NCBI GenBank assembly: GCA_900547385.1
Contig: URGQ01000002.1
Coordinates: forward strand, 114,475-178,474
Origin: an uncultured Oscillospiraceae bacterium
GTDB taxonomy: Bacteria; Bacillota; Clostridia; Oscillospirales; Ruminococcaceae
Length of the DNA stretch: 64,000 nt
Direction of reading: 5' to 3'
Both the position numbers and the translations under genes were made by a program. Positions 1-64,000 of this stretch are shown here, in pieces (the first letter of the stretch is position 1; each line of letters opens with the position of its first letter). The notes beneath the pieces were generated by a model. It searched no databases. It was not told the DNA's origin and was given only the letters and a program-made list of their open reading frames with translations.

Positions 1-17
1 ATCGTGATTTACAAACA

Positions 18-791
18 GTGAAAACCACCGCGTGGCTTTCACTGGCGGCTATGCTGTTTTGCGTGGCGTGTGTTTATCTCGTCGTCACGCTGCTTTCCCG
101 CCGCGCCATCGATCCGGTGGTGAAGGCCAGCAAAAAACAAAAGCAATTCATCACCGATGCCAGCCATGAACTAAAAACTCCCATCACCGTTATCGCTACC
201 AGCCTAAAAGTGCTGGAGATGGAGACCGGCGAGAACAAATGGATCGATAAATCGCTGGCACAGACCGAAAAACTGCGGGACCTTGTCAATTCGCTGGTGA
301 GCCTTTCCCGCATGGACGAGGAGCAGAGTCCATTGAAGATGTGCGACTTTTCTCTATCCGATGCAGTAAGTGAAACAGTAGGCTCCTTTGCGGACTTTGC
401 TGCAGCAAACGGTCACATGTTGACCGCAGAGATCGCCCCGGAGATACTCTACCATGGTGACGAATATGCCATTCGACAGATGGTTTCTATTCTGCTTGAT
501 AATGCGGTGAAATATGCAAGCGATGGTTCTCCGATCCGTCTGACGCTGGAGAAAGGGAAAAAAGGACCTGTGCTGCGCACTGTGAACTGCTGTGAGGGGC
601 TGACCCAGCAACAGGCGGATAAGCTGTTTGACCGCTTTTACCGTGTGGATCAATCGCGAACGACCGGAGGGTTTGGAATCGGACTTTCGATGGCACGCAG
701 TATTGCAGAGGGGCACAAGGGGAGTATTAAGGCGACCTGCCGTGAGGAAAACAAAATTGAATTTACGGTTTCACTGGGCAAATGCGTTTGA
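18..791 (+). CDS. Sensor histidine kinase, C-terminal portion; the 5' end lies outside the window
   Basis: H-box FITDASHELKTPITVI and HATPase_c motifs (LLDNAVKYA N-box, GGFGIGLSMA G-box); the frame is open to the window edge. Confidence 0.85.
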   Translation: MKTTAWLSLAAMLFCVACVYLVVTLLSRRAIDPVVKASKKQKQFITDASHELKTPITVIATSLKVLEMETGENKWIDKSLAQTEKLRDLVNSLVSLSRMDEEQSPLKMCDFSLSDAVSETVGSFADFAAANGHMLTAEIAPEILYHGDEYAIRQMVSILLDNAVKYASDGSPIRLTLEKGKKGPVLRTVNCCEGLTQQQADKLFDRFYRVDQSRTTGGFGIGLSMARSIAEGHKGSIKATCREENKIEFTVSLGKCV

Positions 792-804
792 AGCAAAAGG
801 AAGC

Positions 805-836
805 AGAGTGGAAAAGCTCTGCTTCTTTTTGAAATT
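805..836 (+). terminator. Rho-independent terminator after the kinase gene
   Basis: GAAGCAGAG-N7-CTCTGCTTC stem followed by TTTTTG. Confidence 0.5.
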
Positions 837-948
837 GAACGGCGAAAATTTGTTCTTTCTCTATTGAACCACCGAGGCAATTCTGATAAAATAGGGGAGT
901 AGGACATAGCGAGAACCCCCGCTGCATAAGTTGGGACGGGGTGATGGA

Positions 949-1671
949 ATGGAGAAGCTATGGTACAAAGCAGTAATGATCTTTGCATTTTCGATGACTG
1001 TGGTGGCAGCCGGGTATTTTCTTACAGGGTTGAACGATCAACTGGCACAGCAAGTGCAATCCGGTGCAGTGGATAATATGTCGGTAGTGGTGCTGGATGC
1101 CGGTCACGGCGGTATGGACGGCGGAGCAACCGCTGCGGGGGTGCGTGAGTGTGAGATCAATTTGTCAATTGCCCAAAAGGCGCGCGATTTTTTAACACTG
1201 ATGGGATACCGTGTGGTGATGACCCGCGAGAACGATACGCTGCTTGCAGATGAGGGCGCTGGAACGGTTCGGGCGCAGAAACGCAGCGATTTGAAAAATC
1301 GATTGGAGATCATGGAAGGGACCCCCAACTCGGTAGGGGTGAGTATTCACCAGAACCATTTTTCACAGTCCTATGTGCACGGGGCGCAGGTCTTTTACGG
1401 CAAAGCGGACGGCAGCCGAGAGCTGGCGGAGCGGATCCAAAAGAATATAGCGACATATTTGCAGACCGACAATAAACGCAAGATTAAGGAAGCAGATTCA
1501 TCGCTGTTTATCTTGAATAACAACAGAGCCAACCCCTCAGTGATGGTAGAATGCGGTTTTTTATCAAACCCAAAGGATATGGAAGATCTGCAGCAGGAGA
1601 AATACCAGGGTATGCTGGCTTTTTTGATTACCGTCTCACTGATGGAATACGAACACGCCCCGCAGGGATAG
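949..1671 (+). CDS. cwlD: N-acetylmuramoyl-L-alanine amidase, CwlD-like (germination-specific)
   Basis: Amidase_3 motif VVLDAGHGGMDGGA, N-terminal TM helix, about 240 aa, sporulation context; ATG at 949 with a GGGGTGA SD upstream. Confidence 0.8.
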   Translation: MEKLWYKAVMIFAFSMTVVAAGYFLTGLNDQLAQQVQSGAVDNMSVVVLDAGHGGMDGGATAAGVRECEINLSIAQKARDFLTLMGYRVVMTRENDTLLADEGAGTVRAQKRSDLKNRLEIMEGTPNSVGVSIHQNHFSQSYVHGAQVFYGKADGSRELAERIQKNIATYLQTDNKRKIKEADSSLFILNNNRANPSVMVECGFLSNPKDMEDLQQEKYQGMLAFLITVSLMEYEHAPQG

Positions 1672-1693
1672 CAGCGTAAAGAAAGGAAACAGC

Positions 1694-3076
1694 ATGGCAG
1701 TAAAAGAAATAAAAGAGAAAAGTATTTATGTCTGTACCGAGTGCGGTTACGAGAGCGCCAAATGGCAGGGGCGGTGCCCAGATTGCGGTAACTGGAACAC
1801 CCTGGTGGAGGAAACACGCATTATAGGTAAGGAGAAAAAGGGCGCGCCTGCAATGCAGCGGGAGGCTTCGCCGGTGATGGCATTGGATACTGTTAATGCT
1901 GATGAATCGGTGCGGTACCATACCGGCATGGAGGAGCTGGACCGGGTACTGGGTGGCGGCATTGTGCCGGGTGCGGCGATCCTGGTCTGCGGCGATCCGG
2001 GGATCGGTAAATCCACAGTACTGCTGCAGATGTGCCGTACCCTGGAGGAGCATTTGCAGGTTTTGTATGTTTCCGGCGAGGAAAGCCCCCGGCAGATTAA
2101 GCTGCGGGCCAACCGGCTGGGAGTGACCGGGGAAAAGGTGTTGCTGACGGCGGCCACCGATGCCGAACAGATAAGAGAGACGATACTGGAGAACAAGCCC
2201 GATATTGTGGTGGTGGATTCCATCCAGACCCTTTCGGTCGCCAGCGTCAGCTCCTCACCGGGCAGCGTTTCGCAGGTGAGAGAATCGGCTATGCTGCTGA
2301 TCGACACCTGCAAGGGACAGGAAATCCCGTTGTTCATTGTGGGGCATGTGAACAAGGACGGCAATATTGCGGGCCCGAAGGTGCTGGAGCATATGGTGGA
2401 TACAGTCCTTTACTTTGAGGGGGATAAAAACCTGAGCTACCGCATTCTGCGGGCCAATAAAAACCGCTTTGGGTCCACCAACGAGATCGGCGTTTTTGAG
2501 ATGGGGCAGAACGGCCTGCGTGAGGTGCCGAACCCCAGCGAGGCATTGCTTTCCGGCAGACCATTGGACTGCAGCGGAAGCTGCATTACCTGCCTGATGG
2601 AGGGTACCAGGCCCATTTTGGTGGAGATACAGGCGCTGGTGACCAAAACCAGCTTTGGCAACCCGCGGCGGGTGGCTACTGGCTTTGATATGAACCGCAC
2701 GGCGATGCTGCTGGCAGTGCTGGAAAAGCGCGCGGGCTTTTATATGGGGAACCTGGATGTCTTTGTGAACGCGGCGGGCGGTATGCGGGCGGACGAGCCC
2801 TCCGCTGACCTGGCGGTGGCGATGGCGGTACTGAGCAACCTGCTGGATAAGGTGATCCCCGATGATATGCTGCTGCTGGGCGAGATCGGCTTGGCGGGGG
2901 AGATCCGCTCCACGCCGCAGGTGCAGCAGCGGGTAGGGGAGGGCTACCGGCTGGGCTTCCGGCGCTTTCTGGTGCCGAAAAGCTCAATGAAGACAATGAA
3001 CGCGGCAGACTACCCCGAGGCGGAGTTTCTGCCGGTGGGTCAGTTGAGTGAAGCTGTGCGGCTGCTGCGAAACTAA
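1694..3076 (+). CDS. radA: DNA repair protein RadA/Sms
   Basis: N-terminal C4 zinc ribbon CTECGYESAKWQGRCPDCGNW, Walker A GDPGIGKST, Lon-like C-terminal domain. Confidence 0.95.
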   Translation: MAVKEIKEKSIYVCTECGYESAKWQGRCPDCGNWNTLVEETRIIGKEKKGAPAMQREASPVMALDTVNADESVRYHTGMEELDRVLGGGIVPGAAILVCGDPGIGKSTVLLQMCRTLEEHLQVLYVSGEESPRQIKLRANRLGVTGEKVLLTAATDAEQIRETILENKPDIVVVDSIQTLSVASVSSSPGSVSQVRESAMLLIDTCKGQEIPLFIVGHVNKDGNIAGPKVLEHMVDTVLYFEGDKNLSYRILRANKNRFGSTNEIGVFEMGQNGLREVPNPSEALLSGRPLDCSGSCITCLMEGTRPILVEIQALVTKTSFGNPRRVATGFDMNRTAMLLAVLEKRAGFYMGNLDVFVNAAGGMRADEPSADLAVAMAVLSNLLDKVIPDDMLLLGEIGLAGEIRSTPQVQQRVGEGYRLGFRRFLVPKSSMKTMNAADYPEAEFLPVGQLSEAVRLLRN

Positions 3077-3337
3077 CAGAATAGACAAAAATTGACGGTT
3101 TATCAGATGGTAGGCCGTCTTTTTTTTGAAAATTTGTAGTGAAAATGCACAATGAATAACAGAAAATTTATGCTGATATGTAAAATCGCATATAAAGATA
3201 TTGACAGAGGTGGGGGGGGCGGAGTATATTGTAATTAAATTGGTCGGCCAACCATTTTAAGTACGAAAATGTAATCCAAGGAAAGGTGCTGCTGAAGGGG
3301 GAAGAACCGGAGGCGGCAAAAAGGAGGATTTATTTTA

Positions 3338-5133
3338 TGTTGAGTTTCTGGCGTGCAATTTTCTATTCGTCCTTACTCGACCCGATTTTTACGGCAGTAG
3401 CCTCTGCACTGGGTGTAACAAAGCAGGTGTGTAAGGAGTACTGCACCAGCGGTGTTATGGAGTATGGTCTTACCATGCTGCTGATTGTGCTGGCGGTCAT
3501 TCTGGTCATCGTTCTTATCCGTGTATTTGGTCTACTGAACGGCGGCAACCTAAGCGGTAAGTACAACCCCGAGAGCCTGGAAAAGGTGAAGAGCAGTCCT
3601 CTTGCGGGCAAGAACATCGTTTTCCTGGGCTCTTCCGTCACCAAGGGCTTTGCGGCCTATGGCAAGTCTTTCGTTGACATGATCGCCGCCCGCACCGGCG
3701 CTACCTGTGTGAAGGAAGCAGTAAGTGGTACTACTCTGGTGGACGACAACGCCAAGAGCTATGTGGCTCGTCTGAAGGCGCTGGACCCCAAGACCCCCTG
3801 CGACCTGTTTGTATGCCAGCTTTCCACTAACGATGCTACCAAGAAGAAGCCTTTGGGCAAGGTAGCGGTTGCCGGTGAAGCCTATGATACCAAGACCATC
3901 TGCGGCGCGATCGAGTACATCATCGACTACGCCAAGAAGACCTGGAATTGCCCCATTGCGTTCTATACTAACCCCGAGTATGCTTCTCCCGAGTATAAGG
4001 ACATGGTGGAGGCGCTGTATGCCATCGCCAAGAAGTGGGATGTTGCGGTAATCGACCTGTGGAACGACCGTGAGCTGAACACCAAGGAAGCGAAGAAGCG
4101 TTCCTGCATGAACGACCAGATTCACCCCACCAAGAAGGGTTATGCCCTGTGGACCCCTGTTATGGAAGCGGCCCTTGGTAATGTGGTAGAGGGTAAGGCC
4201 GTACCCGCTCGTCCCAAGACCGAGCCGGCTGTGACCCGTGAGGAAGTGGCGAAGAAGAAGAGCGGCCGCACCACCAAGAAGGTTATCCTGCGCATCCTGG
4301 CCGCTATCCTGGCAATCATCATTGTAGTTGGCGCCAGCACGGTTCAGCAGCTGTTTGCTGTTACCGGCATGAAGAATGAAGGTAATAGTGATACCTATAA
4401 TCCTGAAAATGTTACCATGAAGGCTGATAGCCCCATCAAGGGCAAGAAGCTGCTATGGTTGGGCTCCTCGGTATTCCAGGGCTTTGGCGCTCGTAATACC
4501 TCCCCGGCACTTTGGATCGATGCGATGGATGGTACGATCTCTACTATTGAAGTTAAGGGCGGTACCTTCCTTGCTTCCATCGACGGTTCTATCGGCGGCG
4601 GTGTTGCTGGTTCCATTTCGGCTGACTCGTCCTATATCAACCGTCTGCGCAACCATACTGCCGAGACTGATCCCGATCTGGATCTGGTAGTGGTTCAGCT
4701 CTCCACTAATGACTCCAAGGGTCAGTGCGAGACCGGCGTAGTAAGCGACAGCTTTGATCCTGCGACCTTTGATGAAGTAACCACCACCGGTGCGCTGGAA
4801 GCGATCATTGCGTACGCTAAGGAAACCTGGGGTGCTCGTGTTCTGGTTATCACCGGCACTTACTTTGAGGATGAAATGACCTATTCCGGCGGACAGAATG
4901 CAGAGATTTACAAGACCATGATCGAGCGATGCCATGAGCTGGACGAAAAGTGGGGCGATGACTTCACCGTTTTGGATCTGTGGCACAATGATGCGATGTA
5001 TGAGAATGTTAAGACCGGCGATGCTCTGTGGAGATCCTACATGAGCGATGCCATCCATCCTACCAAGAAGGGCTATCTTGAGTGGTGGGGTCCGTACATT
5101 GAAGCACAGCTGTACGAGATGCTTGCTGACTGA
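3338..5133 (+). CDS. Membrane-anchored tandem SGNH/GDSL-family hydrolase (two repeated units, each TM helix + linker + SGNH domain)
   Basis: AAAGGAGG SD before the ATG at 3338. Two TM segments (LTMLLIVLAVILVIVLI and ILRILAAILAIIIVVGA). Each is followed by a homologous linker (KYNPESLEKVKSSPLAGKNIVFLGSS versus TYNPENVTMKADSPIKGKKLLWLGSS) and by the SGNH blocks GSS...TND...DxIHPTKKGY. Confidence 0.75.
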
Positions 5134-5168
5134 TTTAGTTAGACATTCTCCTCTTGTGAACATATAGA

Positions 5169-5208
5169 AAAGGCCGGAGCCTCTTAAGGGGCTCCGGCCT
5201 TTTGCTGT
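5169..5208. terminator. Bidirectional terminator between convergent genes
   Basis: GGCCGGAGCC-tcttaagg-GGCTCCGGCC stem flanked by an A-run and a T-run. Confidence 0.55.
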
Positions 5209-5718
5209 TCAGCGGCAGCAACCGGCCATGTGGATGAGTTTTTGCAGGCATTCGGCGTGCAGGGTTTCATCATCAGCCAGGCGTTCCAGCAGGGGACACA
5301 GAGCGGCATTGCAGCAGAGACGGGCCGCAGAGCGGTAGGCATCGGCGGCATCCAGTTCGGCGCGCATATCGCCCAGCAGCATACAGCAGGGATCGGTGGC
5401 GTAATTGACAAGGCCAGCGTGCCAGTATTGCTTCTGTGCCGGACGGATAAACTGGGGGTCACCGCCCATCATGGTAATGCACCGTCCCAACAGCGAGATG
5501 TGGCGCATCTCCACCATATTGATCTTGCCGATGGCTTCGGCAATTTCCGGACGGCAGCTGCTCAGGATGGTGCTCTGGTAGCTGTACTGCATGGTGGTGG
5601 TTAGCTCGCTGGTACGGCCGGAGTAGAATTCAGTCAGCATGCGCAGATCGGCGGTGTTGTAGCACAGGCATTCCGGCATGGGGTAGCCCTGCGACGCCTG
5701 AAAGATCATTTCCTGCAT
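5209..5718 (-). CDS. Ferritin-like / Mn-catalase-family (CotJC-like) di-metal protein, about 170 aa
   Basis: Two ExxH motifs (EMRHISLL, DETLHAECL) typical of ferritin-like four-helix bundles. ATG at 5718 preceded by GGAGGTG. Divergent from the sporulation gene yunB. Confidence 0.5.
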   Translation of the reverse strand: MQEMIFQASQGYPMPECLCYNTADLRMLTEFYSGRTSELTTTMQYSYQSTILSSCRPEIAEAIGKINMVEMRHISLLGRCITMMGGDPQFIRPAQKQYWHAGLVNYATDPCCMLLGDMRAELDAADAYRSAARLCCNAALCPLLERLADDETLHAECLQKLIHMAGCCR

Positions 5719-5812
5719 AGAATCACCTCCTGATGGCATCTTATGCAAAATAGCGGAAAGGGGGAACATCCCGCCGGTGCTGAGAATATACTGCCCCAAA
5801 AGGGGGAGTGCC

Positions 5813-6511
5813 GCAGTGAGGATAAAGCACCATGCAAGCAGGCGAAAAATGCAGAATATAAAGTGGGGCAAAGTGCTAGTGCTTCTCAGTCTGGTGGGGG
5901 GGATTATCGCATTGGATATGGGCATAAGGCCAATGGTACGGGAAGCGGCGGCCAGCCAGACGCAGATTGCGGTGAACCGGATGATCCAGCGGGCGGTACT
6001 GGAGGTGCTGGAAGAGGACGGGCTGCGGTATCAATCTTTTGTTAGCCTTCAGCAGAACCAAAGCGGGGAGACCACCGCCCTAATCACTGATACGGTGCTG
6101 ATCAACCGTCTGCAGGGGGAGCTGCTGGAGAAGATATTGCAGACGCTGCAGCAGTACCGTGAACTGAAGCTGGAACTGCCGCTGGGAAGCCTAACGGGGA
6201 TTCAGTTCCTGGCGGGACGGGGGCCGCTGGTAGCGCTTCAGCTGCGGCCGGTGGGGCTGGTCAAGACCAAGATCATCAATCAGTTTGACGAGGCAGGCAT
6301 CAACCAGACAAGGCATCGGATTCAATTGCAGGTAACGGTGGATATGCTCTCACTGCTGCCGGGGTATCGCATCAGCAGCCAGGCGCAATGCAATGTGATC
6401 TTGGCGGAGACGATTATAGTGGGACTGGTGCCGGATGCCTATACCGAGGTGTATGGCGGCACTGATGACCTGGTGGGCATGATACAGGACTACGGCGCGC
6501 TGGTGGGGTGA
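5813..6511 (+). CDS. yunB: Sporulation protein YunB
   Basis: Homology across the whole length to YunB (N-terminal TM helix, conserved LPLGSLTG...QFDEAGINQT region). Probable GTG start at 5813 after AAAGGGGGAG, with an alternative ATG at 5849. Confidence 0.8.
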   Translation, partial: AVRIKHHASRRKMQNIKWGKVLVLLSLVGGIIALDMGIRPMVREAAASQTQIAVNRMIQRAVLEVLEEDGLRYQSFVSLQQNQSGETTALITDTVLINRLQGELLEKILQTLQQYRELKLELPLGSLTGIQFLAGRGPLVALQLRPVGLVKTKIINQFDEAGINQTRHRIQLQVTVDMLSLLPGYRISSQAQCNVILAETIIVGLVPDAYTEVYGGTDDLVGMIQDYGALVG

Positions 6512-8581
<2,070 letters not shown>

Positions 8582-8586
8582 AAAAT

Positions 8587-8856
8587 ATGGAGATCGATAT
8601 CAAGAAAATCGCGAAGCTCTCACGGCTGGCCATTGAGCCGGAGCGAGAGGAAAAATTCCAGAAGGATATGCAGAACATCATTGAGATGGTGGAGCGGCTG
8701 CCAGAAATGGAGATTGGGGATCTTTCCCCCAAGGTAGAAGACACCATGACGCTTCGGGAGGATGTGGTGGAACCTTCTCTGCCGCGGGATGAAGTGCTGA
8801 AGAATGCTCCGCAGGTGGCGGCCGGCTGTGTGGTGGTGCCAAAGACGGTAGGTTAA
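8587..8856 (+). CDS. gatC: Asp-tRNA(Asn)/Glu-tRNA(Gln) amidotransferase subunit C
   Basis: About 89 aa, GatC-like N-terminus, immediately upstream of gatA and gatB. Confidence 0.9.
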   Translation: MEIDIKKIAKLSRLAIEPEREEKFQKDMQNIIEMVERLPEMEIGDLSPKVEDTMTLREDVVEPSLPRDEVLKNAPQVAAGCVVVPKTVG

Positions 8857-8880
8857 CAAGAGGGAAAGGAAGTGGACAAC

Positions 8881-10338
8881 ATGGATCTGTATAAACTGAC
8901 CGGCGGCGAACTGCACCGGCTGATGAAGGAGAAGAGGGTTTCCGCGGTGGAAGTGACTGAGGATACCTTTGCCCGCATTGCCAAAGTGGAGAATGGAATT
9001 GGCGCTTTCATTACCGCCACTCCGGAGGAAGCAATGAAAACGGCCCAAGCGGTGGATAAAAAGATAGCAGCAGGAGAGGAGCTGCACCCCCTGGCCGGTA
9101 TCCCCATCGGAATTAAGGATAACATCTGCACCAAGGATATCAAGACGACCTGCGCCAGCAAAATGCTGGAGAATTTTGTGCCGCCCTATGATGCGACGGT
9201 CATCACCAAGCTGAAGGCTGTGGACTATGTGATGACCGGCAAGATGAACATGGACGAATTCGCCATGGGTTCCTCCTGTGAGAACTCGGCGTTCCATATC
9301 ACCCATAACCCCCACGGGTTGGATAAGGTGCCTGGTGGTTCTTCCGGCGGTTCCGCGGCGGCGGTGGCGGCTGGCGAAGCTGTACTGACCCTGGGCAGTG
9401 ATACCGGCGGTTCTATTCGTGAGCCTGCCGCCTATTGCGGTATTATTGGCCTGAAGCCCACCTATGGCGCGGTAAGCCGCTACGGCTTGGTGGCGTTTGC
9501 TTCCTCGCTGGATCAGATTGGTCCGATGGGACGCAGCGTAGAGGATGTAGCGAACCTGTTCTATACCATCAGTGGACAGGACCCCTACGATGCTACCAGC
9601 ATGCCAACCCATTACCCAAAGACCGCCGAGGGACTGGGATATGACCTGGCGGGTCTGCGCATTGGCGTTCCCAAGGAGTTCTATAAGCACGCGGATGTAG
9701 CGGTAGGTGCTGCCATTTGGCAGGTTATCCGCACGCTGGAGGCCCGTGGCGCCAAGGTGGTGGATATCAGCTTGCCCAGCACCGAGTACGGCCTTTCCGC
9801 CTATTACATCATTTCCTCGGCGGAAGCATCCTCCAACCTTTCCCGTTTTGACGGTGTGAAGTATGGCTTCCGCGCGGAAAACTACACCGACCTGAACGAT
9901 ATGTATGAAAAGACCCGCAGCGAAGGCTTTGGCGATGAGGTAAAGCGACGCATTATGCTGGGTACTTTTGTGTTGTCCTCTGGTTACTACGATGCCTACT
10001 ACAAAAAGGCCAAGCTGTTCCAGCAGAAGGTGCGTGCCGAGTATGATGAGGCCTTCAAGCAGTGCGATGTTATTGTGACGCCCACCGCGCCGACCGCGGC
10101 CTTTAAGATTGGTGAGAATGTTCATGATCCTTTGAAGATGTACGCCAGTGATATCTGCACCATTACTGTGAATATTGCAGGCCTGCCGGCGCTTTCTCTG
10201 CCCATTGGCATGGACCATGAGATGCCGGTGGGAATGCAGCTCATTGGGCCGCATTTCTCGGAGGAGAAGCTCCTGGGCATTGCCAAGGAATTCGAGACCC
10301 TGCGCGGCGGCCTGTGCAAGGTAGCCACTGTGGTGTAA
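8881..10338 (+). CDS. gatA: Glutamyl-tRNA(Gln) amidotransferase subunit A
   Basis: Amidase signature GGSSGGSAAAVAAG. The ATG at 8881 follows an AGGAAGTGG SD; the ORF track begins at an upstream GTG. Confidence 0.95.
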   Translation: MDLYKLTGGELHRLMKEKRVSAVEVTEDTFARIAKVENGIGAFITATPEEAMKTAQAVDKKIAAGEELHPLAGIPIGIKDNICTKDIKTTCASKMLENFVPPYDATVITKLKAVDYVMTGKMNMDEFAMGSSCENSAFHITHNPHGLDKVPGGSSGGSAAAVAAGEAVLTLGSDTGGSIREPAAYCGIIGLKPTYGAVSRYGLVAFASSLDQIGPMGRSVEDVANLFYTISGQDPYDATSMPTHYPKTAEGLGYDLAGLRIGVPKEFYKHADVAVGAAIWQVIRTLEARGAKVVDISLPSTEYGLSAYYIISSAEASSNLSRFDGVKYGFRAENYTDLNDMYEKTRSEGFGDEVKRRIMLGTFVLSSGYYDAYYKKAKLFQQKVRAEYDEAFKQCDVIVTPTAPTAAFKIGENVHDPLKMYASDICTITVNIAGLPALSLPIGMDHEMPVGMQLIGPHFSEEKLLGIAKEFETLRGGLCKVATVV

Positions 10339-10353
10339 GGAAGGAGAAACAAC

Positions 10354-11793
10354 ATGAAATACGAAATTGTCGTTGGTCTGGAAGTTCATGCGGAGCTGAA
10401 TACCAAGACCAAGATCTACTGCGGATGCAAAAACTCCTTCGGCTCCATGGTCAATTCCAACTGCTGTCCTATCTGCACCGGCATGCCCGGTACTCTGCCC
10501 ACCTTAAATAAGAGTGTGGTGGACTATGCCGTGCGCATGGGCTATGCGCTGCATTGCAGTATCAATAATATTTGCAAGATGGACCGCAAAAACTACTTTT
10601 ATCCCGATCTGCCCAAAGCGTATCAGATTTCTCAGTTTGATATTCCGCTGTGTGAAAACGGTTATATTGACGCCATTGTAGATGAAGCGGGACACACCAA
10701 GCGTATTGGTGTGACCCGCATCCATATCGAGGAGGATGCCGGTAAGTTGATCCATTCCGATGATTTTGCGGGCAGCCTGGTGGACTTTAACCGCTGCGGC
10801 GTGCCGCTGATTGAGATCGTTTCCGAGCCGGATATGCGCTCCTCCGCCGAGGCAAAGGCCTACCTAGATACCATCAAGGCGACCTTGCAATATCTCGGTA
10901 TTTCCGACTGTAAGATGCAGGAGGGTTCTATCCGCTGTGATGTCAATGTATCGGTACGGCCGGAGGGCGCGACGGAATTTGGTACCCGTGTGGAGATGAA
11001 GAATGTGAACAGCTTCTCCGCTACGGTTCGTGCTATTGAGTACGAAGCCGCCCGCCAGATTGAAATTCTGGAAAACGGCGGGGAGATCCACCAAGAGACC
11101 CGCCGCTGGGATGACATCGCCGGGAAGAACATTCTGCTGCGCTCCAAGGAGGATGCGCAGGATTACCGCTATTTCCCCGAACCCGACCTCAAAACCATCT
11201 ATGTGGAGGAGAGCCGGCTGGAGGAGCTGAAGGCGAGCATTCCGGAGCTGCCCAACGATAAGCTGCTCCGCCTGATGAAACAGTATAAACTGCCTTACTT
11301 TGATGCCAATTTGATGGCGGAAAACCCCGATAAGGCGGATTACTTTGAGGCGGTGGCGGCGCTGGGCAAGTGCCAGCCGAAGAATATCAGTAACTGGCTG
11401 CTGGGCGATATTACTCGCATTATCAATGAAAAAAACCTCATCCTTGCCGATACTAAGCTTTCCACCGAGAAACTGGCGGATATGCTGGCGATGATTGAAA
11501 CGGGAGATATCTCCACCACCGCTGGCAAGACGGTGCTGGAGGAGATCATCTTCAGCGATAAGACCGCGGCAGAGGTGGTAGAGGAAAAGGGTCTGCGCCA
11601 AATGAACGATACCGGTGCGCTGGAGCAGGTCGTCAGTGATATTCTGGCAGCCAACCCCAAGGTGGTAGAGGACTACCGCGGCGGCAAGACCAATGCGCTA
11701 GGCTTCCTGGTAGGTCAGTGTATGAGAGCTTCCAAGGGCAAGGGCAACCCCAATATCCTGCGTGAGATGTTGGAAAAGGCGCTGAACAGTTAA
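10354..11793 (+). CDS. gatB: Aspartyl/glutamyl-tRNA amidotransferase subunit B
   Basis: GatB homology across the whole length (MKYEIVVGLEVHAEL...), with the C-terminal GatB/YqeY domain. Confidence 0.95.
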   Translation: MKYEIVVGLEVHAELNTKTKIYCGCKNSFGSMVNSNCCPICTGMPGTLPTLNKSVVDYAVRMGYALHCSINNICKMDRKNYFYPDLPKAYQISQFDIPLCENGYIDAIVDEAGHTKRIGVTRIHIEEDAGKLIHSDDFAGSLVDFNRCGVPLIEIVSEPDMRSSAEAKAYLDTIKATLQYLGISDCKMQEGSIRCDVNVSVRPEGATEFGTRVEMKNVNSFSATVRAIEYEAARQIEILENGGEIHQETRRWDDIAGKNILLRSKEDAQDYRYFPEPDLKTIYVEESRLEELKASIPELPNDKLLRLMKQYKLPYFDANLMAENPDKADYFEAVAALGKCQPKNISNWLLGDITRIINEKNLILADTKLSTEKLADMLAMIETGDISTTAGKTVLEEIIFSDKTAAEVVEEKGLRQMNDTGALEQVVSDILAANPKVVEDYRGGKTNALGFLVGQCMRASKGKGNPNILREMLEKALNS

Positions 11794-11804
11794 AAACTTT
11801 ACGG

Positions 11805-11845
11805 ATACAAAAAGACGGACTGCAAGGTGTGCAGCCCGTCTTTTT
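11805..11845. terminator. Bidirectional terminator between gatB and the convergent HAD gene
   Basis: AAAAAGACGGACTGC-aaggtg-GCAGCCCGTCTTTTTT. Confidence 0.55.
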
Positions 11846-11861
11846 TATCATCGGGAAGAGT

Positions 11862-12670
11862 TTAGGAGGAAGTCTTTTGCGCTTTGGCCGTTTTGGGGAT
11901 ATCGCCGACGCCATCCAGTACAATACTGGGGCGGTAGGCGTAGGTGTTCAGCGTTTCGCGGGTGGAAACGCCGGAAAGCACCAATACGGTGGACATGCCG
12001 CTTTCCAGACCAGAGATCACATCGGTATCCATGCGGTCGCCGACCATGACTGCCTCGGCGGAGTGGCATTGCAGCATGCGCAGGCCGGTGCGCATCATCA
12101 GGGGGTTGGGCTTGCCGCAGAAATAGGCCTGCTTGCCGGTGGCCATTTCGATGGGAGCGACCAGTGCGCGGCAGGCTGGAGCGATGCCGTCCTCGATGGG
12201 GCCGGAGACATCAGAATTGGCACCGATAAGTTTAGCGCCGGCCATGACCAGGTTGGTCGCTTTTGTCAGAGTATCCAACGAATAGGAGCGACCCTCGCCG
12301 ACCACAACATAATCGGGGTTAACATCATTCATTGTGATGCCGGCATCGTATAGGGCGTTCAGCAGCCCGGCCTCACCGATGGCGAAAACGGAGCATCCAG
12401 GGGCCTGCTCCCGAAGGAAGGCTGCTGTGGCCAAGGCGCTGGTGTAGAAATGTTCTTCCGGGACATCCAGCCCCATGCGTGCCAGTTTTTGATTCAGTTC
12501 CTTGGGGGTGTAGCCGCTGTTATTGGTTAGGAACAGATATTCCTTCTTTTCATCCTGCAGCCATTGGATAAATTCCCGTACGCCAGGCAGAATGCGGTTC
12601 CCGTAATAGATGACACCATCCATATCGCAGATGAAGCCTCTTTTCTGGTTAAAATCGAGTTTATTGCTCA
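11862..12670 (-). CDS. HAD-IIA family hydrolase (NagD/YutF-like sugar phosphatase)
   Basis: DMDGVIY motif I, GKP and GDRMDTD motifs. Start taken as the ATG beginning MSNKLDF; my reading of the frame upstream of this ATG does not agree with the supplied ORF track. Confidence 0.75.
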
Positions 12671-12785
12671 TAAGATGTGATCCTTCTTCCAATAGTATGG
12701 AATCATTATACCATTGGTTAGAGAGGAATTCCATCAACAAATTGCAAAATTTACGGCAAGAGAGGCACAAAGAAAGCCGTAATTC

Positions 12786-12813
12786 TTGACAATAAGAAAA
12801 GCTGTGGTAGAAT
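12786..12813 (+). promoter_or_regulatory. Sigma-A type promoter of the znuA-like gene
   Basis: TTGACA, 16-17 nt spacer, TAGAAT. Confidence 0.55.
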
Positions 12814-12840
12814 ACAATTTGAGAACGAGACTCAAATTGT
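12814..12840 (+). promoter_or_regulatory. Perfect 10-bp inverted repeat (candidate repressor operator) between the -10 and the RBS
   Basis: ACAATTTGAG-aacgaga-CTCAAATTGT. Confidence 0.45.
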
Positions 12841-12853
12841 GGGAGAAAGAACC

Positions 12854-13807
12854 ATGAAGAAACGCTTTGTTTTGATACTATTGGCTATTCTGTTGTTGTC
12901 AGGGTGTGGCCCTTTACAGGAGAAGACCGAGAAAATACAGATTGTAGCAACGATTTTTCCTCTGTATGATTTTGCCCGGGAGATAGCGGGAGAGGATGCC
13001 GAGGTAAAAATGCTGCTGAAGCCAGGCGCGGAGGTACACAGTTACGAGCCGACCCCGCAGGACATAATAGCGATACAAAACTGTGATGTGTTCCTCTACA
13101 TTGGTGGGGAATCGGATGAATGGGTGCGAAATGTGCTTTCTTCGGTGGATACCAGCCGTATGCAGGTATTGACACTGATGGATTGTGTGGATGCAGCCGA
13201 GGAAGCCGAAAGCGGCTTTGCATGGAGCGGGGAGGATGGCCATGATCATGATCACGACGGGCATGACCATGGTGACGCAGAGTATGACGAGCATATCTGG
13301 ACCTCCCCCAAGAATGCCATATTGATGGCGGAAGCCATCGGTAAAGCAATACAGGCAGCAGATAGGGGTAGCGCGGAGTATTATCAAACCCATACTGAAG
13401 AATATACGGAAAAGCTGCGCGCATTAGATAGCGAGTTGACCAAAACGGTGAAGGAAGCAAAGCGTGATTTGCTCATTTTTGCGGACCGTTTTCCGTTCTT
13501 ATACTTGGCGCGTGACTATGGGCTGGAGTATTATGCTGCCTACCCGGGCTGTTCCTCCGAGGCGGAGCCGAGCGCGGCCACAGTAGCGGCCATTATAGAA
13601 GAAGTAAAACAAAGCGGTGTGCCGGCTATCTTCTATATTGAGCTTTCCAACCGGCTGATGGCGGATACCATTGCGGAGGCAACTGGTGCTGAGGAATTGC
13701 TGCTTCATTCCTGTCAGAATGTTTCCAAGGAGGAATTCGAGAGGGGGGAGAGTTATCTCTCGCTGATGGAGCAGAATATTAAAATGCTGAAAATAGCACT
13801 GAACTAA
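12854..13807 (+). CDS. znuA: Metal (probably zinc) ABC transporter substrate-binding lipoprotein, ZnuA/TroA family
   Basis: Lipobox LLSGC, TroA fold, His/Asp-rich loop GEDGHDHDHDGHDHGDAEYDEH. No znuB or znuC adjacent. Confidence 0.85.
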   Translation: MKKRFVLILLAILLLSGCGPLQEKTEKIQIVATIFPLYDFAREIAGEDAEVKMLLKPGAEVHSYEPTPQDIIAIQNCDVFLYIGGESDEWVRNVLSSVDTSRMQVLTLMDCVDAAEEAESGFAWSGEDGHDHDHDGHDHGDAEYDEHIWTSPKNAILMAEAIGKAIQAADRGSAEYYQTHTEEYTEKLRALDSELTKTVKEAKRDLLIFADRFPFLYLARDYGLEYYAAYPGCSSEAEPSAATVAAIIEEVKQSGVPAIFYIELSNRLMADTIAEATGAEELLLHSCQNVSKEEFERGESYLSLMEQNIKMLKIALN

Positions 13808-13865
13808 AACAGAAATAAAAAGTCGACCCGGTATACAGTCGCTGTACCCTTGGTCGGCTTTTTAT

Positions 13866-14440
13866 TTAGGCATGCGGAGGGGAAGGATTCTGCAATTTCC
13901 AGCCTACCGCCTGCTTTCGTCCACTGATGAAGCGACGATAAATTCCGTCCTGCTCCATCAAGTTCATCAGGTGCTCCTTATTGGACGATTTGTCCTTTAT
14001 CTCTACCACGAGGATTTGATCGGCGTGGCGGACGGCCTTTAGCCGGTGGGTAATCATAATGATGTTTTTTCGTGGGTCAGCTCTTTTTTATTCTCGGAGT
14101 CCACATTTGCCGCAGCCGCTGCGCCCGCACAGCAGTACACACTGTCCATCCGGAATGGTAAGGTCAATATTCTTCAAACTGCCTTCCGAACTGCCCAGAT
14201 AGGCAAAGGGTACATTCCGAAATTCAATCGTTGTGCTGTCACCTTCCATATAAACTAGGATATGAGAAGTGCTGCAAACAGAAAAAGCGCCAGCCAATCC
14301 ACAACACGCATTTGAATGTTGACAAGGCAGGTGCGGAGATTTAGATCCTCAATACCGCGTGTGACGAAAGCAATGGAGAGTTCATCTGTGGCCTTACTGG
14401 TAGCGATCAAAAGTGGCATATAGATGTAATTTACCGTCAT
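13866..14440 (-). pseudogene. Decayed ABC exporter gene: a TM fragment, then Walker A, then an in-frame TAA, then the H-loop and C-terminus
   Basis: FRNVPFAY...GRSGCGKCGLRE, then a stop, then KRADPRKNIIMITHRL...DGIYRRFI in the same frame. About 150 codons are missing (Q-loop, LSGGQ signature, Walker B), and only about 50 aa of the permease domain remain. Confidence 0.65.
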
Positions 14441-14616
14441 GCCAGTGTGGATCTATTGAGTTGCCTTTTATTTGCTGGATAGTAGTTATACTGTCTAACA
14501 AATAAAGGGCAGTTTGTTTTGGCTCGCTAGTTTTATTGGCATACGGTTGGCCTACCGCAGCATGCATAAAACCTGTCCCTGTACCATATGATGCACCAAA
14601 GGACAAGGAGGGACCA

Positions 14617-16059
14617 ATGATGTGGGATGTCCAAAAGCTTTTGGGGCAGTTACCGCAGCCGGTTGTCACAATTCTGCGGCAGGCCACGCCAACGCTGCTG
14701 GAACAAATGACAGAGATCCGCCTGCGGTCGGGTCAGCCTCTGGTGGTTACAGTCGGGGAGCGGACACTATTCCTTTCTAAATCCGGCACAGTTGTACCGG
14801 CAGAGCAGGGCTTTATAATACCGCAAGAGCTGGTGCAGGAGACAATGCTTTCTCTTTGCGGGCATTCACTGCATGGGATAGAAAAAACGCTGGAACAGGG
14901 CTTTTTTACGGCGCAGGGCGGATTTCGTATCGGGGCGTGCATGCAGCCCTATGCCGCGCGGCAGGGACGGGCGCTGTCGCTTTGCATTCGATTGCCAAGG
15001 GAAGTTATTGGGGCGGCATCTGATATTTATTCTATTTGGCAGTGTTCACAAGGGTTAATTTTAGCTGGGCCGCCAGCCAGCGGAAAAACCACCATTTTGC
15101 GGGATCTGTGCCGGTTGATTTCCTTCGGAGAAGGAAGAACACCCACTCGAACCGTCCTGCTGGATGAACGCAATGAGCTGAGCGGCTGGGATGGTGAAAA
15201 ATGTGCATTCCAGTTGGGCCCAAGTACAGATATCCTCAGTGGTTTGCCCAAGGCGGAAGCCATTAGGCGAGCCACCCGCACCCTTTCGCCGCAGGTCATT
15301 CTCTGTGATGAGATTGCGGATGAACACGAAGCAACAGCTATACAGTATGCTTTTTTCTGCGGGGTCCGTTTTGTGGTCACGGTACATTGTGGTGTGGGGC
15401 AGGAGCCATTTTACAACGCTATGCTGCGTAGATTAATGCAAACCGGAGCATTCAGTCATCTTTATCTGCTGGGGCTGCCGGTAGGAGAAGCAAGTGGAAC
15501 GGTGGTGACAAGGGATGAGTACGATCGCAAAGCTGCTGGGCTCGGTGCTGGTTTTGGGCGGATGTACGATGATGGGATTTACTCTGGCGGGGCGGCTGCG
15601 TACCCGACGGCAGTTGGCAGCTCTGCTGGGACGCTACTGGGGGGATTTTCTGCGGCAGATGGAATTAACATCCCAGCCGCCTGCGCAGATTGCCGCGGTG
15701 TTGGCGGAGCGCAGCGTTTATCGGGAATGGACCTTTGCGCAGCAGTTGGCGTCCCAACCGGAGGAAGACTTTGGAATGGCATTGATCGATATAATGCAAA
15801 ACACGGCGTTGCCGGAAGCATTTCAAAAGGCAATGATGCCATTGACGGAGGTGCTGGGGAGTACGACGATGGAAGTCGAGAAACAGGCACTGATAGGGGC
15901 GCTGATGGCTCTGCGGCAGGAGGAAAAATACTGGACAGAGCAGGAGAACCGACAGGGGACGCTTTTCCGACGGCTGGGAATGCTGGGTGGATTGGCGTTG
16001 GTGGTTCTGCTCATCTGATGGAGGAAACAGCATGGAAGTGGATCTCATCTTCAGAATAG
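14617..16059 (+). CDS. spoIIIAA: Stage III sporulation protein AA. Homology ends near 15515, but the frame has no stop until 16059
   Basis: MMWDVQKLLGQLP..., Walker A GPPASGKTT, about 300 aa of SpoIIIAA homology. The remaining 180 codons are a Gly/Ala-rich translation in the wrong frame, overlapping spoIIIAB, spoIIIAC and the start of spoIIIAD. Confidence 0.8.
   Translation: MMWDVQKLLGQLPQPVVTILRQATPTLLEQMTEIRLRSGQPLVVTVGERTLFLSKSGTVVPAEQGFIIPQELVQETMLSLCGHSLHGIEKTLEQGFFTAQGGFRIGACMQPYAARQGRALSLCIRLPREVIGAASDIYSIWQCSQGLILAGPPASGKTTILRDLCRLISFGEGRTPTRTVLLDERNELSGWDGEKCAFQLGPSTDILSGLPKAEAIRRATRTLSPQVILCDEIADEHEATAIQYAFFCGVRFVVTVHCGVGQEPFYNAMLRRLMQTGAFSHLYLLGLPVGEASGTVVTRDEYDRKAAGLGAGFGRMYDDGIYSGGAAAYPTAVGSSAGTLLGGFSAADGINIPAACADCRGVGGAQRLSGMDLCAAVGVPTGGRLWNGIDRYNAKHGVAGSISKGNDAIDGGAGEYDDGSRETGTDRGADGSAAGGKILDRAGEPTGDAFPTAGNAGWIGVGGSAHLMEETAWKWISSSE
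15515..16018 (+). CDS. spoIIIAB: Stage III sporulation protein AB
   Basis: About 167 aa, N-terminal TM helix, SpoIIIAB homology, operon position. Confidence 0.85.
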   Translation: MSTIAKLLGSVLVLGGCTMMGFTLAGRLRTRRQLAALLGRYWGDFLRQMELTSQPPAQIAAVLAERSVYREWTFAQQLASQPEEDFGMALIDIMQNTALPEAFQKAMMPLTEVLGSTTMEVEKQALIGALMALRQEEKYWTEQENRQGTLFRRLGMLGGLALVVLLI

Positions 16060-16250
16060 CGGCGATTGGTATTATCGTATCGGTGCTGTATCAGGTGCTG
16101 CTGCGCTCCGGCCGGGAGGAGCAGGCGATGCTTACCTCCCTGGCTGGGCTTATTGTGGTGCTTACCATGCTTATCTATGAGATCAGCGGTCTTTTTGATA
16201 CCGTCAAGGAAGTATTTGGGCTGGTGGTACTATGGAAATTACCGCTTTGA
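16032..16250 (+). CDS. spoIIIAC: Stage III sporulation protein AC
   Basis: MEVDLIFRIAAIGIIVSVL..., a small two-TM protein. Confidence 0.8.
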   Translation: MEVDLIFRIAAIGIIVSVLYQVLLRSGREEQAMLTSLAGLIVVLTMLIYEISGLFDTVKEVFGLVVLWKLPL

Positions 16251-16621
16251 TCGTTCTGTGTATTATCACAGCACTGCTGGCGCTTTCGCTGCGGGGGCAG
16301 CGGCCGGAGTTTGCTATGCTGCTTTCCCTAGGCTGTGGACTGTTTGTACTGCTATACCTGCTGGGGCAAATGAAGGACATCTTTTCCGGCTTGGAGGATA
16401 TTCTATCCGGACTTTCCGGACAAAGTGAATTGACCGCCATCATCTTAAAGGCATTAGGGGTTTGTATTGTGGCGGAATTGGGCAGCCAGTGCTGCCGAGA
16501 TGCCGGAGAAACAGCGATTGCTGCCAAGGTGGAGCTGGCCGCCAAAGCAACATTAGTGATGATGAGCATGCCAGTATTTGCTTCGCTGCTGGAAATGGCC
16601 GGGGAGCTGCTGCGCCTATGA
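16232..16621 (+). CDS. spoIIIAD: Stage III sporulation protein AD
   Basis: 129 aa membrane protein with SpoIIIAD homology. Confidence 0.85.
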   Translation: MEITALIVLCIITALLALSLRGQRPEFAMLLSLGCGLFVLLYLLGQMKDIFSGLEDILSGLSGQSELTAIILKALGVCIVAELGSQCCRDAGETAIAAKVELAAKATLVMMSMPVFASLLEMAGELLRL

Positions 16622-17754
16622 AACATATAGTTAGGCTTCTGCTTGCGCTGATTCTCTGCGGGTGCGTGGTACTTTTTCCGGTGCGGGCGCAGACTATCGA
16701 TCCCGCCGCCGAGGTGGAGCAATATTTTGCAGGAGAGGACATGACCGCTGTAAAGGAGGCCATTCCTCCTGGTGCTGCCGAGCTGATAGATAAAGAGGGG
16801 ATCACTTCCTTTTCACGGCTTATTGCCATGCCGGTGGAGCAAGTGTGGAAGATTTTGACTGACGCATTTAAGGAACATCTGGGCGCTCCGCTGCGAGTAT
16901 TGCTTTCGCTGGTCGGCGCAGTGCTGCTGTGCAGCCTTGTCAAGGGGATTGGCAGCTCGCTGGGTAGCGGTGTGCACCAGGTGTTTTCCATCATTATGAC
17001 GGTCTTTGTCATTTCGCTTCTCATTCGTCCGGTCATCGAGTGTATTTTGTCACTCCATACTGTCTTTGCGGATTTCTCCCTGTTTCTCACAGTGTATATC
17101 CCGGTTTTTGCCGGAATCATGACCACAGCAGGCCAACCCATGACAGGTGCGCTCTACAATGTGCTGCTGTTTGGTGCGTGCCAGGGGATCAGTTCTCTGC
17201 TGCAGGCGGCATTTGTGCCTGTTATCAGCTGCTATCTTTCTTTGGCTATTGTTACTGAAGTGGTTCCGCAGATGGGACTGGCCGGGATTGTTTCGGGCTT
17301 CAAAAAGTTGATTACATGGGCATTGGGTCTTACCATGACGCTGTTTGTGGGGCTGTTGTCTCTGCAATCCGCCATAGCGGGTGGCGGTGACAATGTGGCG
17401 GTCAAGACTACAAAGTTTATGATCAGCAGTCTGATCCCTGGAGTGGGCGGCAGTCTTTCGGAGCTTTTTATGGCGACACAGGGGTGTGTTCAGCTTGTTA
17501 AAAGTACCGTTGGCGCGGCCGGGATAGTGATTGCTGTGCTGACTTTTTTGCCGGTATTATTGCAGGTGACACTGTGGCAGCTGGTTACGGCAGCGGGTGG
17601 CATTGTGGGGGAAATGCTGGGTGCTGGAGAACTTTCTCGTTTGCTTAAATCGGTTGGTTCGGCACTTTCGGTCATGCTGGCTATTACCCTGTACTATGCC
17701 ATGCTGTTTATTGTTTCCACTTCTCTTATGATACTGGCCTTCAAGGGAGGTTAA
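16618..17754 (+). CDS. spoIIIAE: Stage III sporulation protein AE
   Basis: Signal peptide followed by a polytopic membrane domain. The ATG at 16618 overlaps the spoIIIAD stop as ATGA. Confidence 0.9.
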   Translation: MKHIVRLLLALILCGCVVLFPVRAQTIDPAAEVEQYFAGEDMTAVKEAIPPGAAELIDKEGITSFSRLIAMPVEQVWKILTDAFKEHLGAPLRVLLSLVGAVLLCSLVKGIGSSLGSGVHQVFSIIMTVFVISLLIRPVIECILSLHTVFADFSLFLTVYIPVFAGIMTTAGQPMTGALYNVLLFGACQGISSLLQAAFVPVISCYLSLAIVTEVVPQMGLAGIVSGFKKLITWALGLTMTLFVGLLSLQSAIAGGGDNVAVKTTKFMISSLIPGVGGSLSELFMATQGCVQLVKSTVGAAGIVIAVLTFLPVLLQVTLWQLVTAAGGIVGEMLGAGELSRLLKSVGSALSVMLAITLYYAMLFIVSTSLMILAFKGG

Positions 17755-17757
17755 GCT

Positions 17758-18252
17758 ATGCAGGCAATCCAAAACTGGTGCTATACCATATTTGCGGGGG
17801 TACTTTTTTCCGGCATTGTACTGCTGCTTACCCCAAGTGAGCGATTTCGGCCATTGATGCAGCTTTTGCTAGGGGCTTTTTTGCTGGTTTGTATTTTTAC
17901 TTGGTGCAGCCGGGCTAATATCCAATTGGAGATGAATATGGAAGAAGCGGAGCGGTATAGGCAGGAGATCGCCGGCCGAACAGAGGACTACTTTATAGAA
18001 CGGATCAAATATCTCTCACAGGAGGAACTGGAGAAAACGGCAGAGGAATATCTGTCCGACTATGGCATAAAGCCGGGGGAATACCAAATATACATGGAAA
18101 CAGAGGAGCACTCGGATAGCGCAGAAGGGGTCTATTTACTGCTACGGCTGCCCGCACGCGTGATGGATCAATCTTTGACCATTAGCCGAGCACTGGGCTA
18201 CCAACTGGGAGTGGATGTGAGGATAGAAACCTATGGAAAAGATGCGGGATAA
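17758..18252 (+). CDS. spoIIIAF: Stage III sporulation protein AF
   Basis: Two N-terminal TM helices followed by a soluble domain; operon position. Confidence 0.8.
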   Translation: MQAIQNWCYTIFAGVLFSGIVLLLTPSERFRPLMQLLLGAFLLVCIFTWCSRANIQLEMNMEEAERYRQEIAGRTEDYFIERIKYLSQEELEKTAEEYLSDYGIKPGEYQIYMETEEHSDSAEGVYLLLRLPARVMDQSLTISRALGYQLGVDVRIETYGKDAG

Positions 18253-18805
18253 AAATGGGAAGCCTGAGAAAAAGTCCTCCAGGACCACGCTGATTATGGC
18301 CGCGGGACTGCTGGGGATCCTGCTTATTGGGATAGCGCCGATGCTGAAAACGGATGGTGCTAAAAAACAATTTCAGCAAGAGACAGTTCCCTCGGCAGAA
18401 GAATATGCCGCCGCGCTGGAAAGCCGCCTGGAGGGAATCCTGGGACGCATTGACGGGGTAGGGGAGGTCGAGGTGATGATCACCCTGAAAAGTGGCTACA
18501 CCTACACCTATGCTGTTACCGAAAAGGTGAACAGCGATGTAAGCGAAGAATATAAAAGTGATGATCAGCGAAAATCCCAACAGAAAAACACCACCGAGCA
18601 AAGCTATGTTATGGTGGAGGACGGCGGCAGCCCCCTGGTCACGGCGCTCAATGAACCAGAGATCAAAGGCGTAGTGGTGGTGTGCGCCGGAGGAGGAGCC
18701 CCCAAGGTGGTGGCACAGGTTACCGCGGCGGTAAAAACCGCGCTGGATATTTCCTCTGCCAAGATTACCGTTTCCAAGATCAGCTCCGGCGCCGCCGGTC
18801 ACTGA
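18233..18805 (+). CDS. spoIIIAG: Stage III sporulation protein AG
   Basis: N-terminal TM helix; conserved ring-forming C-terminal domain (VVVVCAGGG...). Confidence 0.85.
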   Translation: MEKMRDKNGKPEKKSSRTTLIMAAGLLGILLIGIAPMLKTDGAKKQFQQETVPSAEEYAAALESRLEGILGRIDGVGEVEVMITLKSGYTYTYAVTEKVNSDVSEEYKSDDQRKSQQKNTTEQSYVMVEDGGSPLVTALNEPEIKGVVVVCAGGGAPKVVAQVTAAVKTALDISSAKITVSKISSGAAGH

Positions 18806-18847
18806 TAGATTAAATCACAGAGCCTACAAAAAGGAGTGCATAGCAAG

Positions 18848-19360
18848 ATGAAACTTTCCATCAAAAAGGGCCATATTGTACTGGGGGCATTGGTGCTGGC
18901 GCTGGGGGCGGCGGTGTACCTCAACTGGGATTACATGAAACAGACCGACTATGTGGCGGCTGGAAATACCAATCAAACCACCAATGAAAATGAAGGAACG
19001 GCCAATTACGGGGATGCTTATTTTGTATCGGCACGGCTTTCCCGTACACAGTCCCGCGATGAAGCAATGGATGCCCTCAAGTATATGCTGGAGGATTCTG
19101 CTATGGAGGAGGGGGCAGCTGCTGTGTTAGCACAGCAGGCGCAGTCACTGGCCAAGACCATCGAGACCGAGGGCAAGATCGAGAACATTATTAAGGCCAA
19201 GGGTTTTACGGAATGCATGGTTTACCTGGATGAAGATAAGGTAGATGTCATTGTGCAGAGCACTGGACTTACCGATAGCGAGGCCGCGCAGATTATGGAT
19301 GCTGTAATGAGCGAGGTGGAGGTAGAGGAAAGCAATGTTTCCATCATTGAAATAAAGTAG
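18848..19360 (+). CDS. spoIIIAH: Stage III sporulation protein AH
   Basis: N-terminal TM helix followed by a YscJ/FliF-like domain; the last gene of the operon. Confidence 0.8.
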   Translation: MKLSIKKGHIVLGALVLALGAAVYLNWDYMKQTDYVAAGNTNQTTNENEGTANYGDAYFVSARLSRTQSRDEAMDALKYMLEDSAMEEGAAAVLAQQAQSLAKTIETEGKIENIIKAKGFTECMVYLDEDKVDVIVQSTGLTDSEAAQIMDAVMSEVEVEESNVSIIEIK

Positions 19361-19427
19361 TTGCCACCGGGCAAAAATATTGCTATAATATAAAGGTATT
19401 AGTCCTAACATAGGAGGTGCAACACTT

Positions 19428-19790
19428 ATGGAATATGAAAACACTGCCGGCAGTCTGAAGATCTCCTCCGAGGTCGTGGCTTCGATAGCAGAATATGCAG
19501 TAAAAGAAGTAGAGGGTGTGGCGTGCCTTGCCCCCATCGTTTCCAATATTGGCGGCTGGCTGCTGGAAAAGCAGACCATTAAGCCTATTTCGATTCAGAT
19601 GAACGAAGGCAAGGCAACCATTGACATCCGTCTTTTGGTGGAGCCCAATGCCAAGATCCCCGTCCTCAGCCGAAAGCTGCAGGAGGCGGTGAAAGATGCC
19701 GTTCAGAGCATGACCGGTATCGAAGTAGCTACTGTGAACCTTTACATTGCCGGTGTTTCGGTACCCCGTACCGCCAATACCGCTGAATAA
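19428..19790 (+). CDS. Asp23/Gls24 family alkaline-shock protein (YqhY-like)
   Basis: Asp23 family homology. A TTGCCA-N17-TATAAT promoter and a GGAGGTG SD lie upstream. The same spoIIIA-yqhY synteny occurs in Bacillus. Confidence 0.85.
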   Translation: MEYENTAGSLKISSEVVASIAEYAVKEVEGVACLAPIVSNIGGWLLEKQTIKPISIQMNEGKATIDIRLLVEPNAKIPVLSRKLQEAVKDAVQSMTGIEVATVNLYIAGVSVPRTANTAE

Positions 19791-19801
19791 GAGCTCGATT
19801 C

Positions 19802-19842
19802 GACAGCCCTCTTAATAGCGTATATATTAAGAGGGCTGTCTT
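19802..19842 (+). terminator. Strong hairpin after the asp23 gene; a weak terminator or RNA structure
   Basis: GACAGCCCTCTTAATA-gcgtatat-TATTAAGAGGGCTGTC followed by TTA. Confidence 0.4.
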
Positions 19843-19864
19843 ACTGAATGGAGGACGACAAAAT

Positions 19865-20293
19865 ATGACCAGACGCGAAGCCCGTGAGCAGGCGCTTTCC
19901 ATGATCTTCGAAATGAACTTCAACGATAACTCGGTGGATGAAATGGTGGATAACGCCCTTATCTTCCGGGATGAATCGGTGGATGAATACGCGGTCCAAA
20001 TTGCCCAGCAGGTGCGCTTGCACTGGGAGGACAACCTTTCCGCTGTGGAGCAGTACAGCAAAAAGTGGAAAGCAAACCGTCTGCCCAAGGTTTCGCTGGC
20101 CATTCTTATGCTGGCCATCACTGAGATTGCTTATGTCAAGGATGCCCCGGTCGGCGCTGTTATCAATGAGGCGGTGGAACTGGCCAAAAAGTATGCTGGC
20201 CCGGAGGATGCTTCCTACATCAATGGCGTGTTGGGCGGTTATGTTCGTGGAACGATGGGCGAAGCAGCCCTCCCTAAGGAAGCCGAAGAATGA
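19865..20293 (+). CDS. nusB: Transcription antitermination factor NusB
   Basis: NusB homology across the whole length, 142 aa. Confidence 0.9.
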   Translation: MTRREAREQALSMIFEMNFNDNSVDEMVDNALIFRDESVDEYAVQIAQQVRLHWEDNLSAVEQYSKKWKANRLPKVSLAILMLAITEIAYVKDAPVGAVINEAVELAKKYAGPEDASYINGVLGGYVRGTMGEAALPKEAEE

Positions 20294-20374
20294 TAGTGGG
20301 GAGTGCTGCGGCCGGTGGGTGGCAGGCTCCCTTTTTGCAATAAACCCCAATAATGCATGGAAGGAGGTGCCATC

Positions 20375-21598
20375 ATGCCGGCGCAAATCATCAAGGTCTC
20401 GCAGCTTAATCGCTATGTGAGGGCTCAGTTGGAGGAGAATACACTTTTGGGTGATCTCCTTGTCAAGGGAGAGCTCACCAGCGTCAGCTGGCGCAGCAGC
20501 TCAGGGCACTTCTATTTTACCATTAGTGAAGGCGGCGCCTCCCTGCATTGTGTGATGTTTGCACGCTATGCCGAAAGACTTCCTTCCTTTCCGGAGGAGG
20601 GCAGTACCGTTATTGTACGGGGGGCAGTTACCCTGTATGAACGGGACGGGCAATATCAACTTTCTGCTTATGATATCCAAAACATGGGACAGGGAAGCGG
20701 CAGCGCTGACTATACCGCTCTTCGGAAAAAGCTGCTGGCTGAGGGACTCCTTTCTCCAGAGCGCAAACGCAAAGCACCTCTCTTTCCGCGGGCCATTGGA
20801 GTTATTACCTCTGCAGAAGGCGCCGCTGTGCAGGATATCATCACCGGGATGCAACGACATAATGATCTGATTCCGCTTATACTTTATCCTGCCACGGTGC
20901 AAGGCAGTGCAGCAGTAGAGCAGATTCTCTATGCCCTGCACTGTGTCATAGCCGAAAATCGCTGCGATATCCTTATCATTGCTAGGGGCGGTGGCGCTTC
21001 CGAAACGCTTGCAGTCTTTAATGATGAACGCCTACTGCGGGCAGTAGCGGTCTGCCCAGTGCCAGTTATTTCGGCGGTCGGACATGATGTGGATATTACT
21101 CTGCTTGATGAAGTTGCTGATATCCGGGCTGCGACCCCAACGGCTGCTTGCCAGTATTGCTGTGTATCCAAAGAGGAACTTTTGGCGGAGCTGAATACTG
21201 CTAGGAGCGAATTGCAGCAGGCGATTAGCAGTCGCGTGACTATGGCACTGCAGCACACGGCTTCGCTCCAGCGAGTATTACGGGCTCGTTCCCCTATGGT
21301 GTTGTGGAGCAAAAATCGCCAGCGCCTGGCCTATCTTACTCAGTTGCTTCAGGGCAATATGCAGTACGCCCTGTGGCGGATGACCCAGCGGGTTGCTCAC
21401 CAACGAGGCCAGTTGGAACTTTTAGATCCCGCCCTGCCGGTGGAACGGGGCTATACCATTACTTATATGGTGCGGGAAACGGACAAGATACCGATTTATA
21501 CCTGTGGGAAACTCCGCCCTGGGGATCCCCTATTGACCCGCTTGAAGGATGGAGAAGTTTTCTCCACAGTAACAGCCATTAATATCCGAAAGGAGTAG
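20375..21598 (+). CDS. xseA: Exodeoxyribonuclease VII large subunit
   Basis: OB-fold N-terminus and XseA catalytic core. ATG at 20375 after AAGGAGGTG. Confidence 0.9.
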   Translation: MPAQIIKVSQLNRYVRAQLEENTLLGDLLVKGELTSVSWRSSSGHFYFTISEGGASLHCVMFARYAERLPSFPEEGSTVIVRGAVTLYERDGQYQLSAYDIQNMGQGSGSADYTALRKKLLAEGLLSPERKRKAPLFPRAIGVITSAEGAAVQDIITGMQRHNDLIPLILYPATVQGSAAVEQILYALHCVIAENRCDILIIARGGGASETLAVFNDERLLRAVAVCPVPVISAVGHDVDITLLDEVADIRAATPTAACQYCCVSKEELLAELNTARSELQQAISSRVTMALQHTASLQRVLRARSPMVLWSKNRQRLAYLTQLLQGNMQYALWRMTQRVAHQRGQLELLDPALPVERGYTITYMVRETDKIPIYTCGKLRPGDPLLTRLKDGEVFSTVTAINIRKE

Positions 21599-21600
21599 CT

Positions 21601-21813
21601 ATGGCACAAAAAACACTGGAAAATGAGCTCAAGGAGCTTGAAAATATTGTTGCCCGCCTTTCATCGGAAGAACTTCCGTTGGAGGAAGCGATTGCCCTTT
21701 ACACCAAGGGCTTGGAGTTGAGCCGCAGCTGCGATGCGTTGCTGGCCGCTGCCCGCCAGACAGTAGAAATGGGAAAAATGCAGCTGGAGGACGAAATCAA
21801 TGACCTGGAATGA
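21601..21813 (+). CDS. xseB: Exodeoxyribonuclease VII small subunit
   Basis: 70 aa coiled-coil protein immediately after xseA. Confidence 0.9.
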   Translation: MAQKTLENELKELENIVARLSSEELPLEEAIALYTKGLELSRSCDALLAAARQTVEMGKMQLEDEINDLE

Positions 21814-22687
21814 GCGTTATCCTACCTATTGCAGCATGATAGAAACCACCCTGCCGCAATATTTACCCTCGGTGGAGTTGCCGCAGGGTAAGGTGAGCGA
21901 AGCAATGGCATACAGCCTTTTGGGTGGTGGCAAGCGCGTTCGCGGTTGTCTTACCCTGGCGATGTGTGAGCTGTGCGGTGGCGATGTGGAAGCTGCTCTG
22001 CCACTGGCCTGTGCCGTAGAGATGATTCATGCCTATTCGCTCATCCACGATGACTTGCCCTGCATGGATAATGATGATTTGCGCCGCGGCAAGTCCTCCT
22101 GCCATGTTCAGTTTGGGGAAGGCATCGCTCTTTTGGCCGGGGATGCCCTGTTGACCCACGCTTTTTCGGCAGTGTCCTCCGCCTATTTCAGCGGCAGCCT
22201 TCCGGCGGAAACTGTTCTGCGCTGTGTTAACCAGTTGGCATGTGCGGCTGGGGTAGAGGGTATGATCGGCGGCCAGGTGATAGATACCATGCCGGAGGAA
22301 GTGCCCATGACCCCAGAGGAGCTGGAAGCCATGCACGGCATGAAAACCGGAGCGCTTATTCGAGCTTCGGCAGTGCTGGGGTGCCTTGCCGCCTGTGCCC
22401 CGCGGGATGTCATCCTTCAGGCGGATCTATATGCAGCCAAAATTGGCCTCGCGTTCCAGATTGTCGATGATATATTGGATGTGACCGAAACCAGTGAGGA
22501 ATTGGGCAAATCCGCCAGCGATGCTGAAAATCACAAGACCACATATATCACCCTGTATGGCGTGGAAAAGGCCCGTGAAATGGTGCGTCGATTGGTGTTG
22601 GAGGCTGACCTAGCTGTAAAGGGCACCATGCTGGATGATGAAATGCTGTATGAGCTGGCTGATACCCTGGCTAAGCGCAATCACTAA
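21800..22687 (+). CDS. ispA: Farnesyl-diphosphate synthase / geranyltranstransferase
   Basis: Polyprenyl synthase aspartate-rich motifs (DDLPCMDNDDLRRG, second DDxxD). Confidence 0.85.
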   Translation: MTWNERYPTYCSMIETTLPQYLPSVELPQGKVSEAMAYSLLGGGKRVRGCLTLAMCELCGGDVEAALPLACAVEMIHAYSLIHDDLPCMDNDDLRRGKSSCHVQFGEGIALLAGDALLTHAFSAVSSAYFSGSLPAETVLRCVNQLACAAGVEGMIGGQVIDTMPEEVPMTPEELEAMHGMKTGALIRASAVLGCLAACAPRDVILQADLYAAKIGLAFQIVDDILDVTETSEELGKSASDAENHKTTYITLYGVEKAREMVRRLVLEADLAVKGTMLDDEMLYELADTLAKRNH

Positions 22688-22709
22688 AGAATAGGGGAGA
22701 ACCAGAACT

Positions 22710-23513
22710 ATGACAGAAAAGACAAGACTGGATGCTGCCTTGGTGGAACGCGGCCTTTGCACTGGCCGCGACCGTGCAAAAGGTATCATTATGGCGGGCC
22801 AGGTATATGTCAATAACCAAAAGGCGGATAAGCCCGGCATGACCATTTCCCCGGAGGATCAAATTGAAGTCCGGGGCGACCAGCTGGCCTATGCCAGCCG
22901 AGGCGGCTTAAAGCTGGAAAAGGCCATGAAGGAATTTGGCTTGCGGTTGGATGGCTGTATTTGTGCCGACATTGGCGCTTCCACCGGCGGCTTTACCGAT
23001 TGCATGCTGCAAAACGGCGCCGTCAAGGTCTATGCTATCGATGTCGGCTACGGACAGCTCGCATGGAAACTCCGCTGTGATGAACGAGTTATCAATTTGG
23101 AACGCACCAATATCCGCCATGTTACCGAAAAAGAGGTACCGGAGCTGCTGGATTTTGCTTCGGTTGATGTTTCCTTTATTTCGCTCAAGCTGGTGCTGCC
23201 GGTCCTGTATCGGTTGCTGAAAGAGGGCGGCGAAGCTGTTTGTCTCATCAAGCCCCAATTTGAAGCCGGCCGGGAACTGGTTGGGAAAAAGGGCGTGGTA
23301 CGGGAAGAGAGCACTCATGTGATGGTGGTGGAAAATGCTCTTTCCTTTGCAAAGGATAATGGCTTTACACCTATCCATCTCACCTTTTCTCCGGTCAAGG
23401 GCCCGGAGGGCAATATCGAATACCTTATGCATCTCAAAAAAGGTGAGTATGAGAGCGCCTTGCCCATACCGGCGGAAATCGTCCGCCTTTCTCACCAAAC
23501 ACTCAGCGAATAA
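22710..23513 (+). CDS. tlyA: TlyA family rRNA 2'-O-methyltransferase (hemolysin A-like)
   Basis: S4 domain plus FtsJ-like methyltransferase, 267 aa. Confidence 0.85.
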   Translation: MTEKTRLDAALVERGLCTGRDRAKGIIMAGQVYVNNQKADKPGMTISPEDQIEVRGDQLAYASRGGLKLEKAMKEFGLRLDGCICADIGASTGGFTDCMLQNGAVKVYAIDVGYGQLAWKLRCDERVINLERTNIRHVTEKEVPELLDFASVDVSFISLKLVLPVLYRLLKEGGEAVCLIKPQFEAGRELVGKKGVVREESTHVMVVENALSFAKDNGFTPIHLTFSPVKGPEGNIEYLMHLKKGEYESALPIPAEIVRLSHQTLSE

Positions 23514-23537
23514 CATACCGGAAAGGAGGACTGCCGG

Positions 23538-24383
23538 TTGGATTTCTTTCTCATTGCTAATTTTTCCAGGGAAAATGTCCCGACTGTCACCTGGGATGTT
23601 TGCCGGGAATTGGCTGCGCGTGGCTGCGGTGTTTTTGCGGTTCCTGTGCCGGGGGCGTTCTATCCGCCCAATGTGCAGGTGATCAATATGGAATCAACTT
23701 GCGCTCACACTGGCATGATCCTCTGTATCGGTGGGGATGGCACCATTATCGATGGGGCGCATTGCTCGGCGGCGTATGGGCTGCCGGTGCTGGGCATCAA
23801 CGCCGGCAGATTGGGTTTTTTGGCTCAGGTGGAACCGGAGGGTGCTGCCCATGCGTTTGACCGCATCTTAGCCGGGGAATACACAACTGAAGAACGCTTT
23901 GGTATCTCACTTACGCGTCAGGGAGAATCTGGTGAAGAACTTATGGTGTCCTTTGCCCTCAATGACATCGTGTTCACCAAGCCAGTCATGACGAATATTA
24001 TTGATCTTACCATCGACTGCGATGGCCGCCGCATGAATTCTTATTTGGCAGATGGATTGATTCTATCCACTCCAACCGGTTCTACCGCTTATTCGCTTTC
24101 GGCTGGAGGCCCGGTCATTGATCCCGGTCTTTCCACAATCTCTATTGTTCCCATTTGCCCGCACAGTGTTTCTGTTCGTCCCATTGTGGTTTCGGCAGGG
24201 CGCAGCGTCACCATTTGCAGCCATCAGTCTATGTGCGCTGTGGTGGATGGCCGAGAACGCATTGAATTGCTGCCGCAAACGGCTGTAACGGTGCGTAAAA
24301 GTGATAAGGCTGCGCGTTTTGTTTCTTTTGGGGAACACGAATTCTTCGAGATCCTGTCCCACAAATTGCTGCAAAGGGGTTAA
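23538..24383 (+). CDS. nadK: NAD kinase
   Basis: GGDGT motif ([12 protein letters not shown]) and NDIVF motif; TTG start after AAAGGAGG. Confidence 0.9.
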
Positions 24384-24389
24384 TACAAT

Positions 24390-24857
24390 ATGAAAGCAAC
24401 ACGCCATGCCAAAATTCTGGAACTGATTCAGAATCACACTGTTACCACGCAGGAGGAACTGCAATCTCTTTTGGAGGCAAACGGCTTTTATGCTACCCAA
24501 GCTACCATTTCCCGCGATATCCGCGACCTTCGCCTGGTCAAGGTGCTTTCGCCCAGCGGCATTTACTACTATACGCAAAGCAATACCGCACCGGCTGATA
24601 CCCTGCAGCTTTCCGGTGATTCGGTCTTTATGCGCAGCATCCGTTCAGTGGATTGTGCCGGTAATATCGTTGTCATCAAGACACATTCCGCGATGGCTTC
24701 CGCTGTGTGCGAGGCAGTGGATAACAGCAATCGTCCGGAGATCCTTGGCACCATCGCAGGGGAGAACACTATCTTTGTTCTGCTTAAGACTGAGCATTTT
24801 GCCGATGAATTCTGCACCCATCTGCGGGAACTTATGAAAAAGAATCTTACCCGCTAA
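24390..24857 (+). CDS. argR: Arginine repressor
   Basis: ArgR winged-helix N-terminus (QEELQSLLEANGFYATQATISRDI) and C-terminal oligomerisation domain. Confidence 0.9.
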   Translation: MKATRHAKILELIQNHTVTTQEELQSLLEANGFYATQATISRDIRDLRLVKVLSPSGIYYYTQSNTAPADTLQLSGDSVFMRSIRSVDCAGNIVVIKTHSAMASAVCEAVDNSNRPEILGTIAGENTIFVLLKTEHFADEFCTHLRELMKKNLTR

Positions 24858-24894
24858 AAAACTGTCACAATGCCACTAGAGAAAGGAGCTCCCC

Positions 24895-26556
24895 ATGCTT
24901 TCTCAGCTTTACATCGAAAACATTGCCGTCATCCGTCAGGCCACCATTGATTTTCAGCAGGGCTTCCATGTCTTCACGGGCGAGACCGGTGCCGGTAAGA
25001 CCATCCTCATCAGTGCTATCAATGCCGTGCTGGGCGGACGGACCTTCAAGGAGATCATCCGCACCGGGGAGACCCGGGCCACTGTTTCCGCACTGTTTAC
25101 CGAAATTTCGGAAGAACTCTGCAAAAAGATTGAAGTACTTGGCTATCCATTGGAGGATAACCAGCTTTTAGTTCAGCGGGAGATCGACCTTTCCGGTAAG
25201 GGGCAGTGCCGTTTGGATGGCCGCCCGGCTACTGCCGCAATGCTGCGGGAAGTTTGCTCACTGCTCATTGATATCCATGGTCAGCATGATAATCAGGAGC
25301 TGCTCAGTGCCGAAAAGCACCTCGGCTTTTTGGATAGCTTCGGGGAATATCCGCAGGAGCTTGCGGCATATACCGCCGCCTATGGTAAAATGTGTGACTG
25401 CGCCGCCCGTCTGGACAAACTGCAGATGGATGAAAGCTATAAGCTGCAGCGCATGGATATTCTTCAGTTTCAAATTAAGGAGATCGGCGATGCCAAGCTG
25501 TCCGATGGGGAAGAGGAACGACTGGTTGAGCAGCAGAAGCGCATCCGCAATGCCGAGCGCATTACTGAATCGCTGGGGGCGGTTTACACCTTGCTTAATG
25601 GCAATGGAGAAGAAATGCGCGGTGTTTTGGAAGCATTGGAGGAGGTCTCTACCGAACTTGACACCGCGGCTAAGTACCTTACGGAGTTTGGGGGATACAG
25701 TGAAAAGCTCAGCGATGCCTACTATATGTTGGAGGAGCTGGGCAGCCGTGCCCGCGATACGCTGGAGGACGCTGATTTTGACCCACGCCAGCTGGATGCC
25801 ATCGAATCTCGCTTGGATACTATCTATAAGCTTAAGAAGAAATATGGCAATTCTATTGCGGAGATTTTGGAATACTTCGAGAGGATCAGTGAAGAATATC
25901 AATCGCTGGAGCTTAGTGATGAATTGACTGCCCATCTGCAGCGAGAGCTGGATGAAGCCAACTTGGTGCTGCACACTGTGGCAGAGGCCTTGACGGCTTG
26001 CCGTCTTGCTGCTGCTGCGGAGTTTTCCGAGCGAGTGGAACAGGAGCTGGCCTATCTCGATATGGCCGGTGTTCGATTTTCCATTACCCGCCGGGAAAAG
26101 CCCTATGGCCCCACTGGCGCTGATGAAATGGAATTCATGATCTGTACCAATACCGGTGAGGAAGCAAAGCCTTTGGCCAAGATCGCCTCCGGCGGCGAGT
26201 TGGCGCGTATTATGCTGGCCATCAAGAATGTACTGGCCGAAAAAGATGGCATTGGTACCATCATTTTTGATGAAGTGGATACCGGTGTTTCCGGTCGCGC
26301 TGCGCAAAAGATCGGTAAAAAGCTCGCCGAAGTCGCACGCCACCGTCAGGTCATCTGCGTTACGCATCTGGCGCCAGTCGCGGCCTGTGCCGCCCACCAC
26401 TACCGCATCTACAAGACGGTGGAAGATGGCCGCACCTTTACCCGTGTGGAGGAGCTGACCCGCCCGCAGCGGGTGCAGGAATTGGCCCGTATTATGGTGG
26501 GAGAGAATATCACCGATAGTGCCCTGAAGAGCGCTGAGGAGATGTTGGAGTCATAA
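24895..26556 (+). CDS. recN: DNA repair protein RecN
   Basis: SMC-like Walker A GETGAGKT, coiled coil, C-terminal signature and Walker B. Confidence 0.95.
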   Translation: MLSQLYIENIAVIRQATIDFQQGFHVFTGETGAGKTILISAINAVLGGRTFKEIIRTGETRATVSALFTEISEELCKKIEVLGYPLEDNQLLVQREIDLSGKGQCRLDGRPATAAMLREVCSLLIDIHGQHDNQELLSAEKHLGFLDSFGEYPQELAAYTAAYGKMCDCAARLDKLQMDESYKLQRMDILQFQIKEIGDAKLSDGEEERLVEQQKRIRNAERITESLGAVYTLLNGNGEEMRGVLEALEEVSTELDTAAKYLTEFGGYSEKLSDAYYMLEELGSRARDTLEDADFDPRQLDAIESRLDTIYKLKKKYGNSIAEILEYFERISEEYQSLELSDELTAHLQRELDEANLVLHTVAEALTACRLAAAAEFSERVEQELAYLDMAGVRFSITRREKPYGPTGADEMEFMICTNTGEEAKPLAKIASGGELARIMLAIKNVLAEKDGIGTIIFDEVDTGVSGRAAQKIGKKLAEVARHRQVICVTHLAPVAACAAHHYRIYKTVEDGRTFTRVEELTRPQRVQELARIMVGENITDSALKSAEEMLES

Positions 26557-26577
26557 TTCTATCTTGCTTATGTGATG

Positions 26578-26606
26578 CCGCCCTTGCCCGGGGCGGCTCG
26601 CTTTTT
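26578..26606 (+). terminator. recN terminator
   Basis: GCCGCCCTTGCCCGGGGCGGC followed by TCGCTTTTTG. Confidence 0.55.
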
Positions 26607-26799
26607 GCCGAAATAGGAAATAACATATCGATCCAGTTACAAAGGCTCCATAAAATCAATGGACAATTCCAAATGTATTGCGCAAAATGTTCGATGTCCT
26701 GCGTCAAATGCGGGATGTTACATTGAAAAATGCAGGGAGTTGTGGTATAGTATTTCTATTAATTTATAAAAATTCACCCCAAAGGAGGGAACCGATACG

Positions 26800-28119
26800 A
26801 TTCGATTCTTCTTTACGGCGCTGCTGTGCCGTGTATTAAGCGCTGTTGGCTCATTGCTGGGAGGCGGTACCGATCTTCCCGGGCGTATTGCTCTGCGTCT
26901 GCATCCCCATGTCATGAAAAAACTGCGCTTTTCCGGCCGAGTTATTTGTGTTACCGGCTCCAATGGAAAAACTACCACATCCAATCTCATTGCCCATGTG
27001 CTGCGCAAAAACGGCTTTACCGTTATCAATAACGCGAAGGGCTCGAATCTGACCGCCGGCGTAGCTACCACTCTGCTTTCCGCTTGTACACTGGGCGGTG
27101 TTGTTCGTGCCGACTATGTAGTGCTGGAGGTAGATGAGTGCTGGTCCCGCTTTATCTTCGCGGAGATTCCCGTGGATTATTACCTTGTGCTTAACCTCCT
27201 GCGGGATCAGGTGGTGCGTAACGGCAACCCGGATCTGGTATTTGAAAAGATTGCTGAAGCGATTGCCAAGCACCCAGATATGACTTTGATCCTCAATGCC
27301 AATGAGCCAATCAGTCAGAATCTTGCCGGGAACTATCATACCGTATATTTTGCTATGGATCGCACCGAGCGCTCCACCGATCACTGTGTCAGCGGCACCA
27401 ATGATTGCAAGATCTGTCCGCATTGTTTCCATCCGATGAATTATGAGTTTTACCATTACAATCATTTGGGTAAATTCCATTGCTCTCACTGCGATTACGG
27501 TTCCCATCAGCCGGATTTCTTTGGCACCGATGCCGACTTTGCAGGCAAGTGCATCACCATCAATGGTACGCCTGTTCATGTCACTTACAATACCACCTTC
27601 AATTTCTTTAATACCGTGGCAGCCGCTGCTGTTTGTTGCACTGCCTCCGGTATCAGCGTGGAACAGTTTGCGGCAGGCTGCGCCGATTTCCATGTGGCGA
27701 AGGAGCGGCTGGATGACTTCAAGTTTGACGGTCGCCGCACCGTACTGATGATGACCAAGCAAAACGCCGCATCTCTCGATCAATCCATCAGTTATGTGCT
27801 GGAGCAGCCGGGAGAGAAGAGCATTGCCTTGTATATCAATAATGTCATTTATATGGAATATAAGGATGTATCCTGGCTATATGATGTAGCATTTGAGCGC
27901 TTAATGGGTAAGGTGGAGAAAATCCTATGCACCGGCAACCGTGCGCTGGATGCTGCTGTATGTCTTAAAACAGCAGGATTTGATGATAACACCCTGTTGA
28001 TGGAGACCGATATGGCCAAAACAAAGGAAGCCTTCCGCAAGACCAAGGGCGACATCTATATTCTTGCCGCATCCGCCTTTGGCAACGAAGGTAAAATACT
28101 GGAGGAGCTGAAAAAATGA
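26800..28119 (+). CDS. murT: Lipid II isoglutaminyl synthase subunit MurT (Mur-ligase-like)
   Basis: GTDLPGRIA N-terminus, Mur ligase central domain GSNGKTTT, Cys4 ribbon (CKICPHC...CSHC), DUF1727 tail. The only plausible start after the strong AAAGGAGGG SD is ATT at 26800; the next in-frame TTG at 26854 has no SD. Confidence 0.8.
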   Translation: MRFFFTALLCRVLSAVGSLLGGGTDLPGRIALRLHPHVMKKLRFSGRVICVTGSNGKTTTSNLIAHVLRKNGFTVINNAKGSNLTAGVATTLLSACTLGGVVRADYVVLEVDECWSRFIFAEIPVDYYLVLNLLRDQVVRNGNPDLVFEKIAEAIAKHPDMTLILNANEPISQNLAGNYHTVYFAMDRTERSTDHCVSGTNDCKICPHCFHPMNYEFYHYNHLGKFHCSHCDYGSHQPDFFGTDADFAGKCITINGTPVHVTYNTTFNFFNTVAAAAVCCTASGISVEQFAAGCADFHVAKERLDDFKFDGRRTVLMMTKQNAASLDQSISYVLEQPGEKSIALYINNVIYMEYKDVSWLYDVAFERLMGKVEKILCTGNRALDAAVCLKTAGFDDNTLLMETDMAKTKEAFRKTKGDIYILAASAFGNEGKILEELKK

Positions 28120-28832
28120 AACACATCAGAATACTCCATCTTTACAGCAATGCACTTGATCTTTACGGTGACTACAAAAACCTGACGGTACTGCAGCGCC
28201 GCATTGCCGAAACCGGCAACACCTCTGATATCACTGAGATAAATTTGGATGAAGTTATCGACCCCACAGGCTATGACTTCGTTTATATTGGTCACGGTAA
28301 GGCTCGTAACCTTGCTGCCGTAGCACCGCACTTCGTGCAGTACGGCGACACGATCCGCACGGCCATTGAGGGTGGGCAGGTATGGTTTGTTACCGGCAAT
28401 GCCAGAGAACTGTTTGGTCAAAGATTTACCACTCCTACGGGGGAGACGATGCCTGGTATTGGTCTCTTTGATTACACTGGTGTAGAGACCGACAAGGTCT
28501 TTGTAAGCGATATGCTGGCGCAGCCTGCCTATGATGAAAACGCAAGGGTTTATGGCTTTATCAACCGCACTGCCTACCTGGTAGGGGAGAACCGCTACCC
28601 ACTGTTTACAGTGCTTTCCGGCTGTGGCGATGGCGAAACACCCGATGGGAAAGAGGGAACTCTATACCGCAATTTCTTTGCCACATGGGCCATGGGTCCT
28701 ATGTTGGCCCGCAATCCTTCCATGCTGCGGGAGCTATTGCACCGCCTGCTGGGAGAGGATTACCGTGAGTGCGATATGAGGCTGGAGGAAAAAGCGTTGG
28801 CGCTGGTTACGGCCGAATTTGATAAGAAATAA
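28116..28832 (+). CDS. gatD: Lipid II isoglutaminyl synthase glutaminase subunit GatD (CobB/CobQ-like amidotransferase)
   Basis: About 238 aa type-1 glutamine-amidotransferase-like protein. Its ATG overlaps the murT stop as ATGA. Confidence 0.85.
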   Translation: MKHIRILHLYSNALDLYGDYKNLTVLQRRIAETGNTSDITEINLDEVIDPTGYDFVYIGHGKARNLAAVAPHFVQYGDTIRTAIEGGQVWFVTGNARELFGQRFTTPTGETMPGIGLFDYTGVETDKVFVSDMLAQPAYDENARVYGFINRTAYLVGENRYPLFTVLSGCGDGETPDGKEGTLYRNFFATWAMGPMLARNPSMLRELLHRLLGEDYRECDMRLEEKALALVTAEFDKK

Positions 28833-28845
28833 AGGAGGACACAGC

Positions 28846-30306
28846 ATGAACGATAATCGGAGCGGTGGGGAAGGCCTGCAAAGAAAGCTCTCTCCACTGA
28901 ATGTATGGGCACTAGCCCTAGGCAGCATTATCGGGTGGGGTGCGTTTGTTATGCCCGCCAATACCTTTTTACCCAATGCCGGGCCGCTGGGTACTCTTAT
29001 TGCTATGGCTGCGGGCGCCATCATTATGGTCGTTATTGCCCTCAATTACAGCTATATGATCAACCATTTCCCGGTAGCGGGTGGCGAATTCACCTTTACC
29101 AATGCCTCGTTTGGGCCCACCTGCGGTTTTTTATGCGCGTGGTTCCTGGGCCTCTCCTATCTTGCCATCGTGCCCTTGAATGCTACTGCTTTGGCGCTCA
29201 TCGGCCGTAATCTCTTCCCAAATCTGACCCAGTGGGGCTATCTCTATTCGGTGGAAGGTTACAGCATTTACGCTGGTGAAATTCTGCTGGCCATCATTGC
29301 GCTGGTGCTTTTTGCGGTATTCAGCATCCGGGGTGTCAGCGTGGCTGGCAAGTTCCAGACTGTCCTGGCGCTTTCTCTGGTTGGCTGTGTGTTCCTGCTG
29401 GCGATTGCTGCGCTGTTCAGCCCGCATGCTTCCGCTTCCCATTTGGCGCCCGCATTTACCACAGATGCCACCGGTAAGTCTTCGTTGGGCGGTATCCTTG
29501 CTGTGGTAGCGGTCGCGCCTTGGGCATTTGTCGGGTTCGATTCCATTCCTCAGGCTTCGGAGGAGTTCAATTTCTCCCATAAAAAGAGCCTTGTTATTAT
29601 GGTTCTTTCCATCCTGTTCGGCGGCGCTCTGTATGTCATTCTCAATACCATCACGGCCGCAGTCCTGCCCGAAGGCTATACCAGTTGGGTGCCTTATATT
29701 GCCGATTGCGCCAAAGATACCCTACCCGAAAGCCTTGCCGGCTTTACGGCGCTCCCCACCTTTAATGCGGCCCGTCTGATCCTCGGCAAGCCCGGTCTGG
29801 TTATTTTGGGCATTGCGCTGTTCTGCGCTGTACTTTCCGGCATCATTGGCTTTTATATGGCTACCAGCCGTCTTTTGTACTCCATGTCCAAGGACCATGT
29901 CCTCCCGGGCTGGTTTGGCCGCCTGCACCCCCGCTATAAAACCCCGATGAATGCCATCCTGTTCATCATGATCATTTCACTGTGCTGCCCATGGTTTGGC
30001 CGCACTGTGCTCAATTGGGTGGTAGATATGTCCTCCATCGGTGCCGCTATTGGATATGGTTTTACCTCGGCCGCCACTTTGGTACAGGTTCGCCGCAATA
30101 AGGATACCTCCGCATGGATGACCATAAATTCCATTTTGGGCGTCATTTTTTCGCTGTGCTTCATAGCACTGCTTATCGTCCCCAATCCTTGGGCATACCT
30201 GGGGCCGCAGTCCCGTATCGCGTTGGTTATTTGGACTGTCATGGGTGCTGCATTCTTCCTCTACACCCGGCGGAAGAAGGCAGCGGAGAAGGCCATCGAC
30301 GCTTGA
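28846..30306 (+). CDS. APC-superfamily amino-acid permease
   Basis: 12 predicted TM helices and an APC family profile; AAAGGAGG SD. Confidence 0.8.
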   Translation: MNDNRSGGEGLQRKLSPLNVWALALGSIIGWGAFVMPANTFLPNAGPLGTLIAMAAGAIIMVVIALNYSYMINHFPVAGGEFTFTNASFGPTCGFLCAWFLGLSYLAIVPLNATALALIGRNLFPNLTQWGYLYSVEGYSIYAGEILLAIIALVLFAVFSIRGVSVAGKFQTVLALSLVGCVFLLAIAALFSPHASASHLAPAFTTDATGKSSLGGILAVVAVAPWAFVGFDSIPQASEEFNFSHKKSLVIMVLSILFGGALYVILNTITAAVLPEGYTSWVPYIADCAKDTLPESLAGFTALPTFNAARLILGKPGLVILGIALFCAVLSGIIGFYMATSRLLYSMSKDHVLPGWFGRLHPRYKTPMNAILFIMIISLCCPWFGRTVLNWVVDMSSIGAAIGYGFTSAATLVQVRRNKDTSAWMTINSILGVIFSLCFIALLIVPNPWAYLGPQSRIALVIWTVMGAAFFLYTRRKKAAEKAIDA

Positions 30307-30620
30307 CATTGGCGGTAAGTTTGTTATAATAGATAAAAAATGAAACGCGAAGAAGGAAACCGAGTACCTCTTTTTTAGCCTTTTCAGAGAGCCGGCGGTT
30401 GGTGCAAGTCGGTAAGGAGGAAAGCAGGGAAATACATTCCGGAGCGGTGGCCTGAACAGACGACAGTAGGGCACGACGGGGTGCGACCGTTACATCGCAG
30501 AGGTCTTTCCATAGGACCTATCAAGGGGCTTCCGGTAACGGCAGCCCGAACCAGAGGTGGTACCACGAAGTCCATTCGTCCTCTGTCCGTATTGTAACGG
30601 ACAGAGGATTTTTATTTTAT
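30303..30620 (+). promoter_or_regulatory. Sigma-A promoter plus T-box riboswitch leader controlling tyrS
   Basis: TTGACA-N16-TATAAT at 30303-30330. T-box sequence AACCAGAGGTGGTACCACG at 30549-30567. A terminator hairpin (CCTCTGTCCGT ... ACGGACAGAGG plus a T-run) at 30579-30620. A UAC tyrosine codon candidate lies in the specifier region (GAGUACCUC). Confidence 0.8.
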
Positions 30621-30648
30621 TAGGGAAAAAGAAAAAAGGAGATAAACT

Positions 30649-31872
30649 ATGCAGATTTATGAAGAGCTGGTTGCCCGCGGACTTATTGCGCAGGTTACCA
30701 ATGAAGAAGAAATCAAAAAAATGATCAATGAGGGCAAGGCAACTTTCTATATTGGCTTTGACTGCACAGCCGATAGCCTGACGGCCGGTCACTTTATGGC
30801 CCTGACGCTGATGAAGCGCCTGCAGATGGCAGGGAACCGCCCCATTGCCCTCATTGGCGGCGGCACCACTATGATCGGTGATCCCTCTGGTCGCACCGAT
30901 ATGCGCAAGATGCTCACCGCGGAGGACATCAACCACAATGCCGAATGCTTTAAGCGTCAGATGGAGCGCTTTATCGAATTTGGCCCGGATAAGGCCATCA
31001 TGCTCAATAACGCTGATTGGCTTCTCAAGCTCAACTATGTGGAGCTGCTGCGTGAGGTAGGCGCCTGCTTCAGTGTCAATAATATGCTGCGCGCTAAGTG
31101 CTACGAGCAGCGCATGGAAAAGGGCCTTTCCTTCCTTGAGTTCAACTACATGATTATGCAGTCTTATGATTTCTACTACATGTTCCAGCATAATGGCTGC
31201 AATATGCAGTTTGGCGGCGATGACCAGTGGAGCAACATGTTGGGCGGCACCGAGCTGATCCGCCGCAAGCTGGGCAAGGACGCCCATGCAATGACCATCA
31301 CTTTGCTTACCGATTCTCAGGGCCACAAGATGGGAAAAACTGCCGGCAACGCCGTTTGGCTTGATCCCAATAAGACCAGCCCCTTCGATTTCTACCAGTA
31401 TTGGCGCAATGTTGGCGACAGCGATGTGCTCAAGTGCATTCGCATGCTTACTTTCCTGCCGCTGGAGCAGATTGACGAAATGGATAAGTGGGAGGGCAGC
31501 GAGCTGAACCGTGCCAAGGAGATCCTGGCCTACGAGTTGACCAAGATGGTACACGGTGAGGAAGAGGCGGAAAAAGCGCAGGCCGCAGCCAGACAGCTCT
31601 TTAGCGGCGCGGGTGATAGCGCCAACATGCCTACCACCTCCCTTACCGCTGCTGACATCACCGATGGAGCCATTACGCTGGCGGATCTGATGGTCAAGGT
31701 GGGGCTTGCCCCCTCCAAGGGCGAGGTCAGACGGCTGGTACAGCAGGGCGGTGTCGCTGTCAATGATGTAAAGGTAGATAACTTTGCAGAAAGCTACGAT
31801 GAAGCGGCGCTCCGTGCCGGCCTTATCATCAAGAAGGGCAAAAAGGTCTTCCATAAGGTCGTGCTGGAATAA
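30649..31872 (+). CDS. tyrS: Tyrosine--tRNA ligase
   Basis: HIGH-type motif (TAGHF), KMSKS-type motif (KMGKT), C-terminal S4 domain. Confidence 0.95.
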   Translation: MQIYEELVARGLIAQVTNEEEIKKMINEGKATFYIGFDCTADSLTAGHFMALTLMKRLQMAGNRPIALIGGGTTMIGDPSGRTDMRKMLTAEDINHNAECFKRQMERFIEFGPDKAIMLNNADWLLKLNYVELLREVGACFSVNNMLRAKCYEQRMEKGLSFLEFNYMIMQSYDFYYMFQHNGCNMQFGGDDQWSNMLGGTELIRRKLGKDAHAMTITLLTDSQGHKMGKTAGNAVWLDPNKTSPFDFYQYWRNVGDSDVLKCIRMLTFLPLEQIDEMDKWEGSELNRAKEILAYELTKMVHGEEEAEKAQAAARQLFSGAGDSANMPTTSLTAADITDGAITLADLMVKVGLAPSKGEVRRLVQQGGVAVNDVKVDNFAESYDEAALRAGLIIKKGKKVFHKVVLE

Positions 31873-31936
31873 TGCAGAATGACACAAAATGTTTCACGTG
31901 AAACATTTGTTCTTAATTAACTGATCCACAACCAAG

Positions 31937-31978
31937 AAAAGCTCCCCTTCCAAATGAGTGGAAAGGGAGCTTTTTTAT
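31937..31978. terminator. Bidirectional GC-rich terminator between tyrS and the convergent reductase gene
   Basis: AAAAGCTCCCCTT-ccaaatgagtgg-AAAGGGAGCTTTTTT. Confidence 0.6.
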
Positions 31979-31998
31979 GAGGAGAAGCGGTAATCTGA

Positions 31999-34900
31999 TT
32001 ACTGCTTTTTGTGGGCAAAGAGCCGCTTCCACCACGGCTGCGGGGCAGGCAGGTAACCGCTCTTGATGAAATACCGAAGGTAACTTTGCAGCAGAGCTGC
32101 ATCCACTGGCTGGCATGCAATGCCGCTGCCTTCGAGCAGCCGATCGGTATTGGCAGTGGAAAAGCGTGCCTGGTGAACACCGAAGCGGGCAATCATATCC
32201 TCGCCGGCGGTGCGCTGGTCAGTAAACAGGCAGGAGAGAATGCGCAGAACATTTTCCTCACTAGTGGTGGCAGTCAGGCGTTGGCACCATTCCCCATAGG
32301 GCAGCAGTTCCAGCGGATAGCCTGCTTTTTTCATCAGAGCGGTCATCTGCCGCAGCGGCATCAACCGGTGATTAAGCAGATTGAAGGCATGTCCGCAGCA
32401 TTCATTCCGGAAGGAAATATGAATAAGCGCATCGGCGACATAGTCTACCGGGGTCAGGTGCAGGTTTACCTCCACATCCGGGGCGGCGCCCAGTTGTACG
32501 CAGCCTACCATGGATCGACTGATGAGATCTTCCAGCTTCCAAATGCCGGTGGCAAGGGTACCGGTGATATCACCAGGGCGATAGACCGCTGCCCGCAGGC
32601 CACGCTGCCTGGCCAATTCCACCAGCTTTTCGGCTACCCATTTGGTCTCGGAATAGCCGAGGAAGTAGCCATCGGGAGATTCTAGCGGATCATCCTCCAT
32701 TACAGTGCGATCGAAATGACTGGGGTTATCGTATACGCTGTAACTGGAAACATAGTGGAAGTATTTCGGACGGCCTTCGCAGGCCAGCCGCAGACATTCA
32801 GCAGTGCCCAGTACATTGGCAGGCTTCATCTGCCGGTAGGGGAATACAAAATTTAGCACAGCGCCATTATGATAAACGGCATCGACCTCTTTGGAGAGGA
32901 ACTGCCAGTTTTCTTCAGTCATGCCAAGGTGGGGCTGGGTCAGATCGCCCGGCACAGCGTGCAGATAGGCAAGATAGGAATCCTGCCAGCACTCGAACCG
33001 CTTCATATTATTGATGATGCGCTCCAGAGCCTTTTCGGGTGTGGCGGCCCGGGCATGGCAATAAATTTTGATCCCATGATCCTTACGCTGCTCGATGAGA
33101 GCCCGAATGAGATAGGCCCCTAAAAAGCCGGTAGAGCCGGTGAGGAATACGGTATGGCAATCCTGCGGTTGGCAGGTATACTCGCCTTGTGGGGCAATTT
33201 CTGCGGGCAGAATACACTCTGCATGCAGATCAGGTTGGAAATCCCGCTCCCGGCCGGAAAGCAATGCGCTGAGATAAGCAGATATGCCGGAAACAGTAGG
33301 ATCGGCGGCTATGCAGCGGATATCAATATTGATGCCAAGGTCCTGTTCCAGGCCGCATACCAGCTCCATCATGCGCAGGGAATCACCGCCGAGTGTGAGG
33401 AAGCTGTCATTGGGACCGAAGGAGATGCCGGGCAGGACTTCCCGGAAAATGGCGCTGATAATGGGCTGGATCTGCTCCGGGGTAGCATTGGGCGGGAGCT
33501 CGATTTTTGGCCGGGGGGCAGCGGGTGCGCTCTGCTGGGGATTTGTGGCATTACCGCTGCTTCGGCTACTGTAAAGGAGGGGCAGTCGGCCGCTTTCGTA
33601 CAGGGTATGGGTCGCCAGTGTTTTGATCTTACGGTTATCGGTGCGGGGAAGGCTGCCGGCCGGAGTAAAGGCGACATCCCAGAAGGAGAAACCGAAATTC
33701 CGGGCTGTCAGGCGGTTGACCTGGGCGGCAATGGCCGCATAATCCGCATCGGGAGTGGACTCGGCACAGAGGATGGGATGTTCGCCTTCCGGAGAAGGCA
33801 GGGAGAATACCGCGATAGCATCGGCGGGGAGCGGAACGCCTTCCTGGCGAAGCAGCAGGGTGATATCACCGGGGAAGATATTTTTGCCGCTGATAATAAT
33901 CATTTCCTTGATTCGTCCGGTGAGATAGAGTTGTCCCTCATACAGAACACCCATATCACCGGTGCGGTAGAACTGGCCCGGATAACCAGGAATGATGGTT
34001 TGGAAGCGTTTCGTTTCCTCGGGATTTTGCCAATAGCCGGCACACACACTGCTGCCCTGGATGCAGATCTCGCCGATTTCACCGGGTTCACAGGGGGAAC
34101 CATCCGGACGGATGGCGACCAGGACCATATTGCCCGCAGGTCGCCCAACGCTGACAATGTCCTTTTCTCCAGTGGGGGAGGGAACGAAGCGGCCTTCCCG
34201 ATAGGATTCCAGATCGATATGCTGACAGCGGAAATCCCGGCTGGCCAATGTACCAACACAAACACACTCCGAAAGTCCGTAACCGGGTGCAAAGCAATCC
34301 GTTGAGATATGGAACAATTCACAGAACTTGTCCACAGTGGCGGCATTTACAAATTCGGAGCCATTAATGAGGTGGGTGACATGGGAAAGATCATACTTTT
34401 TGGCTTCCTCCGGAGAGATGAGTCGGGTACAAACCTCATAGGCGGAATTGGGCGCTGCGGTGATATTTACCTTGTAATCGGCGATGACCCGCAGCCAAAT
34501 GGTGGGCCGGGCCAAAAACTGCAGGGTGGGGATAAAGTAAGAGATGCCGGTATCGGCAATGACTGGCAGAAAAATGGCCACGATGAGGCCGATATTGTGG
34601 TAAAAGGGTACCCAGGAGGCAAGATTGTTCTTAGTGTGCTGGAAATCGAAGATCTCCAGGCACTGACCGATGCAGCCCATGAGGTTTCCATAAGTGACCA
34701 TAACGCCCTTTGGCGCACTGGTGGAGCCGGAGGTATACTGCAAATACAGCAGGTCATCGGCTTCATGCGGAGTCAATTTGCCCAGGGGTGCGGGTTTTAC
34801 CTTATCGGAGTAGATGCGCTTGAGTGTCACAACATTGAGGAAGGCTTTTTTGAGCAGTGAGCCGGTCACATTGGTATCGGCCTCCTTTTCCATGCCTTCG

Positions 34901-35250
34901 TTGGAGATGAGAAAGCGAGGTTTACAAGATTTGAGTACCGAGACAAAACGGTCCAGCTTGCCTTCATCAATGGGAGGCGGGATAACGGTAAAGATCACCC
35001 CAGCGATCATACAGCCCCAAATGGCATAGACGGTTCCGGCATCCTGCATGGAAAGGATAATAGCGCGGTCACCGGGACGGGCGCCCTTTTGACGCAGCTC
35101 CGCGGCCATATCCATAGCATGCTGCCATGCTTCGCCAATCGTTATATAGTGGTGAACATAGGGCTCGCTTCCGCAATCCATAAAGTCATACATCGGCCGT
35201 TCAGGGTTCTGCGCGGCATCCCGCATGAATTTTTCCAAAATACCATCCAT
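31999..35250 (-). CDS. Carboxylic-acid-reductase-like three-domain enzyme: fatty acyl-AMP ligase (FAAL-type adenylation), carrier protein, thioester reductase
   Basis: Adenylation motifs (YTSGSTSAPKGV, FAAL-like N-terminus). Phosphopantetheine attachment site FLTLGGDSLRMMEL. Reductase NAD(P) motif TGSTGFLG and VLNFVFPY...NVLGTAECLRLA, which matches CAR and NRPS terminal reductase domains. ATG at 35250 after GGAGGTGG. Confidence 0.8.
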   Translation of the reverse strand: MDGILEKFMRDAAQNPERPMYDFMDCGSEPYVHHYITIGEAWQHAMDMAAELRQKGARPGDRAIILSMQDAGTVYAIWGCMIAGVIFTVIPPPIDEGKLDRFVSVLKSCKPRFLISNEGMEKEADTNVTGSLLKKAFLNVVTLKRIYSDKVKPAPLGKLTPHEADDLLYLQYTSGSTSAPKGVMVTYGNLMGCIGQCLEIFDFQHTKNNLASWVPFYHNIGLIVAIFLPVIADTGISYFIPTLQFLARPTIWLRVIADYKVNITAAPNSAYEVCTRLISPEEAKKYDLSHVTHLINGSEFVNAATVDKFCELFHISTDCFAPGYGLSECVCVGTLASRDFRCQHIDLESYREGRFVPSPTGEKDIVSVGRPAGNMVLVAIRPDGSPCEPGEIGEICIQGSSVCAGYWQNPEETKRFQTIIPGYPGQFYRTGDMGVLYEGQLYLTGRIKEMIIISGKNIFPGDITLLLRQEGVPLPADAIAVFSLPSPEGEHPILCAESTPDADYAAIAAQVNRLTARNFGFSFWDVAFTPAGSLPRTDNRKIKTLATHTLYESGRLPLLYSSRSSGNATNPQQSAPAAPRPKIELPPNATPEQIQPIISAIFREVLPGISFGPNDSFLTLGGDSLRMMELVCGLEQDLGINIDIRCIAADPTVSGISAYLSALLSGRERDFQPDLHAECILPAEIAPQGEYTCQPQDCHTVFLTGSTGFLGAYLIRALIEQRKDHGIKIYCHARAATPEKALERIINNMKRFECWQDSYLAYLHAVPGDLTQPHLGMTEENWQFLSKEVDAVYHNGAVLNFVFPYRQMKPANVLGTAECLRLACEGRPKYFHYVSSYSVYDNPSHFDRTVMEDDPLESPDGYFLGYSETKWVAEKLVELARQRGLRAAVYRPGDITGTLATGIWKLEDLISRSMVGCVQLGAAPDVEVNLHLTPVDYVADALIHISFRNECCGHAFNLLNHRLMPLRQMTALMKKAGYPLELLPYGEWCQRLTATTSEENVLRILSCLFTDQRTAGEDMIARFGVHQARFSTANTDRLLEGSGIACQPVDAALLQSYLRYFIKSGYLPAPQPWWKRLFAHKKQ

Positions 35251-35481
35251 TATAGCCACCTCCATGGGAAGATTACCAATATTTATTAGTTGGCTAATCA
35301 ACCAATATACTAAGGATAGTAAAACACTTTTTAGGGAGAATGTCAACAGAATCGTAGCAATTTTGCTAACATTCCGCAAATTTCCGACGAAATATGCCAT
35401 GGGAAAAGAAAAAACTCCCGACAGAGGACCGCTTTGTATCGGGCAGTTCTACTATCAGGAGTGCGGGACTATTATGATGGG

Positions 35482-37461
35482 TTATTCTTTGGGGGTGATG
35501 GCGCCGCTGCGGTAGGCCTCCAGCAGTTCCTGCAGATCGGCTACCCGGCGGGCAATGGTCTTACCGTCGTCGATATCCCGGATGAGCTGGCGGCGTGGAA
35601 ATTTTTCTACCACGCGTACCTCGGAGTGCATATCTTCATTGTTACGCATGGCCTCGCTGATATTGATGGGATGGTGCTGGGCCAGCAGCAGCTGGTGGGA
35701 GTTGCTGACCAGGGTATAGCCGCAGCCGCCGGTGACGGAATTGAGACGCTCATTCATGCCGCCATCAATATTGATGACACGGCCATTGGCCTTGACAGGA
35801 GACTCACCGGCTTTGACCGGGACATGGCCGGTGATGATCTTGCCGTGGACGGGATCGGCTCCGAATTCTTCCAGAATGCGGATGGCTGTTTCCTCCTGCT
35901 CGATCCACTTATAGTAGGGGTCTTTTTCCTCCTTGCCGGCGGTGTCATCCGCAATGAAGTACCGCTCGAAGGTAGCGATCTTATATTTGCCGCTAAGCGG
36001 GGAGTGAGTTCCGCACCATAGATACCACATCAGATCCAGACTGTTCCTGCGCAGTTCGGAATGACGGGGTGCATAGGATGCCACCCGAACAATGTGATTG
36101 TAGGCATCCAGCATGGCCCGGCCGGCATACTTTTGGCCATTGATGGTGGAGTAGTGCAGGGTACCGTCCTCATTCATAGGAATGCAGCCGTGATAGAGAA
36201 GGTAGCCGTTATTGACCTTGTAAATGGAGCCGTTATCCAGCAGGAACTTGAGATGACGCTGCATCCGTACGCTGTTGCGGAAGGAAAAGGCCAAATCGTT
36301 CATCACGGTTTCCTCCTCCGGAGAGAGACGATAGGGGTCTTCCGGTGAGAGGGTGGGGAAATGGGAATCCTTGAGGTCATACCAATGACCGTCGATTTGG
36401 ATACGGTGGGTCTTTGAGTCCATCGTTTCCCAGAAGAGACGGTGTGACATGTGATATTCGGGATGATCCCGCAGGATGCGGCCCTCCAGCTTGAACTGGA
36501 TGACCGAGATGGCCTTGTGCACCTTGGCGGTGAGTTCATCATTTTCCCGGCGCTGCTTCAGTTCAGTTTCCCGCTTGCTGTGGCTGGGCAGAAAAAGAGT
36601 GCAGGGATCATCACGGTAGGTTTCCAGCGCAAACTGGGTGAGAGGGCGCAGGTTAATGCCGTAGCCGTCCTCTAGAGAATCAAAGTTATTGTAGCGGATG
36701 CAGTTGCGCAGCACATTGGCGATGGAGGCCCACTGGCCCATAGCTGCCGCCATCCACAGGATATCGTGATTGCCCCACTGGATATCGACATTATTATACT
36801 CCATCAAGGTATCCATAACCTTATGAGCGCCGTTGCCGCGGTCAAATACATCGCCGACAATGTGCAGTTTATCAATGACCGCGTGCTGGATGAGCTCCGA
36901 AATGGCGATGATGAAAGCATCGGCACTGCCAATTTCGATGATGCTGTGGACGATATTGTGGACATAGGTGGTGCGGTTGTCATCCTCATCAGCTTCGGAG
37001 TAATTGAGCAACTCATCGATGATGTAGGCAAAATCGTGGGGCATGGCCTTGCGCACCTTGGAGCGGGTGTACTTACTGGTGGCCTTGCGGCAAACCTGCA
37101 CCAAATGCAGCAGGGTGGTGGTGTACCAGACCTGGTTTAGTGAGCCATGAGCTTCCTTGAGGAGTGCCAACTTTTCTTCCGGGTAATAGATGAGAGTGGC
37201 CAGTTCATCCATTTCGGCAGTGGACATTTCCTCCTCTGAGAAGCATTGGAAGATCTTGCGTCGGACGGAGCCGGAAGCATTTTTGAGAATATGAAGAAAA
37301 AGGCGGTATTCACCATGAATATCGCTGATAAAGTGTTCGGTGCCTTTGGGCAGGCCGAGGATGGCATTTAAGTTGATGATTTCGGTAGAGACCTGGGCAG
37401 GGCTGGGAAACTTTTGAGAGAGAAGCTCCAGGTATTGCAGTCGTTCTTCGGTCAGGTTCAA
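35482..37461 (-). CDS. fbp: Fructose-1,6-bisphosphatase class 3
   Basis: TEIINLNAILGLPKGTEHFISDIHGEY matches Bacillus Fbp. Metallophosphoesterase motifs GDVFDRG and GNHD. 659 aa, TTG start after GGAGG. Confidence 0.85.
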   Translation of the reverse strand: MNLTEERLQYLELLSQKFPSPAQVSTEIINLNAILGLPKGTEHFISDIHGEYRLFLHILKNASGSVRRKIFQCFSEEEMSTAEMDELATLIYYPEEKLALLKEAHGSLNQVWYTTTLLHLVQVCRKATSKYTRSKVRKAMPHDFAYIIDELLNYSEADEDDNRTTYVHNIVHSIIEIGSADAFIIAISELIQHAVIDKLHIVGDVFDRGNGAHKVMDTLMEYNNVDIQWGNHDILWMAAAMGQWASIANVLRNCIRYNNFDSLEDGYGINLRPLTQFALETYRDDPCTLFLPSHSKRETELKQRRENDELTAKVHKAISVIQFKLEGRILRDHPEYHMSHRLFWETMDSKTHRIQIDGHWYDLKDSHFPTLSPEDPYRLSPEEETVMNDLAFSFRNSVRMQRHLKFLLDNGSIYKVNNGYLLYHGCIPMNEDGTLHYSTINGQKYAGRAMLDAYNHIVRVASYAPRHSELRRNSLDLMWYLWCGTHSPLSGKYKIATFERYFIADDTAGKEEKDPYYKWIEQEETAIRILEEFGADPVHGKIITGHVPVKAGESPVKANGRVINIDGGMNERLNSVTGGCGYTLVSNSHQLLLAQHHPINISEAMRNNEDMHSEVRVVEKFPRRQLIRDIDDGKTIARRVADLQELLEAYRSGAITPKE

Positions 37462-37531
37462 GGGATCGCCTCCGTGGGGTAGTATGTTTTATTTTATTAT
37501 AAAGCAAACGCCCCACGGTGGCAAGCAGAAT

Positions 37532-38428
37532 TCAGCAGAGTCCGAGTTGTTTCGTCATAGTAAATTGTTGTTGCAGTAATGCAAGGTGATCCGGTTCTAT
37601 GAGGGAAAGTGGCATGCGGCAGCTGCCACAAGGGAAACCAACAAGCGGCATGGCAGCTTTGACAGGGATGGGGTTGACCTCGCAAAAGAGGGATTTCATC
37701 AAGGGAAGAAGGGAATAGTGCAGGGAACGGGCTGCCGATAGATCGTTCTGCAAGATCGCCTGACAGAGGGCTTCGGTGCTGTGGGGAAGCAGATTGCTGA
37801 GGACGGAAATGCAGCCGTGTGCTCCCAGGGACATCAGAGGCAGGGTGAGGTCATCATTGCCAGAATAGAGGGGGAGAGTATCACCAAGTTCCAACAGGTG
37901 TTGATGAATGAGGCTAAAATCGGTACTGGCTTCCTTAAGGCCGATGATATTATCAACTTTGGAAAGTTTCCGGCGGCTCTCCATATCGATGGTCACCCCG
38001 GTACGGGACGGAACATTATAGATGATGACCGGGAGCGGTGTGGCGGATGCCAGCCGCGCGAAATGCGACTGTAAGCCCTTGGGCGTGCATTTATTGTAAT
38101 AAGGGGTGACTAGAAGCAGGGCATCGGCACCGGCCGCCGCGGCGGCCAGGCAGTTCTGTTCGGCACGGGCGGTGTCATTGCATCCGGCTCCAGCGATGAC
38201 CGGCACCCGGCCAGCTGCGGTTTTGGCTACAGTTTGGATGACGGTAAAGCGTTCCTCATCAGTGAGAGTAGCGGCTTCTCCCGTGGTGCCGCAGGGCACC
38301 AACGCTGAGATACTGCTTTGGATCTGCCATTCTGCAAGGCGGGAGAGAGTTTCTAAATCCAAAGAGCCATCTGGCTGCATTGGGGTGACCAGTGCCGTGG
38401 CTGCCCCGCGGAATAGAATTTGTTTCAT
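37532..38428 (-). CDS. dapA: 4-hydroxy-tetrahydrodipicolinate synthase
   Basis: DapA homology with a TIM barrel; ATG at 38428 after AAAGGAGG. Confidence 0.9.
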   Translation of the reverse strand: MKQILFRGAATALVTPMQPDGSLDLETLSRLAEWQIQSSISALVPCGTTGEAATLTDEERFTVIQTVAKTAAGRVPVIAGAGCNDTARAEQNCLAAAAAGADALLLVTPYYNKCTPKGLQSHFARLASATPLPVIIYNVPSRTGVTIDMESRRKLSKVDNIIGLKEASTDFSLIHQHLLELGDTLPLYSGNDDLTLPLMSLGAHGCISVLSNLLPHSTEALCQAILQNDLSAARSLHYSLLPLMKSLFCEVNPIPVKAAMPLVGFPCGSCRMPLSLIEPDHLALLQQQFTMTKQLGLC

Positions 38429-38561
38429 ATGAAATACGCCTCCTTTCATCCTTAGTATATGAGAGGGAGTAGCGTGTCATTAAAATGGAACGAAAAAGAA
38501 GCCGATCACTGAAAATGACCTGCTTCTTTTAGATGGAATATTCAATGGGATAGTACAGCGT

Positions 38562-39641
38562 TTAATGTCCGGTGTTCCTTTGGGGCTTCGTTTCGTTTGT
38601 AATAAACATGGCATCGCCAAAGGAGAAGAACCGGTAGCGTTCTTTAACAGCCTCATGGTAGGCATTCATGATGTGATCGTACCCTGCAAAGGCAGCGACC
38701 AGCATGATAAGGGTGCTTTCCGGCAGATGAAAATTAGTGATAAGGGCATCGATGCATTTCCACTGGTAGCCGGGATAGATGAAAATATCGGTATTATCGC
38801 TGCACTCGCGCAGTCCTTTCCCGGGAATATAGGCAGATTCCAGCGTGCGGCAGCTGGTGGTACCTACGGCAATGACACGGTGGCCAGTGCGTTTGGCCTC
38901 ATTGATGAGATCAGCGGCCTCCTGCGAGACCCAGTAGTGTTCTGAGTGCATATGATGCTGAGTCACATCGTCTACCTTCACCGGACGGAAGGTGCCAAGG
39001 CCAACATGAAGTGTCAGGTAAGCTATCTTTACACCTTTCTCCTGAATTTTTTGCAGTAGTTCTTCGGTAAAATGTAGCCCGGCGGTGGGGGCGGCAGCAC
39101 TGCCCAGTACCTTATTGTAGACAGTCTGGTAGCGTTCACCATCTTCCAGCTGTTCGGTGATGTAGGGCGGCAGCGGCATGCGGCCAACTTCCTCCAGCAC
39201 CGCAAAGATATTATTGCCCTCGTATTCAAATTTGACCCGACGGTTGCCGCCTTCCAGGATTTCCAGTACCTCGGCGTGCAGCAGCCCATCACCGAATACA
39301 AACCGAGCGCCGATCTTGGCCCGTTTGCCTGGGCGCACCATCGTTTCCCATTCATCATTGCCCAGCTGCTTCAGCAGAAGAAATTCAATGGCGCCGTCGG
39401 TTTCCTCTTTTTTGCCGATGAGGCGGGAGGGCATAACACGGCTGTTATTCACCGCCAGCACATCACCGGGGTTCAGGTAGTCAATGATATCGGTAAATAC
39501 ATGGTGAGAGATCTCGCCGGTTTCCTTATTCAGCACCATCAGGCGGCTGCTGTCCCGACGCTCCAGCGGTGTTTGGGCGATGAGTTCCTGCGGCAGGTCG
39601 TAATAATAGTCGGATGTCTTGGTCATCAAACGGTCTTGCAT
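38562..39641 (-). CDS. queA: S-adenosylmethionine:tRNA ribosyltransferase-isomerase
   Basis: [24 protein letters not shown]-terminus and QueA homology across the whole length. Confidence 0.9.
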
Positions 39642-39780
39642 CTTTTTACCTTCATTCCATAGTGTTTTACATTTCAGCCTATTATAGCACACTTCTTCTG
39701 CCGGTACAACCGCATAAGAGCGGGGCTTTGACGGGTGCTGGCCCAAAAGCAATACCATTGGTGGGGGAAACATTTATTCT

Positions 39781-40013
39781 AATGAGATGACCGGTGCTCA
39801 GGATGCCCAGACCGCCCATAGGTCTCGGAGGATATTCTTGACCTGACCGGTATGACCCGCATAGTCATTACACATATGCTGGAGGAGGCACTGCTGCATC
39901 GGTATGATGGTATCCTGGCTATAAAGAACGGCACAATGGAGGAATGCGGTCACTTTGATGAGTTGATGGCAAACAAGGGGTATTTCTACGCATTGTTCAC
40001 CGTTTCGCAATGA
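39781..40013 (+). pseudogene. 3' fragment of an ABC transporter ATP-binding gene (D-loop to C-terminus), internally frameshifted
   Basis: NEMTGAQDAQTAH, then a frame change, then SEDILDLTGMTRIVITHML...ELMANKGYFYALF. There is no Walker A/B, no start codon and no promoter. Confidence 0.6.
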
Positions 40014-40175
40014 GGTGAGAGTATAATCAAAAGCAGGACGACTGGAAGTGGTCATTCTGCTTTTTCTATTTATTAAGATTTGGCGAATGGTATTTTAATT
40101 GAAAAGGGCACACTATTATGGTATGATATATTTGTTTTATCAGACGGGCATTAATATTGGCATAGGAGAAACTGA

Positions 40176-41039
40176 GTGAAGAAACACTGGCTGCTGCTTA
40201 TTTTAATTGTGGCGATTTTTCTTTTGCTGTGCTGGTCACTGTGGTGGAGCAACTATGGACTAAAAACTGTACGATATACCGTTGGCGGTATGAGTTTGCC
40301 GGAAGGCTTTAATGGCTATCACATCGTACAGCTTTCTGATCTGCACAGTGTGTCCTTGGGTGAAGAGAACGGTCGATTGCTGAAAGCGATTCGTGCGGAG
40401 GAACCGGATATTATTGTAATGACCGGCGATATGGTGAGCCGTTATGATGAGGACTTTAGTGTGACATTGGCGCTGTGCAGTGCACTGGCGGAGGAATATC
40501 CGGTCTACTATATCCGTGGGAACCATGAGGAAGGACTGGCCACCGCCGACTGGGAAAGCTACCGTGCTGCGTTGGCAGCATCCAGAGTACAAGTATTGGA
40601 TAATGAAACGGTGCAGCTTACGGCGGAAAACGGCGACAGAATCAACCTGACGGGACTGTGGTACAAGCTGGATTATTACCACAAGTATGCCAGCCACTAT
40701 CGCCCAGTGACGGAGGAAACGATGTATACCATACTGGGAGAGGCACCGGAGGGGTATAATATTCTGTTGGCGCATAATCCAAACTACTTTCCGGTATATG
40801 CTGCGTGGGGTGCCGATGTGACCTTCTGCGGGCATATCCACGGTGGGATGATATGGTTGCCGCTGCTAGGCGGGATTCTTTCTCCCGAGACGATCTTGTT
40901 CCCGGAATATGATGGAGGAAGTTACCAAATAGAAGATAAAACGATGATTTTGAGTCGGGGGCTGGGACGGGGACGAATGGGGATTCGGCTCTTTAACCCG
41001 CCGGAGCTGGTATGTGTAACACTGACAAGAGAGGAATAA
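40176..41039 (+). CDS. Membrane-anchored metallophosphoesterase (YkuE/calcineurin-like)
   Basis: N-terminal TM helix and motifs LSDLHS, GDMV, GNHE; GTG start after GGAGAAA. Confidence 0.8.
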   Translation: MKKHWLLLILIVAIFLLLCWSLWWSNYGLKTVRYTVGGMSLPEGFNGYHIVQLSDLHSVSLGEENGRLLKAIRAEEPDIIVMTGDMVSRYDEDFSVTLALCSALAEEYPVYYIRGNHEEGLATADWESYRAALAASRVQVLDNETVQLTAENGDRINLTGLWYKLDYYHKYASHYRPVTEETMYTILGEAPEGYNILLAHNPNYFPVYAAWGADVTFCGHIHGGMIWLPLLGGILSPETILFPEYDGGSYQIEDKTMILSRGLGRGRMGIRLFNPPELVCVTLTREE

Positions 41040-41045
41040 AAAGAA

Positions 41046-42175
41046 TGTATCAACTGAAACTGACAGAAGGAGCAGCCCGGCGGGGAGCGCTTACCACCGT
41101 ACATGGTACGGTGCAGACGCCGGCCTTTATGAATGTGGCGACGGCGGCTGCCATCAAGGGCGGTATTTCCGCTTATGACCTGAAGGAGCTGAAGTGCCAG
41201 GTGATGCTGTGCAATACCTATCACCTGCATCTGCGACCTGGTGATAATGTGGTGCGTCAGCTGGGAGGGCTGCACAGGTTTACCGGTTGGCAGGGACCCA
41301 TCCTGACCGACAGTGGCGGGTTCCAGGTGTTTTCGCTTGCATCGCTACGGCATATCGAGGAAAAGGGAGTGACCTTTGCCTCCCATATCGATGGACATCG
41401 TATTTTTATGGGACCAGAGGAGAGCATGCAGATCCAGTCGCATTTGGGTTCTACCATTGCAATGGCATTTGATGAATGTATCGAAAACCCATCGCCCCGG
41501 GATTATGTGCAGAAATCGGTAGCACGGACGACCCGATGGTTGGAGCGCTGCCAAAAGGAAATGGCCCGGCTGAACAGCCTGGAGGATACTGTGAATCCAC
41601 ACCAGCTACTGTTTGGCATCAACCAGGGCGGCACCTATGAGGATATTCGGGTGCAGCACATGAAGGATATTGCTGCGATGGGACTGGACGGCTATGCCAT
41701 CGGTGGACTGGCAGTGGGCGAGAGCGCCGAAGAGATGTATCATATCATTGAGGCTGTGGAGCCCTTTGCCCCGAAGGATAAGATCCGTTACCTAATGGGT
41801 GTTGGTACACCTGTGAATATCTTGGAATCGGTACACCGGGGTGTAGATCTTTTTGACTGTGTGATGCCAAGCCGCAATGCCCGACATGGCCATCTTTTTA
41901 CCTGGGAAGGGATCATTAATATCCAAAATGCTAAGTATGTAACGGATGACCGCCCGGTGGATGCCCTTTGCGGGTGCCCACTGTGCCGTAACCATACCCG
42001 CGCCTACTTGCGCCACCTGATGCGTGCCAATGAAATGCTTGGTATGCGGCTGGCTGTGATGCATAACCTGTGGTTCTATAATACACTGATGGAAGAGATA
42101 AGGTTAGCACTGGATGAGGGACGGTTTGAGAGCTTCTACCGCGAGCATGTGCCAATACTGGGTAAGAGAATATAA
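41046..42175 (+). CDS. tgt: Queuine tRNA-ribosyltransferase
   Basis: Tgt homology across the whole length; zinc site CxCxxC...H (CGCPLCRNH). Confidence 0.95.
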
Positions 42176-42275
42176 AAGTGCGGAATAGAACAATATTTTC
42201 TCCGGATTTTACTTGCAAAATGATCGGTAATTCTCTATAATATTTGTTAAAGACTTTTTTGGAGGATAAAACAAT

Positions 42276-42587
42276 ATGAACATTGCTTTTCTTGAAACTG
42301 CTTCTGGCTCCGGTTCCATGTGGTCTTCCATCATTATGATGGCTTTGATCATCGTTGTATTCTGGTTCTTCATCATCCGTCCCCAGCGGAAAAAGGATAA
42401 AGAGACTGCCAAGATGCGCAGCGAGCTGCAGGTAGGCGATGAGATCGTCACCATCGGCGGCATCATTGGGATTATCGTCAGCATGAAAGAGGATTCCCTC
42501 GTTATTGAGACCGGCAGCGACCGTTCCAAGGTCCGCCTGGCTCGTTGGGCCATCAGCGGCAAGAACACCACTGCTGAGCCGAAGTAA
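42276..42587 (+). CDS. yajC: Preprotein translocase subunit YajC
   Basis: About 100 aa, single TM helix, YajC family. Confidence 0.9.
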   Translation: MNIAFLETASGSGSMWSSIIMMALIIVVFWFFIIRPQRKKDKETAKMRSELQVGDEIVTIGGIIGIIVSMKEDSLVIETGSDRSKVRLARWAISGKNTTAEPK

Positions 42588-42602
42588 TTTCTTCTAAAAT
42601 AT

Positions 42603-42651
42603 CGCCTCCCATCATAGGATTGAACAGACAATCCGGATGGGAGGCGTTTTT
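42603..42651 (+). terminator. Strong hairpin after yajC whose 3' arm contains the SD of the next gene
   Basis: CGCCTCCCATC-N22-GATGGGAGGCG followed by TTTTT and then the ATG at 42652. Confidence 0.55.
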
Positions 42652-43086
42652 ATGCCCAAAAGCAGGGAGAAAGGCCACGGGGTGAAGGGGAGCGGCCCGC
42701 CGTTGCGGGAAATTGCGATAAGCGCTGGAATGGGTTCTGCTGTGGTGCTGGCATTGTTGACGGTATTTGCCCTGGTAATGAGTGCGCAGGATATTCCGGG
42801 CGGGTTGACCGCGCCGATGGTAACGATCACCCTGGTGGTTGGGACCTTGGCAGCAGGTTACCGCTGCGGCCGGCAGTTGCGACAGAATGGCATCGTGAAC
42901 GGAGCACTGACAGGCGGAATGATGTACCTGGTGCTGCTGGCAATTTCCCTAACAGTTCCGAGAAATGAGGTGGGTCTGCTGGCACTGTATAAGTGCCTGC
43001 TGATGCTGGTGGGCGGCGCCATAGGGTGCATCCTGGCAGTAAACCACCGCAGCAAAGCAAAGATGAGCCACCCCAAGCGGCGATAA
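42652..43086 (+). CDS. Small polytopic membrane protein (YrzE/TIGR04086-like)
   Basis: Four predicted TM helices; conserved position after yajC. Confidence 0.55.
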   Translation: MPKSREKGHGVKGSGPPLREIAISAGMGSAVVLALLTVFALVMSAQDIPGGLTAPMVTITLVVGTLAAGYRCGRQLRQNGIVNGALTGGMMYLVLLAISLTVPRNEVGLLALYKCLLMLVGGAIGCILAVNHRSKAKMSHPKRR

Positions 43087-43106
43087 CAAAATGTGGAGGA
43101 TGAAAA

Positions 43107-43703
43107 ATGTTGCCTAAGAGAAAGAAAAGTCATTATCCAGTACCTGGGCGGCGGGAAAGCCTGTGGAAGAAGCGTGGGACGACAATTCAGTATCTTTTAT
43201 ATTTTGCGGCAGGGGTGCTACTGGGCAGCATAGCAGCGGTGTTGTGCGGGGCAGAGTCTATCCCATGCCGGATCCTGGTGAATCAACTGCGGGCTATACC
43301 GGAACAGGGCCTGTGGGCATTGTGGCGTGAGCGACTGCTGTTTATGGCGATTCTGCTGCTATACCTGATGATCTCAGCGCGGTGCCTATGGGGGAATTTA
43401 ATGATTCCGGTGGCACTGGTCTTGTATGGAATAGGGCAGGGAATAGTGGTCAGCTTTTTGCTGATGTTGGTGGGTTTGGGCGGAATCGGATATATTTTGT
43501 TGGGGATACTTCTGCCAAGGACGGTGCAGTTGGTGGCGCTGATTTTGATGTGCAACTTGGCGCATAGCCGCTGTGAGCAGATGAGCGGGGCAGAAGGAGG
43601 TGGTCAGGCGGCACTGTGGATTTTGAGTGGTTTATTGTTGGCTGTGGGAGGAATATTGGAAGCAATAATGAAAGCCAAAATGGTGATATCAGTTTTGCGG
43701 TGA
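43107..43703 (+). CDS. Polytopic membrane protein, possibly stage II sporulation protein M-like
   Basis: Five or six TM helices, about 198 aa; weak resemblance to the SpoIIM/DUF95 family. Confidence 0.35.
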   Translation: MLPKRKKSHYPVPGRRESLWKKRGTTIQYLLYFAAGVLLGSIAAVLCGAESIPCRILVNQLRAIPEQGLWALWRERLLFMAILLLYLMISARCLWGNLMIPVALVLYGIGQGIVVSFLLMLVGLGGIGYILLGILLPRTVQLVALILMCNLAHSRCEQMSGAEGGGQAALWILSGLLLAVGGILEAIMKAKMVISVLR

Positions 43704-43705
43704 CA

Positions 43706-43737
43706 AAGCCCCTCCCGGTTTGGGAGGGGTTTGCGCT
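43706..43737. terminator. Bidirectional terminator between convergent genes
   Basis: AAAGCCCCTCCC-ggtttg-GGAGGGGTTTG. Confidence 0.55.
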
Positions 43738-43765
43738 GTATGAGTACCATTGAGGAGGAGCTAGC

Positions 43766-45139
43766 TTACTTTTCGTTCTTGTCCTTCAGAACATAGTTGA
43801 GGATAAGATTGAGCAGTACGCCTGCAACGACCGCGATGAACACGGTGGAGGTGCAGAGCATATTGAGGAACGCCGGCAGGCTCTTGGCCCAGGCGCTGTA
43901 AGTAGAGGCGCAGTGGTAAGGCAGCATGATGGCCAGTGCCAAAGTAGTACCGGCTACCAAGGTGTTGCGCAGGGAGCGTTTATCGCTGATGATGGAATCA
44001 ATGCCGGAGAACATAATGGTAGCGGCAGAGATAAGGAATACAGCACCGATAACAGAACGCGGAATGCCGGAAAGAATATAGGCCAGCTTGGGGCACAGAC
44101 CATATGCCAGGAAGATTACGCCAGCGATCTGAGTGACGCGGCGGGAGCAAACACCGGTAGCGGAAATGATGCCGATATTCTGGGTGTAGCTGGTGCAGGG
44201 CAGACCGCCGAAGAAAGCGGAGATCACGCAGCCAAGACCCTCGGCAAAGATACCGCGGTCGATGTGCTTGATACGATAGACCTCATCGCAGGCAGCGCAG
44301 GTAGCGGCGTAGTCACCAACCGATTCGAACATGGAAGCAATATAGCCGGAGAAGCCGCCGACGATAGCGGCACCAACAAAGGCGATGGTGGAACCGCTCT
44401 GACCTTCCAGACCAGTGTAGGGGAACAGCTTGGGCAGTGCGAACCAAGGAGCATTGTGAACGGCTTCCCAATTGAACACGCCAAGAGCGGAGGCGCCAAC
44501 AACGCCAACAATGATAACGGTGATGAGAATGAAGCCCTGGGAAAGCAGACCTTTGCCACCGCGGAACTTAAGAACCAGAGCCAGTAGGAAGGCTACAGCG
44601 GCCATGATGAGGCTCTTAGCATCCTGAGAGGAGAAAGTCCACTGAACAGCGATACGGGCAGCTACATAACCGATAGCTGCTACTACGGAACCAACTACAA
44701 CAGGGGGGAGGAACTTGCGGATCTTACTCATAATTCGGGTACCGCCCAGCAGAGCCTCCAGTGCACCGCCGACGATGACAGAACCCCAAACTGCGGGAAG
44801 ACCATAGGTGGCAGCTACGCTGCCCATGGAGGAAGCGAGAGAAGCCGACGGACCCTGTACGATGGGCAGCCGATTGCCAATGGTGGTCTGGAGCAAGGTA
44901 CAGATACCCATTACCAGGAAGCATGCGCTGATCATGGTAGGCAGCACGGTTGCTGCGTCAAGACCCGCCAGAGAGACAAACATACCGCCCCATACGAAGG
45001 GGGTAAAGTCTACCAAAGTAATCTGGACGGCAAAGTAGAGAGATTTCCACCAAGGCTTCGGAACATCTTCAATACCGTAGGTGATCTCAATGTTGGATTC
45101 GATTTTTTGATCGAATACCGGCTGTTCAGGCTGATACAT
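43766..45139 (-). CDS. NCS2-family nucleobase:cation symporter (xanthine/uracil permease)
   Basis: NCS2 signature region and about 13 TM helices. AAAAAGGAGG SD and a TTGACT-N18-TATGAT promoter upstream. Confidence 0.85.
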   Translation of the reverse strand: MYQPEQPVFDQKIESNIEITYGIEDVPKPWWKSLYFAVQITLVDFTPFVWGGMFVSLAGLDAATVLPTMISACFLVMGICTLLQTTIGNRLPIVQGPSASLASSMGSVAATYGLPAVWGSVIVGGALEALLGGTRIMSKIRKFLPPVVVGSVVAAIGYVAARIAVQWTFSSQDAKSLIMAAVAFLLALVLKFRGGKGLLSQGFILITVIIVGVVGASALGVFNWEAVHNAPWFALPKLFPYTGLEGQSGSTIAFVGAAIVGGFSGYIASMFESVGDYAATCAACDEVYRIKHIDRGIFAEGLGCVISAFFGGLPCTSYTQNIGIISATGVCSRRVTQIAGVIFLAYGLCPKLAYILSGIPRSVIGAVFLISAATIMFSGIDSIISDKRSLRNTLVAGTTLALAIMLPYHCASTYSAWAKSLPAFLNMLCTSTVFIAVVAGVLLNLILNYVLKDKNEK

Positions 45140-45518
45140 AGTAACCTCCTTTTTCTATCTCTACAAAAAATTTTTGACCGGTTTGGACCTTTCTTTATTG
45201 TTTCTCTCTGTTCTAAAGATCCACCAGCCAAATGCATCATACCATTTATATTATTATCAAGTCAAAGCGGGAATTGGTATAAAGAGGAAATAATTTTGTT
45301 GCATTTTAACATCTTAGCTACGCAAGTTGCGCATTTAGGCTATTAAAATCAAGGAAAATAATAATTATATGCACAAAAAGCAAAAAGAATTGAGGTAAAA
45401 ATTGTTTATTGTGGATAGTGCGTAAAAAGTGATAACATAAATTGATTTAATTTATCGATTCATCTATAATATGATTAAGAGAGTAGTTCATTTTTGAGAA
45501 CTTTGACGGAGGAAGCAA

Positions 45519-46253
45519 ATGAAAAAGCAGAAAAAGCAGCCACAGCTGGAGAGCCAGAATCTGATCCTTTATCCGCTGCTGCCGGAACAGATGAACCTGC
45601 TGAGGGAAGATCCGAATGAATTATGCAGGAGCCTTTCTTTGGTGCCGGATGATTATGCCAAATACGGCGAGTGGGTCATGTTGGCAGAGGAGCAATACCG
45701 TAAAATGATGGCGGATCAGGAGTATATGTCCTTTTATACGCTGTGGATCATCACAGAAAAAGAGGACAAGCACCTGGTGGGATATTTGTACTTTTTGGGA
45801 CGACCCAGCGATACCGAAGCGGTGGAGTTGAATGGTTTTATTAAGCCGACATACCGCCGGAAAGGCTATATGACCGAGGCCCTAAATACCCTGCGTGGGT
45901 GGGCCTTTGCCAATAAAGGCGTGACCATTATGCTGGCACACCCGCAAAGGGATGATGAGATATTCCACGGGCTGCTGCGTAAGAGCGGTTTTGGCCACTG
46001 GGTGGAGCATGAGCATGAGAAGACTCCCAATGTAGAGGTATGGTGCAGTGAGAAAAAAACACGCGCGATGGTGAAGGTGGGGCTCCTGTTGGGTCTTGGC
46101 CTGGGTGTTGTGGCTGGTTCGGCCTTTGGAATCAGTCGGTGGATCTCTGCGCTGGTGGGCGGTATATTGGGCATCGCTGTGTGTACTGTCTTTGATGTGA
46201 GAGAATCCCGGAGAAGGTATGCGCTGCTGAAAACGGAGCAGCAAAAGCCGTAA
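45519..46253 (+). CDS. GNAT-family N-acetyltransferase with a C-terminal TM helix
   Basis: RimJ/RimL-like GNAT fold motifs (RRKGYMTEAL). A TTGATT-N17-TATAAT promoter is upstream. Confidence 0.75.
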   Translation: MKKQKKQPQLESQNLILYPLLPEQMNLLREDPNELCRSLSLVPDDYAKYGEWVMLAEEQYRKMMADQEYMSFYTLWIITEKEDKHLVGYLYFLGRPSDTEAVELNGFIKPTYRRKGYMTEALNTLRGWAFANKGVTIMLAHPQRDDEIFHGLLRKSGFGHWVEHEHEKTPNVEVWCSEKKTRAMVKVGLLLGLGLGVVAGSAFGISRWISALVGGILGIAVCTVFDVRESRRRYALLKTEQQKP

Positions 46254-46339
46254 CTTGAAATAAGAATAAAGAGAAAACATAAGGCGGCAATTTAGGCCGC
46301 TAGCTAAGAGAGAAACCAATAACATTCAAGAGGAGAAAT

Positions 46340-48268
46340 ATGGCGACAATATATGACATTGCGAAGGCCAGCGGTGTTTCCACCACCACGGTCTCCCATG
46401 TTCTTAACCGGACGAGGTATGTGAGCCCGGAAATTACAGAACGGGTAATGGCTGCGGTAGATGAGCTGGGCTATGAACCGCTGCGCCGGCGCAACAGGGG
46501 GGAGGAACCAACAGCGGCCAAGCGCGGCTGTATGGGTCTTATCATTGACCGGCGGTTGCTGACGGTATGTGGCTGCCGTTCCTATGTGCGGATGTCCGGA
46601 CGGTACGAATGGATCACGATCTCGGTAGATGGATCGCTGACGGAAAAGCAGCTGCATAGATATATGAAGCAGTACCACCTGAACCGAGTATTGGTGCATC
46701 AATCGGTGGAATATAAATGCGGCGATAGGGCGATAAATCCTGTTGAACCGGGCAGCATTCTGCTGCTGAACCAAAGTGTGCCACCAGAACGCACCGACCA
46801 ACGCCATTTGACCTTGGATTATGAGGGCGCCATGCACCTTGCGCTGGAGCATCTGATCCGGTGCGGGCATACCAATATTACTGTGGTGGGAGGAGATTTG
46901 AACCGATATTGTCAGGAGCAGATCCTGCGGGCATTGGAATGGTGCAGTAAACGCTATGCAGTACGCCTAAATCAGGATAATATAATATGGCTGGGCGGAG
47001 AGAAGAACTCCGGACTGCCAGAGCAGGAAAGCCTGGGGACCGCTGTGATTTCGGTGGGTGTACCGGGCATTATGGTGGTAACAAAATATTGCTTTGCGAG
47101 TGGACGCCGCGTACCGGAAGACTTCAGCTGGATCGCCATTGATGACGACGACTATATGCAGGGCTATAATCCTGCGGTAACCTATGTCCGTTTAGATCCA
47201 GAGGTGTTTCGTAGTGTTTTGGAGAATAGCAGTGGGCCTGATAAAAGGATCGTTTCTTCTCCAGCACTGGTGATCCGTCATTCTACCAGTGTATTGCCGC
47301 GTGATTCTCAGGGACAACCGGCCAGCAATGAAAGTGCTGTATCATTAACCATAACCGAAAAAATGCTGATGCAGAGGCGTACCGGTCGGATTGGTGTCTC
47401 TTTTGCACAGGCGGAAACACTTTATTCCCAGATGATTTTGCAGGGGATAAGGGAGGTCGCCACAAATTTGAATATGGAGCTGCTGCCGGTACAGGATGCC
47501 AGAATGAACAGCGGGGTAGAAAAGAATCAACTGGTGTGGTTACTGCAAAACGGTGCGGATGCGATCATAAGCGTTTCCAATGATCATAGCGGGATGGTGG
47601 AGACCTTTCAGCGGTTAAAAAGAGGGAGTGATATTCCGTTGATTTTGGGGTCGCATCTGCCGATTGATCTGCCTGGATCTGTGTTCCACTGCTGCATTAC
47701 CACCAATGATGAGGAAAAAGGGCGGCAGGCGGCGCAATTCCTGGCGGAGCAGATGTTGTCCCGGCAGATGCAGCGGTTGGTAATGCTGGTGGATAAAAAC
47801 ACAGCAGCGGGTGCTCAGCAGTGTGTCCGAGCATTAATTACCGCACTGCATGGTGACTATCCCAGAATACAGGTGTTGGAGCAATTAGAAATCAATGATC
47901 ATTATTCTGTGGATGATTTTGAGAAGCTGTACCGCCGCTATCCTGAGATGCAGGGCCTGTTTATCCAGAATGCAGGTGCGGCGGCTCGGATCAGTGGATG
48001 GCTGCACGCGAACCGCCGTGATGATGTAGTAGTTGTCACCAGCCAGATCAACAGTTCCGTTGCGCAGCGAATGCTGCAGGTGACCAGCGGAAGAATGGGC
48101 ATTGTCTCTTCAAGGCCAATTGAAATGGGACATCTGATGGTGTATTCGGCAGCGTGTGCGCTGCTGGGAAAACCAACACCAAAGTATGTTTCGGTGGACC
48201 CTATTACGCTTAACCAAAGGAATGTGGAGGAGCTGTGGCCACTACTGACACAAAGCAGATTGAAATAA
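46340..48268 (+). CDS. LacI-family transcriptional regulator with two tandem periplasmic-binding-protein-like ligand domains (642 aa)
   Basis: HTH IYDIAKASGVSTTTVSHVLN. A canonical LacI effector domain (roughly residues 60-340) is followed by a second ribose-binding-protein-like domain (roughly residues 345-640). Confidence 0.75.
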   Translation: MATIYDIAKASGVSTTTVSHVLNRTRYVSPEITERVMAAVDELGYEPLRRRNRGEEPTAAKRGCMGLIIDRRLLTVCGCRSYVRMSGRYEWITISVDGSLTEKQLHRYMKQYHLNRVLVHQSVEYKCGDRAINPVEPGSILLLNQSVPPERTDQRHLTLDYEGAMHLALEHLIRCGHTNITVVGGDLNRYCQEQILRALEWCSKRYAVRLNQDNIIWLGGEKNSGLPEQESLGTAVISVGVPGIMVVTKYCFASGRRVPEDFSWIAIDDDDYMQGYNPAVTYVRLDPEVFRSVLENSSGPDKRIVSSPALVIRHSTSVLPRDSQGQPASNESAVSLTITEKMLMQRRTGRIGVSFAQAETLYSQMILQGIREVATNLNMELLPVQDARMNSGVEKNQLVWLLQNGADAIISVSNDHSGMVETFQRLKRGSDIPLILGSHLPIDLPGSVFHCCITTNDEEKGRQAAQFLAEQMLSRQMQRLVMLVDKNTAAGAQQCVRALITALHGDYPRIQVLEQLEINDHYSVDDFEKLYRRYPEMQGLFIQNAGAAARISGWLHANRRDDVVVVTSQINSSVAQRMLQVTSGRMGIVSSRPIEMGHLMVYSAACALLGKPTPKYVSVDPITLNQRNVEELWPLLTQSRLK

Positions 48269-48360
48269 TAGTGAAATAATAGCCTCATAAATCGCCCTGT
48301 ACGGCAGGAATAATTCCTGGGTGTAGGGTGATTTTTTTGTATGAAATGAAAGATGGTGAC

Positions 48361-48402
48361 AAAGCCCAAAGGCACCGGGGATACCGGTGCCTTTGGGCTT
48401 TG
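48361..48402. terminator. Bidirectional terminator between the regulator and codA
   Basis: AAAGCCCAAAGGCACCGG-ggatA-CCGGTGCCTTTGGGCTTTGGG. Confidence 0.6.
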
Positions 48403-48448
48403 GGAATATGAGGGGGCTTTTATATCAAGAGAAGAGAATAAGACAGTA

Positions 48449-49714
48449 TTACAGCAGCTGAGCCCGGCGGATGAAGGAAGCAATGACTTTACCGTGGCGG
48501 ATGATGTAGGGACGGGAAGCGCGGGTGCGGATGGCATCGTGGACATTAGGGGCTTCTACCAGGTTCAAGTCAGCATCGTTGCCTACTTCGATGCCGTACT
48601 TCATTTCAGGATCGAATACGCGGGCAGAGGCTTTGGTGAGCATGTTCCACATGGTACGGGCAGCTTTGGGGGTATTGTACTGGGCGCAGTAGCAGCCAAC
48701 CAGACCATAATCCAGGGGATCGCCAGTGCCGTAAAGGTGGAAACCATCACAGATGGTATCCTGAGCGGTGACAACATTGATACCCATTTCCACCATCTCA
48801 CGAATGCGGGTAACACCGCGGGTGCGGGGTTCGGGGTCAATGCCCATGATGGCGAGGGTCTGGGTGTTGGCGCAGACATTGACATCCGCCTGCTTAAGCA
48901 TCTTCATCACCTTGATGGCGTGGGCCTGGTTCTGGTAGGTGATGGAGGTGCAGTGACCGCCGGTTACACGGCCCTGCCAGCCATGCTGCATGGTAAGCCA
49001 GGCGGTATATTCCAGGGAACGATCGAACATATCTTTGGACTGATCGATGTGCATATCGATGAGGCAGTTGTATTTTTCGGCCATCTTGAAGACGAAATCC
49101 ACATGTTCGCGGGAATGCTCATCCAGCATTTCAGCGGCAGGCATGCCACCCATAACATCGCAGCCCATTTCCATGGCTTCCTCAAGCAGCTTATCGGTGC
49201 CAGGATCGCAGATGATACCTTCCTGAGGGAAAGCGATGACTTGTAGGTCGCAGATATCTTTGGTGGCTTCTTTGGCCATCAGAACACCCTTCAGAGCGTT
49301 GAGGTTAGGATCCAGGGTGCTGATATCCACATTGGTGCGCAGTTTGGTGGTACCATACATAACGCAATCCTTGATAGCGCGTTCAGCACGGGCAGCTACG
49401 GCCTCAGGAGTATACTTGCGGATACGGTCGTGCATGACATAGATGGAGTCTTCCAGGGTTTCTTCGGTAGAAGAGATCCAGTTGCCCTTGCCATAGCTTT
49501 CACGGCCCTGTTCATAAGAAGTGTAGGCCTTATCAAAGTGCATATGGGTATTTACAAAGGTGGGGCAGGCCATCATACCAGTGGCATCGATAGTTTCGAT
49601 CCCGGCGGGTGCTTCGATGTGCTCGGCAATTTCCTTGTATTTTCCGTCATCACCGATGAGAATATCAACGATTTTGCCGGTCCCATCCAGGTTGGCGTTT
49701 TTAATCAGCAGCAT
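48449..49714 (-). CDS. codA: Cytosine deaminase (amidohydrolase superfamily)
   Basis: PTFVNTHMHFD metal site, LQVIAFPQEGI, RGVTRIREMVEMGINV and RHGKVIAS. Strong similarity to E. coli CodA. Confidence 0.85.
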   Translation of the reverse strand: MLLIKNANLDGTGKIVDILIGDDGKYKEIAEHIEAPAGIETIDATGMMACPTFVNTHMHFDKAYTSYEQGRESYGKGNWISSTEETLEDSIYVMHDRIRKYTPEAVAARAERAIKDCVMYGTTKLRTNVDISTLDPNLNALKGVLMAKEATKDICDLQVIAFPQEGIICDPGTDKLLEEAMEMGCDVMGGMPAAEMLDEHSREHVDFVFKMAEKYNCLIDMHIDQSKDMFDRSLEYTAWLTMQHGWQGRVTGGHCTSITYQNQAHAIKVMKMLKQADVNVCANTQTLAIMGIDPEPRTRGVTRIREMVEMGINVVTAQDTICDGFHLYGTGDPLDYGLVGCYCAQYNTPKAARTMWNMLTKASARVFDPEMKYGIEVGNDADLNLVEAPNVHDAIRTRASRPYIIRHGKVIASFIRRAQLL

Positions 49715-50036
49715 TTTATGTACCTCCAGTTATTGATAAAGGGGAATTCATTGTGAACATTCTCCTTTGTATGTCTCTACAATATAGTATTTTTTTGATT
49801 TTGTCAAAGCGCAGTTGGACTATTTTTACAAGAAAGCACAGCGCAATTTGTATATAATGCAATGACCTGGTTGGCTAAATTGCGCAACTAAGTGGCAGAT
49901 TGTGTTATTCTAAAAGAAAATTATTGTAGAATATCACAAAATGAAACGGGAGAAGCTGTATATGCTGCCAATACGATAAAATTTAAGAAAAAAGCCCCGC
50001 GGGTTAAATACCGTGGGGCTTAGCTATGGAATTGTT

Positions 50037-50834
50037 TTATAAATCGAGTTTGTCAATGCGATGAATACCGATGTGGTTAAGAAAGTGAACGGCATAATCA
50101 TAGATATCAGAATTCTTGAAATCTACCGCCGAATCGTGGGCGTCGAAGCCAATAATTGCGGTAATGCCATGATCTTTGGCAATGCGCCAGAAATCGGGAT
50201 GAGGGAAACAATCCAGCCGATTATGTTCCAGCGCGAAAAGAAAACCGGAGATGTTGTATTCGAGAATTGCATTGCAGCGAGCCGCAGTTTCACAAATACG
50301 ATGACTGAGTGCAACACAGTGTTCATCAAAATAAGGGTAACCGCGGATGAAAAGATCAGGGTGGGCCACATAGGTATAGAATTTACTTTCAATGCCCGGA
50401 ATGATGTTCTGCTCGTAACGCTCGAGGTCATGGGGCGCTAAAATATCACGGCCGAAATAAAAACGCTCCGGGACGGGGGCATCCAGTTCATCGTAGTGGG
50501 CACCGTAGATCAGATATTCGATCCCGTATTCCGACTTCATATCAAGAAGCTCCTGCATATGGTGCGGGAAGTACTCCGCCTCCAGGCCGAGGTGAATCTC
50601 GATCTGGTCCTTGTATTTTTCCCGCAGGCGGTTTACGCTGCCGCAGTATTCCGGCAGGTATTGCGGCTCCATGCGGACATGGGAATCGTAATCGGCAGGG
50701 AAGTGAGGCCACGGGGTATGATCAGAAAAGCCTAAAATATCAAAGTCAGCTTTTATGGCATTGAGTACAATGCGCTCGTCATTGCCCATGGCGTGTTTAC
50801 AACGGTAGGTGTGGGTGTGGTAATTGGTTTTCAT
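50037..50834 (-). CDS. PHP-family histidinol-phosphatase-like phosphoesterase (HisJ/HisK type)
   Basis: HTHTYRCKHA N-terminal PHP motif, 265 aa. Confidence 0.8.
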   Translation of the reverse strand: MKTNYHTHTYRCKHAMGNDERIVLNAIKADFDILGFSDHTPWPHFPADYDSHVRMEPQYLPEYCGSVNRLREKYKDQIEIHLGLEAEYFPHHMQELLDMKSEYGIEYLIYGAHYDELDAPVPERFYFGRDILAPHDLERYEQNIIPGIESKFYTYVAHPDLFIRGYPYFDEHCVALSHRICETAARCNAILEYNISGFLFALEHNRLDCFPHPDFWRIAKDHGITAIIGFDAHDSAVDFKNSDIYDYAVHFLNHIGIHRIDKLDL

Positions 50835-51850
50835 TCGGTTTCAGCTTCCTTTTTGGATGGTTTGGATTTAACATGAGAAAGGGGATTGCGGTCAGCGGCA
50901 TTGGCAATTTGATCATTGCTGACATGGGTATATATTTCTGTGGTGCCAAGATTGACATGGCCGAGAATTTCCTTTAGAACACGGATATCCACACCACCGT
51001 ATTGATACATGAGAGTGGCGGCAGTATGACGAAGTTTGTGAGGGGAATAGCCCCGACCGCCTAAGCCGGCGGCTTTTAGATGTGTTTCTACTATTTGTTC
51101 CACCCGGCGGGGGGTAAGTGGTGCACGGGTACGGGAGGAAACCAACAGGTAGGGTTTATCGGCATCCTTTGGTGGTTCCGGACGAACAGCCAAATATTCT
51201 GCGATGGCGTTAAGACAAGCGCTGTTAAGATAAACCATGCGCTCTTTATTCCCCTTGCCCAGTACAGTAAGGGTGTCATCCCGGATATCCGAGAGCTTAA
51301 TACCGACCAACTCCGAAAGACGAATGCCACAGTTAAGCAGAATGGTGATGATACAATAATCGCGTTCACGATCCTTGCCTTCAATGGATTCCAGCAGGTG
51401 CAGGCTTTCATCCAAAGTAAGGTATTTTGGAAGACTTTTGCGCTGGGCAGGAATCTCCAACTGTTCCATGGGGTTTTCCTCTAGGCGGCCAGCCTTACTT
51501 TGCAGATATTTATAGAAGCCGCGCAAGCTGGAAACCTTGCGGGCACGGGTCTTGGCGTTATTTTGGTTGACGCTTTGCACATAAGCCAGGAAAGAATATG
51601 CATCGGAAAGGCGTGCACTGAGAATCATTTCCTCGCTGATGGAGGCAAACGAAATGCTTTCAAGATTTGGGTCGTCCGTGGGTAGGGGAGTGCCACTGCG
51701 AGTGGCCATTAGATAACGCAGGAATAGGCGGAGATCGTTGTAGTAGGCTTCTACAGTGCGGGGAGAGCGTCCCTTGATGGTGCTCATATAGATGAGATAA
51801 TCGCGCAGCAGCTGTGGCGCAGGTGCTGCCATGATAGAAAATGTCTGCAT
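50831..51850 (-). CDS. xerC: Site-specific tyrosine recombinase, XerC/XerD family
   Basis: Catalytic R...HxxR...Y residues (HKLRHTAAT, GHVNLGTTEIYTHV) and an N-terminal SAM-like domain. Its stop overlaps the start of the PHP gene. Confidence 0.8.
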   Translation of the reverse strand: MQTFSIMAAPAPQLLRDYLIYMSTIKGRSPRTVEAYYNDLRLFLRYLMATRSGTPLPTDDPNLESISFASISEEMILSARLSDAYSFLAYVQSVNQNNAKTRARKVSSLRGFYKYLQSKAGRLEENPMEQLEIPAQRKSLPKYLTLDESLHLLESIEGKDRERDYCIITILLNCGIRLSELVGIKLSDIRDDTLTVLGKGNKERMVYLNSACLNAIAEYLAVRPEPPKDADKPYLLVSSRTRAPLTPRRVEQIVETHLKAAGLGGRGYSPHKLRHTAATLMYQYGGVDIRVLKEILGHVNLGTTEIYTHVSNDQIANAADRNPLSHVKSKPSKKEAETE

Positions 51851-51989
51851 TCGGTTTCCTCCTCTCTTCGGTTTATTGCCAATCTATTATAGTAGAAATG
51901 CAAGCTGCATGCAAGTGTGTAGATGCGCAAAAAGGCCGGAGCCGAAGCCCCGGTCATTTTTGAAAATAATTGAGGAGGTGATAGTTGTT

Positions 51990-52535
51990 TTATAAAAGAG
52001 AGTCCCTCCAAAAGCGCCCGGAGAAGCAGGCCCATGCAATAGATGCGATACCCTGCAGGATAAGCACTAGTCCAACGATCCAACTGAGGGCCATAGCACC
52101 GGAAATGGGATCATAGAACGAAAGGATGCCCGCAACAGTAAGGAGGATACCAAGGGCGGTAAACCACCCCCAACCCCGCACACCAAGGCGCTGAAGATCA
52201 AAGGAGCTAACGAAACGGCTGATACCGCCGAAGAGTAGCCACATCCCGAAAATAAACGGCAGCGAAAGCATGGTGAATGCCTGGTTGCAGAGCAGGAAAA
52301 TGGCTAACAGTACAGTGAAGATGCCATCCAGTAGGAACCAGCCGGAACCGAGCATAAAGCGCCGGGATGATGCAAAGATGACAATATCAACGATACCGGA
52401 GAAGAGCATGGCCAGTCCAAGTATAAGGGAAAGCCCACTCAAGGCAGCATCAAAAGAAACAAAGCAATACACGCCTGCAACAATAAGCAGTACACCGGCA
52501 ATGATCCATAAAACTCGCGATAGGGTTTTATTCAT
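51990..52535 (-). CDS. hdeD: HdeD/DUF308 family acid-resistance membrane protein
   Basis: Six TM helices and an HdeD family pattern; downstream of hsp20 on the same strand. Confidence 0.75.
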   Translation of the reverse strand: MNKTLSRVLWIIAGVLLIVAGVYCFVSFDAALSGLSLILGLAMLFSGIVDIVIFASSRRFMLGSGWFLLDGIFTVLLAIFLLCNQAFTMLSLPFIFGMWLLFGGISRFVSSFDLQRLGVRGWGWFTALGILLTVAGILSFYDPISGAMALSWIVGLVLILQGIASIAWACFSGRFWRDSLL

Positions 52536-52595
52536 AAATGACATCCTTTCAAAAAATTATATTATTGAATCGACGGGGCACAGGAGAGGGAGATT

Positions 52596-53036
52596 TTATT
52601 TAATCTCAACTGTAGATCTTGCAGGCAATTGACGGGAAGCCTTTGGAACGGAAATGCACAGGATGCCGTTTTCAAATTTAGCAGTGACCTGGGTAGGATC
52701 AATATCAGTACCAACATAGAAGCTGCGGCTACAAGAGCCCGCATAGCGTTCCTGACGGATGTATTTTCCTTCCTTATCACTTTCCTCTTTATCAAGTCCT
52801 TTGGCGGCGCTAATGTTTAGACAGCCTTCTTTCAGCTCGATGGAGATTTCATCTTTCTTAAAACCGGGCAAGTCAATATCCAGCTCGTAGGAGTTTTCGG
52901 TTTCCCGAACATCGGTCTTCATTAGATTCTTTGCGCGTTTACCGTAAAGAGGGTTATGACCTTGAGGCGCCATAATGGCGAAAGGTTCATTAAAAAATTC
53001 GTCGAAAAGATTTTCACCAAAGATACTGGGCATCAT
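52596..53036 (-). CDS. Hsp20/alpha-crystallin small heat-shock protein
   Basis: ACD domain (ELDIDLPGFKKDEISIEL, GILCISVPK); GGAGG SD. Confidence 0.9.
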   Translation of the reverse strand: MMPSIFGENLFDEFFNEPFAIMAPQGHNPLYGKRAKNLMKTDVRETENSYELDIDLPGFKKDEISIELKEGCLNISAAKGLDKEESDKEGKYIRQERYAGSCSRSFYVGTDIDPTQVTAKFENGILCISVPKASRQLPARSTVEIK

Positions 53037-53117
53037 AATTCATTCCTCCATTATTTTTTGATATAGGATTAAGCTGCTTCCTTAGGAGATTTTGTTGAAT
53101 CTCTCAAGTACAATACC

Positions 53118-53159
53118 ATTATAATTCCAAAATTAGCACTGTCAATAGTAGAGTGCTAA
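53118..53159 (-). promoter_or_regulatory. Sigma-A promoter (TTGACA-N16-TATAAT on the minus strand) overlapping a CIRCE/HrcA operator
   Basis: CIRCE TTAGCACTG-tcaatagta-GAGTGCTAA at 53133-53159. The -35 (53140-53145) lies inside it and the -10 is at 53118-53123. Confidence 0.7.
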
Positions 53160-53328
53160 TGTTTACAATTAAAATTGAATTTATTCATAAAATGTACTAT
53201 TTTGAAGAAATAATGTAAAATAGAAGAGAGAAGCAACTGGAAATCACGGGCGAGATCTCCAACCGCGGCAAGCGCCGGATTCGCAATTAGAAACCCACAG
53301 GGTGCGGCGGGTGACTTAATTTAGCGAA

Positions 53329-53429
53329 ATTTTTTTGATAAATCAAAATAGGGGATTGACAAAAGAGCGTGAATTTGTTATTGTGTGTTTAAGGAAATGC
53401 CATTTCGCTAAATTGAAATTTAGCGAAAT
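53329..53429. repeat. Three copies of the 12-mer ATTTAGCGAAAT (one direct at 53329-53340, and an inverted pair at 53402-53429 with a 4-nt spacer)
   Basis: Exact repeats seen in the sequence. The pair forms ATTTCGCTAAAT-tgaa-ATTTAGCGAAAT. Confidence 0.6.
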
Positions 53430-53503
53430 AGGTGGAGGCGCAATAACATAATACAAGCAATATCGATTATATAAAAAAAGCCCAGTGTAAACTGGGCTTT
53501 TTG
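53356..53503 (+). ncRNA. Candidate small transcript: a plus-strand promoter, the inverted-repeat hairpin, then a terminator
   Basis: TTGACA-N17-TATTGT (TG-extended) at 53356-53384, a hairpin at 53402-53429, and a terminator (an A-run, GCCCAGT-gtaa-ACTGGGC, TTTTT) at 53473-53503. No plausible ORF or start codon. Confidence 0.25.
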
Positions 53504-53515
53504 CTATGTCATTCT

Positions 53516-54652
53516 TTATTTACTTTTTTGAGCAAAGTATTGATATAGGTTACATTTTAGCATTCCATTATAGAGCTTACGCTTTTTATCTGCTTTTCTG
53601 CCAAAGCTTTGCTCGAAATTTTCCGCTGATGAAATGATGTAATAGGCCGTCTGCTGAGATGGCTGAAATACATTACCCATCGTTTGGTATAGCTTTGTCA
53701 AATCTTCGCCATTCATTAGGCGCTCGCCGTATGGCGGATTTGTCACGACCAATGATTTTCGATCTGGCATCGTGAAGTTTTTGACATTCATCTTTTCTAA
53801 CCGTACTAGTCCGGCAATACCAGCACGGCGTGCATTCGCTTCAGCAATCTCCAGTGAATCTTGGCTGATATCGCTGCCGAAAGCAGTAAATTCTATGTCT
53901 TTGCGGATTTTTTCTATCGCCTCTTCCCTACTCGTTTGCCATATTTTAGACGGTAAGCTATCCCATTTTTCTGCTGCAAAGCGGCGGTAAATGCCAGGAG
54001 CAATATTTTTGGCTTTATAGGCTGCTTCGATCAAAAATGTACCTGAGCCGCAGAACGGATCATACAGCTGTGTATCCGGGTATATTCGTGCAATATCCAG
54101 GATTCCAGCCGCTAGAGTTTCCCGAATTGGGGCAAGATTTGCAACTTTACGGTAGCCGCGCTTGTGCAGTGCCATGCCACTGGTATCCAGCATTATGGTG
54201 ACAGTATCCTTATTAATTGAAAATTGTATCTGGATAGTTGGGCCGGATTCCTCCAACCAGGCAACACCATATTTACGGGAAAGACGCTTGACTGCAGCCT
54301 TCTTGATGATGGATTGGCAGTCCGGAACACTATGGAGCTGTGAATTTAGACTCCATCCCTTAACTGGAAAAGCGTCTTTCTTGCCAATATACTCTTCAAA
54401 GGGGATTTTTTCTGCGCCATCAATGAGCTGCTGGAATGTGACAGCCCGAAAGCTGTCTAGGACAATGAGAACTCGCTCGGCGGTGCGCAGATTGAGGTTA
54501 GCCCTGGCGATCCCCTCCGCATCAGCGGTGAACTCTACTCGGCCATCGGTAACAGAGATGCCCTCGAAACCAAGGCGTTTTAGTTCGCCGCTTAGGACGC
54601 TTTCCAGGCCAAATAGGCAGGGCGCGCATAGTTTATATAATTGATTTATCAT
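53516..54652 (-). CDS. THUMP-domain class I SAM-dependent RNA methyltransferase (RlmL/RlmK-like, COG0116)
   Basis: THUMP N-terminus and methyltransferase motifs (DPFCGSGTF, NPPYG). ATG at 54652 after GGGAAAGGA. Confidence 0.8.
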   Translation of the reverse strand: MINQLYKLCAPCLFGLESVLSGELKRLGFEGISVTDGRVEFTADAEGIARANLNLRTAERVLIVLDSFRAVTFQQLIDGAEKIPFEEYIGKKDAFPVKGWSLNSQLHSVPDCQSIIKKAAVKRLSRKYGVAWLEESGPTIQIQFSINKDTVTIMLDTSGMALHKRGYRKVANLAPIRETLAAGILDIARIYPDTQLYDPFCGSGTFLIEAAYKAKNIAPGIYRRFAAEKWDSLPSKIWQTSREEAIEKIRKDIEFTAFGSDISQDSLEIAEANARRAGIAGLVRLEKMNVKNFTMPDRKSLVVTNPPYGERLMNGEDLTKLYQTMGNVFQPSQQTAYYIISSAENFEQSFGRKADKKRKLYNGMLKCNLYQYFAQKSK

Positions 54653-54750
54653 GATGAGATTTGTCCTTTCCCGTAAAAAGCGGTGGGAAGCCAGCTTGCT
54701 TCCCACCGGTGATCACTTTACTTTATACGATTCCAATGAGGGGGTGCCGT

Positions 54751-55287
54751 TTAGTCATCCAATGGCTGCAATAGACCATAGTTGCCATCCTTGCGGCGAT
54801 AAACTACATTGATTTCGCCAGTTTCCGGGCTGCGGAACAGGAAGAAAGTATGTCCCAACATATTCATCTGCAGGATGGCTTCTTCTGCATCCATGGTTTC
54901 CACATGGAACTTCTTGGTCTTCACCAACTCGGTAGCAGGAACAACTTCTTCCTCCAGAACATCAGCTGTACCGAACGCTGTAAAATCCATTGCGGATTTG
55001 AGACGCTTTTCCAGGCGCTCTTTGTTGCGGACAATCTGTTTCTGCAGAACATCCAATACTAGGTCCAAAGAAGTTTGGCGGTCATCAGAGGTGCGTTCAG
55101 CGCGGAAGAACATACCGTGGGACTGAATGGTCACTTCAACGGTTTCATCCTCATTGTGGTTGGTCACAATGATATTTACCACAGGATCGTCATCAAAAAA
55201 CTTGCCGAGCTTCTTCAGGCGCTTTTCGGCATATTCCTTAAAGCTGTCACGAATCACGGTCTTTTTACCAATGTAGTTGACGGTCAT
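54751..55287 (-). CDS. hpf: Ribosome hibernation-promoting factor, long form
   Basis: RaiA/HPF N-terminal domain plus a C-terminal dimerisation domain. AAGGAG SD before ATGACCGTC. Confidence 0.9.
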   Translation of the reverse strand: MTVNYIGKKTVIRDSFKEYAEKRLKKLGKFFDDDPVVNIIVTNHNEDETVEVTIQSHGMFFRAERTSDDRQTSLDLVLDVLQKQIVRNKERLEKRLKSAMDFTAFGTADVLEEEVVPATELVKTKKFHVETMDAEEAILQMNMLGHTFFLFRSPETGEINVVYRRKDGNYGLLQPLDD

Positions 55288-55402
55288 GATGGTCACTCCT
55301 TGCTTGTATGGTATGAAGATCGGTTTCCCTTTCTCCTGGCTATATTATACCAAGCAGACAAGAAATTTGCAATAGAAACTATGCAGTTTTGTTAAAAACT
55401 TC

Positions 55403-56557
55403 TCAATTCGTACAAATGCCGTCTACAAATACAGCATTTGGCTTTACTAGCAAATCGATAGGATCACGGTCAAATATAAGCAAATCAGCTCGCTTTCCTA
55501 CTGTGATGGAACCAACCTGGTCAGATACACCGGCGGCTTCCGCAGAACGAATTGTGAGAGCTTCTAGAGCCTTTTGCCAGGGTAAACCATCGATTACCGC
55601 AATTTTAGCGGAAGCAGCCAGCAGATCGATTGGAAAAACAAGTGCATCGGTATTAAAAGCGACAGGGACGCCTGCTTCGGTCAACCTGGCGGCGTTATAA
55701 CGCTCTTGGTTACGAAGTTCTGGCTTGGTCCGGGCAGAGATGATGGGACCGACTGAGGCGACATAGCCGCTATCATGCAGGGCTTCCGTGACCAAGTGAC
55801 CTTCGGTACAGTGAATGATGACTGCATCAAGATCAAATTCTTTGGCAATGCGAATGGCGGTGCAGATATCATCGGCACGGTGGGCATGGAAATGCGCTTT
55901 GATTTTGCGTTCCAGTACTGGCAATAGGGCCTCGCACTTCATATCAAGTTCAGGCGGGTCAGTGTCTTCCTCATCTTTGGATTTTTGCAGATCCTGCTGA
56001 TAGCGTTTTGCCTTCATCAGCTGTTCCCGAATGACCGATGCGATGGCCATACGGGTGGCAGGTGTTTCTTCTTTGCCGTTATACACTTTTTTAGGGTTTT
56101 CGCCCAGGGCAAATTTCATGGCAGAGGGAGCCTTCAGCACCATTTTATCGATGTAGCTGCCAGCAGTATGCAGTACACACACCTGACCGGCAACGGGATT
56201 GGCACTGCCGGGACCTACGGAAACGGTGGTAATACCGTATTCCAGAGCCTCCTGAAAGGCACGGTCCAGCGGGTTAACAGCATCAATGGCTCGAATCTGC
56301 GGGGTGGAGGGGTCGGTCATTTCATTGGTATCATCCCCCTCAAAATCCAAACCGCTTTCCCAAATGCCAATGTGACAATGAGAATCAATAAAGCCCGGAG
56401 TGACTAAGCAGCCTGCAGCATCATACAGTTCTGCTTCATCACCACGATAGATACCATCCCCTACCTCGGCGATTTTACCGTTTTTGATAACAATATAGCC
56501 GCTTTCTATGATTTGGCTGTGATCACAGGTGTTTATTTTTGCGTTGATAATAACCAT
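55403..56557 (-). CDS. Amidohydrolase-family metal-dependent hydrolase
   Basis: HxH metal motif (DSHCHIG), TIM-barrel amidohydrolase fold, 384 aa. Confidence 0.75.
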   Translation of the reverse strand: MVIINAKINTCDHSQIIESGYIVIKNGKIAEVGDGIYRGDEAELYDAAGCLVTPGFIDSHCHIGIWESGLDFEGDDTNEMTDPSTPQIRAIDAVNPLDRAFQEALEYGITTVSVGPGSANPVAGQVCVLHTAGSYIDKMVLKAPSAMKFALGENPKKVYNGKEETPATRMAIASVIREQLMKAKRYQQDLQKSKDEEDTDPPELDMKCEALLPVLERKIKAHFHAHRADDICTAIRIAKEFDLDAVIIHCTEGHLVTEALHDSGYVASVGPIISARTKPELRNQERYNAARLTEAGVPVAFNTDALVFPIDLLAASAKIAVIDGLPWQKALEALTIRSAEAAGVSDQVGSITVGKRADLLIFDRDPIDLLVKPNAVFVDGICTN

Positions 56558-56631
56558 GTATTCAGCAACATCCCTTCAGTGAAATAAAAAGAGCCGGCGT
56601 GCTGTGCTGCCGGTCGGCTCTTGATATGCAA

Positions 56632-57108
56632 TTATTTCTTTGATCGACGGTTATTGCCGCCGCGGCGGGTATCCATTACCCGGCTTAAATCGGACATCTT
56701 ATCATCGCTGGTACGCTTAAAGCGTGCCATCATATCTTCAAAGGCATCTCCTGTAGCAGGCGTATAGGGCTTGGGAGGCTGATAGACATAGGTATTATTC
56801 CCGCGGGGGCCACGGCTATCCCGGTTTTCTCGCTGGCCATCACGACTGCGATTTTGCTGGGGCTTTGGCTCCGGCGGTAACAGTGCCTTAATGGAAAGGG
56901 CGATTTTATGATTCTCGTTGATGGCGACCACCTTGGCCTTGACACTGTCCCCTACTTTTAGGTGTTCATTGATGTCCTTGACATAAGTATTTGCTACTTC
57001 CGAGATATGTACCATCCCGGAGCCGCCACCATCAATATTAATGAACGCGCCAAAATTGGTGATCTTGCTGACCTTTCCTTCAACTACGGTGCCTACACTC
57101 AGCTGCAT
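56632..57108 (-). CDS. yabR: S1 RNA-binding domain protein (YabR-like)
   Basis: S1 domain GTVVEGKVSKITNFGAFI with a basic C-terminal tail; same order as yabP-yabQ-divIC-yabR in Bacillus. Confidence 0.8.
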   Translation of the reverse strand: MQLSVGTVVEGKVSKITNFGAFINIDGGGSGMVHISEVANTYVKDINEHLKVGDSVKAKVVAINENHKIALSIKALLPPEPKPQQNRSRDGQRENRDSRGPRGNNTYVYQPPKPYTPATGDAFEDMMARFKRTSDDKMSDLSRVMDTRRGGNNRRSKK

Positions 57109-57137
57109 CTACGGTTGTTCCTCCAAAGTTGGTTAGA

Positions 57138-57419
57138 TTACGGGACTACGATATAAACATTTTCTTCAGGATCGCAGTAGTCATTTTCGCCACGTGCTTC
57201 CTGGTTCAAATAGTAATCGCTATTTTCCAGCATACGGTCTATTTCGTCATTTTCGGCCTGTTGACTGGCCACGCGCTGTTGTGCGTCGGCCAGTTCGTTT
57301 TTCATCTGGGCAGCCTGCACACGGCCTTTCACAAAATACACCGCAATGAGCAGTACGAGAAAAACGATGATGAGACTTAGAATGCGGTTGGTCTGTTTGA
57401 TGGTCAGGTGCTTTTTCAT
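57138..57419 (-). CDS. divIC: Cell-division protein DivIC/FtsB-like (septum formation initiator)
   Basis: N-terminal TM helix followed by a coiled coil, 93 aa; GGAGG SD. Confidence 0.75.
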   Translation of the reverse strand: MKKHLTIKQTNRILSLIIVFLVLLIAVYFVKGRVQAAQMKNELADAQQRVASQQAENDEIDRMLENSDYYLNQEARGENDYCDPEENVYIVVP

Positions 57420-57915
57420 TCCCGTTTTCCTCCATACTGTTTTTGGATACTTTATTATACAACAGCCACCGGGGCTTTTTCAAGCTGTTTTTAGGTGTTT
57501 TCCTCTTGATAGTGGATTTTTTACAGACAGTGGATATGGAATGAAAAAGCCGCTGGGCCAAAGTGATGATCGGACTCAATAAAAAAGAAAAAACACGGTG
57601 GACCATCAGCAGTAGCCAGTTAAAAAAACGGATTACCAACCGGCTGACTGTATTGTGGTACAGCAACCAGCCGATAATAACACCAAGGATGATGAAGTAA
57701 CGCAAGCGGCCGGCCGATTCCATGAGTAGATAGTTGAATAGCAAGACTCCGAACAGAAGAAAATAGAGAATGTCAAGGATAACATGGGGTTGTGCTTGCG
57801 CGGGAAATAATCCGCGAATAGTGTAGAATGCATCATAAAGCAAACTGAGCAAGGTACCAAGCAGCAGCGACTGCAAAAACTGTATAACAGGAGGAACTGC
57901 GGATATCAGTGTCAC
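57247..57915 (-). CDS. yabQ: Spore cortex biosynthesis protein YabQ. The 3' extent is uncertain because the frame overlaps divIC by about 170 nt
   Basis: Polytopic N-terminal region typical of YabQ; GTG start after AAAGGGGG; located between yabP and divIC. Confidence 0.65.
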   Translation of the reverse strand: MTLISAVPPVIQFLQSLLLGTLLSLLYDAFYTIRGLFPAQAQPHVILDILYFLLFGVLLFNYLLMESAGRLRYFIILGVIIGWLLYHNTVSRLVIRFFNWLLLMVHRVFSFLLSPIITLAQRLFHSISTVCKKSTIKRKTPKNSLKKPRWLLYNKVSKNSMEENGNEKAPDHQTDQPHSKSHHRFSRTAHCGVFCERPCAGCPDEKRTGRRTTARGQSTGRK

Positions 57916-57932
57916 GCCGGAACATGCCCCCT

Positions 57933-58226
57933 TTAGCGGAACAGACGGCCGAAAAAGCCGCTGGATTGCGGTTGGTTATCGGTATAAGTTAGGCTGATGA
58001 TCTCTCCTTCCAAAGAAAGATCGCCGCTTTCCACATCGATGCGGTTGATGTGCAGGTCATAACCGTGGATAATGAGTTCGCCCAGTTCGGTGGCTAAGGC
58101 TACGGTTTCTTCATCAAAGCTCTCTACATCAGTCACGCCGCTGACAGAAAGCCGCTTTCGATCTTCTATTACGAGGGTGTGAGGAGCACTCATTGCAGTA
58201 GAGCTCATGTCTTTCATGCGTTCCAT
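57933..58226 (-). CDS. yabP: Sporulation protein YabP
   Basis: YabP family beta-barrel protein, 97 aa; AAAGGGGGA SD. Confidence 0.8.
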   Translation of the reverse strand: MERMKDMSSTAMSAPHTLVIEDRKRLSVSGVTDVESFDEETVALATELGELIIHGYDLHINRIDVESGDLSLEGEIISLTYTDNQPQSSGFFGRLFR

Positions 58227-58376
58227 TTTTTGTCCCCCTTTTTATAAAATGGTGAGATCTTGCTACACTATATGCGGTGGCTGGACAAAATATCCGGGAA
58301 AAGAAAAGCCTGAGGTTTTTGAAACCTCAGGTCTTATTCTTTATAGAAATGTTTCATGAAACATTTTGAAGGTAAT

Positions 58377-61300
58377 TTACCCGAAAAAGCTGATTTGACT
58401 GCTTTCCGGCAAGGAAGTCAGTGAACCATGCTCTCGGAGCAGATCGATGACCGTTTTACTGACGCCGGCACGGGTTGTCAAGTCATCGATGGAAAGGTAA
58501 GGACCTTTCTTCCCGGCTTCCGCCAAGGAGGTGGCAGCAGCAGCGCCCAATCCCTTTAACGCTGTGAATGGTAAGCGCAATTTATCTCCTTCCAGACGGT
58601 ACAATGTTGCATCAGATTGATACAAATCCACGGGAAGCAGCTCAATTCCACGCAAAAGCATCTCATAAGTTACCTGCAGTGTTTCCAACTGGTCGCTCTC
58701 CTTCTGGGAGATATCATTCCCCTTAGCTGTGAGCGACAAGATCTTTTGCTTTACAGCTGCGGACCCAAGGATAGCTGTATTGGCGTCGAAGTCATCTCCG
58801 CGTGAGGTGAAATATACAGCATAGAATTCCCGCGGGCGGTAGACCTTGAACCATCCCAAACGGACGGCAGCGATAACATAGGCTGCGGCGTGCGCCTTCG
58901 GGAACATATACTGGATTTTGAGACAACTATCAATATACCACGGAGGTACATCGTGAGCCAACATATCCTGCTTCATCTCATCGGTAAGCAATTTAGGAGC
59001 TTTACCTTTACGGGTGATCTCCATGATCTTAAAGGCAAGCTTGGGTTCCATCCCATGGTGCAGCAGGTATGTCATTATGCTATCACGAGTACCGATTACT
59101 TCGGAAATAGTACAGGTGCCGTTGCGGATCAGGTCCTGTGCATTGCCCAACCAAACAGCGGTGCCGTGGGAAAGCCCGGAGATTTGCAGCAGATCAGAGA
59201 AGGTTTTTGGCTTTGCTTCCAGCAGCATTCCGCGTACAAACCCAGTACCCATTTCCGGCAGAGCCAGTGTGCCATTGGCAATGCCGATATCATCCAGTGT
59301 GATTCCAAGCGCTTCACAGGATGTGAACAGCGTATAAACTGCCGGATCATTGGTAGGGGTATCATTGATTTTAAGCCCCGTATAATCCTCCAAATGCTTG
59401 TATAGTGTTGGTACAACATGCCCCAGTTCATCCAGCTTGAGGATAGTATCATGGAGTGAGTGGAAATCGAAATGGGTGGTGATGATATCGGAGTTTGGAT
59501 CATCGGCTGGGTGCTGCACTGGACAGAAATCGTAGACCTCATAGTCATTGGGAATAACGACCATGCCACCGGGATGTTGGCCAGTGGTGCGCTTGACACC
59601 GGTGCAGCCTTGGATCAGTCGATTTTCTTCGGCATTGGTGACAGTTTGGCCGCGCTCCTCCAGGAAATGCTTAACATAGCCAAAAGCGGTCTTATCCTTA
59701 ACGGTACTAATAGTACCTGCTTTGAACACATGGTCACGGCCAAATAGTTCTTCGGTATACCGGTGGGCACGGGACTGATATTCATTGGCAAAGTTAAGAT
59801 CGATATCCGGTTCTTTATCGCCATCAAAGCCCAGGAAAGTCTCAAATGGGATCTCGTGACCATCCTGGTACATCTCTATCCCGCAGTTCGGACATTTTTT
59901 ATGGGGAAGGTCAAATCCGGAACCATAGCTGCCATCAGTGATAAATTCGCTGTGCTTGCACTTACGGCAAAGATAATGCGGCGCCAGCGGGTTGACCTCC
60001 GAAATGCCTGCCATAGTAGCTACAAATGAGGAACCGACCGATCCACGGGAACCGACCTGATAGCCTTCCTCATTGGAACGGTAAATAAGCTTTTGGGCGA
60101 TCATATACAGCACTGCAAAGCCGTGTTTGGTAATAGAATCCAACTCGCGATTCAGGCGCTTCTCCACAATCTCTGGCAGGGGGTCGCCGTACATTTCCTT
60201 GGCGCGGGTAGTGGTAATGCGAATCAGATCCTCTTCCGAGCCTGGAATGCTGGGCGGGAATGTGCCTTTTGGAATTGGACGAACATATTTCACGCTTTCG
60301 GCAATTTTGCGGGGGTTATCAATAACGATTTCCCGCGCGGTCTCATCTGGCAGATAATCAAATTCCTTCAGCATCTGGTCAGTTGTACGGAAGAAGAGTG
60401 GTGCCTGATTATCCGCATCCTTAAAGCCCATCCCAGCCATCAGGATTTCCCGAAAGCGAGCATCTTTCTGTTCCATAAAGTGAACATCACCGGTGGCAAC
60501 GACCGGAATACCAAGCTGTTTGCCGAGTTTAAGTACAGTGATATTGAAGTTCTGAATGTCCTTTTCACTGCGGACCTCTCCATCCCGTACCATGAACATA
60601 TTATTACCTAGGGGCTGGATCTCCAAATAATCGTAAAAAGAAGCGATATCGCAAAGCTCAGCCCATTTCTTCCCTTCCCGGATTGCTTTATAGAGTTCGC
60701 CGGCTTCACAGGCGGAGCCAACCAACAGTCCCTCCCGGTATTTTACCAGCAGACTCTTAGGAATTCGAGGCTTTTTATGGAAGTATTCCAAATGAGAGGC
60801 GGAGATTATCTTGTAGAGATTTTTAAGGCCAACTTGATTTTGCACTAGCAGAACAATATGGTAGGGATGAGTTTTGGTGTTGTTCTGCTGGCCAATGGAG
60901 TGATTAATCTCCGACACCATAGTAATCTTCTTTTCCGCAACCAGTTCGTCCAGCATCTTGAGGAAGATCTCGGCAAGTACGCGGGCATCGTCATCGGCAC
61001 GATGATGGTGCTTCTGTTCCACACCCATATGCTCCGCTAGGGTATCCAACTTGTGTTTTCTCAGTTCCGGATACATGGCACGGCCCATCACCAGGGTGTC
61101 TATCTGCACCGGGTCCTCTTCCCTGCCACAGCGACGGATGGCTGTCCGCAAAAAGCCCATATCGAAATCTGCATTGTGGGCGACAAAGATATCACAGCCA
61201 TCACAGAAATGGAAAAACTGTTCTAGCGCTTCGCTTTCGGTGGGGGCACCGGCCACCATCTCATTGGTGATACTGGTAAGTCGGGTAATTTCGGGTGAAA

Positions 61301-62762
61301 TGGCTTTTTCGGGGTCGACAAAGGTATCAAATGAGTCGATGATCTGGCCGTTTTCTACCTTAACCGCACCAATTTCGATGATGCGCTCACTGGCGTTAGA
61401 GAGACCAGTGGTTTCCAGATCGAATACAATATATCGACCATCGATTACTGCGTCTGTTTGGCCCTTTACGGCGGGCAGCATGTCATTGATGAAATAGCCT
61501 TCGACGCCATAAATCGCCTTAAACTCAGGATCATCCTTCCGAATCTTATCAACAGCGTTCATGACCTCTGGGAAGGCCTGCACCACGCCGTGGTCGGTAA
61601 TGGCGATGGCCGGATGCCCCCATTCATGGGCACGGTATACCAACTGTTCTGCCGGGGTTACGGCATCCATGGCTGACATGGTGGTGTGCAGATGCAGCTC
61701 TACACGCTTTACTGGGGCGTCATCGGTGATAATGTTCTTCTTGACGGTGTTGATATTGCGAGGACGCATGACCATATCGCGGTCATATTTATCGTAGGAA
61801 ATATCGCCTTGGCTCAGGATCGTGTCACCGACACTGATGGCTTCCAACTTGGCCTTATTGCCAATCTCATCAAATATTTTGAGATTGATGGAGCCGGTAT
61901 AATCGGTGATCGCGATACTCATGATGAAGTGGTTATTATCCCGAGTGATGCGGCTTTCCGTAGAAAAAACATCACCCCAAATAACCGCTGAACCGGTATC
62001 CAGTGCCAAACCGGAAATGGGCATGGGGGAGCCTTTAATTAGACGGTAATTGCCTACAGGCTTTTTGCTGCTTTCCTCATAAGGGGTATCCGCTTTTTCT
62101 CGCTTAGGGGTATGGGGTTTGGGAGATGTCTTTGGCGCTGCAGGAGCAAAAGCGCTCTCTTCCTGTAGCGGCTTCGACAAAGGAGTAGCATCTTCCCACG
62201 GAGGTGCCTCTTCCGGAATGGGAGGAGTCTCCGGGATATAGTCATCTACTACAGTTGGTCTCGGATCTATGGGTTTCAGCTCGTAATCCGGAACGGGAAT
62301 AAAACTAACCTGCGGCCGTATACCAAATAACGCTTCTGCTTGTGCGGCAATTTTCCCTGGCAAAGCAAGTGGCTCCAGAAATGTCACCGTTTGTTCCGGC
62401 AGTCTAACTGTAAAGCACCTGTTATCATACATAATCTCTGCCCGGCGAAAAAAGCCATTGACGGGAACATTAGCAGCCTTTAGATAGTCTATCACGAGGG
62501 AAAATGCTTCAGGACCAAGTAACTCAGATGGATACCGAGCAGAAATGGCAACTGAACGAGCGCTGAGATTCATGGAAAGAATGCGCTGAGCTTCGGCAAT
62601 TGCTGAATATGGGATAATGCATGGAGAAGAAAGGGCAACGCGAATGGCATTGTCCTCTGTGGCAATTTGTAACCCTACCACTTCGCTTTCCCGCAGTGGG
62701 GCGTTATTGCAGTTTTTTTCTATGTATTTACTGAACACATCCTCAAATCTCTGCAAAGCCAT
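58377..62762 (-). CDS. polC: DNA polymerase III, PolC-type (Gram-positive replicative polymerase)
   Basis: 1461 aa with an internal DEDDh 3'-5' exonuclease (FDLETTGL...HNADFD), a PHP domain, the polymerase core and a zinc-finger region. Confidence 0.97.
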   Translation of the reverse strand: MALQRFEDVFSKYIEKNCNNAPLRESEVVGLQIATEDNAIRVALSSPCIIPYSAIAEAQRILSMNLSARSVAISARYPSELLGPEAFSLVIDYLKAANVPVNGFFRRAEIMYDNRCFTVRLPEQTVTFLEPLALPGKIAAQAEALFGIRPQVSFIPVPDYELKPIDPRPTVVDDYIPETPPIPEEAPPWEDATPLSKPLQEESAFAPAAPKTSPKPHTPKREKADTPYEESSKKPVGNYRLIKGSPMPISGLALDTGSAVIWGDVFSTESRITRDNNHFIMSIAITDYTGSINLKIFDEIGNKAKLEAISVGDTILSQGDISYDKYDRDMVMRPRNINTVKKNIITDDAPVKRVELHLHTTMSAMDAVTPAEQLVYRAHEWGHPAIAITDHGVVQAFPEVMNAVDKIRKDDPEFKAIYGVEGYFINDMLPAVKGQTDAVIDGRYIVFDLETTGLSNASERIIEIGAVKVENGQIIDSFDTFVDPEKAISPEITRLTSITNEMVAGAPTESEALEQFFHFCDGCDIFVAHNADFDMGFLRTAIRRCGREEDPVQIDTLVMGRAMYPELRKHKLDTLAEHMGVEQKHHHRADDDARVLAEIFLKMLDELVAEKKITMVSEINHSIGQQNNTKTHPYHIVLLVQNQVGLKNLYKIISASHLEYFHKKPRIPKSLLVKYREGLLVGSACEAGELYKAIREGKKWAELCDIASFYDYLEIQPLGNNMFMVRDGEVRSEKDIQNFNITVLKLGKQLGIPVVATGDVHFMEQKDARFREILMAGMGFKDADNQAPLFFRTTDQMLKEFDYLPDETAREIVIDNPRKIAESVKYVRPIPKGTFPPSIPGSEEDLIRITTTRAKEMYGDPLPEIVEKRLNRELDSITKHGFAVLYMIAQKLIYRSNEEGYQVGSRGSVGSSFVATMAGISEVNPLAPHYLCRKCKHSEFITDGSYGSGFDLPHKKCPNCGIEMYQDGHEIPFETFLGFDGDKEPDIDLNFANEYQSRAHRYTEELFGRDHVFKAGTISTVKDKTAFGYVKHFLEERGQTVTNAEENRLIQGCTGVKRTTGQHPGGMVVIPNDYEVYDFCPVQHPADDPNSDIITTHFDFHSLHDTILKLDELGHVVPTLYKHLEDYTGLKINDTPTNDPAVYTLFTSCEALGITLDDIGIANGTLALPEMGTGFVRGMLLEAKPKTFSDLLQISGLSHGTAVWLGNAQDLIRNGTCTISEVIGTRDSIMTYLLHHGMEPKLAFKIMEITRKGKAPKLLTDEMKQDMLAHDVPPWYIDSCLKIQYMFPKAHAAAYVIAAVRLGWFKVYRPREFYAVYFTSRGDDFDANTAILGSAAVKQKILSLTAKGNDISQKESDQLETLQVTYEMLLRGIELLPVDLYQSDATLYRLEGDKLRLPFTALKGLGAAAATSLAEAGKKGPYLSIDDLTTRAGVSKTVIDLLREHGSLTSLPESSQISFFG

Positions 62763-62768
62763 TCTCCT

Positions 62769-63818
62769 TTACAGCTTTTCAACTTCATCCAGTAGAGTAT
62801 TTATTACTTGCTCGGGTGAAACCTTATACAGCGGTTTGCCCTTTGCAAAAAACAAAAACTCCCCATTGCCGCCAGCAATGCCGATATCAGCATCAGCGGC
62901 TTCACCAGGGCCATTGACCGCACAGCCCATTACAGCAACTTTAATGTCCTTATGTACTGCGGAAAGTACATGCTCCGCTTCCTCTGCAATTCGGAGCAAA
63001 TCGACTTGGCAGCGGCCGCAGGTGGGGCAGGATATAAATTGTACCCGACCGTGATCCAAGCCAAGCGCAGCCAATAAATCCCTGGCGGCATATACCTCCC
63101 GTACAGGATCAGCAGTGAGTGATACACGAACTGTATCGCCTATGCCTTCGCACAGCAGCGCTCCAAGAGCGGCACTGGATTTGATAATCCCCATGCGTTC
63201 GGTACCGGCTTCTGTCACACCTAGGTGCAGCGGGCAGTCCACCTTTTGCGCCAGCAGTCTGTTCGCTTCCACCGTTGTAATGGTATCGCTGGACTTAATG
63301 GCAACAAGATAATCGGTAAAATGCTCGTCCTCCAGCAGCTGAATATGCCTTAATGCCGATTCCACCAGTGCTTCCGCGCTGGGGCGGCCGTATTTTTGCA
63401 GAATATCCTTTTCCAGCGATCCGCTGTTAACACCAATCCTAATGGGGATATGTCGATCACGGCAGGCTTCTACCACGGCATGAACGCGATCACTTCCGCC
63501 AATGTTGCCTGGATTGATTCGGACTTTATCAATGCCGGCTTTAACTGCTGCAATTGCCAGCCGATAATCGAACTGAATATCGGCGACCAGTGGGATATCC
63601 ACTTCATTTTTGATAGAGGAGATTAACCTGATATCATCCATGGTTGGAATGGCCAGGCGTACAATATCGCAGCCAGCCTCTTTTAATGCCAGAGCTTGAG
63701 CAACATTGGCTGCGACATCTGAGGGAGCGGCACACAGCATAGACTGCACCGCTATGGGATGGCCAGAACCGATCGCTATATCACCAACATGGACTGTATT
63801 TGTTGTTCTGCGCTGCAT
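62769..63818 (-). CDS. ispG: 4-hydroxy-3-methylbut-2-enyl diphosphate synthase (flavodoxin-type)
   Basis: GcpE TIM barrel plus a 4Fe-4S C-terminal domain (CPTCGRC...C). ATG after GGGGAGGGAAG. Confidence 0.93.
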   Translation of the reverse strand: MQRRTTNTVHVGDIAIGSGHPIAVQSMLCAAPSDVAANVAQALALKEAGCDIVRLAIPTMDDIRLISSIKNEVDIPLVADIQFDYRLAIAAVKAGIDKVRINPGNIGGSDRVHAVVEACRDRHIPIRIGVNSGSLEKDILQKYGRPSAEALVESALRHIQLLEDEHFTDYLVAIKSSDTITTVEANRLLAQKVDCPLHLGVTEAGTERMGIIKSSAALGALLCEGIGDTVRVSLTADPVREVYAARDLLAALGLDHGRVQFISCPTCGRCQVDLLRIAEEAEHVLSAVHKDIKVAVMGCAVNGPGEAADADIGIAGGNGEFLFFAKGKPLYKVSPEQVINTLLDEVEKL

Positions 63819-63839
63819 GGTACTTCCCTCCCCTGCTTT

Positions 63840-64000
63840 TAATGAATGAGCTTTATTATATCGCTGAATGTGACGATGGCAATAAGTCCCAACAGCAGAA
63901 TAATGCCAATGCGGTGTACCCATGCTTCAAACCTTAGAGGTACAGGCCGGCGGAGGATCATTTCAATAAGAACGAACAGGATGCGTCCTCCATCCAATGC
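63840..64000 (-). CDS. rseP: RIP metalloprotease RseP, C-terminal portion; the 5' end lies outside the window
   Basis: LDGGRILF motif and a final TM helix; typical rseP-ispG-polC order. Confidence 0.7.

Follow-up and report, generated by a model that had tools for sequence, protein, structure and literature searches.

The locus considered here raises the question of what an enzyme of 1083 residues, built from an adenylation, a carrier and a reductase domain, accomplishes in a bacterium which encodes it by itself. The window, i.e. the whole stretch of 64,000 nucleotides analysed, derives from an Angelakisella-like Oscillospiraceae bacterium, and the gene is part of its core chromosome. The original prediction had located a three-domain protein at 31999-35250 between tyrS and fbp/dapA; Pfam indeed recovers all three domains (AMP-binding, PP-binding and NAD_binding_4) and the coordinates of the adjacent genes bear out this placement. 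On one side the gene is flanked by tyrS, which is under T-box control, and on the other by fbp, dapA and queA.

Transcription unit and upstream region

The following features define the locus:

30341..30586: T-box leader of tyrS
30649..31872, plus strand: tyrS, neighbour of the reductase gene
31937..31974: hairpin with a 16-bp stem (AAAAGCTCCC...GGGAGCTTTT), obtained from a terminator scan, between the convergent tyrS and reductase genes
31999..35250, minus strand: coding sequence of the FAAL-ACP-thioester reductase, 1083 aa, stop codon at 31999..32001
35251..35481, minus strand: 5' region of the reductase gene with promoter-like elements, a palindrome and a ribosome binding site (RBS)
35482..37461, minus strand: class-3 fbp, neighbour of the reductase gene
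37532..38449, minus strand: dapA, beyond fbp

The minus-strand reading frame continues without a stop codon upstream to 35400. We assigned the start to the ATG at 35250 because it is preceded by a GGAGG sequence and because the N-termini of the orthologues (MDGILEKF...) agree with this position. Reading of the 5' region and its alignment with orthologous upstream regions led to the following elements:

35346..35341, minus strand: -35 element TTGACA
35326..35316, minus strand: TGt-TTTACT(AT)
35305..35290, minus strand: conserved imperfect palindrome TTGGTTGATTAGCCAA
35263..35259, minus strand: RBS GGAGG, upstream of the ATG

Compared to four Angelakisella-type orthologous upstream regions, the -35 element, TTTACT, the palindrome and the RBS are invariant, whereas their flanks have diverged. 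Among 78 loci, TTGGTTGATTAGCCAA is found upstream of Angelakisella-type orthologues only, and conservation of the upstream element TTGGTTGAnnAnCCAA is limited to Angelakisella orthologues, too. The conserved 5' elements presumably function as promoter; a consensus scan did not call a promoter for the reductase gene. The palindrome TAGCAAAATTGCTA at 35355..35368, present as a single copy, had been considered as an operator. This idea was dropped because its frequency is equalled by 10 out of 100 shuffles and none of the 78 loci carries it. The hairpin at 31937..31974 is a probable bidirectional terminator and, together with the intergenic region of 230 nt upstream, indicates that the reductase gene is monocistronic.

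Domain composition and relation to known enzymes

The protein comprises the following domains and sites:

33586..35223, minus strand: FAAL-type adenylation domain (aa ~10-555), consisting of an N-terminal subdomain to ~445 and a subsequent C-terminal subdomain with the A10 lysine, Lys541
34171..34239, minus strand: FAAL-specific insertion RDFRCQHIDLESYREGRFVPSPT (aa ~338-360), following the A5 motif GYGLSE
33271..33456, minus strand: carrier (ACP/PCP) domain (aa 599-660; PF00550)
33379..33381, minus strand: codon of the phosphopantetheine site Ser624, within GGDSL
32050..33153, minus strand: terminal thioester reductase domain (aa 700-1067) with TGSTGFLG, Arg734, Ser835/836 and Tyr866-x3-Lys870

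Judged by its sequence, the adenylation domain is of the fatty acyl-AMP ligase (FAAL) type. Pfam assigns AMP-binding (PF00501) to aa 10-407 with an E-value of 2.4e-52, and among the NCBIfam models those for fatty-acid--AMP ligases score best. The curated cutoffs of these subfamily-specific models are not reached (PRK05850 282 bits vs 775, PRK09192 252 vs 600, FadD32 233 vs 975), so that the FAAL status stands on the insertion, the best matches and the fold. A FAAL-specific insertion is known to reside in the N-terminal subdomain and to be missing from acyl-CoA ligases (PMC11837247). The segment at aa ~338-360 is present in all members of the family, faces a gap of 19-24 columns in each of three long-chain acyl-CoA ligase comparators and aligns gap-free to the Legionella pneumophila FAAL (3kxw) and the olefin-synthase FAAL (7r7e). 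The same two structures are the best PDB matches of the domain (~4e-68), and FAALs make up all of the top 15 PDB matches in a phmmer search. A Foldseek search, based on an AF2 model (mean pLDDT 81, pTM 0.48) whose inter-domain geometry is unreliable, returned as best matches FAALs with bound C16/C18 acyl-adenylates (7r7f, 7r7g) as well as FadD32/FadD23. The N-terminus is hence, as originally predicted, FAAL-like rather than that of an ordinary acyl-CoA synthetase.

An alignment of 32 homologues (44-97% identity) reveals as invariant within the adenylation domain T173-S174-G175-S176...K181, E328, T430-G431-D432, R446 and K541, within the carrier domain G621 and S624, and within the reductase domain T704, G705, G708, G711, R734, Y866 and K870. 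The motifs GGDSL and TGSTGFLG (residues 704-711) quoted beforehand are thus present and conserved, and so is the carrier serine. The carrier domain matches PF00550 with 39.3 bits (cutoff 20.8, E 8e-10). The C-terminus is confirmed as a thioester reductase by TIGR01746, whose complete model (1-371/371) aligns to aa 700-1067 with 318.1 bits, above the curated cutoff of 213.35, and by NAD_binding_4 (PF07993; aa 703-941, E 2.5e-63, 214 bits vs 20.1). Its best PDB match is MxaA (4u7w, E 1.4e-90). As far as can be judged from the predicted structure, this domain has its nearest counterpart in MxaA, a terminal reductase from PKS/NRPS (Foldseek TM 0.91, rmsd 2.3 Å, 38% identity); its superposition with the S. 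coelicolor PKS reductase 8v1x yields a TM of 0.92.

The FAALs of the Synechococcus PCC 7002 olefin synthase (7r7e-g), of L. pneumophila (3kxw/3lnv) and of mycobacteria (FadD32/FadD23/FadD28), the best matches of aa ~10-555, carry the insertion at the same place. Handover of the acyl group to a phosphopantetheine arm instead of CoA would likewise be shared. They are 24-29% identical to the adenylation domain of the window enzyme and feed PKS/NRPS or mycolate machinery, whereas in the window enzyme a reductase is the sole downstream domain. With the reductases of MxaA (myxalamid, 4u7w/4w4t), MxcG (myxochelin) and 8v1x it has the Rossmann motif and the Tyr/Lys catalytic pair in common. Those domains, however, terminate multimodular assembly lines, while the window reductase is predicted to act on a simple FAAL-loaded acyl group. 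McyG also appears among the PDB matches, and FAAL-like domains occasionally activate non-fatty acids.

The architecture had originally been likened to that of carboxylic acid reductases (CARs) such as those from Nocardia, Mycobacterium and Segniliparus. The A-T-R order is indeed the same, and ATP- and NADPH-dependent chemistry as well as the need for a phosphopantetheinyl transferase (PPTase) would, by analogy, be shared. The adenylation domain of the window enzyme, in contrast, belongs to a different ANL subclass (FAAL), and the CAR structures 5mso, 5msc and 5msp match solely aa ~610-993, i.e. the T-R part, at ~1e-30 compared to ~1e-90 for MxaA. The window enzyme thus resembles a CAR in its mode of action without belonging to the CAR family.

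Gene neighbourhoods and spread of the family

The original prediction that biosynthetic partners are missing holds for the window locus, as the genes adjoining the reductase gene include neither a PPTase nor any condensation, transporter or tailoring function, and a profile search detected no Sfp-type PPTase anywhere in the window. It does not hold for the family, as relatives reside in conserved gene sets. In sister Oscillospiraceae the reductase gene lies directly 3' of genes for a TetR regulator and membrane-anchored SGNH hydrolases; TetR and two SGNH hydrolases are encoded upstream in 6-7 Oscillospiraceae loci, among which the subclade of the window is nested. Even the window contains a putative partner of this kind, although 27 kb away from the reductase gene:

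3286..5133, plus strand: tandem SGNH protein of 615 aa with two modules, each consisting of a TM helix and an SGNH/GDSL hydrolase (two stretches of Pfam Lipase_GDSL_2)

This protein is 72% and 69% identical to the products of the genes which immediately precede the reductase gene in loci L059 and L007, respectively, and the same layout is seen in L002, L005, L008 and L011. On the basis of these neighbourhoods in other genomes, it is possibly a distant functional partner of the reductase. A further candidate partner, a group of proteins of 665-981 aa without Pfam match ('cluster 20'), proved by tblastn to be an antisense shadow ORF of a large SGNH hydrolase gene.

Thirty Lachnospiraceae loci harbour the reductase gene in a tight operon with a radical enzyme set of the BCR/HAD type, which comprises an activase ATPase (TIGR00241, 201 bits vs cutoff 125) along with a pair of Cys-rich DUF2229/HGD-D paralogues. 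None of these partner genes occurs in the window. NCBIfam offers no model for either DUF2229 protein, and a homologue search retrieved close orthologues only ('acyl-CoA dehydratase activase-related protein'), with no bridge to PlsA/PlsR. Seven Bacteroidales loci have, directly upstream, a gene for a C-domain/WS-DGAT-like acyltransferase whose xHxxxDG motif reads NHMCMDG. In termite-gut Bathyarchaeia an Sfp-type PPTase gene adjoins the reductase gene, in L073 an aldehyde dehydrogenase gene is located 24 nt upstream and in L075 an SDR gene 46 nt downstream of it. The TetR/SGNH, aldehyde dehydrogenase, SDR and PPTase neighbours fit a fatty-acid module which produces aldehydes or alcohols.

Members of the FAAL-ACP-R family (35-97% identity) occur in anaerobes from gut, rumen, digesters and termite gut, and the 90%-identity cluster of the window gene alone comprises 3930 sequences in public assemblies. 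A dN/dS ratio of 0.07 with respect to 85%-identical orthologues, and of 0.07-0.15 overall, points to strong purifying selection.

Proposed function and alternatives

In our judgement, the gene probably encodes a self-contained FAAL-ACP-R ('NRPS-like') enzyme acting as an ATP- and NADPH-dependent reductase of free fatty acids. As to substrate class and chain length, use of NADPH, oxidation state of the product and cellular role, we infer the following. The FAAL-type domain would adenylate a free fatty acid, probably of medium or long chain, at the expense of ATP. Owing to the FAAL insertion, the acyl group would not be passed to CoA but would be bound to the phosphopantetheine arm which Ser624 bears in the enzyme's own carrier domain; the PPTase needed for this would be encoded elsewhere in the genome. 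The SDR-type reductase, presumably by means of Tyr866/Lys870 and with Arg734 accommodating the 2'-phosphate of NADPH, would release the thioester as fatty aldehyde. A second round of reduction may give the fatty alcohol, as in the closest solved relative, MxaA, which continues to this stage. The gene would be transcribed alone from its conserved promoter region. Most likely, scavenged free fatty acids would be turned into aldehydes or alcohols from which envelope lipids are built, or into less toxic derivatives.

The enzyme might instead mainly be a loading module. An acyltransferase or condensation-type enzyme encoded elsewhere would then accept the acyl group from the ACP in trans and make an ester or amide lipid of it, and release by reduction would be a side or editing reaction. 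The upstream acyltransferase-like genes of the seven Bacteroidales loci speak in favour of such a use, as do free-standing A/ACP/C sets which make fatty-acid amides in gut Clostridia (PMC13310621). We nevertheless consider it unlikely: the reductase domain is conserved as well as the adenylation domain and its catalytic residues are invariant in every clade, which would not be expected if the release route were dispensable, and neither the window nor the Oscillospiraceae loci contain a C-domain/WS-DGAT-like acyltransferase. Alternatively, the loss of partner genes could have left a gene in decay or a silent relic which no longer functions in this genome, given that the TetR/SGNH companions of the sister lineages are not beside the window gene. 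The intact ORF of 3.2 kb, the low dN/dS ratio, the promoter-region elements kept across Angelakisella orthologues and the syntenic position in several Angelakisella genomes render this highly improbable.

With regard to the substrate, a true CAR reducing acids of fermentative or dietary origin, either aromatic or short-chain, e.g. phenylpropionate or benzoate, would exhibit the same A-T-R order and overall chemistry, and CAR structures are detectable for the T-R part. The CAR equivalog model NF041592, however, reaches 164 bits where 1300 are required, and covers aa 616-995 only, the adenylation domain contains the FAAL insertion and finds its best sequence and fold matches exclusively among FAALs, and the top 50 fold matches include no CAR. 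This makes a true CAR quite improbable. As the CAR model and the CAR structures match the T-R part only, an aryl substrate is unlikely, so that of the "fatty or aryl" product initially envisaged the fatty alternative is retained. Gut Clostridia make peptide aldehydes with C-A-T-R NRPSs, and the models TIGR03443 (aminoadipate-semialdehyde dehydrogenase) and MxcG match the T-R part of the window enzyme, which could be taken as a hint at an NRPS-like amino- or keto-acid reductase (Lys2/alpha-aminoadipate reductase type) or at a pyrazinone-type reductive release yielding an amino aldehyde. These matches are, however, limited to aa ~593-1072 (289 bits vs 1030 and 382 vs 2300), the amino-acid adenylation model TIGR01733 reaches 149 bits compared to a cutoff of 317, and there is no C domain; we regard this alternative as very improbable.

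The free fatty acid reductase of the FAAL-ACP-R kind, the reading preferred here, can be compared with lipid systems already described. ElbD from Myxococcus xanthus unites fatty-acid activation, ACP and a fatty-acyl reductase in one polypeptide, is linked to fatty aldehyde and ether lipids, possesses an N-terminal FAR-like and a C-terminal AGPAT-like acyltransferase domain (order FAR-ACS-ACP-AGPAT) and is encoded in the elbA-E operon (PMC9131029). Going by this description, the window enzyme differs from it in its A-ACP-R order, the lack of an acyltransferase domain and of elb-like neighbours. The OaaA/OaaACP/OaaC system of Coprococcus eutactus, likewise NRPS-like and from gut Clostridia, uses an adenylating enzyme to transfer fatty acids of dietary or host origin to an ACP (PMC13310621). 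Its components are free-standing proteins without reductase and release occurs via a condensation domain to give an amide, whereas the window enzyme is one chain with a reductase. The anaerobic plasmalogen synthase PlsA/PlsR combines activation with reduction/dehydration domains and belongs to the BCR/HAD family (PMC12838417). By description, the Lachnospiraceae partners consist of the same kinds of parts, yet distributed over three small individual proteins whose genes are co-transcribed with FAAL-ACP-R; this likeness is relevant to those partners, not to the window gene. A 1461-aa ORF at 58377..62762 of the window, suspected of being a PlsA-like activase-reductase, is PolC according to Pfam and adjoins IspG.

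It is an old observation that anaerobes build long-chain aldehydes, not alcohols, into plasmalogens (PMC9702350), and substrate and product of the window enzyme might bear on this uptake. One may speculate, with little confidence, that FAAL-ACP-R enzymes supply strict anaerobes with the long-chain aldehydes needed for ether (plasmalogen-type) lipids, a source missing so far, and constitute a fatty-acid salvage route parallel to PlsA/PlsR. The Lachnospiraceae radical enzyme could then dehydrate the hemiacetal of the aldehyde with a glycerolipid hydroxyl to the vinyl ether, and the Oscillospiraceae reductase would cooperate with membrane SGNH esterases as well as with partners encoded elsewhere. 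If so, the spread of the gene with its own PPTase into termite-gut Bathyarchaeia would mean that an archaeon performs fatty-aldehyde lipid chemistry of the bacterial type.

More generally, FAAL-ACP-R enzymes would convert free fatty acids to aldehydes, which are reactive, or to alcohols without CoA, providing the precursors from which ether lipids, waxes and amines are made. Once substrate and product are known, the handling of dietary and host-derived fatty acids by gut Clostridia should become clearer. In the literature on anaerobes, gut and plasmalogens we found neither a paper on this family nor biochemical or genetic data for one of its members. The enzyme type as such is known and the family is abundant in anaerobes yet without a characterised member; what the window yields is a firmly based functional annotation for an orphan gene rather than a system of a new kind. 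Distant proteins of the same architecture are fused to an AurF-like di-iron domain.

Domain architecture and class assignment

The adenylation, carrier and reductase domains of the 1083-aa protein are recognised by Pfam as follows:

aa 10-407: AMP-binding
aa 599-660: PP-binding
aa 703-941: NAD_binding_4

In addition, the protein passes the curated NCBIfam model of thioester reductases, TIGR01746, with 318 bits compared to a cutoff of 213 (aa 700-1067). The motifs quoted in the original prediction are indeed present, and in an alignment of 32 sequences (44-97% identity), on which residue conservation was scored, the carrier serine Ser624 (GGDSL) and the Rossmann motif T704-G705-x-x-G708-F709-x-G711 are invariant. 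The same holds true for Arg734, which we take to be the position binding the 2'-phosphate in this reductase class, for Ser835/Ser836, Tyr866 and Lys870, as well as for the adenylation core consisting of T173-S174-G175-S176, K181, E328, T430-G431-D432, R446 and K541.

The N-terminal half clearly resembles fatty acyl-AMP ligases (FAALs). Its top NCBIfam models are fatty-acid--AMP ligases (PRK05850, PRK09192, FadD32 and others), with scores far above those of ordinary acyl-CoA ligase models. All of the 15 best solved-structure matches of aa 1-562 are FAALs, among them L. pneumophila FAAL, the Synechococcus olefin-synthase (Ols) FAAL, FadD23, FadD32 and FadD28. What defines FAALs and sets them apart from acyl-CoA ligases is an extra segment inserted into the N-terminal subdomain (PMC11837247). 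[quoted passage not shown] Directly after the A5 motif, all aligned family members harbour a segment of 19-24 residues (aa ~338-360, RDFRCQHIDLESYREGRFVPSPT) which is absent from all three comparators and which HMMER aligns gap-free to the corresponding stretch of solved FAALs.

An AlphaFold2 model calculated from the family alignment (mean pLDDT 81, pTM 0.48) is confident for the individual domains but not for their mutual arrangement. In a Foldseek search of the PDB with this model FAALs rank first, with the Ols FAAL in complex with stearoyl- or palmitoyl-adenylate at an E-value of about 1e-44. The C-terminal third superimposes on the terminal reductase of myxalamid biosynthesis, MxaA, with a TM-score of 0.91 (rmsd 2.3 Å, 38% identity) and on an S. 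coelicolor PKS thioreductase with a TM-score of 0.92. Judged by its sequence, the protein is a single conserved polypeptide combining a FAAL-type adenylation domain, a carrier with its serine and a reductase which resembles MxaA and whose catalytic machinery is intact.

The adenylate-tether-reduce scheme predicted here is the same as that of carboxylic acid reductases (CARs). Yet, the curated CAR model NF041592 is failed by a wide margin (164 bits versus a cutoff of 1300), and sequence matches reach 1.4e-90 for MxaA compared to about 1e-30 for CAR structures, which moreover align over the T-R part only. We accordingly place the predicted protein outside the CAR family and designate its architecture FAAL-ACP-R. 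It is assignable to the thioester-reductase and carrier families and, by the defining insertion, to the FAAL class, while it falls outside every curated FAAL subfamily. Likewise, it does not classify as an alpha-aminoadipate reductase, and it is not of the ElbD type, from which it is set apart by the described architecture and operon of ElbD. The kind of enzyme is thus already known from FAAL loading units, terminal reductases, CARs, ElbD and the NRPS-like fatty-acid pathways of gut Clostridia; literature searches on the FAAL-ACP-R architecture (anaerobes, gut, plasmalogens) revealed no paper on this particular family.

The reductase gene and its locus

The minus-strand open reading frame ending at 31999 remains open as far as 35400. 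An alignment of orthologous upstream regions reveals, however, that its first 50 codons correspond to non-coding promoter sequence in the orthologues. Since GGAGG is present 8 nt upstream of the ATG at 35250 and the N-terminus encoded from there (MDGILEKF...) is common to all close orthologues, we assign the start to this ATG, which bears out the originally predicted length of 1083 aa. Compared with three 85%-identical orthologues dN/dS amounts to 0.07, and with orthologues at 66-71% identity to 0.13-0.16, values which indicate strong purifying selection. The gene is real and intact and looks functional. The closest genomes are those of Angelakisella (Oscillospiraceae), where the protein is 85% identical and the queA-dapA-fbp-gene order is retained, and one MAG encodes a protein which is 96-97% identical to that of the window.

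The surroundings represent core chromosome of spore-forming Clostridia, including spoIIIA genes, gatA/gatB, ligA, radA, xseA, ispA, nadK, recN, MurT/GatD, queA/tgt, polC and ispG. Upstream, fbp/dapA/queA lie on the same strand, separated from the reductase gene by a non-coding gap of 230 nt. Downstream, tyrS is convergent, and a hairpin with a 16-bp stem, which can act as a bidirectional terminator, is located in between. In front of tyrS, a promoter matching the sigma-70 consensus perfectly (30303..30330) is followed by a leader:

30341..30586 (+): T-box leader of tyrS (Rfam RF00230, 117.7 bits)

Within the gap, 35290..35346 (-) contains TTGACA, followed 17 nt downstream by TGt-TTTACT(AT), and the imperfect palindrome TTGGTTGATTAGCCAA. 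These three elements are invariant in four Angelakisella-type orthologous loci, although the surrounding sequence has diverged. Among the 78 homologue loci fetched, the palindrome is only found upstream of Angelakisella-type orthologues; it is a candidate operator of some regulator. Given the upstream gap and the terminator-like hairpin, the gene is monocistronic, and it has its own predicted, probably regulated promoter.

No Sfp-type phosphopantetheinyl transferase (PPTase) is detectable within the 64-kb window; this and other partners may be encoded beyond it. A tyrosine recombinase/integrase gene is present at 50831..51850 (-), the GC content is down to 0.43 at 52-54 kb, and there the positive GC skew extending over 1-52 kb comes to an end. 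An integrated element may have its edge in the region of ~50000..54000, or replication or strand bias may change there.

Family extent and gene neighbourhoods

A word-indexed search yielded more than 100 proteins of the same architecture (43-97% identity), and an exhaustive search of 50%-identity representatives extended the range of same-length relatives (~1050-1100 aa) down to ~30% identity. The 90% cluster of the window protein comprises 3930 member sequences. FAAL-ACP-R is a common architecture, as confirmed for the sampled representatives. For the 78 loci, open reading frames were called crudely, neighbours clustered and the contexts mapped on an NJ tree without bootstrap support, on which four types of context follow the clades.

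Oscillospiraceae homologues share 55-71% identity. Genes for a TetR regulator, a ~270-aa SGNH/GDSL hydrolase and a ~610-aa tandem SGNH hydrolase precede, in this order, the reductase gene in Anaerotruncus (including the cultured Anaerotruncus massiliensis AT3, L008), Ruthenibacterium and MAGs related to them. In the NJ tree (without bootstrap support), the Angelakisella subclade to which the window belongs branches within this group. The window carries an orthologue of the large hydrolase far from the reductase gene, where it adjoins radA:

3286..5133 (+): large SGNH hydrolase orthologue, 615 aa, two tandem [TM helix + SGNH/GDSL] modules

Owing to these two modules the product is predicted to be membrane-anchored. 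In six loci of related Oscillospiraceae, the reductase gene is directly preceded by an orthologue of this hydrolase gene, accompanied by the shorter paralogue and TetR. The window protein is 72% identical to the copy of locus L059, which directly precedes a 70%-identical reductase gene. The arrangement is most simply explained by an ancestral cluster of hydrolase and reductase genes that came apart in Angelakisella. In three loci from Oscillospiraceae or "Blautia"-labelled MAGs (L006, L009 and L026; e.g. L026:5870-12673) four genes follow the reductase gene, encoding a GAF-domain ABC ATPase, an FtsX/MacB-type permease of ~1050 aa into which a long coiled coil is inserted, a protein with a metallo-beta-lactamase fold and one with a FecR domain.

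The Lachnospiraceae/Eubacterium clade (~44% identity) includes cultured E. ramulus ATCC 29099 (L050). In 30 out of 30 loci with downstream sequence (L022, L025, L027, L030, L031, L034-L043, L046-L053, L055, L057, L058, L062, L069, L072 and L078; e.g. L035:10001-16300 and L041:10001-16178) three further genes come after the reductase gene. They encode:

partner 1: 305-aa DUF2229 protein
partner 2: 382-aa DUF2229/HGD-D protein
partner 3: 319-aa BcrAD/BadFG ATPase (passes the acyl-CoA dehydratase activase model TIGR00241, 201 bits versus 125)

With modal intergenic distances of 3, -1 and -4 nt they form a tight four-gene operon of which the reductase gene is always the first. Each DUF2229 paralogue contains five conserved cysteines, and the activase ATPase possesses conserved Cys130 and Cys169 plus an extra C-terminal CxxCxxxCxxxC. 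Judged by these features, the three proteins are the components expected of a BCR/HAD-type radical enzyme. To the BCR/HAD family also belongs PlsA/PlsR, the plasmalogen synthase of anaerobes (PMC12838417), the likeness being one of component types. A description of this four-gene FAAL-ACP-R/DUF2229/activase operon was not found in the literature.

In the Bacteroidales clade (~44% identity; L024, L028, L029, L032, L033, L044 and L054, e.g. L028:8640-10004) a protein of 430-550 aa is encoded directly upstream. It displays weak Condensation/WS-DGAT similarity and contains NHMCMDG as a conserved xHxxxDG motif; in two copies, a long stretch rich in Gly/Ser/Asp is inserted. MAGs of termite-gut Bathyarchaeia ("Ca. 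Bathycorpusculum"; L017, L019, L020, L021, L056, L065, L070 and L071, e.g. L017:10001-13997) encode a homologue 51-53% identical to the Firmicutes protein, and in six of these loci an Sfp-type PPTase gene is convergent and immediately downstream. It looks as if the enzyme had passed from bacteria to archaea along with the PPTase that activates it. Archaeal FAALs are listed for only two MAGs, one Woesearchaeota and one Halobacteria, in a FAAL census of 2026 (PMC12820801); the Bathyarchaeial clade seems to be unrecorded there.

Proposed reaction and physiological role

From what is known of the constituent families, the FAAL-type domain would convert a free fatty acid and ATP to acyl-AMP, from which the acyl group would be transferred to the phosphopantetheine at Ser624 instead of CoA. 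NADPH-dependent release of the tethered acyl group would yield the aldehyde, which might then be reduced further to the alcohol, in the manner of MxaA. As to the physiological role, the neighbourhoods lead us to favour the conversion of scavenged free fatty acids to aldehyde or alcohol building blocks or to less toxic derivatives. In the sister lineages, the membrane SGNH esterases would free the fatty acids and TetR would sense them. That the family supplies aldehydes for anaerobic ether-lipid synthesis, in Lachnospiraceae together with the BCR/HAD-like enzyme, we consider improbable. If true, it would tie in with an old observation on anaerobes, whose plasmalogens take up long-chain aldehydes but not alcohols (PMC9702350).

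More distant family members show further neighbours, each in a single locus: an aldehyde dehydrogenase 24 nt upstream (L073:8592-9974), a short-chain dehydrogenase (SDR) 46 nt downstream (L075:13229-14107) and, immediately before the reductase gene, a GT2 together with a PMT-like glycosyltransferase (L004:2615-6052). These neighbours fit an aldehyde product. Finally, three distant FAAL-ACP-R proteins from the homologue search (P0358, P0366 and P0380; ~31% identity, ~1410-1430 aa) end in an AurF-like di-iron oxygenase domain, a fusion which may pass the reductase product to the oxygenase.
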